Of a stretch of DNA of 54,110 nucleotides, positions 1 through 54,110 are shown piece by piece. The notes beneath the pieces were generated by a model. It saw nothing but the letters and a program-made list of their open reading frames with translations. It was not told the origin of the DNA and searched no databases. The DNA comes from Poseidonia sp. Its GTDB lineage: Archaea; Thermoplasmatota; Poseidoniia; Poseidoniales; Poseidoniaceae. Location of the stretch: contig JAYPIL010000004.1 of the NCBI GenBank assembly GCA_038127845.1, forward strand, positions 1-54,110, given 5' to 3'. Every line of letters begins with the position of its first letter. Position 1 is the stretch's first letter. Made by a program: the position numbers and the translations under genes.

Positions 1-762
1 TTGTGCATGAGCGGTGGGTTGGAGCGGGTCTTTGAAATCGGGCCGGCCTTCCGAGCTGAAAAAAGCGACACCTACCGCCATTTGGCCGAGTTCATTTCCT
101 TTGACATCGAATGTTCTTGGGCCAACGACGACGACGTCATGGGCGTGCTGGAACGCATGCTCCACCACATTTGGAAGTCCGTCGCCGAGGAGGAGGAGTG
201 CCAACAGTTGATCGCCACCATCAACGCCTTCCGTGCTGAACAAGGCGAAGAGGCCATCGAGGTCATTGTGCCCGAACTTCCGTTCCCCCGTGTGGAATAC
301 GATGACGCCATCCGCATCATCAAAGAAAAAGGAGGCAGGATTGAATGGGGCGACGACATTGACGCTGAGAATTCCGATTTGCTGGCTGAAGACCTCCCTC
401 AATTCTACTTCCTGCCACGTTGGCCCATGTCCCTCAAACCCTTCTACATCCACCAAATTGAGGGAGAGATCGGCAGTACGGGCGAGCAACTCTCCCGTGG
501 CTTTGATCTCAACTTTGGAAGGGACGAAATGACATCAGGAGGCCAGCGGGAACACCGCATCGATGTCCTTGTTGACAACCTGCGCACCATGGACCTCGAC
601 CCTGAAGAATTCGAATTCTACGTTGCCGGATTCCGCCACGGCGTTCCACCACATGCAGGATGGGGCCTCGGCGTTGAGCGAATTTTGATGAAGTTGACCG
701 GGGCAAAGAACGTTCGGGAAACCGTGCTCTTCCCACGAGACCTCCGCCGATATTGCCCCTGA
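1..762 (+). CDS. aspS: Aspartate--tRNA ligase, C-terminal part (5' end cut by window)
   Basis: Class II aaRS motifs FEIGPAFRAE and GFRHGVPPHAGWGLGVERILM are present, and the layout is archaeal/eukaryal-type AspRS. The ORF is open at position 1 and stops at 760-762. Confidence 0.9.
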   Translation: MCMSGGLERVFEIGPAFRAEKSDTYRHLAEFISFDIECSWANDDDVMGVLERMLHHIWKSVAEEEECQQLIATINAFRAEQGEEAIEVIVPELPFPRVEYDDAIRIIKEKGGRIEWGDDIDAENSDLLAEDLPQFYFLPRWPMSLKPFYIHQIEGEIGSTGEQLSRGFDLNFGRDEMTSGGQREHRIDVLVDNLRTMDLDPEEFEFYVAGFRHGVPPHAGWGLGVERILMKLTGAKNVRETVLFPRDLRRYCP

Positions 763-826
763 TGGATGGCACCCCTGCCAAACGCCTCAACACAAGCGTC
801 ATAGGCCACGAACCCATCATTGAACC

Positions 827-1573
827 ATGGGCGTTGACCGAGTGCAGTGGGGGGCTGAAGCGTGGCAACACGCTGACCTCTACATGCCCGACGACCCATC
901 TCCGTTCCAAAAGGACGAGGGTGTTCCCTGTGTCGTGCTCATCCACGGTGGATTTTGGAAAGAGCAGTACACGCTGGACCTGATGCAACCCATCGCTCAA
1001 GACCTGGCCGAGGCGGGTGTGGCAGCTTGGAACATTGAATTCAAGCGCTGGTCAGCGGGTGATGAAGGCGTTTGGATGGATACCCTCTCCGACGTGCTGC
1101 GTGCTTGGGGTCATCTGGCGCTTCTGCCGGGCATCGACATCACCCGTTCCATGGTCATGGGCCACTCTGCAGGCGGACACCTCGCGCTGCTGATGAGTGC
1201 CAAGGCTGAGCGAAGACCTTGGTTGGCCATCGCCCAAGCCCCCATCACCGATTTGGTGGGTGCCGATCATGCTCGACTGTCCGACGACGGGGACGCTGTT
1301 CGCCGCTGGATTGGATGCTCTCCCGAAGACAACCAAACGCTCTGGATGCAACTCAATCCGGTTGACCATCCCCCCAAAACCAGCGTGTTGCTGTTTCACG
1401 GTGAACAAGATGTGGATGTCCCGCTCGAACAATCCGAAACCTACGCCCGCGTCATGAAGGCCAAGGGTGCCGACGTGCAGAAAGTGTGGTTGCCCGGGGA
1501 CCACTACGACATCATCGATGTCGCCTCCGACGATTGGCTGGTCCAACTCAACGCCATCTTGGATTGGTTGTGA
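827..1573 (+). CDS. Alpha/beta hydrolase (esterase/formamidase-like)
   Basis: VVLIHGGFW, the nucleophile elbow GHSAGGH, then GEQDVDVP and GDHYD occur in Ser-Asp-His order. ATG at 827. Confidence 0.75.
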   Translation: MGVDRVQWGAEAWQHADLYMPDDPSPFQKDEGVPCVVLIHGGFWKEQYTLDLMQPIAQDLAEAGVAAWNIEFKRWSAGDEGVWMDTLSDVLRAWGHLALLPGIDITRSMVMGHSAGGHLALLMSAKAERRPWLAIAQAPITDLVGADHARLSDDGDAVRRWIGCSPEDNQTLWMQLNPVDHPPKTSVLLFHGEQDVDVPLEQSETYARVMKAKGADVQKVWLPGDHYDIIDVASDDWLVQLNAILDWL

Positions 1574-1610
1574 TGCTAAGGCCTATGACCTACGGCATCC
1601 TCGCAGGGCC

Positions 1611-2426
1611 ATGAACCTCCTCGGAGATGACTTCCCTTACTCCACAACGGCCCTCCGCGGCAGGCACGCGTTGGTCTGCGGTGCCAGCAAAGGCATTGGT
1701 GAAGCCACGGCAAAGATGCTTGCGAAAGCGGGGGCCGACGTGACCGTTTGTGCTCGCAATGGCGCTGCGCTCGCATCGCTGTGCGAGGAACTTGCTCAAC
1801 TCGGCAATGGTCGCCATCAGGCGCTCATCCTCGATTTGGAGGAAGTTGAAGTCATCGCCTCGGCTTTCGCCTCTGCAGTTGAAACATTGGGCCCCGTCCA
1901 CATCCTCATCAACAACGCAGGCGGGCCTCCCGGAGGCCCGTTGCTCGCCAACGAAATCGGTGATTTTGACGCACCGTTCACACGCCATTTGCATGCATCT
2001 CACACGCTCGTGAAGTTGGCCGTACCGGCGATGGAAGCGAGCGGATTTGGACGCATCCTCCAAATCATCTCGACCTCGGTCAAGGAACCCATTCCCAACA
2101 TCGGCCTCTCCAACACGTTGCGTGGAGCCATGGCCTCGTGGGCGAAGTCCCTCTCAAACGAATTGCCTCCCTGCATCACCATCAACAACGTGCTGCCCGG
2201 ATTCACCGACACCGAACGCTTGGGGAATCTCTCCGCCTCCATCCAAGAGCGTACCGGCAAATCCGCTGAGGATGTACGAGCTGGGTGGCTCGATCAAGTC
2301 CCCATTCGCCGGCTCATCGACCCGCTTGAAACAGCCAGCGCCATCACCTTCCTCTGCCTTCCCGCATCTGGAGGCATTCGTGGCGTCAGTCTCGCCGTAG
2401 ACGGCGGCCGACTCCGCTCAATTTGA
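1611..2426 (+). CDS. Short-chain dehydrogenase/reductase family protein, atypical (no canonical YxxxK)
   Basis: CGASKGIGEATA Rossmann motif, NNAG, and ITINNVLPGFTDT. The ORF-track start 1467 overlaps the upstream gene, so I trimmed to the first ATG after its stop (1611). The expected Tyr/Lys positions read LSNTLR. Confidence 0.8.
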   Translation: MNLLGDDFPYSTTALRGRHALVCGASKGIGEATAKMLAKAGADVTVCARNGAALASLCEELAQLGNGRHQALILDLEEVEVIASAFASAVETLGPVHILINNAGGPPGGPLLANEIGDFDAPFTRHLHASHTLVKLAVPAMEASGFGRILQIISTSVKEPIPNIGLSNTLRGAMASWAKSLSNELPPCITINNVLPGFTDTERLGNLSASIQERTGKSAEDVRAGWLDQVPIRRLIDPLETASAITFLCLPASGGIRGVSLAVDGGRLRSI

Positions 2427-2435
2427 GGCGATGGC

Positions 2436-3281
2436 ATGGACGGTGAAGTCTCGGCTGAGCGTGCGCGTCAAATCCTGGAAGTGTTGACCGCAGGTGGTTC
2501 AATGGACCACATCAACACCTCGCTGGCCCTTCGTTTGATTCCGCTCGCACAAGAACTCGACGAAGGGGCGCTCGTGGAGCGCTTGTTGGACCACGCCAGT
2601 ACGGTTGCAACCAACGACGAGGAGCGCGGGTGGGCTCGGTTTGAAGGGCTCAAACTCATGGATGCTTCCCTCGAGAGTTTTCTCCGCCTTGCCGAGGAAG
2701 CTGAGAGTATGGAGGATGCACAAGCACTGACGGCTGCTGTCCACCATTATGTTGCACTGGTTTACCTGTCGGAGGGCCAACTTGACGAGGCAAGAGCCAC
2801 GGCCCAGCGGGCACTCCAGCTTCGACGGGTGGCACAAGACCTTGAGGGGACCGCCTACGGTATGGCGTTGCTGATGGCCATTGCAAAGCGACAACACGAT
2901 GAGGAAACGGCCATCGCCGTTGGCACCGAGCGGTTGGAGCTTCTGACCCAATTGAAAGACGAGGTGGGGCAAATGGAAGCGATCGCTGATTTGGCTCATT
3001 GCCAAGCCACCATCGGTGAATTTGGGGCTGCCAATGACCTGTTCTCGCAATCCCTCGAGCGAGCCCAAGAACTCGATAGTCTGTCCGGGCAACTCGTTGC
3101 TCGATGGGGTTTGGCCGACATCGCAGAAATCCAGCAGGACTACGAGACCGCCATGCTGGTTCTCTCCGATGCGCTCCACGTGTTCTTGGCGGCCGACATT
3201 CCAGCACCTGCTCAGCTGCGTCAACGTATTCAGGACCTGACCGAATTGAAAGACCAGCCCTCAAGCGACGATGCAGCCTAA
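2436..3281 (+). CDS. Hypothetical acidic helical-repeat (TPR-like) protein
   Basis: Clean 281-aa ORF starting 9 nt after the SDR stop. It has repeated ~34-40 aa Ala/Leu/Glu-rich helical units (e.g. ALVYLSEGQLDEARATAQRALQL). No catalytic motif recognised. Confidence 0.5.
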   Translation: MDGEVSAERARQILEVLTAGGSMDHINTSLALRLIPLAQELDEGALVERLLDHASTVATNDEERGWARFEGLKLMDASLESFLRLAEEAESMEDAQALTAAVHHYVALVYLSEGQLDEARATAQRALQLRRVAQDLEGTAYGMALLMAIAKRQHDEETAIAVGTERLELLTQLKDEVGQMEAIADLAHCQATIGEFGAANDLFSQSLERAQELDSLSGQLVARWGLADIAEIQQDYETAMLVLSDALHVFLAADIPAPAQLRQRIQDLTELKDQPSSDDAA

Positions 3282-3334
3282 ACCGCCATACCCATTATGT
3301 GCCATCGCCCCGTGGAGAAGAACGGTGAGTGAAC

Positions 3335-4585
3335 ATGGAGCATGACATCTTCTTCTCCATCTCACAAACCCCCGACGAGCACGGCCACATCCCCGATGAA
3401 GCCACCATGATGCGGAATTACTTCCAGCAGTTGACCTGTGCCGATCGACTCGGTTTTGGAACAGGATGGATTGCGCAGGCCCACCTGTCCACGGAGACGC
3501 AAAAATCGAATTTGAAACCGGTGGTCCCTCACTGGAAAGGCGAGGTGGGGTTGTGCACCGACTTTCCACAACTTGCCCTCGAATCGTTTCGCAGAACGAC
3601 CAACATCGAGATTGGCAGCGCTGTCATCTCCATTCTCGCCTCGGGCGGGCCGATTGCGCAAGCCGAACGCATCGCCAACGTGCTGAGCCTTCACGGCCTT
3701 GACGAGAACGAACACCGACGCCTTCACGTCGGCTTTTCAGCGGGACGATTTGAGTTCATGGCGCGCCCCTACGGCATCGTTCCACGAACGTCGATTGAAG
3801 AGGCTGCTTGGCCGGCGTTGCGGGGCCAGATCTTCATGGAAGCGGCTGAGATCTTTCTGCGTCTGCTTCGGGGCGATGTCATCAACTCCAACCTGATTCG
3901 CGATACGGTCTTGACGCGTGAGAATTTCCGCAGCGATGAAGACTGGCAGGCCGTGCAGGAGGCAGCCGTGGAATTTGAAGCACTTTCCGAACGCCCCGAA
4001 GAGATTCACATTCCCTCCCGCTATGTCTTTGAAGATTTGAAAATCGTTCCCAGTCATTTCCGCCGGGAATTGCTCGGATTGGTGGCAGGCACACACGACC
4101 CACGGGCACAGACCTTCGTCAACTCCATCCTGCCCGTGAAGGTCTTCAACCTCTCCATTACCTCGCCCGAGGTCATCGACGCCACCCATCAGCGGATGGC
4201 AGAGGTGTACCACAAGGACGGTGGTGCTTGGGCCCGAAGGGACATGCCACGCACCAGTTTCGTGTTTTTGAACGCCGAAGAAGGGCTGACTCTCGAGGAG
4301 CAATCGGCCGCAGCGAAGCGTGAAGCCGACACTGCTTTGGGTGCGTATTGGAACGCGCTTGAGGGTACCATTGACCCGGACAAAGTCACAAAAGCCGCCA
4401 ACAACGCCCTGATTGGAAACGTGGACGAGGTCGCTGCCCAGATGGTCGAACGCTTCCACCCGGAGGACAGGATCATGGCGTGGTTTGACTTCTTCAATCA
4501 CGATTCAGACCGGGTGTGCCGGAACATGACCGCCTACATGGAGCAGGTCGTCCCTCGGGTAGAGCAGTTGCTTGGAGGAGCATGA
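3335..4585 (+). CDS. Luciferase-like (LLM class) flavin-dependent oxidoreductase
   Basis: The N-terminal ..ADRLGFGTGWIAQAHLS and C-terminal GNVDEVAAQMVERF..DRIMAWFDF resemble LLM family signatures. ATG 3335 lies 6 nt after GGTGAG; the ORF-track GTG at 3329 is an alternative start. Confidence 0.6.
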   Translation: MEHDIFFSISQTPDEHGHIPDEATMMRNYFQQLTCADRLGFGTGWIAQAHLSTETQKSNLKPVVPHWKGEVGLCTDFPQLALESFRRTTNIEIGSAVISILASGGPIAQAERIANVLSLHGLDENEHRRLHVGFSAGRFEFMARPYGIVPRTSIEEAAWPALRGQIFMEAAEIFLRLLRGDVINSNLIRDTVLTRENFRSDEDWQAVQEAAVEFEALSERPEEIHIPSRYVFEDLKIVPSHFRRELLGLVAGTHDPRAQTFVNSILPVKVFNLSITSPEVIDATHQRMAEVYHKDGGAWARRDMPRTSFVFLNAEEGLTLEEQSAAAKREADTALGAYWNALEGTIDPDKVTKAANNALIGNVDEVAAQMVERFHPEDRIMAWFDFFNHDSDRVCRNMTAYMEQVVPRVEQLLGGA

Positions 4586-4586
4586 G

Positions 4587-5705
4587 ATGGGCGTCCATCA
4601 CGACACGTTCTCCGCCGTTCAACCGGGAAAACCCGGCTCAGCCATGTACCCCTCGTCCCCACTCGGTGAACAGGTCGAAGGCATTCCCACTGGCCGTGAA
4701 GTGGCATGGGAGCCGCTGGTGGATTACCGAAGAAACGGCGTGTCGGAAACGACCATCCACGGAGCGGTGGCCTGGGCCCACGGCGACGAAGTTATCCATT
4801 CGTTTGGTGGCAACGTGCTGTGCTATGGACGTTCGATGATGAAGCCCTTCATGCTCAAGGCGTTCACGGATGAACTGAAAGACTGTTCGTGGGAACAAAA
4901 GGCGATTGCCGTGGCCTCCCACAACGGTGATACCGAACACGTGGCTGCAGCTCAGTCGCTGCTCAACGAATCTGAATGGCCGCTGATGCTTACGCCGTTG
5001 GATGTTCCGCTGATTCAATTTGGCCGTCAAGTCCGAAGGCCTCGCCGTTGGTTTCACACCTGTTCGGGCGAGCACGCTGCCATCCTGCGTGGATGTCGCA
5101 AGAAGGGCTGGAAAAGAGCCGGCTACACCTTGCCGACGCACGAGGTCTTTCACGCCTACATGGAGCAGTTAAGAACCTACCTCGGCACGGCGTGGAAGCC
5201 GTTGCGCATCGCCAAAGACGGATGTGGATTGCCGACGGTCTCGAACACGGTATCTGAATTGGCTCAAATCTATGCGGGCCTCGTACGTGACAAAGATGAC
5301 GATTGGATTTGGGAGGCCATGGTCCGTCACCCCGACCTTGTTGGTGGATTCAATCGCCTCGATTCAACCATCCTCAAAGCGGGCGAAGGCAGAGTCATCG
5401 CCAAGGAGGGGGCTGACGGCTTGTTGGGCATGGCCATTGAACATCCCGACTATCCCAAAGGCTTGGGAATCGTGGTCAAAATCGCCCACGGATGGAATTC
5501 GCAAGCCACGTGGTACGTGGCCCGGGCTCTCCTCGGTGTCTTGGGCATCAACTTGAGAAACCCCTATCCCCTTCATCGTCAAAAGGCCTTCATCGTCCCC
5601 GGTATCGTTCCAGAGGCGTACCTTGACGTGCTGGAAACGGTGCCGACATGGGATGAATGGGACCCCGATCAGGACCGCTGGCATTACGACCACGAGGTGG
5701 AATGA
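4587..5705 (+). CDS. Asparaginase II family (amidohydrolase-like) protein
   Basis: Motifs ASHNGDTEH, CSGEHAAIL, DGCGLPT and KEGADGLLG match my recollection of the L-asparaginase II (PF06089-type) family. ATG 4587 is 1 nt after the upstream stop and is preceded by GGAGGAG. Confidence 0.7.
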   Translation: MGVHHDTFSAVQPGKPGSAMYPSSPLGEQVEGIPTGREVAWEPLVDYRRNGVSETTIHGAVAWAHGDEVIHSFGGNVLCYGRSMMKPFMLKAFTDELKDCSWEQKAIAVASHNGDTEHVAAAQSLLNESEWPLMLTPLDVPLIQFGRQVRRPRRWFHTCSGEHAAILRGCRKKGWKRAGYTLPTHEVFHAYMEQLRTYLGTAWKPLRIAKDGCGLPTVSNTVSELAQIYAGLVRDKDDDWIWEAMVRHPDLVGGFNRLDSTILKAGEGRVIAKEGADGLLGMAIEHPDYPKGLGIVVKIAHGWNSQATWYVARALLGVLGINLRNPYPLHRQKAFIVPGIVPEAYLDVLETVPTWDEWDPDQDRWHYDHEVE

Positions 5706-7153
5706 TGGATCCTGTCATGAACTTCATCAACGGGAACTTTGTTCCTGCAGGCTCGGGACAAACCATCGACACGGTCAATCCAGCCACGGGTCAGGTCATC
5801 ACCACCCTGCCCCGCTCATCGTCCTCGGACGTGGAGAACGCTACGCAGGCCGCCTTGGAAGCGGGTGAAACGTGGGGCGCCACGAGCATGGAGGAGCGCA
5901 TTGCATGGCTGCATCGAATTGCAGATGCGCTCGAGGAAGGTGCAGAGACCATCGCTCAACTCGAAAGCATCGACACAGGCAAACCGATTTCCCTCTCGAG
6001 ACGCGTGGATGCCGCCCGTTCCGTGGCCAATTTCAGATTCTTCGCAGACTATGCTCGTCAGCAGGAGGAGGCGACCTTCACCGACCACGGCGCCGTGAAT
6101 GTGGTCCATCGTTCACCGGTTGGCGTGGTGGGTCTCATCACCCCGTGGAACCTGCCGCTGTATCTGCTCTCATGGAAGGTGGCCCCTGCCTTGTTGATGG
6201 GCAACACCATCGTGGCCAAACCCTCTGAACTAACCCCGCTCACGGCTCACTTTTTGGCACAAACCGTGAAGGCCATTGGCCTGCCCGACGGCGTCTTCAA
6301 CCTCGTTCACGGTTACGGACCCGATGTCGGCCAAGCCATCGTCGAACATCCCAGCATACGAGGTATTTCCTTCACGGGCGGAACCGCCACGGGGAAAATC
6401 GTCGCTGCAACCGCCGCCCCGATGTTCAAGAAACTCTCACTGGAACTTGGTGGAAAAAACGCCACCGTCGTTCTTGAAGACGCACCGCTGGACGACATGA
6501 TGGACGGCATCGTCCGAGCCTCGTTCACCAATTCGGGACAAGTGTGCTTGTGCGGCTCACGCATCCTCGTCCACGCTTCGCTTTACGATGAATTCATGAC
6601 GAAATTTGTTCAAGCCGTCAACAACATCCGAGTTGGCGACCCCTTGGATGAGGGCACCGTGATGGGTTCGGTCATTTCTGAAGACCATCGGAAGAAAGTC
6701 GAATCGTACATTGAACTCGGCATGGCAGAGGGTGGTACGGTGCTGACCGGAGGAACCAGCAAGATGACTCCCGTGGACGGCGTTTCACCATCGGGGGCGT
6801 TTTTGCGGCCAACCGTCATCGCCGACCTCGACCCCTCAAGCCGAACGGCCACCGAGGAAATCTTCGGCCCGGTCGTCACGGTACACGCATTCAACACGGA
6901 AGCGGAAGCCATCGCCATGGCCAACATCACCGAATACGGTCTTGCAGGCTCCGTATGGACGGGCGATACCGAGCGAGGTCATGCCTTTGCCAAACGCATG
7001 GAAAGCGGTATTGTGTGGGTCAACACGTGGCTCAACCGAGACCTTCGAACGCCGTTTGGTGGTGTGAAACAATCGGGCGTTGGACGAGAAGGAGGTACCT
7101 GGTCAATGAGCTTCTTTTCGGAAATGACCAACATCTGCATCCAACAGCCTTGA
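5702..7153 (+). CDS. NAD(P)+-dependent aldehyde dehydrogenase (semialdehyde dehydrogenase-like)
   Basis: ALDH hallmarks are present: ITPWNLPL, ELGGKN (catalytic Glu), FTNSGQVCLCGSRILV (catalytic Cys) and EEIFGPV. ATG 5702 overlaps the upstream TGA (ATGA). Confidence 0.9.
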   Translation: MMDPVMNFINGNFVPAGSGQTIDTVNPATGQVITTLPRSSSSDVENATQAALEAGETWGATSMEERIAWLHRIADALEEGAETIAQLESIDTGKPISLSRRVDAARSVANFRFFADYARQQEEATFTDHGAVNVVHRSPVGVVGLITPWNLPLYLLSWKVAPALLMGNTIVAKPSELTPLTAHFLAQTVKAIGLPDGVFNLVHGYGPDVGQAIVEHPSIRGISFTGGTATGKIVAATAAPMFKKLSLELGGKNATVVLEDAPLDDMMDGIVRASFTNSGQVCLCGSRILVHASLYDEFMTKFVQAVNNIRVGDPLDEGTVMGSVISEDHRKKVESYIELGMAEGGTVLTGGTSKMTPVDGVSPSGAFLRPTVIADLDPSSRTATEEIFGPVVTVHAFNTEAEAIAMANITEYGLAGSVWTGDTERGHAFAKRMESGIVWVNTWLNRDLRTPFGGVKQSGVGREGGTWSMSFFSEMTNICIQQP

Positions 7154-7167
7154 GAACACATCTTCAA

Positions 7168-7908
7168 ATGCCTCCTGTCCCATTCCCCAACATGGACACC
7201 GAGGACCTGCCTTTGTTTGTCCTGCCCATGGTGCTCTTCCCCGGAGAATTGCAGGAACTTCGGGTCTTTGAACCGAGGTACCGGCAGATGCTCGACACGT
7301 GCGTGCTCGACGAACGCCCGTTTGGACTGGTCCTCAACGACCCCTTTGAGCCGACCAACGGGTGGGACGGTCCACGACGTCACGGTTGCGAAGCGATCAT
7401 CCTCAACCATGAAACACGGGGAATGAACCACTTCATCACCATCACGGGCGGCCGTCGTTTCTTTATCGAAGAGGTGGTTGAACCCGCCCTTCCGCCGCTG
7501 CATCACCCGGATATGGAGGGCCTCGTTGAGGGAGGGATAACACCTGATGTCCACACCTTGTTGCAGGAGGTCCCCGACGACCATCCCCACCATCGCCTCT
7601 ACATCTCGGCAAAGGTGCGCTATCTCGAAGAAACCGGCACCCTTTCCGATGAAGAGCAAACGGTTCTCAAATCGATCACGACAAAACTCATCCATCGTGC
7701 GGGAGCGGGCATGTCCGTTGACAAAACCGTGCTTGAAGAGTGGGTCAACGCGTTGTGCGATGAACAGATCAGCGCCGAGCGCTCCTCCATTTACAACGTG
7801 GCTGCCCTCTGCATGAACGACCTTGAAGCGCGTCAACAACTGTTGGCATCGTCGACCGCTGAAGAAGCGATGCACGAACTCCAAGCCCACCTCGCCGACT
7901 TGGTCTGA
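7168..7908 (+). CDS. Stand-alone LON protease N-terminal (substrate-binding) domain protein
   Basis: [32 protein letters not shown] is the typical LON N-domain opening. The ORF-track start 6955 lies inside the ALDH gene, so I trimmed to ATG 7168. Confidence 0.75.
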
Positions 7909-7963
7909 AGGACCGACATCGTGCAGGCGAGTGTTTGAAAACGATACGGCGAGTGGAAAGTCC

Positions 7964-8785
7964 ATGTCCGTTTACGGTGCAGCACGCAAAGTCACGACGC
8001 ACACGCTTCAAGAAATGAAGCGAGCGGGCGAGAAAATCACGATGCTCACGGCCTACGACTATTCCTTGGCCAAACTGGTCGACCAGGCAGGCGTGGACGT
8101 CATCCTTGTCGGCGACTCCGCCTCCAACGTGATGGCGGGTCAGGTCACCACCGTGCCGATGACCCTCGACCACATGATCTACCACGCTCAGTGCGTTGAG
8201 CGAGCCGTCGACCGTGCTTTGCTGGTCGTGGACATGCCCTTCGGAACCTATCAGGGGAACTCACGCCAGGCACTCGATTCAGCCGTTCGCATCATGAAGG
8301 AGTCCAGCGGGCACGCCGTCAAATTGGAAGGTGGAGCAGAGATCGTTGAGTCCGTCCAGCGGATTTTGACGGCGGGTATTCCCGTGATGGGCCACCTCGG
8401 GTTGACGCCGCAATCCATCTACAAGTTCGGTACGTACACCGTTCGTGCCAAAGAGGAGGAAGAAGCCGAGAAATTGATTGCTGATGCAAAAATTCTCGAA
8501 GAGGCCGGTTGCTTTGCCATCGTTCTCGAAAAGATTCCTCGGGACCTGGCACAGCGTGTCACGGAGGCGCTGAGCATCCCCACCATCGGCATCGGTGCAG
8601 GACCGGACGTCGATGGACAAGTGCTCGTGTTGCACGACGTGCTCGGCATCACGATGGATTTCTCACCTCGCTTTTTGCGCCGTTATCTCAACCTCGCCGA
8701 GGAGATTGACGGCGCCCTCAAGCAATACTGCGATGATGTTCGTGCGGGTGACTTCCCGAACGATGAAGAGTCCTACACCTCGTGA
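7964..8785 (+). CDS. panB: 3-methyl-2-oxobutanoate hydroxymethyltransferase
   Basis: [36 protein letters not shown]..., [10 protein letters not shown] and KLEGG are classical PanB motifs. Start trimmed to ATG 7964. Confidence 0.9.
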
Positions 8786-9274
8786 TCAACCGAAGAGGTT
8801 GAACGCCAGAATAGAACCACCCAACGCTCCGATGTTCACACCGAGCGTATGCCACAAGGCGTAACGAAACGGCGGAAGGTGGAAGCGCCACCACGAGGTG
8901 CTGATCCAAATCCATACCACGATGGCAACATAGCCGCCACAAATCAATGCCCCAAAGCCCGTGGTCCAAACGCCTCCGAAAAACAGTGCGAGAACCGACA
9001 CACCTCCGAGGTATTCCTTCCACCTGGATCCGTCATGCGGGGTGAGCCAACGGTGAAACAACGGTGAAAGAAACAGGAAAAGCAACAGCGCAGCGTGAAT
9101 GGGGTTGGGCATTGGGTAGGGAAGGTGCGGTTGAACCTGCACCTGCCACACCGCTCCGACGAGCATGCCAAACAAGGCTGGTGCACCCACGTTGGTCCAC
9201 GTTTCTTGCCATGTCGCCGAGGAAGGGGGAACAGACACGGTTTCGGACATTGCCGTGTCAACCACCTCGTCCAT
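8786..9274 (-). CDS. Hypothetical integral membrane protein (~4 TM)
   Basis: 162-aa ORF with several hydrophobic segments (ALLLFLFLSPLF, GVSVLALFFGGVW, GALICGGYVAIVVWIWI, VNIGALGGSILAF). Its stop directly abuts the panB stop. Confidence 0.55.
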   Translation of the reverse strand: MDEVVDTAMSETVSVPPSSATWQETWTNVGAPALFGMLVGAVWQVQVQPHLPYPMPNPIHAALLLFLFLSPLFHRWLTPHDGSRWKEYLGGVSVLALFFGGVWTTGFGALICGGYVAIVVWIWISTSWWRFHLPPFRYALWHTLGVNIGALGGSILAFNLFG

Positions 9275-9300
9275 GAATTACCCACAGGGAGGTCCTGTTT

Positions 9301-10272
9301 ATGGCTTGGTGTTGCGCAGGAACCCGTGAATCCGATGATGAATTAAACCTCGGCCCTTTCGGTAACAGCATGGGCAGAGGGAAGATTGTGGCCGGATGCA
9401 TCGCCCCACACCCCCCGCACTTGGTGTATGCAGAAAATCCACCCCAAAACGAGCCTGTTGCGGAAGGCGGCTGGGAGCAATTACGCTGGGGGTACGAACG
9501 ACTCCGAGCCTCCCTCGCCAACATCGAGTACGACGCCATCGTGCTGCTCTCACCCCACTGGCAAACCTACATCGGCACCCACTTCCTGGGACTTCCTCAC
9601 TTTGAGGGACTTTCGGTTGACCCCATTTTCCCCAACCTGTTCCGCTATCATTACGACATGAACGTGGACGTTGACCTCGCCAAAGCCATCCATGACGAAG
9701 CGGAAGCTGCAGGCCTGCCCGTGAAAATGATGCAGAACCCCGACTTCCGGGTGGATTACGGCACCATCACCACCGGCCACCTGTTCAATCCAGAATGGGA
9801 CAAACCGCTCGTCGTTCTCTCGAGCAACCGTTCAACAGCCTACTATTCGGTTGAGGTCATGCAAGAAATCATGATCGAATTGGGCCGAGTCACGCGAAAA
9901 GCGATTGAAGCCAGCGGCAAAAAGGTCGTTGTCCTCGCCAGCAATTCCCTCTCACACCGGCACTTCACAACGGAATCGGAAGTACCCGAAGACATGAGCA
10001 AGGAGCACATCACCAGCCACGCCATGCATTTGTGGGACATGCGCATGATCGACTACATGCGAACCGGTCAGGCCCAACGCATCTTGGACGAGATGCCCGA
10101 ATTTACCGAACAAGCCATCGCTGAGAGCGATGGAGGTGGCCTCTCTTGGCTCCTTTCAACCCTCGACGTGCCGGATTATCCGGCGATTCTTCACGGCTAC
10201 GGAACCATCATCGGAACCGGAAATGCGGTTGTGGAATGGCCCTGTCACGCCCACGAGGTGAGCGAAGCATGA
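9301..10272 (+). CDS. Class III (LigB-type) extradiol ring-cleavage dioxygenase, catalytic subunit
   Basis: CIAPHPPHL, LLSPHWQ, SNSLSHRHF and ESDGGG sit at the positions of the LigB-family metal and catalytic residues. ATG 9301 is preceded by GGGAGGT at 8 nt; ATG 9370 (MGRGKIVAG...) is an alternative start. Confidence 0.8.
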   Translation: MAWCCAGTRESDDELNLGPFGNSMGRGKIVAGCIAPHPPHLVYAENPPQNEPVAEGGWEQLRWGYERLRASLANIEYDAIVLLSPHWQTYIGTHFLGLPHFEGLSVDPIFPNLFRYHYDMNVDVDLAKAIHDEAEAAGLPVKMMQNPDFRVDYGTITTGHLFNPEWDKPLVVLSSNRSTAYYSVEVMQEIMIELGRVTRKAIEASGKKVVVLASNSLSHRHFTTESEVPEDMSKEHITSHAMHLWDMRMIDYMRTGQAQRILDEMPEFTEQAIAESDGGGLSWLLSTLDVPDYPAILHGYGTIIGTGNAVVEWPCHAHEVSEA

Positions 10273-11690
10273 GCGAGGGTGAAGTCGTCGCTTCGTTCGT
10301 TGTCCCTGTACACCCTCACACCGTCCTCGCTCCCGACCAAAACCCTGGTTGGCGTCGACTTCGTGATGCCTTTGACCAAGCCGCACAAACCATCCGTGAC
10401 TTGGAGACCGACCTCATCATCGTGTACTCAACCACATGGCCCTCCATCATCGGTCATCAAATCCAGAGCGATCCAAATCCAGAATGGGTGATGGTTGACC
10501 ACGACTTCCACGACCTCGGCTCCATCCCGTATTCGTTCAACATCGACGCTGATTTCGCCCATGCATGGAACGAGGCCAATCAAGAACGAGGACTGCAAAG
10601 CCGATGTGTCAACTACAAAGGCTTCCCCATCGATGTAGGTTCTGTCGTTGCCTTAACCCTCCTGAACCCTGACAACGCCATCCCTGCCGTCATCGTCTCC
10701 TCCAACATGTATGCCAACCGCAGCGAGACGACGGTGCTCGCCAAGTCCTGCATGGACGTCATCAAGACACAAGGGCGTCGTGCGGTAGCGATCACCGCCA
10801 TGTCACTTTCCAACCGCATGTTCACCGATTTCATCAACCCCTCCGAGGATAAAATTCACTCGCTCAAAGACGATGAATGGAATCGGAAAATTTTGGAATT
10901 CCTCGAGCAAGGCCGTCTCGAAGATGTCGGCCAGTTGTCCCGTACCATCCACCGGCAAATCCGAGTTCAGAAAGTCGTGGCGTTCAAGCCGATGTGGTGG
11001 CTCTCTGCAATGAACGGGAATCGCAACGATTTGACAGGGACCGTCCTCGCCTACGAGGCGATTCATGGGGCTGGTGGTGCCGTGGTGCACCTCGACCCGA
11101 CACCCTCCGGCGTCGGTGACAAGGAATACGACGAAGACGACGTGGAATACTACCACGGTGAGCGTGGCGTCCTTGATACCGTGGATGAAACCGAGAGCGC
11201 AGCCACCGAAGCCGAGAAGGAAGACGAACCCGATCACCAAGGACCGGAACTTTGGGAGCCTACCGAAGCTGAAGGCTCGGTGAACACCGAGGCTGCTCCC
11301 AAACCCGTCGGTGCCTACCCGCACGCCCGCAAAGTGGGGGACATGCTCTTCCTCTCGGGCGTTGGTCCCCGTCAACCTGGGACGAATGCCATTCCAGGCG
11401 GACCCATTCACGACGATGAAGGCAACCCGCTGGAGTACGACATCAAGGCCCAAACGCACGCTGTCGTGAACAATGTCAAGCGCATTGTGGAAGAAGCGGG
11501 CGCAACGATGGACCAAATCGTGGACGTGACCACCTTCCTCGTGGACATGAAACGGGATTTCCAAGGCTACAACGAAGTTTGGGCTGAAACGCTCGGTACC
11601 GTTGGACCCACCAGAACCACCTTGGCCATCGATGCGCTTCCCACACCGATTGCAGTGGAAATGAAGGTCATCGTTCACATGGGCGAATAA
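10269..11690 (+). CDS. Fusion protein: LigB-like non-catalytic subunit + acidic linker + RidA/YjgF-family deaminase domain
   Basis: The N-terminal ~275 aa are LigB-like (FVVPVHPHTVL), but the later His positions are replaced (VYSTTWPS, MSLSNRMF). The linker is about 11100-11291. The C-terminus from about 11292 is RidA-like (KPVGAYPHARKVGDMLFLSGVG..., TTFLVDM, PTRTTLAIDALPTPIAVEMKVIV). ATG 10269 overlaps the upstream TGA. Confidence 0.8.
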   Translation: MSEGEVVASFVVPVHPHTVLAPDQNPGWRRLRDAFDQAAQTIRDLETDLIIVYSTTWPSIIGHQIQSDPNPEWVMVDHDFHDLGSIPYSFNIDADFAHAWNEANQERGLQSRCVNYKGFPIDVGSVVALTLLNPDNAIPAVIVSSNMYANRSETTVLAKSCMDVIKTQGRRAVAITAMSLSNRMFTDFINPSEDKIHSLKDDEWNRKILEFLEQGRLEDVGQLSRTIHRQIRVQKVVAFKPMWWLSAMNGNRNDLTGTVLAYEAIHGAGGAVVHLDPTPSGVGDKEYDEDDVEYYHGERGVLDTVDETESAATEAEKEDEPDHQGPELWEPTEAEGSVNTEAAPKPVGAYPHARKVGDMLFLSGVGPRQPGTNAIPGGPIHDDEGNPLEYDIKAQTHAVVNNVKRIVEEAGATMDQIVDVTTFLVDMKRDFQGYNEVWAETLGTVGPTRTTLAIDALPTPIAVEMKVIVHMGE

Positions 11691-11798
11691 TTTCCAGTTT
11701 TCGGCAAAGAAGCGACGACTATAGGCAAGAGGCTAATAGGATACGGTGGTTTGCCACCAATAAGCATCTCTTTTGATGTTGGAATTCGGGGGATTTGG

Positions 11799-13238
11799 AT
11801 GCCGAAAGACTCCATAGAAAAAATCGTCAAAAGCGCCGTTTCGGGTGATATCAAAGGTGTCACAGACGAAGTGAAGGCAACCTTCGCTCGGAGCATCGGG
11901 CTTGCCGGCGTGGTGATCATTTCCCTTTCAGCCATGCTTCCGGGCATCTTTGTCACGCCCACCTTTGCGGCTGAAATCATGGGCCCGGGTATTTGGCTCG
12001 CTTTCTTGCTCGCTGCCGCAGTCGTCTTGCCCGCAGCCATTTCAAAATCTGAACTGGCCTCCGGGATGCCCTCGAGCGGTGGCTCCTATGTCTTTCTCGA
12101 ACGAACCTACGGCCCCCTCTTTGGCACCATCAGCGGTCTCGGCCTCTGGGCGTCGTTTATGCTCAAATCCGCCTTCTCACTCATCGGGTTCTCGGCCTAC
12201 TTCATCTTCATCACGACCTTTTTTGACGTCGAAATGACCATGCTCACGCTGTCGCTTTCCGCATTGTTGCTCATCACCGTGGTCAACATCATGGGCGTCT
12301 CCAAAATCAAGACCATTCAAACGCCCATTGTCGTGACGACCGTTGGATTGCTTCTCGGCATGAGCATCATGGCCCTCCGGGCCCCCAACTTCGACGCCTC
12401 GGTTCCCCTTGATGGAGCGTTTTCGACCGACATTTGGACCCTTGCAGAAACGGCTGGATTCGTCTTTGTTGCGTATGCGGGTGTGACCAAAGTGGCCGCC
12501 ATCGGGGATGAGGTCAAAGACCCGGAGAAGAACCTCCCTGCGGGCATCCTTCTTTCATTGGTTATTGCCACCGTCGTCTACAGCCTCTTGGCATTCATGA
12601 TGATGGCCGCTATTCCAGGTGAATGGTGGTTCAACGAAGACGGCAAAGTGGTAGAAGACCCCATCTCCGTTTTCGCTGCCGAACTTGCTGGTTCCACCTT
12701 TGGGGTTGTTGTTGCCATCGTTTCCGTGCTCACCATGATTTCCATGGCCCTTGCTGGAATTCTTGCCTCCTCCCGATTCCTGTTTGCCATGGCGCGGGAC
12801 AACCTGCTCTCTCCCAAACTCCAAGAAATGAACGCGAAGTACGAAACCCCTCACTGGGCCATCCTCGCTACCGGTTTGGTCATGGGCATGGCCATCCTTC
12901 TGCTTCCTCTCAAAGACGTCGTAAAGTTGGCCTCAGGTTTCAAGATCATGATCTTCATCATGATCAACACCTGTGTTATCATCCTTCGGCAAACCAGTGA
13001 GAACCACGAATGGAATCCAACCTACAAGGGCCCGCTGTATCCGTTCATGCAGATTTGGGGCATCGTTGCAGGTTGTTTCCTCATTTCACTGCTGGGTACA
13101 AAGGCCTTCATCGGTGGTGCCGTGGCCGTGGTCGCGGGCATCATCACCTACCATGCCTACGGCAAGAAGCATTACACCGGCCCCGAGCAAACGCCGTTCA
13201 AGACCTACCGTGCCAGTCTTGGTTCGAAGAAAGCCTGA
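11799..13238 (+). CDS. APC-superfamily amino acid permease
   Basis: About 12 hydrophobic segments plus the SELASGMPSSGGSYVFLERTYG motif typical of amino acid/polyamine/organocation permeases. ATG 11799 is chosen over the ORF-track TTG at 11751. Confidence 0.85.
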   Translation: MPKDSIEKIVKSAVSGDIKGVTDEVKATFARSIGLAGVVIISLSAMLPGIFVTPTFAAEIMGPGIWLAFLLAAAVVLPAAISKSELASGMPSSGGSYVFLERTYGPLFGTISGLGLWASFMLKSAFSLIGFSAYFIFITTFFDVEMTMLTLSLSALLLITVVNIMGVSKIKTIQTPIVVTTVGLLLGMSIMALRAPNFDASVPLDGAFSTDIWTLAETAGFVFVAYAGVTKVAAIGDEVKDPEKNLPAGILLSLVIATVVYSLLAFMMMAAIPGEWWFNEDGKVVEDPISVFAAELAGSTFGVVVAIVSVLTMISMALAGILASSRFLFAMARDNLLSPKLQEMNAKYETPHWAILATGLVMGMAILLLPLKDVVKLASGFKIMIFIMINTCVIILRQTSENHEWNPTYKGPLYPFMQIWGIVAGCFLISLLGTKAFIGGAVAVVAGIITYHAYGKKHYTGPEQTPFKTYRASLGSKKA

Positions 13239-13286
13239 GACCTACCAAAGACAACGAAAGTCCTGCTCATAGGAAGGACGTCGTCA

Positions 13287-15881
13287 TCACTCGTGACGAA
13301 TCCACTCACCGGTGGGCGTCACTTCCCAATACTGCAATTCTTCCGAGACATCAACATACCAACCGGTTTGGCCTTGGGTTGTGGACGGTGTCGCCTGCAT
13401 GACGCCTACTTTTGCTGCTTCCTGAGCGAGTGCTTTCATCGATTCGAGGGTCAAACCGTGGCGTTCGTAAGCAGGCGTGTCATCAACCACAGCATCTCCA
13501 CGAACCGGTTCATCGTCGTCTTCGTATTCATCGTCATCAAAGACATCCTCTACCCAAGCATCCTTCTCAATTTCCCCGGCCTTGCGGGAGAGAACCACCA
13601 GCACGGCGAGGAGAAGGCCGAGCAACAACGCCGCCATGACCATGGCGGTGTTGGTCGAGCCAACAGCCCCACCCAGCAAAACCTCCTCAACATCAAAGAA
13701 TGTTTGAGCGAGCAAGCCGTTCCATCGGATGGTGCAGGAGCGGTCGGTCCCGCCGTCGCTGACATCAACCTCCCACGTTCCGTTGGTGACGAAGCGCACG
13801 TCACCCGCCGTGCAAGAAACGCTGGTGTTGGCGTTTGGAATGGACAGTGTGTTTCCGTAGACGTCCGTGCCAAAGGCGTTCATGAGCACCACATCGCCTT
13901 CCGAGATACCGTCCCTGCTCATGGTAGCTTGAATTCGAACCGGATCTCCGGCTTCGATGGTCAACGGCAGGGTGTGAACGGCACCCTCTTCGGTGAGAAT
14001 CAATTCATAGACGCCAACTTGCTTGCCCGTGAATTGCCAATAGCCAAGTCCAGTGGGAGAGGCATCGAGGACGCCGATTGAGTTGTTGAGCGAGGTTGAC
14101 ACGGCAGTCGACTCTGCAATGTTCCCGTTGATGTCAACCAACTGAATGAACATGTCTTGCGGCACCCCAGCGCGAACCACCAGCCCTTCTTCAGCATCCG
14201 TCTGGAGTGCATGGGCCTGGCCGGCCACCACCGTGAAGCGAACCGTTGCGAAGACACCGTCAGCGTTCACGCGCAGTTCGTGACCACCCACCGAAGTGGC
14301 GACCCAGAGGCCATCGTTGAGCAACATGTCGAGGGTGATGTCCTGGCCATCGATGGACCAATTCAACACGATATCGTCAAGTTGATTTCCGTGAGCATCG
14401 AAAAATTCGGGATTGAGGTCAAGTTCACCGTCCGCAGGGACCTGAGACCCCTCTCCTTCCAAAGTGATGAAGGCCAGCCGACCGGGGATGACATCAAAGG
14501 CTGTATCGCTCACAAACATCACGCCCGTCGTGTTATCAAACCAACTCCCATCAAAACGCCAAGACTGCACGCTGGTCGCCATGACCATGGCATAGGCATC
14601 AAAGGTCGTGAGGGAGGTCGAATCACCCATGGTCATGCTGATGTTGCCTTCAACCACCCAGCGGTTGCCCTTGACGTCCTCGGCGAGAAGTTCAACCACG
14701 ACCTGGTCGCCTGCGGAAGGTTTGGAAGGAGTCAACTTGAACCGTATGTCCATGGCCCTCCCGTGGACGACCTCAACCGTCAGCGAGGAAGACACGTTTC
14801 CGTCCGTTCCCGAGAGCACGGCAGAACCCGTGGATGACGGGTTCCAATACACCCGATGGTCATCATCAACCGAGAGACCGCCCGAGGAGGCTGTGACCGC
14901 TTCGATGAGGGGCGAAACAAAACCGATGTAGCCGTTGGCGTCCCGACGCTCGAAGACCAGTTCGTAGGATTCTCCTGCGAGGAAAGCCTCGGGCTCTTCC
15001 GCAAACATCAGCTCAGAAGCCACGGCGTCACCGGGAATCACGGCGACGCTCCCGCTCCCAGTGATGTTTCCTGCTGTGGCCGTAATCGCCCACACACCGG
15101 TGTTGGTTGCGTGGTATTCGCCCATTGAAGTAAACGTCCCGTTTTCGGCATACCATGCAATCGGACCCGCTTCACTGAGTGACATTTCGTAGCCGTTGAT
15201 GTCCACCAGACGAGGCAGGATGTACGACATGGTTCCAGCACGAACACGGATCTCATCGTCGAAAACAAATGCATGCGGTTGGCCCGCTCGAACGGTGACG
15301 TTGGCGGTGTCCTCGAGTTGATTGTAACGCACACGGACAAGAAACTCTCCCGTATCCTCGGGCGTCCACGATGGACTTCCGTGGCCAGCGTAGGAGCCGT
15401 CAATATCCCAAACCATTGTTTCGGCACCGGAAACTCGGTTTCCACGCCCGTCGATGAGGTCGGCGGTCAAGGGCGAAGCGACCTGTGCGCCGAACATCAA
15501 ACTGGTGATTTCAATCGAGGTGGCAACGCCCGGATGGACCGTCATGTTGTAACTTCCTTGGAGGCCGTTGTGTTCGGCCGTGACCTCAACCATCCCTGAC
15601 GACCAGGGATAGAACCAACCGTCTTCCGTGATGGTGCCGTTGGTCACCGACCAAGCGATGTCACCGGCAAGAACGTTGTTGACCGCATCGTAAATCAGGG
15701 CTTCAAACATCACCACTTCATCGGCCGACATCGATTGAGGAGGGGCATTGATGACCACCCTGTCAGGCGTGCCCGATCGATACACGGTCTCCTCTTCTGA
15801 GAGGAGGGGAGGCGTGGTTGGAAGTGAGGTGCTGAAGACCATCAAGAGCATCAAAGCGAGAGCGGCCTTGACGTTCGACAA
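13287..15881 (-). CDS. Surface-anchored Ig-like repeat protein (864 aa), partner/paralog of the giant protein stalk
   Basis: The ORF-track ORF (to 16202) overlaps the giant gene end. I trimmed it to TTG 15881, which lies 13 nt after the giant gene TGA with GAGGTGA 4 nt upstream. This gives the signal-like N-terminus MSNVKAALALMLLMVFSTS; ATG 15851 is an alternative. The body has repeated ..TV..G.. Ig-like units, followed by a C-terminal TM (TAMVMAALLLGLLLAVLVVL) and a 100-aa acidic tail. Confidence 0.8.
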   Translation of the reverse strand: MSNVKAALALMLLMVFSTSLPTTPPLLSEEETVYRSGTPDRVVINAPPQSMSADEVVMFEALIYDAVNNVLAGDIAWSVTNGTITEDGWFYPWSSGMVEVTAEHNGLQGSYNMTVHPGVATSIEITSLMFGAQVASPLTADLIDGRGNRVSGAETMVWDIDGSYAGHGSPSWTPEDTGEFLVRVRYNQLEDTANVTVRAGQPHAFVFDDEIRVRAGTMSYILPRLVDINGYEMSLSEAGPIAWYAENGTFTSMGEYHATNTGVWAITATAGNITGSGSVAVIPGDAVASELMFAEEPEAFLAGESYELVFERRDANGYIGFVSPLIEAVTASSGGLSVDDDHRVYWNPSSTGSAVLSGTDGNVSSSLTVEVVHGRAMDIRFKLTPSKPSAGDQVVVELLAEDVKGNRWVVEGNISMTMGDSTSLTTFDAYAMVMATSVQSWRFDGSWFDNTTGVMFVSDTAFDVIPGRLAFITLEGEGSQVPADGELDLNPEFFDAHGNQLDDIVLNWSIDGQDITLDMLLNDGLWVATSVGGHELRVNADGVFATVRFTVVAGQAHALQTDAEEGLVVRAGVPQDMFIQLVDINGNIAESTAVSTSLNNSIGVLDASPTGLGYWQFTGKQVGVYELILTEEGAVHTLPLTIEAGDPVRIQATMSRDGISEGDVVLMNAFGTDVYGNTLSIPNANTSVSCTAGDVRFVTNGTWEVDVSDGGTDRSCTIRWNGLLAQTFFDVEEVLLGGAVGSTNTAMVMAALLLGLLLAVLVVLSRKAGEIEKDAWVEDVFDDDEYEDDDEPVRGDAVVDDTPAYERHGLTLESMKALAQEAAKVGVMQATPSTTQGQTGWYVDVSEELQYWEVTPTGEWIRHE

Positions 15882-15885
15882 ATGC

Positions 15886-15892
15886 TCACCTC
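15886..15892 (-). promoter_or_regulatory. Shine-Dalgarno-like GAGGTGA ahead of the TTG start of the 864-aa gene
   Basis: The minus-strand sequence reads TGA-tc-GAGGTGA-gcat-TTG between the two surface-protein genes. Confidence 0.4.
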
Positions 15893-15894
15893 GA

Positions 15895-18800
15895 TCATTC
15901 TTCGTATTCGTGCCACTCTTCTTCACCAGGATTTCGGTAATACCAGGTCCCGTCTTCGTCTTCCCACCATTCGGTGCCGTCTTCATCAACGGTGACATCG
16001 GATGACGCGTCCTCTTCTGGCACTGGCGCTTCTTCAGCGGGTGGACCGGTTGGTCCGGGCGCCGGACCTGAAGGACCCGGTGCTGGCCCTGATGGACCTG
16101 GAGCTGGTCCCGAAGGACCTGGAGCGGGACCGGTGGGACCGGATGGCCGATCATCGTCGTCATCGTCGTCCTCATCGTCGTCGTCCCAATCATCGCTTCC
16201 ATTGTTGCGCAAGAACGTCACGACCAAGCCGAGCAACACGATGGCCACCAGTGCGAGTAAACCTGCACCGACATAGTACAGCGTGCCGCCGGCTTCAAAG
16301 AAGCCTTGGAGCGTTCCAACAACGGTGATTTCTTCATTCACAATCACGGCACCGACCTTGATGGTGATGGTTTGAGGCCCATCGTCAAGGGTGGTGACCG
16401 TCCATTCGTTGGAAGCGATCATGGTGGCCGTACCTCGCCCGGTTGATTCTACACGAATGCTTCCCGGAACGTCAATTTCGTTGTCGTAGGCATCGAAGGC
16501 ACGAATGCTGATATCAAGCGACGCCAACTGTTCGAGGGTGTCTGTACTGAGGTTGACTTCCAAGCGGTCCACAATCTTCTGTGCACTGACCGTGATCTCA
16601 AGGGTTGACGTTGCTCCACCAGCTGCATAGGCCAGCGTGTGGAGGCCAGCGACTTCGGCGTCGTAGGTGTAGGTCCCGTCGGTTCCCGTGATGATGCTGA
16701 GGGTTGGCACGGAGGCTCCGTCCTCGGTCCACTCAACGTTTTGTGCGAATTGGTTACCATCGGAATCGGTGCCCGTGACTTGAATGTCGACGCGGTCACC
16801 CGCAGTCGGTGTGGTGATGGAAGCATCGGCAGCCACCGTCACAGCAACCCCGTGGAGCACCGTGATGGTGATGCTATCAGAGATGTTGAATCCAGTTCCG
16901 CTGATACTGTAAGCCTCAATGGTCCACTCACCAACCGTCGTGGCTTCCCAACGCATGTCGTTGAGCAACAAGTCGGTGGTGATGTCCGTGATTTCACCCG
17001 TAGCCTCATTCACCTCAATCCACGACAAGGTGCCCGAATCAATTCGGTTGTTGTCAGCGTCGTAGAGGTCCGAAAGGAAATCCACGGCATAGTCCGCGGT
17101 CATCTCAAACACAGCGCCGGTTGTTGCATCAGGGTTGTTTGCCGTTCCTCGAATGCTGACCGTGTGGAGGAAACCGTGGTCAACGGTCATGTTGATGGCG
17201 ACCTGATGAAGCGTGGTGCCGTCATCGTAGCTGGCGGTCAGCATGTACGGTTCGTCGCTTGCAAAGTAAGGCGTAAAGGTCGTGGAATCGCCCACAAGCT
17301 TCTCGAGGAAGGCAGAAGAATCGCCCATGGTCGGATGCGATACTGACCAGTTGGCATCAATCGTCCACTGATTGCCCTTGCCGTCGATAGCGAAGATTTC
17401 GGCCTCCAGTGTTTCATCGGCTGTGAGGTCAAAGTGCTGCCATGTCGAAATGACATCGTCCACTTCAATTCGCAGCGTTTGAATCACACCCTTCGCAACG
17501 ATGATGTCGACCGAGGCAAGTGTGGTTTCATACCGTGCCTCAAGGGTCTTGACACCCGTCTTGACCGGGTCCCAAATGGCCGGAGCACCTGCCGTCAACT
17601 GACCGTCCGCAATTCGGGTCCAGTTATCAGCAGGGAGGACCACAGGCAAACGATTGCCCCGAACGTCAATGCGGGTGGTGTTGATGTAGACCCGGTCGTC
17701 GGCGGTGATGGTGTTGGAGGAAACATCCAGTTCGAGGTAGGCGATTTGGCCGTGGCCGACCGTGATCATCAATTCGTCAGACGCGCCTGAAACCGAAGTG
17801 AGGTTCAACCACCAAACGCCCACGTGATCGGGGAAGTATTGCTGGTTGATTTCCGAATAGTTTCCGTTGGTCGTTGTCCAGGTGAGGTTCCCCGCGGCTG
17901 AAATATCCAATTCGTTACCAAACTGGTCGTACAAATCAGCGGTGATGTCACACCAGACGCCCGCAGGGACGGTCCCCTCGCATCCGCTCAGTTCAAAGTA
18001 ATCGGGTGCTCCAGCGTTCACGGTGATGCTGACGTCAACAAATTCACCTGAGGAGGTGTGCTGCACGCGAACAACATGGGTACCAACAGCGTAGGGTTCG
18101 AAGACGTTGGGTACCACGGCGCTCATGCTGCCGTTGGTCGGTGAGAACGTGATGGCCTCACCGGGAACAGCGTTACCGTGTTGGTCCACCATGGACGCCG
18201 TGATGGTCAACGAATCGTCAGCCGTGATGGTCGCAGTGAGCGGCGTCACCACCAATTCTGTAGGCGCACCGGGGGTGACCGTAACGGCTTGGGAGCCGCA
18301 CACCAAACCGAAACAAGCGGTGACGGTGTGCGTTCCGACGGTGCTCGGCGAATACAACCCGTTCAGACCGATGGAGCCAACGTCAACGGCCCACTCTACC
18401 GGTGGGCTTTGGACCATGGCTTGGTGGTCGTAGGCGATGGAGTTGAAGTTCACCGTGGTATCAGCGTCGGTGGTCACCGTCCCGCTTGGTGTGATGTTGA
18501 TCGTGGTGATGTTGGTCGTGTTGAACAAGATCTTGGGCCGGAAGGATTGGGTCACGGCGTCGCTCGAATAGAACGAAGCGTGTGCGTAGCCGGTATTGGC
18601 GGAAGCGATGATGACCCATGCTTGTTGGCTTGAGATGGTCATGCCCAGCGTGCTGATGTCAAACCAAAGCCAACCGGTGGTGTCCACGTTGGTGACGGTG
18701 GTCGAGATGGCATCACCATAGTCCACACCTGCTTGCATTCCTGGTGACCCCCATGTCGTGCCGGAGGTGCTTCCGTTCCACGTAGCCGATGTTTGGCTCC

Positions 18801-21800
18801 ATGCCCCAAGCAAGGGGTGGACGCTGAAGGAAACGGAAGTGGCCCCTTGAACGGAGACCCAATCTTCGACGTACAGACCGAGAGATGCAGAGTGAACATC
18901 CTGGTATTGTGGGAACGGAATTTGTGCAGCGTTGAGACCCACGGTGATTCGGCATTCATCAGCGTAGAGGGTGCCACAGTAGGTCCCTGCAGCGATGGTG
19001 CTCTCGCCTCCGAAGTTTGTGTCCGCATACTCCGAAACGAGGGTCGTGTCTTGGATGTTGGTGTGACCGAAGGCAGGAATTTCGTTCCCGGTTTGCATGG
19101 TGTAGGTGAAGGTGTAGTCGTTGTTGTAGACGTGATTCGGTGAACCAACGGCGAAACTCCAACGGGCCGATGACGGACCGGGAATGGTTTGGTTCACACC
19201 TTGAACCCACCAGGTGAACATCTGCCCCGCAGTGAGGTTGTTGGCGAACCTGAAGGTGGTGTTGGTGATTTCAGAATCCTCCCATGACTTGTACTTGAAC
19301 ACGCCCGTATTGTTGGCGATGGTGACGATGTAGCCTGTAGCTCCAGTCACGGGTGTCCAGCTCAGCATGGGTTGCGTTGAAGGGAAGAGAAGACCGTTGG
19401 TTTCCTGGTACAACACTTGTCCATCGCTGGGAGAGTTCAGAACAGGTTGTGATGGTGGGACAATGCCGTTCACGTTGTCGACGTATTCGAAGACGATGTG
19501 GGGGTGGAAGGTGGCGTTGCTAAAGTCAGAGGAGTAGAAGGTGTGGGAAGAGCCTGCAGTACCGATTCTCTGAAGCATGAACGTCATCGTGGTGTTCCCG
19601 TTTGCGAGGTTCGATTGAGCAAGGCTGGTCAAGTCCCACTCCATCCACCCAACGGGTGATTGAAGGGTCAGCGTGGAGCGTGTGATCTCTGAAGTGGAAC
19701 ACGAGGGTGCGTTGGCCCAGACCACGCTGTTCTCGCTGAATCCTCCACACGGGTAGACACCGACGGTGGTTGAGGCGGTGCCGTCAACATCCGTTTGATA
19801 CAACTTGAGCATCATTTGTGTCGGCGTGATGGCAGCAGGCCACGGGATGTTGGTCAAATCAAATTCCATCAGGATGCGGCTTTCGCCTGTGCCCTGGCTG
19901 TTGGTTCCGAGCATCATGGAGGTTGAACTGCCCTTGTTCACCGTGGCGTTGGAGTCAATTTCCACATCGGGGACGGCTGGCAACAATCCAGTGACGTCGA
20001 AGATTGAGCCGCGTGAAAGGTTGAGCGTATGGTTCCCATTTCCATCATCGGTGCCTTGGTCAACCGGGTTGCGGAATTTGTGAATGGAAGACCATTCGCC
20101 GATTCGGTTGTTTTGGTCGGCGCGAACCCGCCAGTAAATCCATTCGTCACCCTTGCTCGTGTTCTCAACGGACATGGTCAGTGTGGTGGGGTTGAACGAC
20201 AGGTTCTCATAGGCTCCGTCAACCATTTCAGGCGTGTTGTAACATTCGAGTTCATCCACCATTCGGCCGTCATGTGCTGCACAAATGACCCATCGTGTTT
20301 GGTTGCTGTAGCCTGCAGACCAGTTGAAATCGGACTCGTTCTGTCCAGATGGGCGGGGCTGAGAGGTGTCCCAAAGCGTTGCACCGTCAACCGGGTTGAG
20401 GTTGGATGGTGATGTCGCCACCCAAGCAGCATCGGTTGAATAACTGATGTTGAGACGAGGGCGAATCGAAATCGTTGTGGCTTCGCTGCTGGCAAACTGG
20501 ACGCGGCCGTCGACCCCTCCGTCTATTTCTTCGGGTTGTAGGATGACGTCGATGCTGCTCTGGCCGCTGTTCAGCGCGTGTTGCAACAAGGCCGTGACGT
20601 TGAACGAAACCGTGCCCGTGCCGTTCACCCATTGTCCTTCATTGAACGGCGCCTCTGCGTCGGCAGAGAGGTAAGCACCGGTGCCAAGCCACGAGGTGTT
20701 GTTTCCAGCAGGGTAGGCCCATGAAGAACTTTCGGACCACGTGGACACCATTTGTGAAGCGGTGATGAACGTCTCTTGGTAAGCGCCCACGGCGTTCATG
20801 TCAATGGTTGCGTGCGTAATCTCGTACTGCGCAGGCATGGGGAGGTTGCTGAAATCAAACGAAATGAGAGTGGATGACCGCAGATTGCTGTTGCTGGTGG
20901 AAATTTGGCTTCGACCAACGTACAACGACGAACTGCTGCCGAGGTTGGCCTGTTGGTTCCCGCTGTCGAGGTACGTGTCTTGCGTTACGCTTGGGTAGGA
21001 GAGCGAGGGGATGAAGGCGCCCTCTTGTATGGACAAATTGGCGTTGGTCGCATCCACTTCTTCACCCATGTCGTTGGGGAGGTAGAAGTTGGTTGAGTTG
21101 CTTCGCGGTCCAAGCATGCCGTTGTTGATCGGTTGGACCATCCAACGGATTTCATTGGCGTAGTTCAGGTCGTACGGAGCCGTAAACGTAAGGTTCGCAA
21201 TGTCGAAATTTCCGGGAGCATCCCTCGAATCAAAGGTGCGAAGCCCCGCCATGTCGTTGTTCGCATCTTCGAGCAAGAAGACACGCCAGTCCGTTGCCGA
21301 GGTGGTGCCGCTGTAGGTCCAGGAAAGCGTTGGGGTGCGGTCTGCAACCACGGCGTGCGATGAGGTATCCCAAAGAATGCTCGCAGATGCGGGTGCTGCG
21401 TTCACACCGCTGACGGTGGGTGTGGCGACGGTTCCGGTTTCCCATGTCAAATTCATGTAAGGCCGCTCAGAAGCACTGCCCTCGGTCGATGTAAAGGTCA
21501 CCAAATCGGTGGTGGCTGTGGATGCGTAGAGCATCAGGGAGACGTGCGTTTGACCGTTCGCGAGTGCTGCTTGAACGGCTTCGGTGATGTCAAAAGCCAT
21601 CCAGTCATCCGCCACGCTGTCAACGAGGTCCGTGTATTGGCCAATATCGACGCCGATGGCACGTCCACCTCGCTGAGACCAATTGTTGACGCCGTCGTAG
21701 GTCGTTGCGTTGGCAGATGTGGTCCAATTTTGGAAAACAGGGCGGACAGCGATGGGTTCATCCTCGAGCGAGCCGTATTCCGCGAATAAGAACAACTCAG

Positions 21801-24800
21801 CCTCGGTCACGCGAGCACCGGAGGGCTGCGGAACCTCACTGAGCGGAATGCGGAGCAGGGACGCTGCTTGGTAGCCAGAGGATGTTTCGCCGACTTCCAA
21901 CGTGGTGGAATTTTCCTGGGTTGAATCTGCACCGCTTCCGTTCTCAATGACATAGGTGTCCGTGAAGTGTGGAAGATTGAGGGCAGGTAAAGCGCCATGA
22001 TGCTCAATGCTGACCGTTGCCTTGGTGCTGTTGATCACGGTGGTGTCAAGGTCGGGGAGATGGAAATGGAAGGCAGAGGACCAGTTTCCAATTTGGTTGG
22101 TGGCGGAAACAGCACGGACCCTCCAATACCACGTTTCTCCAGTGTCAAGGTCGGATGAGGGCGCGAAGGTCAAGTTCGTGGAATCAAAGCCCGCATCGTT
22201 CCACGAGGCGTACGTAACGGCGTTGACCGAGGAGAAATCCGATTGCGTATCCAGTTGCACCAAATACCCTGCAAGGGACATGGTGCCGCTAAAATTCCAA
22301 TGGAGGTCGGGTTGCGTAATCGGCGTCAAATCAACACCTGAGCCAATGGACCAAGACCCGTTGAGCGGCGTGACGGGCACGGGGTCATTGGGTACGGCAT
22401 CGGACCCGGGAACATAGACGAACGTCAATTGCGGGCGGTTGGACGCTGAGTCCTCCGCTGTGCTGAAGTATGCCGTACGAGAGCCACCGGACCCCACGCC
22501 GAGCATACCGGCAATGAAGTCAACCCGTCGGTCTTCACGCATGGCGTTTTGAACGGCCAAGGTGACGTTCCATTCCACCGAATCGCCTTCGCTGAAGGAA
22601 CTGCCGATTTGGACGGAATCGAGCAGGGAACTTCGCTCGGAGCCTTTGGCACCAGCGGTGTCCCACGAGTTGGAGCCGTCGTAGCTCGACCAGGTGGCGT
22701 CTTCAGCGCTCCAGTCGTTTTGTGTGCTTTCCCAAACGGCGATGGTTGGCGTTCCAAAGGTACTGGATGTCAAGGTCATCTCGAGGTGTGCAGACTCAAC
22801 AGCGTAGCCGTTTGGAAGCAGATTTGAGACGAGGTTACAACCCAGCAAGCCTGTAATTTCGCCGCCCATGCCGTTGTAATCGATGGTCATCTCAGAGTCA
22901 CCGTCGTAGTTGTCGGTGGTGGCAGAACTGTCGATGTAGGTGTCCATGCATTCGGGGTATTGATTGTCGATAGAGCCGTTTCCGTGACGGAGTCTGAATT
23001 CGTAACGGTCACCACCCAGCCAGGTGCTTTGATGCTGCGAGATGAAGAAACTGGAGCTCACCCAAGAGCCGTAATGGCCGTCGCCGTCAACGGTGGCCAT
23101 GCGCCAGAAATACATGTAGCCGATTTCCAACGTGTTGGAACCGGTCATGTTGAGAATCCCATCCGCCGGTGAGAAATCGTTGTCAACCCGAGTGTCCACT
23201 CGCATCTCACGCAGTCGGAAGTCCTCGTCTTTGGCGAGTTCAAACACGATGTCGTCGCCAGAGGTAGGGGCGGTCCAGTTGAGCGAGGGCTGGGTGTTCC
23301 CAGAGAGGTTGTGACCGGTTTGGTTCCAAATCGCAAGGCCGTCGGCCGGAGCGGTCAAATTGACCGGTGCAGGTGGCGTACCGCTGCCCCATTCGTAGGT
23401 GAGGGTAAACGAAGGAAGGTCGCTTGTTTGAGCGGCTTCAGCAGAGTGGAAGACGATGCCTTCGCCGTTCGTGTGCGATTCAAATTTCCCTCGGACAGCG
23501 AGCATCATGTCCAAGGGTGCGTCGTCGCCCGCATCAAGGTAGTTTTGGACGGCATGGTCGAGGTCAAATGTGAAGGTGTCGCTTGATTGATTACCGTCGG
23601 CAAGGGCGATGGTGGCCGTTCCGTTGGATCGCCCGCCATCGTACCACTGGAATCCACCGGTCTCCATGACATTCCACGTGATTTCGTTCTCCACCCAAAG
23701 GCCGGATTCTTCCATTCCATGCAACGAGACGACGGGGTCGCCGCTGTAGGACGAACGGGTCAGTTCCAACTCTGCATTGACGATGGTGAGGTTGTCGTGC
23801 AACCCGATTTGATTGAGCGATGTGCGAAGGTGAATCAGACGTTCCTTGCTCGAGGTCATGCTGGATTCGGTGGTCAATTCGTCTCCGTAGGTGATGGTTT
23901 TGCTCACTTCGCTGACCGTGGCGTCTTGGATGAAATCATGTTCAAGTCCCGTTTCGGTTGGCGAGAAGGTGAGGGTGGCCGTGCCGTCGCCGTTGTCGAC
24001 AACATCAAGGGTTGGCAGGAGGAAACTTGTCTCTTCCCAAGCCCCCCACTGATCGTTGGCATCGACGGCCCGAACCCGCATGTGCATGGTGGTCCCGTTG
24101 GTCAAGGAAAGCGAGGTCGGCAGGGCGTAGGAGCCCGTGGTTCCTGATGTGGTAAAGGACGACCACAAGGTGGAGAAATGCCACTGCTCGTCGGTGGGAG
24201 AGCGCCAGTCGGCTGAATTGCTGAGTTGCATCTCAACGTCTTGTCCCGTGTTGGCGGCATAACTCAGCGTCGGTGTCGTCACGGGCTTGAGGAGGAAATC
24301 GCTTTCCATCCATGGGGCACCGTCGTCGATGGGAAGGTCAGGTGAAACGGTCGCACCCGACGAAGCAGCACCCGTTGAAGTGTCGAGCACCAATTCAGGT
24401 CGGTCGCCCGTGTTCATGGTCTCCGAGAGCTGGCACGTGTAGTCCACACCGAGCGACGCCACGATCACCGAGAGATAATTGCTGTTGGAGCGGGCAGCCG
24501 ATTGAGCGAGCGAGGTCACGTTGAGCGACAGCGTGCCGTTCGCCGTGAGGACAACGGGCGGCTCCCAATCGCCTCGGTCACCGGAGCCGTTGGCCCCCAT
24601 GGCCGTCCACAACAGGTTGTTGTCGTAAGCCAGCCACGTGGCGTGTGAACCGTTCCACATGCGGTCCATGCTCGTGACGAAGGCCAGCATGCGCGTGGAG
24701 GTGATCGAGGTGGTGTTGCATTGAATCTCAATGCTCGCTTCGTGGATGGTGTCGCTTGAGGTGTAATTCATCGGGAAACGAAGGAGAAGACGAGATTCAC

Positions 24801-25050
24801 TCATTTCTCCGGCGGAAAGCGTCCCCGATGTGGAGGTGTTGTGGGTGGCGGTTGGGTCGCCGGCGGTGATGTAGGTGTCAGCATGAATTGAATGGGAGGT
24901 AACGGTCCGTTGAACCGTTGTTGGCTCTTCAAGTTCGGACCATCCATCCATGGTGTGCGGCAGAGCGAGGTCGGCGAACAGGAACATGATAACAAGAATC
25001 AGTGCAGTGGCTCGCGGTCGTTGGATACGTAGGCTACGCATGGGACTCAT
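15895..25050 (-). CDS. Giant (3,051 aa) modular cell-surface protein
   Basis: Uninterrupted 9.2-kb ORF.
- N-terminus: signal-like MSPMRSLRIQRPRATALILVIMFLFADLALP.
- aa ~55-2175: a repeated two-module unit.
- aa ~2185-2910: Ig-like repeats.
- TM segment: LYYVGAGLLALVAIVLLGLVVTFL (about 16210-16281).
- C-terminus: 101-aa acidic, Pro/Gly- and Trp-rich tail. Confidence 0.9.
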   Translation of the reverse strand: MSPMRSLRIQRPRATALILVIMFLFADLALPHTMDGWSELEEPTTVQRTVTSHSIHADTYITAGDPTATHNTSTSGTLSAGEMSESRLLLRFPMNYTSSDTIHEASIEIQCNTTSITSTRMLAFVTSMDRMWNGSHATWLAYDNNLLWTAMGANGSGDRGDWEPPVVLTANGTLSLNVTSLAQSAARSNSNYLSVIVASLGVDYTCQLSETMNTGDRPELVLDTSTGAASSGATVSPDLPIDDGAPWMESDFLLKPVTTPTLSYAANTGQDVEMQLSNSADWRSPTDEQWHFSTLWSSFTTSGTTGSYALPTSLSLTNGTTMHMRVRAVDANDQWGAWEETSFLLPTLDVVDNGDGTATLTFSPTETGLEHDFIQDATVSEVSKTITYGDELTTESSMTSSKERLIHLRTSLNQIGLHDNLTIVNAELELTRSSYSGDPVVSLHGMEESGLWVENEITWNVMETGGFQWYDGGRSNGTATIALADGNQSSDTFTFDLDHAVQNYLDAGDDAPLDMMLAVRGKFESHTNGEGIVFHSAEAAQTSDLPSFTLTYEWGSGTPPAPVNLTAPADGLAIWNQTGHNLSGNTQPSLNWTAPTSGDDIVFELAKDEDFRLREMRVDTRVDNDFSPADGILNMTGSNTLEIGYMYFWRMATVDGDGHYGSWVSSSFFISQHQSTWLGGDRYEFRLRHGNGSIDNQYPECMDTYIDSSATTDNYDGDSEMTIDYNGMGGEITGLLGCNLVSNLLPNGYAVESAHLEMTLTSSTFGTPTIAVWESTQNDWSAEDATWSSYDGSNSWDTAGAKGSERSSLLDSVQIGSSFSEGDSVEWNVTLAVQNAMREDRRVDFIAGMLGVGSGGSRTAYFSTAEDSASNRPQLTFVYVPGSDAVPNDPVPVTPLNGSWSIGSGVDLTPITQPDLHWNFSGTMSLAGYLVQLDTQSDFSSVNAVTYASWNDAGFDSTNLTFAPSSDLDTGETWYWRVRAVSATNQIGNWSSAFHFHLPDLDTTVINSTKATVSIEHHGALPALNLPHFTDTYVIENGSGADSTQENSTTLEVGETSSGYQAASLLRIPLSEVPQPSGARVTEAELFLFAEYGSLEDEPIAVRPVFQNWTTSANATTYDGVNNWSQRGGRAIGVDIGQYTDLVDSVADDWMAFDITEAVQAALANGQTHVSLMLYASTATTDLVTFTSTEGSASERPYMNLTWETGTVATPTVSGVNAAPASASILWDTSSHAVVADRTPTLSWTYSGTTSATDWRVFLLEDANNDMAGLRTFDSRDAPGNFDIANLTFTAPYDLNYANEIRWMVQPINNGMLGPRSNSTNFYLPNDMGEEVDATNANLSIQEGAFIPSLSYPSVTQDTYLDSGNQQANLGSSSSLYVGRSQISTSNSNLRSSTLISFDFSNLPMPAQYEITHATIDMNAVGAYQETFITASQMVSTWSESSSWAYPAGNNTSWLGTGAYLSADAEAPFNEGQWVNGTGTVSFNVTALLQHALNSGQSSIDVILQPEEIDGGVDGRVQFASSEATTISIRPRLNISYSTDAAWVATSPSNLNPVDGATLWDTSQPRPSGQNESDFNWSAGYSNQTRWVICAAHDGRMVDELECYNTPEMVDGAYENLSFNPTTLTMSVENTSKGDEWIYWRVRADQNNRIGEWSSIHKFRNPVDQGTDDGNGNHTLNLSRGSIFDVTGLLPAVPDVEIDSNATVNKGSSTSMMLGTNSQGTGESRILMEFDLTNIPWPAAITPTQMMLKLYQTDVDGTASTTVGVYPCGGFSENSVVWANAPSCSTSEITRSTLTLQSPVGWMEWDLTSLAQSNLANGNTTMTFMLQRIGTAGSSHTFYSSDFSNATFHPHIVFEYVDNVNGIVPPSQPVLNSPSDGQVLYQETNGLLFPSTQPMLSWTPVTGATGYIVTIANNTGVFKYKSWEDSEITNTTFRFANNLTAGQMFTWWVQGVNQTIPGPSSARWSFAVGSPNHVYNNDYTFTYTMQTGNEIPAFGHTNIQDTTLVSEYADTNFGGESTIAAGTYCGTLYADECRITVGLNAAQIPFPQYQDVHSASLGLYVEDWVSVQGATSVSFSVHPLLGAWSQTSATWNGSTSGTTWGSPGMQAGVDYGDAISTTVTNVDTTGWLWFDISTLGMTISSQQAWVIIASANTGYAHASFYSSDAVTQSFRPKILFNTTNITTINITPSGTVTTDADTTVNFNSIAYDHQAMVQSPPVEWAVDVGSIGLNGLYSPSTVGTHTVTACFGLVCGSQAVTVTPGAPTELVVTPLTATITADDSLTITASMVDQHGNAVPGEAITFSPTNGSMSAVVPNVFEPYAVGTHVVRVQHTSSGEFVDVSITVNAGAPDYFELSGCEGTVPAGVWCDITADLYDQFGNELDISAAGNLTWTTTNGNYSEINQQYFPDHVGVWWLNLTSVSGASDELMITVGHGQIAYLELDVSSNTITADDRVYINTTRIDVRGNRLPVVLPADNWTRIADGQLTAGAPAIWDPVKTGVKTLEARYETTLASVDIIVAKGVIQTLRIEVDDVISTWQHFDLTADETLEAEIFAIDGKGNQWTIDANWSVSHPTMGDSSAFLEKLVGDSTTFTPYFASDEPYMLTASYDDGTTLHQVAINMTVDHGFLHTVSIRGTANNPDATTGAVFEMTADYAVDFLSDLYDADNNRIDSGTLSWIEVNEATGEITDITTDLLLNDMRWEATTVGEWTIEAYSISGTGFNISDSITITVLHGVAVTVAADASITTPTAGDRVDIQVTGTDSDGNQFAQNVEWTEDGASVPTLSIITGTDGTYTYDAEVAGLHTLAYAAGGATSTLEITVSAQKIVDRLEVNLSTDTLEQLASLDISIRAFDAYDNEIDVPGSIRVESTGRGTATMIASNEWTVTTLDDGPQTITIKVGAVIVNEEITVVGTLQGFFEAGGTLYYVGAGLLALVAIVLLGLVVTFLRNNGSDDWDDDDEDDDDDDDRPSGPTGPAPGPSGPAPGPSGPAPGPSGPAPGPTGPPAEEAPVPEEDASSDVTVDEDGTEWWEDEDGTWYYRNPGEEEWHEYEE
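16036..16149 (-). repeat. In-frame 21-nt (heptad GPSGPAP) tandem repeat, about 5 units, inside the giant gene tail
   Basis: The protein reads RPSGPTGPAPGPSGPAPGPSGPAPGPSGPAPGPTGPP. The DNA units differ mainly at synonymous positions (ggacctgaaggacccggtgct / ggccctgatggacctggagct / ggtcccgaaggacctggagcg on the + strand). Confidence 0.85.
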
Positions 25051-25067
25051 CCCTTACACCACTCCCC

Positions 25068-25075
25068 AATATAGG
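25068..25075 (-). promoter_or_regulatory. Candidate TATA box (CTATATTG) for the giant gene; short or absent leader
   Basis: The minus strand reads aaaagtcCCTATATTGGggagtggtgtaaggg-ATG. The box centre is ~21 nt from the first ATG (25050) and ~30 nt from the second in-frame ATG (25041). This suggests a near-leaderless transcript. Confidence 0.25.
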
Positions 25076-25190
25076 GACTTTTCCCTTTCTTGCCATGAAT
25101 TTGTGGTTCTGCGTGCGTGTTTTTCTGCCAAGTAGCGACGTGGTTTCGCGTGCGAATGTTGAAGGAGGCTCGTCGGTGAGAGTCAAGAGC

Positions 25191-26144
25191 ATGAGCGAGT
25201 TGTGGGTTGAGAAACACCGACCGCAATCGGTCGCTCAAATCCGTGGCCAGGCCGCCGTTGTTCAACGCCTCGGAACCTACGCCGGGAACAAGAACTTCCC
25301 CCACCTTCTGTTCGCAGGCCCGCCAGGCACGGGAAAGACCACAGCCGCCATGGCACTGACGAAGGATATCTTTGGAGAGGAGTTTCGACAGAACCTCCTG
25401 GAGATGAACGCTTCAGATGAGCGAAAACTTGAGAGCATTCGCACGAAAGTGAAGCAGTTTGCTCGGACCCAACCGTACGGAGGGGCGGCCTTCAAAATCA
25501 TCTTCCTCGACGAGGCTGATGCGCTCACCCACGACGCACAAGGAGCGCTCCGCCGCATCATGGAGCAGTACGCTGAGACCTGTCGGTTCATCCTCTCTTG
25601 CAACTATTCCTCGAAGATCATCGAACCCATTCAATCCCGATGTGCCGTGTTCCGCTTCCGCCCCCTTGCCGATGCCGACGTCGCTTCTCAGGTGGTTCAT
25701 GTGGCTGAACTCGAGGCCCTAACCCTCGAAGACGGGGCGGTTGAAGCCTTGACAAGAATTTCTCAGGGCGACTTGAGAAAAGCGCTGACGGCCCTGCAAG
25801 TTGCTGCGGCACTCAACACCACCGTGTCCCGTGAGCTGGTGTACGAAACCTCCGCCACGGCCCCGCCTGAAGCCCTGCATCAATACCTCATGTCTTGCCG
25901 AGACGATGGCTTTCACGTTGCACGACGACGGCTCAGAGAATTGCTGGACCAGTTCGGCCTTGCAGGAACAGACTTTGTCAACCAACTTCATCGGGAACTG
26001 TACAGCGCTGACTTCCTTGACGAGCCAGCGAAGCTGGCGCTGACCGAATGGATGGCTGAAATTGACTACCGTTTGGTGGAGGGTGGAGGCGAACAAATCC
26101 AGTTGGACGCCTTGACAGCACAAATCGTCACCTTGCTGAAATGA
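25191..26144 (+). CDS. rfcS: Replication factor C small subunit
   Basis: LWVEKHRPQSV, Walker A GPPGTGKTT, DEAD-like FLDEADALT, SRC motif IIEPIQSRCAVFRF. The ORF-track start 25002 overlaps the giant gene. GTG 25176, 7 nt after GGAGG, is an alternative start. Confidence 0.92.
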   Translation: MSELWVEKHRPQSVAQIRGQAAVVQRLGTYAGNKNFPHLLFAGPPGTGKTTAAMALTKDIFGEEFRQNLLEMNASDERKLESIRTKVKQFARTQPYGGAAFKIIFLDEADALTHDAQGALRRIMEQYAETCRFILSCNYSSKIIEPIQSRCAVFRFRPLADADVASQVVHVAELEALTLEDGAVEALTRISQGDLRKALTALQVAAALNTTVSRELVYETSATAPPEALHQYLMSCRDDGFHVARRRLRELLDQFGLAGTDFVNQLHRELYSADFLDEPAKLALTEWMAEIDYRLVEGGGEQIQLDALTAQIVTLLK

Positions 26145-26395
26145 ACACCAGTTTCACTTTCACTTTCACATCAACTGTCCTGAAAAACAAGGTCAGTGGT
26201 TCCAGCCCCCCACGGGTCATGCAGACCTTGAAACAACGGTTCTCCAACCTCCTCTGTTACACCTGTTTGGCGCCCATCATTCGTGCACGGCGCGCCAGAG
26301 AACAACAGGCCCTGGCCAATGAATTTCACGACCGTCAGCGCATCGACCGATTGCTCAACGACCTGGTCCATACGTACGCTGATTTATTGGCCTGA
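26141..26395 (+). CDS. Hypothetical 84-aa protein (uncertain)
   Basis: The ATG overlaps the rfcS TGA (ATGA). The ORF fills an otherwise unusually long 240-nt gap. No recognisable motif. It begins with a (TTTCAC)x3 hexamer repeat. Confidence 0.3.
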   Translation: MNTSFTFTFTSTVLKNKVSGSSPPRVMQTLKQRFSNLLCYTCLAPIIRARRAREQQALANEFHDRQRIDRLLNDLVHTYADLLA

Positions 26396-27289
26396 GGTCT
26401 CAGGCGGATCGATGGTGAAGGTCCAGGAATAGGTTCGGACATTCTTCCAAGGATCGCCCTGTTCAACGATTTCCACGTGGACAATGTGCTCACCGATGGG
26501 TAGACTTTCACCGAGATAGATAGCAAAGGGTTGGTCCAAGTCCGCATGCGGCAACAAAATTGGTGCCGATTTGTTGGCGAGCGTTTTCCACGTCCGAACG
26601 TCGTCTCCGTGCGTCGTCCAAAAACTCTCGTTGGATTCGATGGTCGTTTCGTTGTTCAGATAGGAATGCACCACCGTCACTTCGGCTCCGGTTTCATCGA
26701 CGTTGTCTGCAAGACCGAACAGAAGCCACGCACCACCGGGAAGGTACTCGCCTTCCTCAAGCGTCCACGTCGCCCCGCCTTTGACCTTGTCAGCGAACGT
26801 GAATGTCCCGTCCTCGTCCACCACGACGCCCCAATCTTGCGCAAGTTGCGGGGCCACGATGTCACCAAACGGCGGATTCACAATGAGGAACGAAAGCGAG
26901 AGGAAGGTGAAGGTGTAGAGGAAGAAGGCTTTGAACCATGTTCCTTTGGTGTAGTGCTCTTTGAAACGCTCGGGCATCACCATTCGATGGAGTTGAGGAA
27001 TCAAAATCATCATGGTGAGCGGAAGCAAATAGAGGACATCCGTCTTGTCGAGCGTGGTGGAGGGCATCAAGACGTAACGCATCAGCATCGTTACAACGGT
27101 GGCGTAGAAGATGACCAACCACATGGACGCCGTATCTGCCCTTTCTTTCTTGGCGTATTTCGCGGGGTCAAACGGTTCAATGCCGAGATCGGCTCCTGAG
27201 CGTCTTTTTTTCTTCTCTTCGTTCTTTGCCCCATCACGTTTTTTGCGTTCGGCTTGCGCCGCCGCCATGGCCGTTTTGAGGTCCACCAT
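26384..27289 (-). CDS. Hypothetical membrane protein: Lys-rich N-terminus, 3 TM, ~170-aa extracytoplasmic beta-rich domain
   Basis: ATG 27289 (the ORF-track TTG at 27310 is an alternative). The N-terminal segment is AERKKRDGAKNEEKKKRR. Hydrophobic segments are MWLVIFYATVVTMLM, VLYLLPLTMMILIP and WFKAFFLYTFTFLSLSFLIV. No family recognised. Confidence 0.6.
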   Translation of the reverse strand: MVDLKTAMAAAQAERKKRDGAKNEEKKKRRSGADLGIEPFDPAKYAKKERADTASMWLVIFYATVVTMLMRYVLMPSTTLDKTDVLYLLPLTMMILIPQLHRMVMPERFKEHYTKGTWFKAFFLYTFTFLSLSFLIVNPPFGDIVAPQLAQDWGVVVDEDGTFTFADKVKGGATWTLEEGEYLPGGAWLLFGLADNVDETGAEVTVVHSYLNNETTIESNESFWTTHGDDVRTWKTLANKSAPILLPHADLDQPFAIYLGESLPIGEHIVHVEIVEQGDPWKNVRTYSWTFTIDPPETSGQ

Positions 27290-27411
27290 ATCCAAAGCGG
27301 AGCCGAGCAAGTGTTAGAACACTACGGTTGGTTTTTGTCCGAATCGCAGAGGTTCTTCGGGGGTTGTTCTTCCGATTTGTTCAAAGAGGGAAGGGCTCAC
27401 CCACGGGACAG

Positions 27412-27542
27412 GCCGGGGTGGCGTAGTTGGTAGCGCGTCGGACTCATAGGGCAGCCTTCAAGGCGATCGTATGACGTGCAAAGCCCCTTGTGGTGTCTGA
27501 GACATCCGAAGGTCGCGGGTTCGAGCCCCGCTCCCGGCACCA
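27412..27542 (+). tRNA. tRNA with CAU anticodon (elongator Met or Ile2), 55-nt intron at position 37/38, encoded CCA
   Basis: Hand fold:
- Acceptor stem: GCCGGGG/TCCCGGC.
- D arm: GCGT..GCGC.
- Anticodon stem: TCGGA/TCCGA, with loop CTCATA|A.
- T arm: GCGGG-TTCGAGC-CCCGC.
- Discriminator A followed by CCA.
The anticodon stem lacks the GGG/CCC run expected of an initiator tRNA. Confidence 0.85.
27449..27503 (+). other. tRNA intron with helix-bulge-helix-bulge-helix splice motif
   Basis: The central 4-bp helix pairs CUCA (27443-27446) with UGAG (27498-27501). It is flanked by two 3-nt bulges: UA|G (27447-27449) and AC|A (27502-27504). The outer helix pairs GGCA (27450-27453) with UGUC (27494-27497). 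Confidence 0.75.
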
Positions 27543-27600
27543 AAACAACCACTCCAAGTGAACACTATAAGCAGGCGACGAGCCCGGTGGATTGAATCAC

Positions 27601-28299
27601 ATGACCAACCGATTGCTACAGATGGAAAACATCCAACGGCATTACGAAACACCAGCGGGGGTCGTGAGAGCCCTTGACGGGGTGAATTTCACCATCGATG
27701 AGGGCGAGCGCGTCATTCTCTTGGGCCCGTCTGGTTCAGGCAAGACCACCTTGCTCAATTGCCTCTCAGCGTTGGACAGCCCCACGGGCGGCTCCTACAC
27801 GTTCCACGGCGACGAAGTCCCCCGCAACGCCTCCGAGAAGATGACGGCCTTCCGTCGTGACAACATTGGCTATGTGTTCCAATTCTTCAACCTCCTTCAG
27901 GACCTCACAGTTCTTGAGAACATCCTCCTCATTCAGGAACTTGCCGGAAAGAAAGACCCTGCTCGAGCCAAGGAATTGCTGAAGTTGGTTGGTTTAGAGG
28001 CTGAAGTGGACCGGTTCCCGGGTGAAATCAGCGGCGGCCAACAACAACGGGTCGCTATCGCACGAAGCATCGCCAAGCGGCCCACGCTGCTGCTCGGTGA
28101 TGAGCTCACGGGCAATCTCGACACGGAAACGTCCAACAGGGTCATGGAGGCCTTGGTAAGTGCGTGCAAGCAAGAAAACATCACCTCCGTTTTCGTCACC
28201 CACGACGAGGGGCTGGTGAAATATGCCACCCGTGTCATCCGCATTGACAGCGGGAAGATCGTCTCGGACGAGGCAACGGGTAACGACGAAGAAGCGTGA
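27601..28299 (+). CDS. ABC transporter ATP-binding protein (MacB/LolD/FtsE-like)
   Basis: Walker A GPSGSGKTT, Q-loop, signature ISGGQQQRVAIARS, Walker B LLLGDELTGNLD, H-loop VTHD. Confidence 0.9.
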   Translation: MTNRLLQMENIQRHYETPAGVVRALDGVNFTIDEGERVILLGPSGSGKTTLLNCLSALDSPTGGSYTFHGDEVPRNASEKMTAFRRDNIGYVFQFFNLLQDLTVLENILLIQELAGKKDPARAKELLKLVGLEAEVDRFPGEISGGQQQRVAIARSIAKRPTLLLGDELTGNLDTETSNRVMEALVSACKQENITSVFVTHDEGLVKYATRVIRIDSGKIVSDEATGNDEEA

Positions 28300-28308
28300 G
28301 GTGAGGTT

Positions 28309-30750
28309 GTGTCCGCACTCCTAAACAAACGGTTGGCACGAAGCCTGTGGCGTACCAAATTGCGCCTGTTGGCCGTCGTGTTGATGGTCTCTGTTGGCGT
28401 GTTTGCCGGCATCACGTTTGGTGGGTATTCACACAACGTCGAAGGCATGTACGATACGCTTCAAGCGGATGACGAGGGGGGGTCCAATTTGGCTGACCTC
28501 TGGATTGACAACCGAAGCGCCTCGTGGTCAGCCGATGACATCGCAACCTTCTGCGACGCCTTGGAAACATCTTGGTCGTCGGATATCGCAGCCCTTGACT
28601 CTTGTGAAGGACGAACCATCGTACAAGGCACCATGTTCCATACCAACGATACGGGCACACACATCATCAATTCCTTGTGGCACGGCATTCCGGAGAAGGC
28701 CAACGCAGACAAGATTTGGATGCCTGAAGGGCACACTGAAGGCCGAGTCGCTTCAAATGCAGATGAAATCGTCATCGACGCACACGTTGTCGAGGCCTTG
28801 GAGTTGTCCCTTGGTGACACCGTCACCATTGGGGCTGGAAGTGCGTCGTTGGAGTTCAACATCGTCGGCATTGGGTACCATCCACTTCATGTGTTCATGG
28901 CACCGGAAGGCTCGCTGTTCCCCCCTGAGGCGGGCCAGTACGTCGTCGGTTATGTCTCTGACAGCGGCATGGCACGCCTCACCAACACCTCTCTGGGAAG
29001 CAGCAACACCCTCCTCCTCGATGTTGAGGGGACACCTTCGTTCGACCTGCCTGACACGGAAGCCTACGAAGGTGATGAAATCGATGCGGTGAAAGCACTT
29101 GTCTCCGACGCCCTCGAAATTGCCGAACTGGAGGGACGGGTCAGGGACAGGGGCCAGAACGAACCGGTTGAAATCATGCGCCAAGACCTTGAAAGTGCGA
29201 AACGGACAAGCGTTCCGTTCACCGTCATGATCGCAGCGATTGCTTCCATCACCATCGTCCTCAGCCTTCAGCGGTTGGTCCAAAGCCAGGCCAAAGAAAT
29301 CGCTGTGCTGCGAACACTTGGCGTCAACCGAAAGTCCCTGATGACAGGGTACCTGATCGCACCCATCGCCATCGGGGCAATTGGTTGTGGGCTTGGTGCG
29401 ATGGTGGGTCCTTGGGGCGTGAACGGTATGCTGAATTTCTACGAAGGCATTGTTGGGCTCCCCATCACCGAGCGTGAAGTACCGCTGGCATTGTACACGA
29501 GCATCATGCTTCCAACCATGTTGGTGGTGTTCCTCTCTGGGGCTTTTCCAGCATGGAAGGCAAGCCGCCTTGACCCCCTCGAAGTGTTGAGCGGCCAAAA
29601 TCAGGTTCGCGTGGGTTCCAACCTTTTGCGTCGCTTGACATCGTGGATGCCCACAACCTTGGGTCTGTCCATCCGTTCCAGTGTTCGCAAACCCATTCGA
29701 TTAACGATGACCTTCCTCGCCGTTGGCATTTCATTGATGCTGTTCGGTTCGGTCCAAATGATGTCGGCAGGTCTGCAAGACACCATCGTTGGCGGGCTTG
29801 AAGAACAACAATCCTGGGACGCCCAAGTGTACCTCGGTGAGGGAGGCGAAGCCAGCATTATCCAGTGGGCAGACGAACGGGGGGCAACCTACGAGTCCCT
29901 CATTGAAATGCCCCTCGGGACGGTGGACGATGCCGACGGTTTGGAGCGCGTGTTCACGCTCGTGGGCTTCAACTCCTACGAGACCGGGATGAGGAACGTC
30001 AACGTGATTGAGGGCGAACGCCCGCAATCCAGCAGCGGACCGAGTGAGGTCATGATGGACGAAGGCTCAATGGTGTTCTTGGGATGGAGTGTCGGCGAAG
30101 AACACACCGTTCTTGTGAACGGTGTTGAACACGATGTCCTTGTCGTCGGCGTCACCCGTGGTGAGTTGGTTCGCACCATGTATTTCTTGAGAGCTGATCT
30201 CGGGGAGGCGTTGGGAGTCAATGCAACCTCGATGTACCTCGCCTTGCCCGAGGGGGTTGAGGTGGACGCATCACTCGCTGAAATCTCAATGGGCGTGGTC
30301 GAGCGGCAGACCCTCATCGACGGCATGAACAGCCTCATTGAGCAGCAAACGCAAATCTTCCAGGCGATGATGTACTTGGGACTGATGTTCACCATCGCCG
30401 TGATGTTCAACACGATGATCATGAACGTGGCCGAGCGAGATTTTGAACTCGCTACCCTGCGTGTTTTGGGCGCCTCGACTCGTAGTCTCGGATTCATGCT
30501 TCTGTTCGAGAGCCTCTTGATCGGTATCATCGGTGGCTTGGTTGGTGTGGCCTTTGCTTACGGGGGTGCCGTTGGCCTGGCTGCTTCGTTCTCTTCCTGG
30601 CAGTTCTTTGTCGCCATCGTCATCGTGCCGAGCGTCGCCTATCAGTTGATGGCAGGCGTGGTGGTGATTGCCGTCGCCATGACCCCGATTGGCATTTGGC
30701 GTCTGCGTCGGATGGACCTCGTCGAGAAGGTCAAGGATTTGTCTCAGTGA
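28309..30750 (+). CDS. ABC transporter permease with two FtsX-type domains and two large extracytoplasmic loops
   Basis: 813-aa protein. GTG 28309 follows GAGGTGAGG. The N-terminus LARSLWRTKLRLLAVVLMVSVGVF is typical of FtsX/MacB permeases. Two 4-TM blocks lie at about aa 300-440 and 690-810, each preceded by a ~200-250-aa soluble loop. Confidence 0.85.
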   Translation: MSALLNKRLARSLWRTKLRLLAVVLMVSVGVFAGITFGGYSHNVEGMYDTLQADDEGGSNLADLWIDNRSASWSADDIATFCDALETSWSSDIAALDSCEGRTIVQGTMFHTNDTGTHIINSLWHGIPEKANADKIWMPEGHTEGRVASNADEIVIDAHVVEALELSLGDTVTIGAGSASLEFNIVGIGYHPLHVFMAPEGSLFPPEAGQYVVGYVSDSGMARLTNTSLGSSNTLLLDVEGTPSFDLPDTEAYEGDEIDAVKALVSDALEIAELEGRVRDRGQNEPVEIMRQDLESAKRTSVPFTVMIAAIASITIVLSLQRLVQSQAKEIAVLRTLGVNRKSLMTGYLIAPIAIGAIGCGLGAMVGPWGVNGMLNFYEGIVGLPITEREVPLALYTSIMLPTMLVVFLSGAFPAWKASRLDPLEVLSGQNQVRVGSNLLRRLTSWMPTTLGLSIRSSVRKPIRLTMTFLAVGISLMLFGSVQMMSAGLQDTIVGGLEEQQSWDAQVYLGEGGEASIIQWADERGATYESLIEMPLGTVDDADGLERVFTLVGFNSYETGMRNVNVIEGERPQSSSGPSEVMMDEGSMVFLGWSVGEEHTVLVNGVEHDVLVVGVTRGELVRTMYFLRADLGEALGVNATSMYLALPEGVEVDASLAEISMGVVERQTLIDGMNSLIEQQTQIFQAMMYLGLMFTIAVMFNTMIMNVAERDFELATLRVLGASTRSLGFMLLFESLLIGIIGGLVGVAFAYGGAVGLAASFSSWQFFVAIVIVPSVAYQLMAGVVVIAVAMTPIGIWRLRRMDLVEKVKDLSQ

Positions 30751-30762
30751 AGCGATTCATTC

Positions 30763-32145
30763 ATGGGGCGACTTGGCCACCAAGAATGCATGGTGGATGC
30801 ACCCGATGTCGGTTTACGCGTCAAAGCCACCTTCCTAACGCTGAACGGAGAGGTGGAACACCTCGGGTTGGTCTTGCCCCCGACCGCACCCAAACACATC
30901 ACCATCAAACTCGACAACGGATACAACGTGAGTTTTCCAAACGAAGCGCTCCATTCTTGGGACCAACTTGACCAACCGGCCGGTGCAGAGCCTCCTGAAT
31001 ACGTCAATCCCGAAGCAGACGCAAATCTGCCAAGGGTTCGACTCATCCACACCGGAGGAACCATCGCATCAAAAGTTGATTATGCCACGGGTGCAGTTGA
31101 AGCGAAATTTGAGCCGCAAGAACTCCTTGATGCCCTGCCAGAATTGGCTGCCATCGCCCAACTTGACGCGGTTAAAATCGGGAACATGTTCAGCGACGAC
31201 ATTCGACCTCAACACTGGAACATCATGGCAGAAGCCTGTGCTCAAGCCTTTCAGGAAGGGTATCGTGGCGTTGTGATTTCCCACGGCACCGATACGCTTC
31301 ACATCACCTCATCGGCGCTGAACTTCGCGTTTGCAGGGAAAGGCGGCCGCCCGGCGGGTCCCATCGTGATGGTTGGCTCTCAGCGGTCCAGTGACCGCGG
31401 CTCTTCCGATGCCACCGAAAACCTGCTTGCTGCGGTGCATTGGGCTGCCAATGCACCTGCCCCTCTCGGGTCGGTGGGCGACGGAGCGGTGGTCGTGATG
31501 CACGACACTTCGAGCGATGGTGTTCTGGCCGTTCACTCGGGTTTGGGCGTACGAAAGATGCATTCGTCGAGGCGAGACGCTTACCACCCCATCAATGCAC
31601 AACCGATTGCGAAACTCACACTCACCCCCGATGGGTTCTCGACCGACCTGCTCCCGTGGTACGAGGCGGCACAGCAAGAAGGAACACACCGCTCACCAAC
31701 GTCAAGCCCAGCCTTGTTTGAAACCGGACAACGACTCGCTCAATTTGTTGCCGGTCCGTGGTTGCATGCCGAACATGTCGAGGCAGTTGTCAACACCGGC
31801 GTTCAGGGGGTCATCATTCACGGCACCGGTTTGGGCCACCTCCCCATCGACGACCCCCAAAACGACGCACCTGAAAACCAACAGCTCTGGCGGAGTTTGA
31901 TTCGCTGCGTCAACCGTGAATTGCCGGTGGTCATCGTCAACCAGTGCATCCATGGCCCCGTCGACATGAACGTGTACTCCAAAGGAAGAAAGCAACAGGA
32001 CATGGGGTTGTTGGGGCACGGCGTCAATTCAACGCCGGAGGCAACCATGACCAAACTTCACTGGGTGCTTTCCCAAGGCATGAAGGTCGCTGAAGCCATG
32101 CAAGAGAACCTGTGCGGCGAACACCGAGAACGATTGATGGAATGA
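30763..32145 (+). CDS. gatD: Glutamyl-tRNA(Gln) amidotransferase subunit D
   Basis: A GatD-type N-terminal domain (ITIKLDNGYNVSF) is followed by an asparaginase-like core (VRLIHTGGTIASKVDYATGAV, ISHGTDTL). This is an archaea-specific enzyme. Confidence 0.88.
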   Translation: MGRLGHQECMVDAPDVGLRVKATFLTLNGEVEHLGLVLPPTAPKHITIKLDNGYNVSFPNEALHSWDQLDQPAGAEPPEYVNPEADANLPRVRLIHTGGTIASKVDYATGAVEAKFEPQELLDALPELAAIAQLDAVKIGNMFSDDIRPQHWNIMAEACAQAFQEGYRGVVISHGTDTLHITSSALNFAFAGKGGRPAGPIVMVGSQRSSDRGSSDATENLLAAVHWAANAPAPLGSVGDGAVVVMHDTSSDGVLAVHSGLGVRKMHSSRRDAYHPINAQPIAKLTLTPDGFSTDLLPWYEAAQQEGTHRSPTSSPALFETGQRLAQFVAGPWLHAEHVEAVVNTGVQGVIIHGTGLGHLPIDDPQNDAPENQQLWRSLIRCVNRELPVVIVNQCIHGPVDMNVYSKGRKQQDMGLLGHGVNSTPEATMTKLHWVLSQGMKVAEAMQENLCGEHRERLME

Positions 32146-32149
32146 GCGT

Positions 32150-33745
32150 TTGAATGAAAAACCGTGTTGGAGTGGAGAAATCGTGGAAGGGAACGCAGAA
32201 CAACGCCTTGAGGACCTCCGCTCCAAGCGTGAAACAGCACGCATGGGCGGGGGCTTGAAGCGTCAAGAGGCGATTCGGACCAGCGGAAGGGGAACGGCAA
32301 GAGACCGTATCTCGATGTTGCTCGATGAGGATTCGTTCCTTGAACTGGACACGTTCGTGACGCACCGGACCGACGATCACAACATGTTCCTCCACCAGAC
32401 GCTGGGCGACGGCGTCGTGGCGGGACAGGGTACGATTGAAGGTCGCCGAATCTACTGTTTCGCCCAAGATTTCAGCGTTCATGGCGGAAGCATGGGCGAG
32501 ATGCATGCCCTCAAAATCGCCAAAGTCGTCGAAATGGCAGAACGAGCGAAGGCGCCCATCGTCTGCATGTGGGACGGCGGAGGGCAGCGCGCCCAAGACG
32601 GAGTCAATGCACTGGCTGGAACCGGCGAGATGCTTGACAGACTGGTCCAGTGCAGCGGCCGAATCCCCATGATCAGCCTCGTTCTTGGACCGGTTGTTGG
32701 CGTTTCTGCCCTTGCGGCTTCGCTTTCAGATTTCACCATTCTCGGAGAAGAACACGGACAGTTGTTCCTTTCTTCGCCGCTTGAAACACCCGAAGTTCTC
32801 AGCGGCGAGGTCGATGCTGCTGGTCTTGGCGGGGCAAGTCTGCATGCCTCGCGGTCCGGTATCGCCTCGCTGATTGCAGAAGATGAGGAAGACGCCTGTG
32901 AATTGGCGGCGATGTTGCTCTCCTTCTTGCCCGACCACAACATGGCCGACCCACCGTTGGTGCCGACACCCGACCCGGTTGACCGACCCAACGAAACGCT
33001 CCAGGACATCGTCCCCGATAACCCGAACAAACCCTATGACATGGTGAAGGTGGTTGAAGAGGTCGTTGACGACGGGATGTTCATGGAACTGTTCCCGTCC
33101 TATGCCGACAACATCATCATTGGATTTGCACGGATGAACGGAAACACCGTTGGCGTGGTTGGCAACCAACCGAAAGTGTTGGCAGGTTGTCTTGACATCG
33201 ATGCATCCATCAAAGCCGCTCGGTTCATCCGAACCTGTGATGCGTTCAACATTCCACTCCTGACCTTTGAAGACGTACCAGGCTTCCTTCCAGGCGTGGT
33301 TCAGGAATGGGGTGGTATCATTCGTCACGGAGCAAAACTGCTCTTTGCCTATGCAGAAGCCACGGTCCCGAAACTCACCTTGGTCACACGAAAGGCCTAC
33401 GGAGGCGCCTACCTCGCCATGTCCTGCAAGCACCTTCAAAGCGACTACAACGTGGCATGGCCAACCGCTGAACTGGCCGTCATGGGGGCGGAAGGTGCAG
33501 TCAACATCATCCATCGACGGGAGATTCAAGCGGCCCCTGACGATGAGAAGGAAGCGGTCCGTTTGCAACTTGTCAACGAGTACAAAGCCAAGTTTGGCGA
33601 CCCGTATGTCGCTGCTCGCAACGGTTGGCTTGACGATGTCATCGAACCTCAAGAAAGCCGACTCCGGCTTTGCAGAGCCCTCAACATCCTCAAGACGAAG
33701 CGGGAATGGTCCCCGCCAAAGAAGCACGGCAACATTCCGCTGTGA
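32150..33745 (+). CDS. pccB: Acyl-CoA (propionyl-/methylmalonyl-CoA) carboxyltransferase beta subunit
   Basis: RLEDLRSKRETARMGGG, TARDRISMLLDEDSFLE, FAQDFSVHGGSMGE, VGNQPKVLAGCLDI and RKAYGGAYLAM are typical carboxyltransferase 12S/PccB motifs. There is no upstream in-frame ATG, so the start is TTG 32150 or GTG 32183. Confidence 0.9.
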   Translation: MNEKPCWSGEIVEGNAEQRLEDLRSKRETARMGGGLKRQEAIRTSGRGTARDRISMLLDEDSFLELDTFVTHRTDDHNMFLHQTLGDGVVAGQGTIEGRRIYCFAQDFSVHGGSMGEMHALKIAKVVEMAERAKAPIVCMWDGGGQRAQDGVNALAGTGEMLDRLVQCSGRIPMISLVLGPVVGVSALAASLSDFTILGEEHGQLFLSSPLETPEVLSGEVDAAGLGGASLHASRSGIASLIAEDEEDACELAAMLLSFLPDHNMADPPLVPTPDPVDRPNETLQDIVPDNPNKPYDMVKVVEEVVDDGMFMELFPSYADNIIIGFARMNGNTVGVVGNQPKVLAGCLDIDASIKAARFIRTCDAFNIPLLTFEDVPGFLPGVVQEWGGIIRHGAKLLFAYAEATVPKLTLVTRKAYGGAYLAMSCKHLQSDYNVAWPTAELAVMGAEGAVNIIHRREIQAAPDDEKEAVRLQLVNEYKAKFGDPYVAARNGWLDDVIEPQESRLRLCRALNILKTKREWSPPKKHGNIPL

Positions 33746-36502
33746 TCATTTAAGCCGCTCAGCACGAGCAAGCAATCCCCCACCCGAGGCCTGAGGCTCC
33801 TCTTCGGTTGAGGCCTGTGTCACGGAGGCCTCGGCCGTCTGTTTGCTCGACCACATCAACCATCCCGCGAGCATTGACCCAACGATGATGACGAGCACGA
33901 GGATGGTTTGCACCCATACCACGACCACTCCAGCCGCATCGTCCGCCTCGCTGGAAGGTTGGGCGGTTTGGCCACCTTGCGACGGGTCAACGACCCTGTC
34001 GGCAATCACATTACGGTCAAGTTCCATGTCATGGATGACCAACTGAACATAGAGCGACGTGTTGCTTGTCGCTCCAAGAGGGATGAGGGTCACGCACTGA
34101 TAGGCACCGGGCGTGGTTTCAAGGCACGAATGGTTCGAGCTGACTTCATTGCCGTCAATGAGGACCTGCCCATCGGTATTGACCTCACCGTCCACGTCAA
34201 GAACGGTCCACTGCATGGTGGCGGTGTCGCTTCCTTCGTTTCGCTCAATGCTCGTGATGCTCACAACGGGTACATCACCCACGGGCCGAACATCGACGTT
34301 GAAGGAAAATGCATGGCTCGTCGACCCGTCGGACACGTTCAGCCACAGTCCGCTGAACACACCGTTGACATCGCGAGATGGAGTCACGAGCAGAGAATCG
34401 TTCTCCTGAATCGCCGTCAACGCTGCAGGCACCCCTTCAATGGTCCAAACAAGCGGGTCTTCATCAACATCGTAAGCAAGAACGGTGAGGTCCAAGGCGA
34501 AGGTGGTGTCTTCATCCATGATGATGTCGCCGGTCCACGCGGAGAGGTTCACCGTAACCGGGTCGTTGACCGCATTCACAACGACGGGAATTTCAAGTTC
34601 AATCGGCGGGTTGTATCCATCGCTCACGGTCGAGCGTAGCACGGTTGCCCCGTAGCGATTTTCAAGCGGCGTGAGGGTGATGATATCCCCGTCAATAACG
34701 TAGCGCACCGGATCTTGTTCTCCCGCAACCCCACCATCAAGGCGAATCTGAAGGTCTTCTCCCTCGGGATCACTGACGATGGTTCCAAGGTCGAAAACGA
34801 TGGGTTGTCCGTCCTCGTTCATCTCCTGAATCGGGACCGTCCCGTTCTTGACCACCTGGTCGTCCACCGGCGTGAGCATCACGCGCAGCGTGGTGTTGAC
34901 CTCATCCAACACGCCACCGTCGCTTCGAAGTTGAAGTTCCAGCATGCATTCTCCAAGCCATTCCTCGTCGAGGGCGTGATGAACCCGAAGTTCTTGACCC
35001 TCTTGAATCACCTCGACGTTGAAGTGGGAAGCATCAATGCCGACCAACGTGGCCTCAACGACCCGGACCGTTTGCCCGTCAGGGTCCACAGCGACCTCCT
35101 CAACCGAGAGGGTCGTCTCGCCGTGCTGGGGCACAAACACCGTTGGTTGGGGATAGAGAACCTCGACCGGGGTGTTTCCCCGTACGGCTTGGGCACCCAA
35201 ATGCGACGGCGCACCCTCAACTTCCAAGCGAAGCCATGCCTTCTGAGGACCGGGTGCTACGGGGGCCATCGGAAACTGACACGAGACCGTTCCGTTGGCG
35301 TCCAGGTCGGCATGGGCTACCCACGGCCCACCGTCCCAACCACAGGTGACGTTCACGTCCCAGCCAGCTGGCAAGTCGTGGAACCCATCGCCGTTGCGAA
35401 GCGTCCAATTGGCGTGAATGGTCAGGGTGTCCGAGGCGTTCAGGGTGGTGAATCCGTCGTGGTTGACCACCACATCATGAAACACGAGGAAGCGTGCTGC
35501 TTCGAGCGATTCATCGATGTAAGCGCTCCCATCGCTGACAATCCTTGGACCCTCGGCCCGGTTGAAGGCATCCCGATACCGAGCGTGGTCGCCACGGATG
35601 ACCGTGTCAAGATACGCAACGGTGTGCTCGGTAGCAATCTCAATCTGTGCACTTTGGCTCAACGTGGGGTCTCCGTCGTTTTCAAAGATGGAGCGCGTGT
35701 CTTGGAACTGGTAGTGGTCTGCACCGAGCAAATGCATCCAGTGCCAGGCCATACCACCGATGGTTTCGACCCGTTCCATCGTCGCTTGGGAAGGTGCGAC
35801 TTCGTCAACCGTGCCCGTCATGAACAAACCGGTGTTGGGTGAAGAAAATTCAGGCGATGAGGTGACATCGGTCCATTCAAATTCTTCTTGGAGGTCTTCC
35901 AAATCCATGGCGAATCCAACGAGCCCTCGGGGAGGCTGATGGTCTTCCGCCTGCGTGGATAGTTGCCAAAACGGAAAGGAAAGATAGGCGGCAGCAGCAC
36001 CTTTCCCGTGACCGAGAAGCGCCCAGTGTTCGACATCAATGTTCGTTGCCGTGCCAGCCACGTAGGCGTTGGATTGGTTTTGGTAGGCCATGTGACCCAT
36101 GACCGCATCGAGGAAGTCAAGGGTGTTCTCGATGTCTGTCTCATCGGACATGGGTTGGCTGACGACCACGATGTAGCCCCGCTGAACGATTTGCTCAACC
36201 AGCATCATGTAACCGTCAATCGCTTCGCCCGAATCACCGATGAGGACCGCCCAAGGGAAGGGGCCGTTTCCCGCCATTTCCTTGTCTTCCCCATCAAACA
36301 TTGCTGGATAGACCATGCGAACTTGCGGGCTAAAAGGGCCGTTGAGGTTGAACTCCGTCCAACCGACGGGAAAGTCAACCCCCTGATGGCTGGGCTGGAA
36401 GTCGGTGTTTTCCGGCTGCGCACTCGAAACAACCGGAGCCAAGAGGAGGACAACAAGAAAGAACGAAGGCAAGCAGCCACGCCATGCAGGGTTGTGCTTC
36501 AC
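33746..36502 (-). CDS. Surface-anchored 918-aa protein: degenerate alpha/beta-hydrolase-like head + cadherin-like repeats + C-terminal TM
   Basis: - Signal-like N-terminus: MKHNPAWRGCLPSFFLVVLLLAPVVSSAQP.
- Hydrolase-like strand order, with GHGKG at the nucleophile elbow.
- Repeats bounded by PVDDQV / VNAVNDPVTV / RPVGDVPVV.
- C-terminal TM: VVVVWVQTILVLVIIVGSMLAGWLMW. Confidence 0.8.
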   Translation of the reverse strand: MKHNPAWRGCLPSFFLVVLLLAPVVSSAQPENTDFQPSHQGVDFPVGWTEFNLNGPFSPQVRMVYPAMFDGEDKEMAGNGPFPWAVLIGDSGEAIDGYMMLVEQIVQRGYIVVVSQPMSDETDIENTLDFLDAVMGHMAYQNQSNAYVAGTATNIDVEHWALLGHGKGAAAAYLSFPFWQLSTQAEDHQPPRGLVGFAMDLEDLQEEFEWTDVTSSPEFSSPNTGLFMTGTVDEVAPSQATMERVETIGGMAWHWMHLLGADHYQFQDTRSIFENDGDPTLSQSAQIEIATEHTVAYLDTVIRGDHARYRDAFNRAEGPRIVSDGSAYIDESLEAARFLVFHDVVVNHDGFTTLNASDTLTIHANWTLRNGDGFHDLPAGWDVNVTCGWDGGPWVAHADLDANGTVSCQFPMAPVAPGPQKAWLRLEVEGAPSHLGAQAVRGNTPVEVLYPQPTVFVPQHGETTLSVEEVAVDPDGQTVRVVEATLVGIDASHFNVEVIQEGQELRVHHALDEEWLGECMLELQLRSDGGVLDEVNTTLRVMLTPVDDQVVKNGTVPIQEMNEDGQPIVFDLGTIVSDPEGEDLQIRLDGGVAGEQDPVRYVIDGDIITLTPLENRYGATVLRSTVSDGYNPPIELEIPVVVNAVNDPVTVNLSAWTGDIIMDEDTTFALDLTVLAYDVDEDPLVWTIEGVPAALTAIQENDSLLVTPSRDVNGVFSGLWLNVSDGSTSHAFSFNVDVRPVGDVPVVSITSIERNEGSDTATMQWTVLDVDGEVNTDGQVLIDGNEVSSNHSCLETTPGAYQCVTLIPLGATSNTSLYVQLVIHDMELDRNVIADRVVDPSQGGQTAQPSSEADDAAGVVVVWVQTILVLVIIVGSMLAGWLMWSSKQTAEASVTQASTEEEPQASGGGLLARAERLK

Positions 36503-36538
36503 GTTCTCACCTCCAATCGCTTTGACATAGAACCTTCG

Positions 36539-37525
36539 TCAAGTTGCATAGCTTTCCAACACAGATTCCGCCATCAGCAGGCGAGACAGCAACAAGTCCA
36601 GTGTCGGAAGGCGGTCGCCCAACTCGGGCGCCCACAGGGTTCGCCAGCACGCCAAGTGTTGAGCAGCAAGGAGCCATCTTCCATCGAGATGCGGGGTTGA
36701 GAGTTGCTTGATCCTTGAATCATAGGAACCCATCATCGGTGAATATGTGGCCCTCAACAGCAAACCTTCGCCGTCTTCAAGCACAACCGTCCCGTCAAAA
36801 TCCACGTAGGCCGCAGGTGGGTCGTCCGTGAGGGATGCCGACCACGAACCCTCTTCCAACGCCCTTCGACTCTGAAGCGGATGAACGGAGCCACCCGCAC
36901 GAACCCAAGAGGCGGCGGTTGAGCGGGCTCCGCCCCCGCCTCCGGCGAGACCCAAAACACGCTCGTGAGCACCCACACCGTGATGCTGCAGCACCTCACG
37001 AACACCTTCGCCGTCCAAGCCGGCACACCACCATCCTTTGCCGTCCCAACGAAGGGCGTTCACCGATTTCGTTTTCATGGAATCGTCGATGCACATCACC
37101 GCGCTCGAGTCCAGTTGATGCTTGAGGGGAGCCGTCAAATTGATCCAGATTTCTTCATCAAACATGCGGGTCGGCAAACCTGTCGACCCCACGACAGAAG
37201 GAAGGAACGGTTCGGTGTTTATCGGAGCCAGCGAGGGGTGAGGATGCTCCACCTCCATCGCCGCTTCGACGGCACGCTTGACGAGAGCAGATGTCCGAAA
37301 CTTCCCGAAGACTGACCCTGTGTACACCCATTCCCGTTGGGAGGGAACCGCTCCCGCGTAGCCCCAAGCCAAGGCATCGGTCATCGTCGGGACATCGATG
37401 AGTTCCATCTTCAACCGTTTTTCATCCGATGGCAACCCAAGATGGGCAGCGACAAGCGCTGTAAGCAAAGGAGAGAGACTGTGGTCAACAGGTTGGCCTG
37501 CAATTCCATAGCGAATCACGGCCAT
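36539..37525 (-). CDS. aroE: Shikimate dehydrogenase-like protein
   Basis: YGIAGQPVDHSLSPLL (substrate motif), NALRW.. with GLDGEG (NT..TDG-like), and the glycine-rich GLAGGGGGARS dinucleotide site. It is somewhat longer than typical AroE. Confidence 0.7.
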   Translation of the reverse strand: MAVIRYGIAGQPVDHSLSPLLTALVAAHLGLPSDEKRLKMELIDVPTMTDALAWGYAGAVPSQREWVYTGSVFGKFRTSALVKRAVEAAMEVEHPHPSLAPINTEPFLPSVVGSTGLPTRMFDEEIWINLTAPLKHQLDSSAVMCIDDSMKTKSVNALRWDGKGWWCAGLDGEGVREVLQHHGVGAHERVLGLAGGGGGARSTAASWVRAGGSVHPLQSRRALEEGSWSASLTDDPPAAYVDFDGTVVLEDGEGLLLRATYSPMMGSYDSRIKQLSTPHLDGRWLLAAQHLACWRTLWAPELGDRLPTLDLLLSRLLMAESVLESYAT

Positions 37526-37607
37526 GCTGCAACCACGGCCTTACAACACAAAAAGGCGACGAACTGCCGTCTCAACCTTCAAGAGGGAGTGGGTCTTGCT
37601 AACTCCC

Positions 37608-37919
37608 ATGGGAAAAGCCGTTGGGTGGATGACTGCAGGTCTTGGCACCTACATGACGTTCAAAATGTGGGCTGAATTTCAAGATGCCCTGGGCACGGTG
37701 TTCGGAGCATCATGGGGCATTATTATCGCCACCGTGGTGTTTCTGATCTATCAGTCCAACAAAAACGAACGAGCCTACGAATCCTCCTTCGGCGAAGAGA
37801 TTCCAAAATCGATCAGCAAAGGGCAAATGGAAGCGGACAACGCTCCACCGTTGGTGTTCATTGCCGGCCTTTACATCTTCATTATCGTCATCTTTGAGAT
37901 TCTTCTCAATGCGGTTTGA
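37608..37919 (+). CDS. Hypothetical small membrane protein (~104 aa)
   Basis: Two to three hydrophobic segments (WGIIIATVVFLIY, PLVFIAGLYIFIIVIFEILL). The start is uncertain (ATG 37608, TTG 37596); the ORF-track start 37524 would abut the divergent aroE start. Confidence 0.4.
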   Translation: MGKAVGWMTAGLGTYMTFKMWAEFQDALGTVFGASWGIIIATVVFLIYQSNKNERAYESSFGEEIPKSISKGQMEADNAPPLVFIAGLYIFIIVIFEILLNAV

Positions 37920-37931
37920 TGGTGAATCCCT

Positions 37932-38216
37932 ATGCCGGGCTTGATGGAAGTTTTCATCCTCAAGGACCGCGTAAATGGAAACCGTGACAACATCTTCATG
38001 ATGCTGTTTGAGAAAGCCTTCATTCTCATTTCACTGCTGGTCGTGCTTCTCATCGGTGTCGCCATCGGTCTGCCTGCATGGGGAGTTGGCGCCCTCGTTG
38101 GTGGTGCGTTGGGTCCCATCGTCTACGGCCATTACTACTTCATCTACATCAGACCTCTGAAAAAACAGCAGAACATTGATGTGGAAAAGAAACAAGGAAA
38201 GGACAAGAGGAAGTGA
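37932..38216 (+). CDS. Hypothetical small membrane protein (94 aa) with Lys-rich C-terminus
   Basis: ATG 37932 lies 6 nt after GGTGA. Hydrophobic hairpin FILISLLVVLLIGVAIGLPAWGVGALVGGALGPIVYG, then KKQQNIDVEKKQGKDKRK. Confidence 0.45.
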   Translation: MPGLMEVFILKDRVNGNRDNIFMMLFEKAFILISLLVVLLIGVAIGLPAWGVGALVGGALGPIVYGHYYFIYIRPLKKQQNIDVEKKQGKDKRK

Positions 38217-38220
38217 ACGG

Positions 38221-38853
38221 ATGCTGGGGTTTTCAACGATATTGGAATTTTTTGGATTGGGTGATATCTCGGGCATCGATGTCTTCTTTGCAGCCATGGC
38301 CGTCATTGGGACGATTCTCTTCATCATCTACTTCATCCTCGTCCTGATCGGAGGTGTCGCCGACGGTATTGCAGACGCCATCCCCTTCCTTGATGTGAGC
38401 TTCGAAATGGATGCTGAGGGCGTCTTCCACATGCTTACCATCCAAGGATTACTCAGTTTCATGATGATGTTCGGCATCTTCGGCCTCGCTGTCTCCCAAG
38501 GAGAATACGGCGCACTTCCGGCCATCACCGCAGGTTCAATCGCAGGCATCTCATCCATGTGGGTTGTCGGAAAAGTGTTTCAGGCCATTGCTGGGCTTGA
38601 GACCGACGGGACCGTTTCTCACAGCCAAGCTCTTGGAGCGAAAGGCACGGTGTACCGAACCATCAAACCCGGGCAGTCCGGGCAAGTTCAGGTTGAATTC
38701 CAAGACGCATTGCGCACATGTGAAGCGGTTGCTGAAGACGAAACCATCACCATCGAGACCGGCAAGTTCGTTGTGGTCACGGGCAACATTGCAGAGATCT
38801 TGGTGGTCAAGCCGCTCAAGGTTGCTGACGCTGTAGCGACCGAAGAAGAGTGA
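38221..38853 (+). CDS. NfeD/YqiJ-like membrane protein (TM region + C-terminal OB-fold-like domain)
   Basis: ATG 38221 lies 4 nt after the upstream stop. TM segments are followed by GAKGTVYRTIKPGQSGQVQVEF...GKFVVVTGNIAEILVVKPL, which resembles the NfeD C-terminal domain. It sits directly upstream of the flotillin gene. Confidence 0.65.
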   Translation: MLGFSTILEFFGLGDISGIDVFFAAMAVIGTILFIIYFILVLIGGVADGIADAIPFLDVSFEMDAEGVFHMLTIQGLLSFMMMFGIFGLAVSQGEYGALPAITAGSIAGISSMWVVGKVFQAIAGLETDGTVSHSQALGAKGTVYRTIKPGQSGQVQVEFQDALRTCEAVAEDETITIETGKFVVVTGNIAEILVVKPLKVADAVATEEE

Positions 38854-38903
38854 AGCATATTGCCGTGTTAAGTCTCTTAAAGGAGAAGTAGAGTGGCTCA
38901 CTC

Positions 38904-40289
38904 ATGATGGATACGCTTATTCTCATCGGCATCGCTTTGTTTGTCATCACCGTATTGGCAACCGTGTACATCGCCACCAGCCGCTACAAACTTGCACCGG
39001 CCAACAAAATCCTGGTTGTTTACGGTAACACGCAGGGCGCTGGTGCTGCAAAATGTTACCACGGCGGTGGAAAAATCGTTTGGCCACTGGTGCAGAATTA
39101 TGCGTTCCTCGACCTCAAACCGATGACCATCAACATCAACCTCGAGCACGCTCTCTCGCAACAAAACATCCGCATCAACGTGCCTTCGACATTTACCATC
39201 GGTATTGACACCAAACCCTCCATCATGCAAAATGCTGCTGTGCGTCTGCTCAACCTCGACCAGGCGGCGATTGAAGACATGGCCAAGGAGATCATCTTTG
39301 GTCAACTTCGTTTGACGGTTGCATCATTGACCATCGAAGAAATCAACGGTGACCGTGAAGCCTTCTTGAGCCAAGTGGTCAACAACGTGGACACCGAGTT
39401 GCACAAGATTGGTCTCTACCTCATCAACGTCAACATCACGGACATCACCGACGAAGCCGACTACATCAAGTCCATTGGTGCCAAGGCCGCTGCACAAGCC
39501 ATTGCCGCTGCCGACGTCGACCGAGCAAATGCTACCCGTGACGGTGCTGTTGGACAGGCAGAAGCTGACCGAACCCGTGAAATCCAGGTTGCCAAAAACC
39601 GTGCAGAATCCGACAAAGGTCAGAAGGAAGCCGAAGCGGACCGTCGTGTCTTCGTTCAGCAACAAGAATCCAAGGCTGTGGAAGGTGAAAACCTGTCCCG
39701 TGCCGACATTGCCAGCTACAACGCCGACTTGGCCGAAAAGGAAGCCGAGGCCCTCAAGCGTTCCGAAGTCGCCAAGCGCAAGGCCCAAGTCGAAATCGAG
39801 AAGGCTCAGTACGAGTTTGAAGGTCAGCGCCTGCGTGCGGAGGAAATCGCCCGTGAGGAAGTTTCCAAGCAACAGATTGAGATTGCAGCCGAAGCCGAAG
39901 CAGAGCGCCAGCGCCGGATTGCGAAAGGTCAAGCCGACGCTACGCTCGCCGCCTACAACGCCGAAGCAGAAGGTCAACGTGCTGTTCTTGAAGCGAAGGC
40001 CGCAGGGTACGCTCAGTTGGTCGCCAGCGCTGGTGGGGACGCCAAGGCTGCTGCAACACTGCTGATGGTTGAGAAGATTGAGGAATTGGTCGCTCGCCAG
40101 ACGGAAGCGATTGCGAACCTCAAGATCGACAAGATCACCGTGTGGGACTCCGGGAACAACGGTGGCGAAGGTGGAGCAACCTCCAACTTCGTCTCATCGC
40201 TCATCCAGAGCCTGCCTCCCGTTCACGACGTTGCCAAGATGGCCGGAGTCGATCTGCCCGACTACCTCGGTACGATGAAGGAAGAATAA
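38904..40289 (+). CDS. Flotillin-family SPFH/band-7 protein
   Basis: N-terminal TM, then an SPFH core (IIFGQLRLTVASLTIEEINGDREAF..., IGLYLINVNITDITDEADYIKSIG), then a long Ala/Glu/Lys/Arg-rich coiled-coil (flotillin repeats). Confidence 0.88.
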   Translation: MMDTLILIGIALFVITVLATVYIATSRYKLAPANKILVVYGNTQGAGAAKCYHGGGKIVWPLVQNYAFLDLKPMTININLEHALSQQNIRINVPSTFTIGIDTKPSIMQNAAVRLLNLDQAAIEDMAKEIIFGQLRLTVASLTIEEINGDREAFLSQVVNNVDTELHKIGLYLINVNITDITDEADYIKSIGAKAAAQAIAAADVDRANATRDGAVGQAEADRTREIQVAKNRAESDKGQKEAEADRRVFVQQQESKAVEGENLSRADIASYNADLAEKEAEALKRSEVAKRKAQVEIEKAQYEFEGQRLRAEEIAREEVSKQQIEIAAEAEAERQRRIAKGQADATLAAYNAEAEGQRAVLEAKAAGYAQLVASAGGDAKAAATLLMVEKIEELVARQTEAIANLKIDKITVWDSGNNGGEGGATSNFVSSLIQSLPPVHDVAKMAGVDLPDYLGTMKEE

Positions 40290-40381
40290 GCCGGCGCACC
40301 TTGTTTTGAGGTGACAAAATCGGCACCTAAGCCTCCAGCGTGAGCGAGGGTTTCAAAGACTCAACGAGGCGCAAAGGAGCC

Positions 40382-42097
40382 ATGGCCTCCGACCTTGAGA
40401 TTGCTCGTGCTGCAAAAATGGAGCCGATTGAAGCGGTTGCATGGAAACTTGGCATCTCTTCCCACGAACTGATGCTGATGGGTAACGGTGTCGCAAAGGT
40501 GAGCTGGTCAGCGCTGAAAGAACGGTTTTCGAAGCCGCAGGGAAGCATGGTGCTCGTGACCTCGGTGAACCCGACGCCGTTTGGCGAAGGAAAAACGGTG
40601 ACGACCATCGGTCTCACGCAAGCATTGTGTGCCATTGGCCAATCCGCCACCTGTGTCATTCGAGAACCTTCCATGGGGCCGGTCTTCGGCATCAAAGGCG
40701 GTGCGGCAGGAGGAGGTCACGCACAGGTCCTCCCGATGGAGGACATCAACCTGCACTTGACGGGTGACCTTCACGCCGTGACCTCAGCGCACAACCTCCT
40801 CTCAGCCCTCATCGACAACCACCTCAAACACGGCAACGCCTGCAAACTCGACCCCAGTCGCATTTCATGGCCCCGGGTCATCGACATGAACGACCGAGCC
40901 TTGCGCAACGTCACGGTCGGCAAAGGCGGCCCTGCCAACGGCATGGTCAGGGAAGACCGCTTTGACATCACGGCAGCAAGTGAGGTGATGGCCATCCTCG
41001 TTCTCGCCACCGATTATGCAGATCTGCGCGCTCGATTGGGTAACATTGTGGTCGGGACCTCAACGGAAGGAAATCCGGTCAAAGCGGAAGACATCGGCGC
41101 TGCAGGCGCCATGGCCCTGCTCCTGCGCCAAGCCTTCCTGCCCAACATCACGCAAACGCTTGAGGGGAATCCTGCATTTATCCACGGAGGGCCATTTGCC
41201 AACATCGCTCACGGCAATTCGAGCATCATCGCTGACCGAATGGCCCTCGCAAGCGCCGACATTGTGGTGACGGAAGCCGGTTTTGGCTCGGACATGGGGG
41301 CTGAGAAATTCATGCACATCAAAGCGGCAACCTCAGGCAAAGCCCCGGATTGTGTCGTCATGAACGTCACGGTCCGCTCCATGAAACTTCACGGGGGCGC
41401 GTTTGGCGACCGAGGCGGCATTCGTCCGGACAAAGCAACACTGGAAGCAGAAAACGTCGATGCAACCCTCATGGGAGCAAAAACGAACCTCGACCGACAC
41501 ATCCGAAACATGGCAGCGTTCGGTGTTCCCGTGGTCGTCTCCATCAACAAATTCACCAGCGACACCGATGCAGAAATCGCCGCCATCACGGGTGCTGCTC
41601 ACGAGAGTGGGGCCCACGCTGTCTGCGTGACCGAAGTCCACGCCAACGGCGGGGCCGGTGGAAAAGACCTCGCTGAAGCCGTGGTTCGAGCGGTGCAAAA
41701 TCACGTTGCGGCCGGTCGCCCCTTCGTTCCCTTGTTTCCTCCCGAGACAGATGTTTTGGAGAAAGCGAACGCCATCGCCACACGGCTCTACAAGGCCGAG
41801 GGTCTCTCACTCACCGCCAAAGCCGAGCGCGAATTGGCTCGCATTCGGTCGTGGGGTTACGGGCATCTTCCCGTGTGCATGGCCAAAACACAGTATTCGT
41901 TTTCCCATGACGCCTCTTTGCTTGGCGCACCTTCTGGGTTCACCGTGCCCGTCCGTGAATTTCGATTAAACGCAGGTGCGGGATTTGTCGTGGCCGTGCT
42001 TGGCGACATGATGACCATGCCCGGTCTTCCAAAGCGACCTGCAGGGTTGGATATGGATATGGATGAAGACGGGAACCTCATCGGCGTGTTTGGGTGA
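40382..42097 (+). CDS. fhs: Formate--tetrahydrofolate ligase
   Basis: MASDLEIARAAKMEPI..., the P-loop-like VTSVNPTPFGEGKTVTTIGL, FDITAASEVMAIL and GGPFANIAHGNSS are classical FTHFS motifs. Start trimmed to ATG 40382. Confidence 0.93.
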   Translation: MASDLEIARAAKMEPIEAVAWKLGISSHELMLMGNGVAKVSWSALKERFSKPQGSMVLVTSVNPTPFGEGKTVTTIGLTQALCAIGQSATCVIREPSMGPVFGIKGGAAGGGHAQVLPMEDINLHLTGDLHAVTSAHNLLSALIDNHLKHGNACKLDPSRISWPRVIDMNDRALRNVTVGKGGPANGMVREDRFDITAASEVMAILVLATDYADLRARLGNIVVGTSTEGNPVKAEDIGAAGAMALLLRQAFLPNITQTLEGNPAFIHGGPFANIAHGNSSIIADRMALASADIVVTEAGFGSDMGAEKFMHIKAATSGKAPDCVVMNVTVRSMKLHGGAFGDRGGIRPDKATLEAENVDATLMGAKTNLDRHIRNMAAFGVPVVVSINKFTSDTDAEIAAITGAAHESGAHAVCVTEVHANGGAGGKDLAEAVVRAVQNHVAAGRPFVPLFPPETDVLEKANAIATRLYKAEGLSLTAKAERELARIRSWGYGHLPVCMAKTQYSFSHDASLLGAPSGFTVPVREFRLNAGAGFVVAVLGDMMTMPGLPKRPAGLDMDMDEDGNLIGVFG

Positions 42098-42101
42098 GGG
42101 A

Positions 42102-43166
42102 ATGGAAGTTCTTGCGCGGGACCACGATGAATGGCGTCTTCGCGTGACCCATCTCGATGATTTGTGGGTGCTGGTACGACTGGTAAAACCGGGCATGTCG
42201 CTGGGCATGTTGGGTGAACGACGTGACCAAACGACCGGGGGCGACGAAGGAGGTCGTGCAAAACAGGCGGAACGCAAGAAAATGTGGATCCGCTTGAGTG
42301 TCGAACACACTGACCATCAATCCTTCTCCGATACCCTTCGCGTGCACGGCATCATTCAAGAGGCCCCTGTGGATGTCGGCCTGCATCACACCCACATCGT
42401 TGAGTTACGTGACGAAGTGCTCTTGTCATCGCCAGGAGGCTTTCACAAACACGATGCCGACCTCCTCGATCAGAGCATCGCATCGGCTGCGCAGCACCAA
42501 GTGGCCCTGCTGGTCGTCGAGGGGGACGAAATCATTCTGTTCTTCGTCACCGGACGTGGGTTGAGAGAAAGCGCCACTTGGACGATGCGAGGAGGAGGAA
42601 AACGCGGCGACCTCAGGCAATCACAAGGCGTTTCCTCAGGGTTCCGAGCCTCGGTCATTGATGGATTGACGCAACAACTCGACCCCGAAATGCCGATGGT
42701 CATTTGTGGTCCGGGGAAAAACCGAGACAACATGATGGCGGATCTCAAGGCAGCGGGCCATCGCCGCCACATGGTTTCCATTGGAACGAGCATGGGTGGG
42801 CGAGGAGCAGCAAATGAAGTGCTGCGGGACGGCTTGGCTGGTCAGTTGCTTTCCGAACATCACATGGTTCAAGAAATCAGCCTGCTCGAAGAGGCTTGGA
42901 AGCGGATGTCGACCAACGGTGCCGTGACGTACGGGGTGGCTGGTTTGAGAAAGGCCGTCGAAGAAGGAGCGGTGGAGACGCTGCTCATCAGCGCTGATGT
43001 GCTTCGACAGCCCGATGCGACCTGCGATGGCCTGCCATGGGTTGACCTCACCTCAACCGTTGAACAATTCTCAGGGCAAGTCGTTCAATGTTCGGCCGAC
43101 CACGATGCAGGAGAACAACTGCTCGGGTTTGGCGGCGCAGTGGCCCTGCTGCGATACAAGGTGTGA
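42102..43166 (+). CDS. pelA: Pelota (mRNA surveillance / ribosome rescue factor)
   Basis: N-terminal THLDDLWVLVRLVKPGM and C-terminal eRF1-like YGVAGLRKAVEEGAVETLLISADVLR. ATG 42102 lies 4 nt after the fhs stop and follows GGGTGAGGG. Confidence 0.85.
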   Translation: MEVLARDHDEWRLRVTHLDDLWVLVRLVKPGMSLGMLGERRDQTTGGDEGGRAKQAERKKMWIRLSVEHTDHQSFSDTLRVHGIIQEAPVDVGLHHTHIVELRDEVLLSSPGGFHKHDADLLDQSIASAAQHQVALLVVEGDEIILFFVTGRGLRESATWTMRGGGKRGDLRQSQGVSSGFRASVIDGLTQQLDPEMPMVICGPGKNRDNMMADLKAAGHRRHMVSIGTSMGGRGAANEVLRDGLAGQLLSEHHMVQEISLLEEAWKRMSTNGAVTYGVAGLRKAVEEGAVETLLISADVLRQPDATCDGLPWVDLTSTVEQFSGQVVQCSADHDAGEQLLGFGGAVALLRYKV

Positions 43167-43170
43167 GCGC

Positions 43171-43473
43171 ATGAACGTGATTCGGTTTTCTGAACTTGGC
43201 CGAGACATTCGTCACGACCTGCAAGGTATGCGATGGCTACTTGTCGCTGCTGAAGAACTCGAGCATGCCACAGCAGCGCTGGCGTTCAGTGAACTCGAAG
43301 ATGTGCTGGTGGCAGTGGACCACCGAGGGGCAACGGTCAACCAAGGCCTCTGGATGCGAGCCGTGCACTTGCTCATGGTGGATGCTGACGACGACCCTGT
43401 TACGCTGCAGCGCACCTCCGGAATCACCCAGGTCATCGCCGATAACCAGCCCATTGAAGCACATCTATGGTAG
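43171..43473 (+). CDS. Hypothetical 100-aa acidic protein
   Basis: ATG 43171 lies 4 nt after the pelota stop, and its TAG stop directly abuts the tRNA-Val gene. No recognisable motif. Confidence 0.45.
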   Translation: MNVIRFSELGRDIRHDLQGMRWLLVAAEELEHATAALAFSELEDVLVAVDHRGATVNQGLWMRAVHLLMVDADDDPVTLQRTSGITQVIADNQPIEAHLW

Positions 43474-43546
43474 TGGGTCTGGAGGGACTCGAACCCTCGA
43501 TCAACTCCGTGTAAGGGAGGTGTCATAGCCGCTAGACCACAGACCC
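43474..43546 (-). tRNA. tRNA-Val (anticodon UAC), no intron, CCA not encoded
   Basis: Hand fold of the reverse complement:
- Acceptor stem: GGGTCTG/CAGACCC.
- Anticodon stem: CCTCC/GGAGT (one C-U mismatch).
- Anticodon loop: CTTACAC.
- T arm: GAGGG-TTCGAGT-CCCTC.
- Discriminator: A.
Total length 73 nt. Confidence 0.85.
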
Positions 43547-43626
43547 AGTGAGCCCTAATGTGACCACCTTTTCAAGAATCCGCCACGGGCGGTAACCTCA
43601 AGAGATGAAGCCGTGAGACCAATACA

Positions 43627-44316
43627 ATGGATGCGACAATCCAAGCCGCGGCTGCCAAACTCAGCCGTCGCCTGAAAAAAGGTGGATACACCATCACCCT
43701 CGCAGAATCCTGTACGGGAGGGCTGCTTGCAAGCACTCTGACCGACATTGCTGGCTCCAGTTCGTGGTTCGGTCGCTCGTTCATCACCTATGCCAACGAG
43801 GCAAAGGTGGAGGAATTGGGCGTGGACCCCGAAGAACTTGCAGCCAAGGGCGCCGTATCCGCCCAAGTCGCCATTCAAATGGCCAAAGGAGCGCTGAGTC
43901 GAGCCAACGCAGATTTTGCCATCGCGGTCACGGGCATAGCCGGACCCACCAATGAAGGAAGTTCCAAGCCTGTCGGCACCGTCTATGTCGGCATCGCTTC
44001 CCGAACATGGGCCAATGCCATTCGAACACAAATCGGTGGAACACGTGCAGAAAACAAGGCTGGCTTCGTTCACTTTGCTATTCTCACAGCCATGAACTGC
44101 TGGGACGATGCATTCGCACGGATGCAAGAAGCCCAAGAACAGGAGCGCTACGATGTCGAAGAAGCCCAACGCCAAGAAGCGGAACGAGAAGCAGAGCGAG
44201 CACGGCGAGAAGAGGCTGCTCGCGAACAAGCCCCGTGGCAGGATGAAGCATGGGACGGCGAGGAAGACAAGGACGAAATCGGTCACGAAGTTGAATGGAC
44301 TGACGGCGAGGAATGA
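43627..44316 (+). CDS. cinA: CinA C-terminal domain / nicotinamide-nucleotide amidohydrolase (PncC-like) with ~65-aa charged C-terminal extension
   Basis: ITLAESCTGGLLASTLTDIAGSS..F..SFITYANEAK and AVTGIAGP are CinA/PncC hallmarks. The extra tail is QEAQEQERYDVEEAQRQEAEREAERARREEAAREQAPWQDEAWDGEEDKDEIGHEVEWTDGEE. Confidence 0.85.
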   Translation: MDATIQAAAAKLSRRLKKGGYTITLAESCTGGLLASTLTDIAGSSSWFGRSFITYANEAKVEELGVDPEELAAKGAVSAQVAIQMAKGALSRANADFAIAVTGIAGPTNEGSSKPVGTVYVGIASRTWANAIRTQIGGTRAENKAGFVHFAILTAMNCWDDAFARMQEAQEQERYDVEEAQRQEAEREAERARREEAAREQAPWQDEAWDGEEDKDEIGHEVEWTDGEE

Positions 44317-44376
44317 AGAACACCTTCCTTCCTTTCCACCCACATACCTTTTGAATCGTCGGGCGTTCTTCCGTTC

Positions 44377-45975
44377 ATGGGTGAGCCATGGTCCAACATT
44401 GCTGCCCTTTTGAGGCAGCAAAAACTGCTGGCACCTCAATCGCTCCAGGAACGTCTGATGGGCCTTGAGAACGCAAAAGCGGTCATTCAAGCGGCGGACG
44501 CCTTGAACTATTCCGGCGGCATGCTCACCGCATCCATGCTGGACGAAATGGTGACGCACGCTGAGGGGGGAATCGCACCAGCCTCCACCCCTCCAGAGAT
44601 CGTGGCTCAACCAGCAACCGACCTCGCAAGAACCGTAGCGCCGTTGCACGAACCCGAACCGGTTGACTTGATGTTGAGAAACAACCTGCCAGACTGGAAT
44701 GTGCAAGATTTCTCAATGCTCGCCAGCGATGCCTCGTCGGACATTTCGGTCCATTACGACATCACCGGGAATTCCACCACGGAAGGGAAGATGTCGGATA
44801 TCACGGCCTGTTTCAACGACCGCCTGAAGAGCATTCGCAAACTCATCATTCAGAATTCCAACCTGCCTCGCAAGCATCAGGAAATCTCGAGATTGCTGGC
44901 AGAGAGTTCGCGCTACCAAGGGTACGACAACAAGGCGGTGGCCATCGGCTTGGTCAACGAGCCTCGATACACCAAGAACGGTCACCTCATCTGGGGTCTC
45001 GAAGACGAAACGGGGGAGATGACCTGCCTGCTCACCAAACGGACCGGCGACGACCGAGACCGGGCCCACGAGCAGATCCTTGAAGCGGGCCTGATGCCCG
45101 ACGATGTGATGGGCGTTTCAGGCACCTTCAGTCAGACGGGTGACCTGTTCTATGTGGATGACCTCCATTTCCCGCTTGAAAGCAAGCACAAGAAAGTCAG
45201 CGCCGAACAGGGCGTGAGCGTCGCCTTCCTCTCCGACATTCACGTCGGCTCCAAGACCTTCCTTGAGGCTCAATGGCACAAAATGGTGCGTTGGTTCCAC
45301 CAAGACCCGCTGGCGAAGACCATCAAGTACCTCATTTTGTCAGGAGATTGCGTTGACGGTGTTGGCATTTATCCCGGCCAGGACAAGGAACTCGCCATCC
45401 CGGACCTCTTCGCCCAATACACCGAATTCGCTCGCCTCCTTGAGCTGTTACCGGACTGGGTGGAGTGCTTGATGTTGCCCGGCAATCACGACGCTGTTCG
45501 TCCTGCTGAGCCGCAACCAACCTTTGAGAAAGACATTCAGCAGGATTACAACACGACCACCTTTGTCGGCAATCCCTGTGATTTCTCGCTCCACGGCGTT
45601 CGCTTGCTTTCCTATCACGGCAAGTCCATCGACGATTTCGTCGCCGGCCTCAAGACGGTTACCTACGCCGACCCGGTCGAAGCCATGAGAGAAATGCTTC
45701 GACGTCGTCACCTCGCACCCCAGTGGGGAGGAAAAACGCCGCTCTCACCCGAACCTGAAGACGGGCTGGTCATACGGGAGGTTCCGGATATCTTCGTTAC
45801 CGGTCACGTTCACGGCCACGAATGTGTTGATTTCCGCGGTACGACACTGGTGTGTTCGAGTACATGGCAGGACCAAACCTCGTATCAGCGGATGCTTGGA
45901 TTCCAACCGAAGCCGTGCATGTTGACCATCATCAACCTCAAGAGCCACAAATCCATTTCAATTCCGTTTGCCTGA
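44377..45975 (+). CDS. DNA polymerase II (PolD) small subunit DP1
   Basis: Calcineurin-like phosphoesterase motifs occur in PolD-DP1 order: FLSDIHVGS, LILSGDCVDGVGIYPGQ, LPGNHDAVR and VTGHVHGHE. An OB-like region (VAIGLVNEPRYTKNGHLIWGLEDETGEM) precedes them. Confidence 0.88.
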   Translation: MGEPWSNIAALLRQQKLLAPQSLQERLMGLENAKAVIQAADALNYSGGMLTASMLDEMVTHAEGGIAPASTPPEIVAQPATDLARTVAPLHEPEPVDLMLRNNLPDWNVQDFSMLASDASSDISVHYDITGNSTTEGKMSDITACFNDRLKSIRKLIIQNSNLPRKHQEISRLLAESSRYQGYDNKAVAIGLVNEPRYTKNGHLIWGLEDETGEMTCLLTKRTGDDRDRAHEQILEAGLMPDDVMGVSGTFSQTGDLFYVDDLHFPLESKHKKVSAEQGVSVAFLSDIHVGSKTFLEAQWHKMVRWFHQDPLAKTIKYLILSGDCVDGVGIYPGQDKELAIPDLFAQYTEFARLLELLPDWVECLMLPGNHDAVRPAEPQPTFEKDIQQDYNTTTFVGNPCDFSLHGVRLLSYHGKSIDDFVAGLKTVTYADPVEAMREMLRRRHLAPQWGGKTPLSPEPEDGLVIREVPDIFVTGHVHGHECVDFRGTTLVCSSTWQDQTSYQRMLGFQPKPCMLTIINLKSHKSISIPFA

Positions 45976-45978
45976 CCT

Positions 45979-48900
45979 TCACTTCCAAATGTCCTCGTCT
46001 TCGGGTCCGTGCGAGCGAACACGAAGGAAGGCCAACAGCACGAGAAGGGCAACGACCAGCGCAACAAGTTGCAACGTACTGCTGGAGATGCCAGCCGCTT
46101 CGTCGGTGTTCTCATCCTCGCCGTCACCGTTGGAATCGGGGGTTTCGACCGAGGCCCCGACGTCAACGGTAAAGGACATCGACGTCGAGTTGCTGTTGCC
46201 CGATGCGTCAGCGCCGATGACCTCGAGGTCGTAGGTGCCGTCACCGAGGATATCGGTCGTAAAGGCGTGGTTTTTCTTGGTGGCGAAGGCGTCTTCGTAA
46301 ACGGTGTTTCCGTTGATCACGACTTGTTCTGTGGCACTTTCCGAGGTGTACCACGTCACGACGACTCGGCCGTCTTCAAGGACCTCTGCTGCGAGATTGA
46401 GCAGTTCGGGAGGGGTGGTATCGACCACGTTGCTGGTGGTGAAGTTCACCATCACATCATCCGTTTCGTTCGCTGAGATGTACACGGAATAGGAGGTGTT
46501 GGTCTCCAAACCGGTGAGCGTCACGGCATGGTCGGTACCAGGCGGTGTCCACTGCGGAGGTTCCGAACCGTCTGGCGATGCGCCGACGGGTGCAATTCGG
46601 ACGGCGGTTGAGTCAGCGACGGTGGTGGACCAAGTCAACACCGCCGAGGTGGAAGTCACGGTATCGACGGACGCCCCGAAGATTTGCTGTGGGACTTCGG
46701 GCATCTCAAACCCGGTGAGTTGAGCGTAGGTATGGCCTGCAACGTCGTAGCCGGCAAGCATTGCTGTTTGTCCGTCGCCTTCGAGGATGATGTCGATGAT
46801 GTTGGGGTCGTAATCAATGCCATCATCGGGTGCTGGATTCTCTCCTCCGCCGAGCGTCCATGTTGAGGGGTTTTCAGTGACATCTCGCCACTTGCCCGTG
46901 CCAAAACCGTCTTGGCTGCCAACAACGACGATGTATCGGTAATTTGCAATATCGGAACCAATGACATCCTTGCTGACGGTGAAGGTGATGGTCTTCGCAT
47001 CCACATCACCCGTCACGTCAACGCCGCGAGCAGAAGTGCTTCCCGTTTCGGCCTGCACCGCCTGCACGGCACCGGGCTCACCCGTACCGCTGATGGCCAC
47101 TTCCCAAGCCCAATCGGGATGGACTTCCGCATTAGCACCCGTCAACATCGTGGTCCGACCGTAGGAAGATTCTCCCTGATCGACGTAAATTTGGACGATT
47201 TGGTGACTGAACCCGTTGGAAAGACCCCATATATCCGTCATCTCGCTCATGGTGAGAATGAATTGTGCATTCCAAGCACTCTGGCGTACGGTAAGGTGCG
47301 TCGCATCCCAAAGACCTCCTTGACCGTCGGGTGTGCTGAAATCCGAGGCGAGCGGATAGGTGTAATCTCCGTCCCCCGTTTCGTCGCCAACAGCATCGTT
47401 CAGTTCCAGCAGGGTGACCCACTCTTCAAGGTCCGGAAGCACCATCTCTGCAGGAGCGGGTGGAGCCATTTCCGCGTCGATGCCGTCGCCATACGACAAG
47501 GAATCACGCCACGAGGTCACGACCTTCACTCGGGTAGAATAGCGCGGTGCCAGCCCGATATCCGCCCAAGGAATGGCGAATTCGTAGACGTCGTCCACGG
47601 CACAACCGCCCAAATTTGAACTTCCGGAAAGGACCCATCGTTCTTGGTCGCCGACCTTTCCTTGGGCGCTGAAGAGGTTCCATTTGGCTCGGCCATCCTC
47701 CCGTACCGTATCAAAGTCAAAGGCCACCATGTATTTGGAAGGGAACCCGAGGATTTGATTGCCGTAATAGGTTCGGAAATTGGTTTCGGCTTCGTTGAAG
47801 TTCACGGCATTCGGCTGCATGAAATAAATGGCCAAGTCTGGAGAGGTGTATTGGCCGCCTCCATCGCTTTGCTCCAACGTTTCTGGCGTGGTTGCATCCA
47901 CACGGAAGAAAACATTGGACGCGTCGTATCCGAAGTAGAACGCATCGATGTCAAACGCCCCTCCTGAAACCGGAGCATCGTACCTTGCTGCATTGTCCCA
48001 TTCCCCGGGCAGCGCCACGCCGTCGATCATCGGTTCAGCAATACCGCTGGCCGCAGGGTCTGCGATTGCAGGGTTGGTCCAGAGGTCCTGAAGGTATGGC
48101 GGAAGGTCGAGGTTGATGGCGCGATAGATGTTGGAGAGATGAACTTTGAACAGGACGTCCCAGTTCTCGTCGTACCCGCTGTCTTGGTCGAGACCGTACC
48201 ACCAATACCAATCGCTCCCCTCGGCGATGTACAACGATTCCCACGCCGCAGAAAGACCGGGGTCGTTTGGATGGCTCGCTTCAAATTCAACCAAGGCCTT
48301 TCTGGCCTCCACCAACCGCTGCCAAGCGAGGCTTTCTTCCTCCTCGCCGGCCCATGTGCGTAAGGTTCCGTCAATCCACGAGCCCGTACCTATGGTCTGG
48401 ATGGCTGGCAAATCGGTGCCTTTGGTCAAGAATTCAGAAGGCGTTGTCGTGACGATAGTGGGATGGTCTGCGAGCCTGCTGTACCATTCAGCCATGAAGG
48501 GGCGAGCGTTGTCCTGATGTTGGAATTCCGACATGAACATCCAATTTTCACCGTCAAGCGCCACCGTAAGCAGATGCTCAGAGGGGTCCTCACCGGCATC
48601 GAGGAGTTGTTGGCGAACGTTGTCGATGTAGGCGATGAAGTCGGAGACCGCAGCCTCAGGTGTCATGGTTCCGTATTGGAAGGCAATCCGGTCGGAAATC
48701 ACACGGTCGCGGAAGATGACGGCGATTTCGCCACCCTCGTCACCCGTCACCATCCACGGTGTTGCAAGGTTGGCGGCGTCCTCAACGTCAACGAGTTGGC
48801 CGTTGCTGTCCGTGGACTGCTTGAGAATCTCTTCATCGGTGACCATCCATTGGATACCAACATCGGTCACGGGTTCGACCATCGCAGGCGAAACCGCTTC

Positions 48901-50451
48901 TTCACTCGGCCACATGCCTGTCGGCCTGAAGCCAAGTTCAGCCTCGAACAAATCCATGCCCGTAACAAGGTGGTTTTGCACGTCTTCTGGCCACGCCTCT
49001 TTGTTGACCCGAATACCGTCTTCCATGGTCCAACCGTCCATCATCAAGAGGGGCATGATGGGATGGTAGTAAGGCGTGGTGGTCAATTCAACCTGCCCGT
49101 TGGCCGCCAATTCGCTGTACATTGGAAGCACGTTCCCCATGTGCTCGTGTTGAGCATCCAAGACGTAGGCGAGATCGGTCAGGTTGTAGTTGCCGTCCTG
49201 CATGAACAAGGCGATAAGGCCCTCATCGCGATGACTGGTATTGTAGGCTCCCAAGACGTAATCCGGTGAGAATTGGTAGAGGTACCACAACACCTGCAGG
49301 TCGAGGAAATCCTGTGGTGCAAGGAGGTCGTCATCCATGATGGTGGCGGGTTTCAAGTTGTGAAGGGTCATGTCGTGGAGTTCTTTGTACCGGGCGCTTG
49401 ACGGGTACAGCCACCCTAATTTTTCATCGCTTTGGGAAACATTGTAGATCCACCCGCTGTTCCAGAATGATTGGAACTGCATGGTGTGGAGTTCAAGCGC
49501 CGTTGCGTTTGGATAACCGCCCTCAGTCCACGACCGTTTTGCAATGTCCGTGTGCACGTCAAGGGTCTCGTTGAGATTGTAATCGACCAGTTGTTCAATG
49601 AACGAAGGCACCAAATTGTAGGTCACTTTGGTGTTGGTGTCGGCCAAAATGCCAGGTGAATCCACGTACTCCGTCATCGCATGCACCCGAACCCAGGGCA
49701 TTTCGTACATCCCGGTGAGTTTGTTCTTGTAGTAGGGTTGATGCTGATGGAAAACAATGGCCAAGTTGAGGGCGTCACCCACCTTTTCCACGGAGCCATG
49801 CTCCACGATGGGAAGCTGCTGGGGTGATGTGCTGTTGGAGACGTTCTCGATGAACCAAGCATGCGTGAAGGTTTCAGCACCGTTGTTCCCCGCAGGGTTC
49901 TGTGTCGGAAACGAGGTCCAGACATTACCTTCATCTTGCCATTGGGCGAACACCATGATGTCGACGGAGGACGGTGAACCCAACTCCAACCACGGCAGGG
50001 CAATCTCTGTGGCTTGGTTGTCGGCCCAACCGGCGTACAAACCGACGCTCGTGGACTGGTCTTCCCAACTGCTTCCATCATAGGCGATGTGCTGGAAGTA
50101 CGTGTCGTCTTCGAGGACAAAACCGTGATCGGCAGCAAACGGGAGGGTGTGCGCAAAGCCCCAGTCGCGGGCAAGAACGGAACCGCCCTCCGAGGTGTTG
50201 AGATAGACGAACAAGTCGGCCCCCTCAACGGTGGATTTCCAATCAGTTCCGTCCCATCCGAGGAAGAGCATGGTTTCGTTCCAGGTCATACGGAAGTCAA
50301 TGCCGTTGGTGTCCGTTTGCATCAACGAATCGCTGGCCCAGTCGCTGAAATCGCCGTCGATGGTGATGTCATCGGGCGTTGTCCCTTGTACGGCAGCAAC
50401 GAAAAGCGATGAGAAAAATAACAGCACGAGGAAGAAGGCCTTGACCCGCAT
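45979..50451 (-). CDS. Surface-anchored GH57 alpha-glucan hydrolase (amylopullulanase-like), 1,490 aa
   Basis: Start trimmed to ATG 50451, giving the signal-like N-terminus MRVKAFFLVLLFFSSLFVAAVQG.
- Five GH57 regions: FHQHQPYY, GQVELTTTPYYHPI, GMWPSEEAVS, ALDGENWMF and AEGSDWYWWYG.
- Glucodextranase-C-like segment: GDGDYTYPLASDF...
- FN3-like units.
- C-terminal TM: LQLVALVVALLVLLAFL. Confidence 0.88.
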   Translation of the reverse strand: MRVKAFFLVLLFFSSLFVAAVQGTTPDDITIDGDFSDWASDSLMQTDTNGIDFRMTWNETMLFLGWDGTDWKSTVEGADLFVYLNTSEGGSVLARDWGFAHTLPFAADHGFVLEDDTYFQHIAYDGSSWEDQSTSVGLYAGWADNQATEIALPWLELGSPSSVDIMVFAQWQDEGNVWTSFPTQNPAGNNGAETFTHAWFIENVSNSTSPQQLPIVEHGSVEKVGDALNLAIVFHQHQPYYKNKLTGMYEMPWVRVHAMTEYVDSPGILADTNTKVTYNLVPSFIEQLVDYNLNETLDVHTDIAKRSWTEGGYPNATALELHTMQFQSFWNSGWIYNVSQSDEKLGWLYPSSARYKELHDMTLHNLKPATIMDDDLLAPQDFLDLQVLWYLYQFSPDYVLGAYNTSHRDEGLIALFMQDGNYNLTDLAYVLDAQHEHMGNVLPMYSELAANGQVELTTTPYYHPIMPLLMMDGWTMEDGIRVNKEAWPEDVQNHLVTGMDLFEAELGFRPTGMWPSEEAVSPAMVEPVTDVGIQWMVTDEEILKQSTDSNGQLVDVEDAANLATPWMVTGDEGGEIAVIFRDRVISDRIAFQYGTMTPEAAVSDFIAYIDNVRQQLLDAGEDPSEHLLTVALDGENWMFMSEFQHQDNARPFMAEWYSRLADHPTIVTTTPSEFLTKGTDLPAIQTIGTGSWIDGTLRTWAGEEEESLAWQRLVEARKALVEFEASHPNDPGLSAAWESLYIAEGSDWYWWYGLDQDSGYDENWDVLFKVHLSNIYRAINLDLPPYLQDLWTNPAIADPAASGIAEPMIDGVALPGEWDNAARYDAPVSGGAFDIDAFYFGYDASNVFFRVDATTPETLEQSDGGGQYTSPDLAIYFMQPNAVNFNEAETNFRTYYGNQILGFPSKYMVAFDFDTVREDGRAKWNLFSAQGKVGDQERWVLSGSSNLGGCAVDDVYEFAIPWADIGLAPRYSTRVKVVTSWRDSLSYGDGIDAEMAPPAPAEMVLPDLEEWVTLLELNDAVGDETGDGDYTYPLASDFSTPDGQGGLWDATHLTVRQSAWNAQFILTMSEMTDIWGLSNGFSHQIVQIYVDQGESSYGRTTMLTGANAEVHPDWAWEVAISGTGEPGAVQAVQAETGSTSARGVDVTGDVDAKTITFTVSKDVIGSDIANYRYIVVVGSQDGFGTGKWRDVTENPSTWTLGGGENPAPDDGIDYDPNIIDIILEGDGQTAMLAGYDVAGHTYAQLTGFEMPEVPQQIFGASVDTVTSTSAVLTWSTTVADSTAVRIAPVGASPDGSEPPQWTPPGTDHAVTLTGLETNTSYSVYISANETDDVMVNFTTSNVVDTTPPELLNLAAEVLEDGRVVVTWYTSESATEQVVINGNTVYEDAFATKKNHAFTTDILGDGTYDLEVIGADASGNSNSTSMSFTVDVGASVETPDSNGDGEDENTDEAAGISSSTLQLVALVVALLVLLAFLRVRSHGPEDEDIWK

Positions 50452-50502
50452 CAAGGAGGCCTTGCATGATATGTTGAAAGGCTTTACCGAATTTGAGGAT
50501 TC

Positions 50503-51765
50503 ATGGGGGAGAAAGGTGTCCTGTGCCACCTCACGTCCCTGCCCGATGAATCTCTTGAAGCAGCGACGCGTTTCCTTGGCTGGTTGGCAAGCGAAGACGT
50601 TGACGCTTGGCAAATGCTGCCGATCACACCCCCGGATAAACACGGGTCTCCTTATGCCTCTCCCTCTGCTTTTGCTGCGTGGCCAGACTTGATGGAGAGC
50701 GAAAACACAGCCGAGATGGCAGAAGACGAGTACTGGCTCGAAGATTGGGGACTGTACGCAGCCATCAAGGAAGACCACGACCATCGACCCTGGTATGAAT
50801 GGCCCGCACCGCTACGTGACAGGGACCCTGACGCCCTTCATGCGTATCGAGTCGCAGCGTTGAGCCACATTCAACGCCAGCAGCGGTTTCAGGCTGCTTG
50901 GAACACCCTGAGGGACAGCGCGAAAGCAAAGGGTGTGAAGTTGGTGGGTGACCTCCCCATTTTCATCGCCCACGACTCGGCCGATGTTTGGGCCCATCGC
51001 TCATTGTTTCAACTCGACGACGAAGGCCGACCAACCCATGTAGCGGGTGTCCCTCCGGATTATTTCAGTGAAGGAGGGCAAAAGTGGGGCACGGTGCTGT
51101 ATGACTGGAGGGAGCACGAAAAAGAGCACTGGCGCTGGTGGAAAGAGCGAATGAAGCGAATGTTACGTCTGTTTGACGTTGTTCGCATCGACCACTTCCG
51201 GGGCATCCACTCCAACTGGGCAGTGCCCGTTGAGGATGATGACGCGAGGAACGGCTTCTGGCAGGAGGGGCCGAAAGAAACCATGCTGAATGCATTGGTC
51301 AGCGTGGCCACCTCACCGACATGCATTCTCGCCGAAGACCTCGGCATCATTCCCGACGAGGTCATCGCCTTACGGAAGAAGTACGGGCTCTCGGGCATGG
51401 CTGTGCTCCACTTTGGGTTCCATGGAAACCAGAAAAGCAATCCACACCACCCGCATTCCATCCAACCTGACCAGGTGGTCTACACGGGAACCCACGACAA
51501 CGACACCACCCTTGGCTGGTGGACCACGCTCGATGCCCAAGCCAAAGAATGCGTGACCGCCTTGCTCAGTGAGGATGAGGCCCCCGTCAAAGGGTTGGTG
51601 CGTCTCGCCATTGAAAGCAGGGCGAACATGGCGATGATTCCGCTACAGGACCTGCTGGGATTGGGAACCACCGCTCGGATGAACACGCCCGGTACTGCAG
51701 AGGGAAATTGGAAGTGGTCGTTTTCGTGGAAGGATTTGAACACATTGCATTTTACATCACCGTGA
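50503..51765 (+). CDS. malQ: 4-alpha-glucanotransferase (amylomaltase, GH77)
   Basis: GVLCHLTSLP, WQMLPITP..SPY, LVGDLPIFIAHDSADVW, GGQKWG, VRIDHFRGI, LAEDLG and GTHDNDT. ATG 50503 follows GAGGA. Confidence 0.88.
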   Translation: MGEKGVLCHLTSLPDESLEAATRFLGWLASEDVDAWQMLPITPPDKHGSPYASPSAFAAWPDLMESENTAEMAEDEYWLEDWGLYAAIKEDHDHRPWYEWPAPLRDRDPDALHAYRVAALSHIQRQQRFQAAWNTLRDSAKAKGVKLVGDLPIFIAHDSADVWAHRSLFQLDDEGRPTHVAGVPPDYFSEGGQKWGTVLYDWREHEKEHWRWWKERMKRMLRLFDVVRIDHFRGIHSNWAVPVEDDDARNGFWQEGPKETMLNALVSVATSPTCILAEDLGIIPDEVIALRKKYGLSGMAVLHFGFHGNQKSNPHHPHSIQPDQVVYTGTHDNDTTLGWWTTLDAQAKECVTALLSEDEAPVKGLVRLAIESRANMAMIPLQDLLGLGTTARMNTPGTAEGNWKWSFSWKDLNTLHFTSP

Positions 51766-51798
51766 ACATCATAACCCATTTTCTTTTGGGAAGTGTTG

Positions 51799-53448
51799 AT
51801 GCCTGTGCTGGCGTATTTCACCGCAGAAATCGGCTTGTGGTCGGAGTTGCACACCTACTCCGGTGGCCTTGGTGTCTTGGCGGGCGACCATGTCAAATCC
51901 GCTGCAGATACGGGCATCCCACTGGTAGGACTCAGCCTGCTTTACAGGGAGGGTTATGGCCGTCAGCATTTGGATGAAGCTGGCGAACAAACCGAAACCT
52001 ATGCACCTATCGACCCTGAAGATCACCTGACCGACACCGGCAAAAGCATCCAACTCGCCCTTGATGGCGCCACCTTATACGCAAAAATTTGGCGAACCAA
52101 CGTCGTGGGTGTCTCTGGCCATACAGTCCCTGTCTTCTTTCTCGATACCAGCCACCCCAACAACTCGCCCGACTTCATTGGCCTGGGTGCACGGCTTTAC
52201 GGAGGTGATGACAGCACACGTATCAGGCAGGAATACCTGTTGGGCGTCGGTGGTGTACGCGCCCTGCAAGCGTTGGGCTACGAGCTCGAAGGTATGCACC
52301 TGAACGAAGGTCACTGCACCTTTGCAATGCTTGAGATGCTTCGCCAAGGCTGGTCGAGGGAAACGCTCGCTGCCAAAACCCTCTTCACCACACATACGCC
52401 GGTTCCTGCCGGCCATGACCGGTTTGATTGGGCGCTGGTCAACGAGGTGATTGGCAACCTTTTGCCGGAGGATGCCGAAGACCTCGTTCGCAACGCAGGT
52501 GACCCCGAGGAAGGGAGGCGATGTTCCATGTCCCACCTCGCCGTGGCACTTTCGACTTCGGTTAATGCAGTCTCAAATCTCAACGCCCAAGTTGCATCAA
52601 CCATGTTCGGTGACGCCCATATCGCACCCATAACGAACGGCGTTCATCACATCACCTGGACCTCTCCCACCATGGGCCGATTGTTTGACGAGACGCTGCC
52701 CGGATGGAAAGAAGACCCGAGTCAACTCGGTTATGCTGGAAGCATTCCGGATGGAGCCCTGCTGGAAGCAAGGAAAACGAATCGTCGAATCCTTCGGGAA
52801 CTCGTCAAAGCCTCAACGGGTGTGGAATTGGAAGAAGACCGATTGACCATCGGTTTTGCACGCCGGTTTGCGACCTACAAGCGAGCCAACCTCGTTTTCA
52901 GCGACCTCGAGCGCCTCCGCAACATCGGGGCGGGGCGCATCCAATTCGTCTTTAGTGGCAAGGCACACCCAAAGGACGAAGGTGGCAAGCAACTCATCAG
53001 AGACATTTTTGCTTCCGCAGGCGAAGTCGCCGATGAAATTCCCGTGGCGTTCATTGAAAATTACGACATGGCCACCGGTCTTGCCATGACGAGCGGCGTG
53101 GACATTTGGCTCAACAACCCCATTCGGCCGCTTGAGGCCTCGGGGACGTCCGGAATGAAAGCAGCCATGAACGGTGTACCCAACTGCTCCATCCTGGATG
53201 GTTGGTGGCCGGAGGCTTGCGAGCACGGGGTCAACGGTTGGGCCGTTGGAACATCAGAGGATGAGCGCGACGACCACAGGGATGCCGAGAACATCTATCG
53301 CACCCTTGAGCACGAAGTCCTCCCCATTTGGGACGAAGGCCCAGAGCGTTGGGCGAAGATGATGCGTGCGAGCATTGCCACTTCAGCGAGGTTTACGGGT
53401 GCAAGAATGATTGCCGACTACCTCTACTTCTACGATCAGTTCGCTTGA
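51799..53448 (+). CDS. glgP: Alpha-glucan (maltodextrin/glycogen) phosphorylase, short archaeal/bacterial GT35 type
   Basis: AYFTAEIGL..HTYSGGLGVLAGDHVKSAAD, FTTHTPVPAGHD, and the PLP-lysine region EASGTSGMKAAMNGVPNCSILDGWW. Confidence 0.9.
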   Translation: MPVLAYFTAEIGLWSELHTYSGGLGVLAGDHVKSAADTGIPLVGLSLLYREGYGRQHLDEAGEQTETYAPIDPEDHLTDTGKSIQLALDGATLYAKIWRTNVVGVSGHTVPVFFLDTSHPNNSPDFIGLGARLYGGDDSTRIRQEYLLGVGGVRALQALGYELEGMHLNEGHCTFAMLEMLRQGWSRETLAAKTLFTTHTPVPAGHDRFDWALVNEVIGNLLPEDAEDLVRNAGDPEEGRRCSMSHLAVALSTSVNAVSNLNAQVASTMFGDAHIAPITNGVHHITWTSPTMGRLFDETLPGWKEDPSQLGYAGSIPDGALLEARKTNRRILRELVKASTGVELEEDRLTIGFARRFATYKRANLVFSDLERLRNIGAGRIQFVFSGKAHPKDEGGKQLIRDIFASAGEVADEIPVAFIENYDMATGLAMTSGVDIWLNNPIRPLEASGTSGMKAAMNGVPNCSILDGWWPEACEHGVNGWAVGTSEDERDDHRDAENIYRTLEHEVLPIWDEGPERWAKMMRASIATSARFTGARMIADYLYFYDQFA

Positions 53449-54110
53449 GGCGGTTCTTCTTCCACATCACCCTCGATGTTCAGTTCTGCACCGGATGCAG
53501 GAGGCTTGCCGGTGAACAGAAGGCTTGCGGCGAGGGCAATGACGACCATCAGTAACCCAGCACGCACAGCCGTCGACTGAAGAGAGAACGTGGATGTGGT
53601 GGATTCACACTCGGCACAGGTGACCATGGGGCAAACCTCGTCGGCAGGTACTTCGAAGGTTTCGCCACAACATCCCTCACACGTTTGCATTCCCGTTTGA
53701 TTGTCCACCGAATCGTTTGGGTCTTTGCACACAGGACAACAGCCACCTTCCTCGGCAGGCAGAACATCCCAACCCTCCGGGCATGTATCGCACTGCACAT
53801 CACCGCAAGGGTCCACGGGTTCGGTGGGCCATATACAAGAGCCATCGTCCTGCGTGGCATTGAGGTCGTAGTTGGTGGCTGTTTGATTGGTGCATCCCAG
53901 CACCTCAGGGGGCGTGTGTACGCACGAACCGTCGTCTTGCGTGGCGTTTGGATTGAAATTGTCTGCTGATGCGTTCGTGCACCCCAGCACAGGTTGGGGG
54001 GCATAGGTGCAACTGTTGTCATCCACCGTGGCCGTCGGATCGTAGTTCTCGGCAGCAGGGTCGGTACAGCCCGAGACGGTGGTGTTTCCTCCCGTCTCGT
54101 TCCCTCCCGT
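53436..54110 (-). CDS. Cys-rich repeat surface protein, C-terminal part (5' end runs off the window)
   Basis: The ORF-track start at 54026 is a GTG (Val) codon. The frame stays open for all 28 upstream codons to position 54110 and encodes another repeat copy (GCTDPAAENYDPTATVDDNSC). C-terminal TM: AGLLMVVIALAASLLF. Its 3' end overlaps the glgP end by 13 nt. Confidence 0.7.
   Translation of the reverse strand, partial: TGGNETGGNTTVSGCTDPAAENYDPTATVDDNSCTYAPQPVLGCTNASADNFNPNATQDDGSCVHTPPEVLGCTNQTATNYDLNATQDDGSCIWPTEPVDPCGDVQCDTCPEGWDVLPAEEGGCCPVCKDPNDSVDNQTGMQTCEGCCGETFEVPADEVCPMVTCAECESTTSTFSLQSTAVRAGLLMVVIALAASLLFTGKPPASGAELNIEGDVEEEPPQAN
53835..54071 (-). repeat. In-frame 87-nt (29-aa) tandem repeat, at least 3 copies within the window
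   Basis: Copies start at 54071, 53984 and 53897 on the minus strand. They read GCTDPAAENYDPTATVDDNSC / GCTNASADNFNPNATQDDGSC / GCTNQTATNYDLNATQDDGSC, each followed by a Pro-rich 8-aa spacer. Confidence 0.75.

Follow-up and report, generated by a model that had tools for sequence, protein, structure and literature searches.

A predicted AmnB/AmnA-type dioxygenase with a deaminase-type Rid domain fused to its alpha subunit in Poseidonia

Results

Two overlapping genes resemble 2-aminophenol 1,6-dioxygenase

In a 54,110-nucleotide stretch of Poseidonia sp. DNA (the window), two adjacent genes, here called gene 1 and gene 2, form a translationally coupled pair that is predicted from alignments to encode a heteromeric Fe(II) extradiol dioxygenase of the AmnB/AmnA type, with a Rid domain of the 2-aminomuconate deaminase type at the C-terminus of the alpha subunit (AmnA·Rid). 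Together with a nearby aldehyde dehydrogenase (ALDH), we consider it probable that these proteins cleave 2-aminophenol, and that the latter stems from tryptophan or kynurenine and not from a xenobiotic. A sequence-only reading had already proposed a heteromeric dioxygenase with a deaminase-fused alpha subunit, served by an ALDH and a permease, and the structure matches supported this core. The features discussed are the following:

827..1573, + strand: BD-FAE / alpha-beta hydrolase with HGGFW and GHSAGGH motifs (Pfam BD-FAE, Abhydrolase_3)
1467..2426, + strand: short-chain dehydrogenase/reductase (SDR), SDR domain from about 1659 (Pfam adh_short, adh_short_C2)
3329..4585, + strand: divergent luciferase-like (LLM) flavin-dependent monooxygenase (AlphaFold/Foldseek, homologue names)
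4587..5705, + strand: class-3 (Rhizobium etli type) L-asparaginase homologue (Pfam Asparaginase_II, PF06089, 7e-48)
5702..7153, + strand: amnC-like NAD-dependent ALDH, 2-aminomuconate-6-semialdehyde dehydrogenase (AMSDH) type (structure matches)
9370..10272, + strand: gene 1, amnB-like, predicted beta subunit of a 2-aminophenol 1,6-dioxygenase-type extradiol enzyme, 300 aa (structure matches, alignment, Pfam LigB)
10269..11096, + strand: gene 2 residues 1-276, amnA-like domain, predicted non-catalytic alpha subunit (structure matches, ligand alignment, AlphaFold)
11097..11288, + strand: gene 2 residues 277-340, 64-aa acidic linker (composition, pLDDT, conservation)
11289..11690, + strand: gene 2 residues 341-473 and stop codon, Rid-family domain, predicted 2-aminomuconate deaminase (AMD/AmnE) type (Pfam, structure match, insertion)
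11751..13238, + strand: APC-family amino-acid permease, probable start ATG 11799 (Pfam AA_permease_2, AA_permease)

The mechanical reading frame of gene 1 opens at 9301; alignment to AmnB and homologues places the probable real start at ATG 9370 (MGRGKIV...). Pfam assigned the product to LigB (E 2e-22). Among solved structures the top match was AmnB (8ihg_A, E 1e-108), followed by 3vsg_B and 7txy_B. CnbCb was matched at E 2e-105, compared to 1e-22 or weaker for alpha subunits. Homoprotocatechuate dioxygenase (HpaD-type) reached only 2e-8, everything else had E of at least 0.65, and no LigAB, gallate or DOPA dioxygenase structure matched at E<1. The protein is 55% identical to AmnB and 53% to CnbCb. 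All motifs that had been quoted for the LigB-family His/His/Glu site and catalytic His were located (APHPPHL at 12, SPHW at 61, LSHRHF at 194 and ESDGG at 252). In the alignment, gene 1 retains the equivalents of the CnbCb iron ligands His13, His62 and Glu251 and of the catalytic His195 (numbering of the CnbC structure paper), as do the beta subunits of loci L081 and L083. Gene 1 is thus a predicted AmnB-type catalytic beta subunit, an identity that the alignments support well. That 2-aminophenol is the substrate is judged from 53-55% identity with beta subunits that have been characterised. The operon-type AmnB proteins, including that of the window, form a clade apart from classical AmnB/CnbCb in a rough neighbour-joining tree without bootstrap, so a substituted aminophenol could be the actual substrate.

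The ATG of gene 2 (10269-11690, + strand) overlaps the gene 1 stop codon (10270-10272) as ATGA, as had been noted before. Pfam detected LigB at residues 17-267 (E 3e-9) and Ribonuc_L-PSP at residues 341-470 (E 9e-24), and the motifs PVHPH, STTWPS, LSNRMF and PTRTTLAIDALP were found at 13, 54, 180 and 447, respectively. The best solved relatives of the N-terminus were alpha subunits (3vsg_A of the AmnA/CnbCa type, 5e-42; 7txy_A; 8ihg_B). When aligned, Val, Thr and Gln stand at the iron-ligand positions, and Asn takes the place of the catalytic His. The earlier view of a structural subunit as in AmnA/AmnB, with the other motifs lost, was therefore borne out, whereas PVHPH proved not to be a retained first ligand motif: the ligand position is Val, the His residues are out of register with the iron-ligand His, and the last of them corresponds to a His outside the ligand set, present in most alpha and beta subunits. 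As a result, this domain would be without all three ligands and the catalytic His. We conclude that residues 1-276, over which the AlphaFold model of the monomer is confident, most resemble a ligand-less AmnA-type alpha subunit. Placement of both LigB domains was as proposed, with the amino-substrate enzymes AmnB/AmnA.

The C-terminal domain is of the 2-aminomuconate deaminase type

The Rid domain spans positions 2-120 of the 121 in the PF01042 model (E 9e-24), in line with the complete RidA/YjgF deaminase-type domain with conserved Arg context that had been proposed. Its best solved relative was the 2-aminomuconate deaminase AmnE (6izh_A, 4e-27), compared to 3.5e-20 or weaker for generic RidA. 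It has the 12-13 residue Lp2 insertion of AmnE and the LPxP loop, where generic RidAs need a gap, and the conserved Arg449 (PTRTT motif) was invariant in 48 fusions. Human RIDA fails to speed up the deamination of 2-aminomuconate (bioRxiv 10.64898/2026.06.05.730449), showing that the AMD-type clade is specialised. By these alignments, the C-terminus of gene 2 is a predicted member of this clade. AmnE is a homohexamer held together by Arg56 (PMC6742747); in the window Asn aligns with this residue, so a hexamer is not implied and the oligomeric state cannot be inferred. Arg56 characterises AmnE rather than the clade at large, so its absence weighs only against a hexamer like that of AmnE.

As for the linker, its estimated length of about 64 aa was exact (pI 4.05; 22 Asp/Glu versus 3 Lys/Arg). 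It consists of a conserved motif, GDKEYDEDDVEYYHGERGVLD, a hypervariable acidic stretch and a second conserved stretch, GPELWEPTEAEGSVNT. Across 121 MGIIa sequences, conservation falls from 0.95 (residues 281-300) to 0.52 (301-320) and rises again to 0.82 (321-340). In the AlphaFold model the pLDDT falls below 50 over residues 293-324, suggesting a largely disordered linker flanked by two confidently folded domains.

The fusion is found in archaea and bacteria

The gene might be read as an assembly or frameshift artefact, or as a decaying pseudogene, with the domains being separate proteins in reality. This has a negligible chance of being correct, although one related marine lineage does carry AmnA and Rid as separate overlapping genes, a natural split form in which GDKEYDEDDVEYYHGERGVLD is the C-terminal tail of the stand-alone AmnA. 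More than 120 archaeal protein clusters (85-93% identity) contain both domains in an uninterrupted frame, as do at least 120 further, bacterial clusters, which are 48-57% identical to P0123, their bacterial representative, and include cultured Oligoflexus tunisiensis; these come from independent assemblies. Contigs from four independent DNA runs differed across 9301-11690 by substitutions only, with no indels or joints. Moreover, the linker contains conserved motifs and both domains are under strong constraint. For this lineage, the archaeal and bacterial clusters and the four runs refute an artefact.

In total, 566 species-representative genomes encode a relative of the fusion protein, and all relatives inspected were full-length, except in one marine group where two overlapping genes encode the parts. 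Another natural fusion occurs elsewhere, in which an orthologous ALDH is joined to three Rid domains; like the split form, it fits a physical association of these enzymes. A search of other genomes for the LigB-RidA fusion thus found it in archaeal and Bdellovibrionota genomes. The module is not confined to archaea: O. tunisiensis and other Bdellovibrionota share the fusion. The module is common to Poseidoniaceae and Bdellovibrionota/Oligoflexia and has probably been exchanged between them. The genes are part of the syntenic core genome of Poseidoniaceae, in 80 or more species-level genomes sampled from the open ocean and estuaries, and AmnB is 77-96% identical across these loci.

The pair belongs to a conserved gene set

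In Oligoflexia/Bdellovibrionota the fusion gene lies in a tight operon with the order (TDO)-SDR-LLM-class-3 asparaginase homologue-AmnC-like ALDH-AmnB-AmnA·Rid-arylformamidase, where TDO is tryptophan 2,3-dioxygenase and occurs only in some loci. The stretch from SDR to the fusion is carried by loci L081, L084, L085, L087, L099, L103, L105 and L168; the SDR is the first or second operon gene, and its position is shared by all of these. LLM is co-operonic in bacteria, the asparaginase homologue always adjoins the LLM and ALDH genes, and the ALDH lies directly upstream of amnB. An arylformamidase-type cyclase (KynB type) follows the fusion in 18 bacterial loci; for the Oligoflexus copy TIGR03035 was the sole NCBIfam match (E 6e-62). 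Of about 22 bacterial loci, only 4 have TDO close to the operon. It adjoins the operon in L168 (TIGR03036, E 9e-84), L099 and L103, and in L099 it opens a run of eight contiguous genes that share one direction. The annotated operon loci contained no ACMS decarboxylase, kynureninase or kynurenine 3-monooxygenase family.

The window has this gene set in unchanged order, interrupted by insertions. Three junctions are tight: a 1-nt spacer between LLM and the asparaginase homologue, and ATGA overlaps between the latter and the ALDH and between AmnB and the fusion. The pair belongs to a conserved gene set of SDR, LLM, asparaginase homologue, ALDH, AmnB and AmnA·Rid.

The ALDH had been pointed out 2 kb upstream of amnB and was found there, separated from it by three unrelated genes, those for a Lon N-terminal (substrate-binding) domain, panB and a membrane protein. 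All seven of its top matches among solved structures are AMSDH (1.5e-138 to 6.6e-133; 4u3w at 1.5e-138, 4i1w and 7bzv among them), with full-length alignment and conserved ARxxANFR and RDLRTPFGG contexts. The best NCBIfam models were HpaE and 2-hydroxymuconic semialdehyde dehydrogenase, both below the equivalog cut-off.

Within the cluster, conservation is highest for the asparaginase homologue (87-97% within MGIIa). The R. etli enzyme ReAV uses Ser48-Lys51 and Ser80-Lys263 tandems, Arg47 and a Zn site of Cys135/Lys138/Cys189 (PMC12292245). Arg47, both tandems, Cys135 and Cys189 are kept here, whereas Glu replaces Lys138 in all 15 archaeal copies and in 5 of the 9 from bacterial operons, and Asp replaces Cys249 in all 24. 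Judged from these residues, the catalytic machinery appears intact and the metal/substrate site altered, making asparagine specificity doubtful. We propose that the protein hydrolyses a beta-aspartyl aryl ester or amide.

The LLM protein had no Pfam match at 1e-3. Its AlphaFold model has a pLDDT of 91, and homologues are named 'LLM class flavin-dependent oxidoreductase'. The best Foldseek matches were LLM monooxygenases, namely RslO1 (7bip), luciferases, MsnO8, the 6ket OX domain and a type II Baeyer-Villiger monooxygenase (4uwm), all at no more than 17% identity. The window SDR is 36% identical to the SDR heading the L081 operon.

The alpha-beta hydrolase lies beside the SDR in 47 of 80 MGIIa loci, and its PDB matches include Drosophila kynurenine formamidase (4e11, 1.4e-4). 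P0179 combines a related domain with an AmnA-like one in a single fusion. On this weak evidence, the hydrolase is a possible arylformamidase substitute. The APC permease, correctly reported directly downstream of the fusion, is found there in 66 of 80 MGIIa loci, occupying the place of arylformamidase in the bacterial operons; the NCBIfam models amino acid transporter 2A0306 and BcaP scored below cut-off. The 54-kb window contains no TDO and no cyclase-type formamidase. Pfam found none of the lower meta-pathway genes (4-oxalocrotonate decarboxylase, 2-oxopent-4-enoate hydratase, 4-hydroxy-2-oxovalerate aldolase, acetaldehyde dehydrogenase) among 44 window ORFs, and none is listed in the annotated bacterial loci either.

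Discussion

By analogy with the amn/cnb/nba pathways, the dioxygenase would convert 2-aminophenol to 2-aminomuconate 6-semialdehyde, the ALDH would oxidise this to 2-aminomuconate, and the Rid domain would release ammonium to give 2-oxohex-3-enedioate. It had been suggested that the fusion channels a reactive enamine/imine straight from the dioxygenase. Since the ALDH step lies between the two activities, this is not the right picture. The fused deaminase would act two steps after the dioxygenase, and the fusion therefore most likely fixes the stoichiometry and co-localises the first and third enzymes; it probably also recruits the ALDH. Such co-localisation would limit the loss of two unstable intermediates. 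2-Aminomuconate semialdehyde cyclises to picolinate. For 2-aminomuconate, the half-life is about 160 min (bioRxiv 10.64898/2026.06.05.730449).

One alternative is the classical xenobiotic pathway of Pseudomonas AP-3, JS45 and Comamonas CNB-1, where the pollutants nitrobenzene, aniline or chloronitrobenzene give rise to 2-aminophenol. All of the closest characterised enzymes (AmnAB, CnbCaCb, AmnE, AMSDH) are indeed from such pathways. We nevertheless regard it as very unlikely: the genes are highly constrained and syntenic in the Poseidoniaceae core genome of open-ocean and estuarine species, the lower amn genes are absent from the window, the operon partners are TDO, arylformamidase, LLM and the asparaginase homologue and not nitroreductase or hydroxylaminobenzene mutase, and operon-type AmnB stands apart from AmnB/CnbCb. 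Somewhat less improbable, though still unlikely, is another substrate (3-hydroxyanthranilate, 3-hydroxykynurenine, catechol or a DOPA-like compound), with Rid as a general imine/enamine scavenger. AmnAB-type enzymes also turn over catechol (PMC10470539), the identity of the beta subunit to characterised enzymes is modest, and the kynurenine link makes 3-hydroxykynurenine or 3-hydroxyanthranilate conceivable. However, the Rid domain is AMD-type by score and shared insertion, within a specialised clade, its partner ALDH is of the AMSDH type, and LigAB, gallate and DOPA dioxygenases were missing from the matches. As kynureninase, kynurenine 3-monooxygenase and ACMS decarboxylase families are absent from the annotated operon loci, these could neither supply 3-hydroxyanthranilate nor turn it into 2-aminomuconate semialdehyde.

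For the preferred reading, cleavage of 2-aminophenol, we infer that the physiological source is tryptophan-derived N-formylkynurenine or kynurenine, and that the archaeon takes up a kynurenine compound through the adjacent APC permease. The position of the bacterial gene set beside tryptophan-breakdown genes hints at an undescribed tryptophan-degradation route. More tentatively, and with the odds somewhat against it, this route might bypass kynureninase, kynurenine 3-monooxygenase, 3-hydroxyanthranilate dioxygenase and ACMS decarboxylase by means of LLM and the asparaginase homologue. Speculatively, LLM would insert oxygen at the aryl ketone of kynurenine or N-formylkynurenine in a Baeyer-Villiger reaction, giving the beta-(2-aminophenyl) ester of L-aspartate or, after an O-to-N acyl shift, N4-(2-hydroxyphenyl)-asparagine. 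The asparaginase homologue would hydrolyse this to L-aspartate and 2-aminophenol, which AmnB/AmnA·Rid and the ALDH would convert to 2-oxohex-3-enedioate and ammonium. If true, surface-ocean Marine Group IIa could scavenge kynurenine or N-formylkynurenine, derived for example from photo-oxidised tryptophan of degraded protein, via the APC permease and the alpha-beta hydrolase.

The pair shares the two-subunit LigB-superfamily architecture of AmnAB (Pseudomonas sp. AP-3, 8ihg) and of CnbCaCb, the 2-amino-5-chlorophenol 1,6-dioxygenase of Comamonas CNB-1 (PDB 3vsg): a beta subunit with a His/His/Glu iron site and catalytic His, a homologous ligand-less alpha subunit (about 31% identity, against 53-55% for beta) and adjacent genes with beta first. 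It differs in the linker and deaminase domain of alpha, the archaeal host, and its partners (LLM, asparaginase homologue, TDO, arylformamidase) in place of lower meta-cleavage genes. In classical amn/cnb operons (amnBACDFEHG-type) the lower-pathway genes are clustered with amnBA, unlike in the window. The Rid domain shares fold, conserved Arg, Lp2 insertion and LPxP loop with AmnE, AmnD/NbaF and fungal AMD, deaminases of 2-aminomuconate-forming pathways. AmnE, however, is a free 142-aa protein and not a domain of a dioxygenase subunit. The ALDH matches AMSDH (AmnC/NbaE) best, but is 2 kb from amnB. Compared to the kynurenine pathway (TDO, KynB, KMO, KynU, HAAO, ACMSD, AMSDH, AMD), the bacterial operons have the first two enzymes in common, as well as the last two (AMSDH-type ALDH, AMD-type Rid). 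KMO, kynureninase, HAAO and ACMSD are missing, with LLM, the class-3 asparaginase homologue and the AmnAB-type dioxygenase instead. In the actinobacterial ARO microcompartment locus (PMC10470539), AmnAB, ALDH and deaminase are encapsulated in a protein shell instead of covalently fused, whereas there are no shell proteins here. There too, the first three steps of 2-aminophenol cleavage are held physically together, with the early enzymes clustered and the late-pathway genes elsewhere.

A probable 2-aminophenol 1,6-dioxygenase in Poseidoniaceae

The sequence-only reading had placed a LigB-type dioxygenase pair, with its non-catalytic subunit fused to a RidA deaminase, at 9301-11690. Both ORFs are present on the plus strand, and all motifs quoted for them were found where they had been placed. 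The core of this interpretation was supported, with three corrections concerning the histidine motif of the alpha domain, direct channelling and the occurrence of the module outside archaea.

9301, + strand: start of the mechanical ORF of gene 1 (AmnB-like beta subunit)
10269, + strand: ATG start of gene 2 (AmnA·Rid fusion); its last two bases and the next base form the stop codon of gene 1 (ATGA)

Read from the ATG at 9370 (MGRGKIVAGCIAPHPPH), the N-terminus of gene 1 aligns residue for residue with AmnB and all homologues. Pfam searches gave a LigB match for gene 1, and LigB (residues 17-267) and Ribonuc_L-PSP (residues 341-470) for gene 2. The best solved structures for gene 1 are beta subunits of 2-aminophenol 1,6-dioxygenase (8ihg_A, E 1e-108; 3vsg_B, 2e-105; 7txy_B, 4e-93), whereas alpha subunits scored 1e-22 or weaker and homoprotocatechuate dioxygenase 2e-8. 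LigAB, gallate and DOPA enzymes gave no match to gene 1 at E<1 among all solved structures. In a MAFFT alignment, the equivalents of His13, His62, Glu251 and His195 of CnbCb are all kept in the beta subunit, which is 55% identical to AmnB and 53% to CnbCb. In a rough neighbour-joining tree without bootstrap, the archaeal beta subunits fall inside an 'operon-type' clade, apart from classical AmnB/CnbCb, a placement that suggests gene exchange between Oligoflexus/Bdellovibrionales-type bacteria and Poseidoniales.

Residues 1-276 of gene 2 match alpha subunits best (3vsg_A, 5e-42). In this domain, the ligand positions are occupied by Val, Thr and Gln, and the catalytic His is replaced by Asn. It had been thought to retain its first histidine motif, PVHPH. 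However, the last His of this motif aligns with a non-ligand His common to most alpha and beta subunits, and the motif is therefore not a retained ligand.

The Rid domain is of the 2-aminomuconate deaminase type

The Rid domain of gene 2 scored 4e-27 against the 2-aminomuconate deaminase AmnE (6izh_A), which puts AmnE seven orders of magnitude ahead of the best housekeeping RidA. The alignment runs through the extended Lp2 loop of AmnE, where generic RidAs need a gap of 12-13 residues, and the LPxP loop and the conserved Arg are also shared with AmnE (features described in PMC6742747). A 2026 preprint (bioRxiv 10.64898/2026.06.05.730449) found that human RIDA does not accelerate the deamination of 2-aminomuconate and that the 2-aminomuconate deaminase (AMD) clade is functionally specialised; the spontaneous half-life of 2-aminomuconate is given there as about 160 min at pH 7.6. 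The Rid domain was also considered as the nucleus of an AmnE-like hexamer core, which was rejected because the key Arg56 is not conserved.

The two domains are joined by a 64-aa linker, in which 22 residues are acidic and 3 are basic. An AlphaFold model of gene 2 showed two confident domains, and a pLDDT below 50 at linker residues 293-324. Across 121 sequences from Marine Group IIa (MGIIa), residues 281-300 (GVGDKEYDEDDVEYYHGERG) reach 95% conservation and residues 321-340 are also conserved, whereas the stretch between them (301-320) is hypervariable and contains indels. The linker bears the conserved motif DEDDVEYYHGERGVLD. Such conserved motifs in the linker are candidates for docking sites.

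The fusion is genuine, old and labile

An artefact could be excluded: contigs from four independent DNA runs over 9301-11690 differ by substitutions only, and neither indels nor joints occur in them. More than 120 protein clusters (85-93% identity, 471-484 aa) from independent assemblies named Poseidonia, Poseidoniales or Poseidoniaceae all contain both domains. When one genome per species was scanned, 566 genomes encoded a relative of the fusion protein, and the best 80 of these 566 were all full-length and on Poseidoniaceae-type contigs. In public records the protein is called 'Rid family hydrolase', '2-aminomuconate deaminase' or 'hypothetical protein'. We found no description of the covalent AmnA·Rid architecture in the searchable literature; in databases it appears under automatic names only.

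The module is not specific to archaea: the same fusion occurs in Oligoflexus tunisiensis and Bdellovibrionales. More distant fusions were found among the cluster representatives (P0121, P0123 and P0129), and P0123 as query retrieved at least 120 further clusters of 48-57% identity, all of them LigB+Rid, which include the cultured O. tunisiensis, Oligoflexus sp. and Bdellovibrionales. In a marine lineage with Poseidoniales-like synteny (loci L132-L146), AmnA and Rid are separate genes that overlap by 1-4 nt, for example:

L134, 9050-11535: split form
L143, 8966-11502: split form

Here AmnA (about 308 aa) ends with the motif DEDDVEYYHGDR, as in the fusion linker, and the Rid protein (about 215 aa) carries an N-terminal extension of 80 aa. 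In a third arrangement, P0127 (873 aa, on a 2.9 kb JGI metagenome contig) joins an aldehyde dehydrogenase (ALDH), 54% identical to that of the window, to three tandem AMD-type Rid domains, in effect a covalent Rid trimer attached to the dehydrogenase. The AmnA·Rid fusion, the split form and ALDH·Rid3 thus provide Rosetta-stone evidence that alpha subunit, Rid and ALDH work together physically, and speak for a complex of these three enzymes, which handle two unstable intermediates. A comparable co-localisation, there by encapsulation, is provided by the actinobacterial ARO microcompartment (PMC10470539).

Several other sequences were noted. A 571-aa 'fusion' (P0128) was discarded as a frameshift-riddled sequence. 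In Rhodospirillaceae MAGs and metagenomes (P0179, P0182 and P0199), an AmnA-like LigB domain without ligands is joined to an ABC permease domain of the branched-chain-amino-acid type; P0179 additionally contains an alpha/beta hydrolase in the fusion, and among the close PDB relatives of this hydrolase the only one with a functional name is the kynurenine formamidase 4e11 (E 4e-18). A eukaryotic protein from the Diplonema japonicum transcriptome (P0122) contains three tandem Rid domains with high scores against the AMD-type domain of the window. One contig labelled 'Verrucomicrobiales bacterium' (L005, NZEQ01000011.1) encodes a fusion 88% identical to that of the window in full synteny with Poseidonia contigs and is probably mis-binned.

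A conserved gene set is shared with a bacterial operon

In Poseidoniaceae, the gene order is BD-FAE hydrolase, SDR, TPR protein, orf418, asparaginase-II homologue, ALDH, a Lon N-terminal (substrate-binding) domain protein, PanB, a membrane protein on the other strand, AmnB, the fusion and an APC permease. Part of this set lies in the window as follows:

3329-4585: orf418, luciferase-like (LLM) family
4587-5705: asparaginase homologue
5702-7153: ALDH, AmnC-like

The seven best solved relatives of this ALDH are all 2-aminomuconate-6-semialdehyde dehydrogenases (1.5e-138 to 6.6e-133). The dioxygenase, the ALDH and the deaminase domain each add a new member to a known family, and the enzyme identities predicted from sequence for the beta, alpha, Rid and ALDH proteins are very probably correct. 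The gene set belongs to the syntenic core genome in at least 80 species-level Poseidoniaceae genomes, and the block of orf418, asparaginase homologue and ALDH is inverted as one unit in three MGIIa genomes. Synteny among close relatives means little by itself; the bacterial loci tell more. The RNA runs located by the index covered none of the region (share 0.00) and gave no evidence of co-transcription.

In bacteria, SDR, luciferase-like monooxygenase, Asparaginase_II, ALDH, AmnB and AmnA·Rid form a tight co-directional array in which gene ends overlap or abut (loci L081, L084 of O. tunisiensis, L085, L087, L099, L103, L105 and L168). The window keeps this gene order and the tight junctions: a 1-nt spacer separates the stop of orf418 from the start of the asparaginase homologue, and ATGA overlaps join the latter to ALDH and AmnB to the fusion. 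Compared to L081, identities are 36% for SDR, 42% for LLM, 57% for the asparaginase homologue, 47% for ALDH, 60% for AmnB and 40% for the fusion. Further recurrent neighbour families from clustering of 66 loci (c9-c36) were dropped as lineage-specific housekeeping neighbours (ProRS, sigma/anti-sigma factors, diguanylate cyclase, glycosyltransferase, UDG, acyl-CoA synthetase) or spurious antisense ORFs on high-GC contigs.

A PF04199 'cyclase' follows the fusion in 18 bacterial loci. For that of O. tunisiensis, the only NCBIfam match is the arylformamidase (kynurenine formamidase) equivalog, at full length (E 6e-62). Tryptophan 2,3-dioxygenase (TDO) lies 0.7 kb downstream in L168 (17475-18254; TIGR03036, E 9e-84), heads a contiguous run of eight co-directional genes in L099 (3581-11984) and is found upstream on the same strand in L103 (2304-3329). 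The operon more likely than not serves tryptophan/kynurenine catabolism. Cyclase-type formamidase and TDO were found neither in the window nor in 80 MGIIa loci; the BD-FAE hydrolase is a weak candidate for a formamidase substitute.

Two known pathways were weighed against this gene set. It is not a classical amn operon, since it lacks the lower pathway: Pfam scans of 44 ORFs across the 54 kb of the window found none of the lower-pathway enzymes. Nor is it the canonical kynurenine pathway, whose middle part is missing here; the families of kynureninase, kynurenine 3-monooxygenase, 3-hydroxyanthranilate dioxygenase and ACMS decarboxylase were not found in the annotated bacterial loci. We found no paper in the searchable literature that links MGII/Poseidoniales with aminophenol cleavage or kynurenine metabolism.

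The LLM protein and the asparaginase homologue

By sequence, orf418 gave no significant family match (Pfam, NCBIfam; PDB phmmer E 0.26). A model built from an alignment of 49 homologues showed a luciferase-like TIM barrel (pLDDT 91), and on this predicted structure alone the protein is placed in the LLM family. The best Foldseek matches to it are RslO1, bacterial luciferases, MsnO8, a PKS OX domain and the type II Baeyer-Villiger monooxygenase 3,6-DKCMO; since all are at most 17% identical, the reaction type cannot be read from the structure.

The asparaginase homologue is of class 3 (ReAV type), and no other protein of the set is as well conserved (87-97% within MGIIa). All 24 operon-associated homologues keep Arg47, the Ser48-Lys51 and Ser80-Lys263 tandems, Cys135 and Cys189, while Cys249 is replaced by Asp in all 24 and Lys138 by Glu in 20. 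In class-3 asparaginases, Arg47 binds the alpha-carboxylate of the substrate and Lys138 is a zinc ligand (PMC12292245). The operon-associated proteins have a conserved C-terminal extension (NLRNPYPL..WDxWDPDQDRW), which ReAV and ReAIV lack. An isolated adjacent pair of LLM and asparaginase-homologue genes was found in the cultured gammaproteobacterium Alteromonas sp. a30 (L167, 10001-12206), with no dioxygenase genes within the available flank, the contig ending 1 kb further on.

A proposed route from kynurenine to 2-aminophenol

Enzymes of these families convert 2-aminophenol and O2 to 2-aminomuconate 6-semialdehyde (dioxygenase), which is oxidised by the ALDH with NAD+ to 2-aminomuconate and then deaminated by AMD to 2-oxohex-3-enedioate and ammonium. 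As the ALDH step comes before that of the deaminase, the fusion cannot hand the product of the dioxygenase straight on to the deaminase, as had been supposed. More probably, it fixes a 1:1 stoichiometry and keeps the enzymes of steps 1 and 3 together, with the ALDH docking to them. With the fusion recognised, three consecutive steps of amino-aromatic ring cleavage can be assigned to the Poseidoniaceae (MGIIa), which rank among the surface ocean's most abundant archaea.

The aminophenol may derive from tryptophan via N-formylkynurenine and kynurenine. The LLM protein would insert oxygen at the aryl ketone of kynurenine (Baeyer-Villiger), and the asparaginase homologue would then release L-aspartate and 2-aminophenol by hydrolysis of the beta-aspartyl 2-aminophenyl ester or anilide so formed. 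This specific pair of steps is proposed tentatively, with the chances somewhat against it; no paper on Baeyer-Villiger oxidation of kynurenine was found in the searchable literature. The proposal would give a role to every conserved gene but the SDR, and would account for an 'asparaginase' with an intact alpha-carboxylate anchor travelling with an aminophenol dioxygenase, for the absent middle enzymes of the kynurenine pathway and for the archaeal set adjoining an amino-acid permease. One possibility for the SDR is reduction of 2-oxohex-3-enedioate towards 2-oxoadipate. If true, this would be a new degradation of kynurenine to aspartate and 2-aminophenol, a bypass forming a new pathway from known folds, and would provide a first function for a distinct class-3 'asparaginase' subfamily and an orphan LLM monooxygenase family. 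As the whole operon is present in the cultured O. tunisiensis, the idea is directly testable.

Other features of the window

Two very large acidic, Thr/Ser/Asn-rich predicted surface proteins, both ending in Asp/Glu runs and PGP repeats, and an alpha-glucan cluster were also observed.

13287-16202, - strand: predicted surface protein, 971 aa, no Pfam match
15895-25050, - strand: predicted surface protein, 3051 aa
45979-53448: alpha-glucan cluster, with a 1601-aa GH57 and glucodextranase-C protein with Ig/fn3 modules on the minus strand, a 4-alpha-glucanotransferase (GH77) and then a glycogen-phosphorylase-like gene
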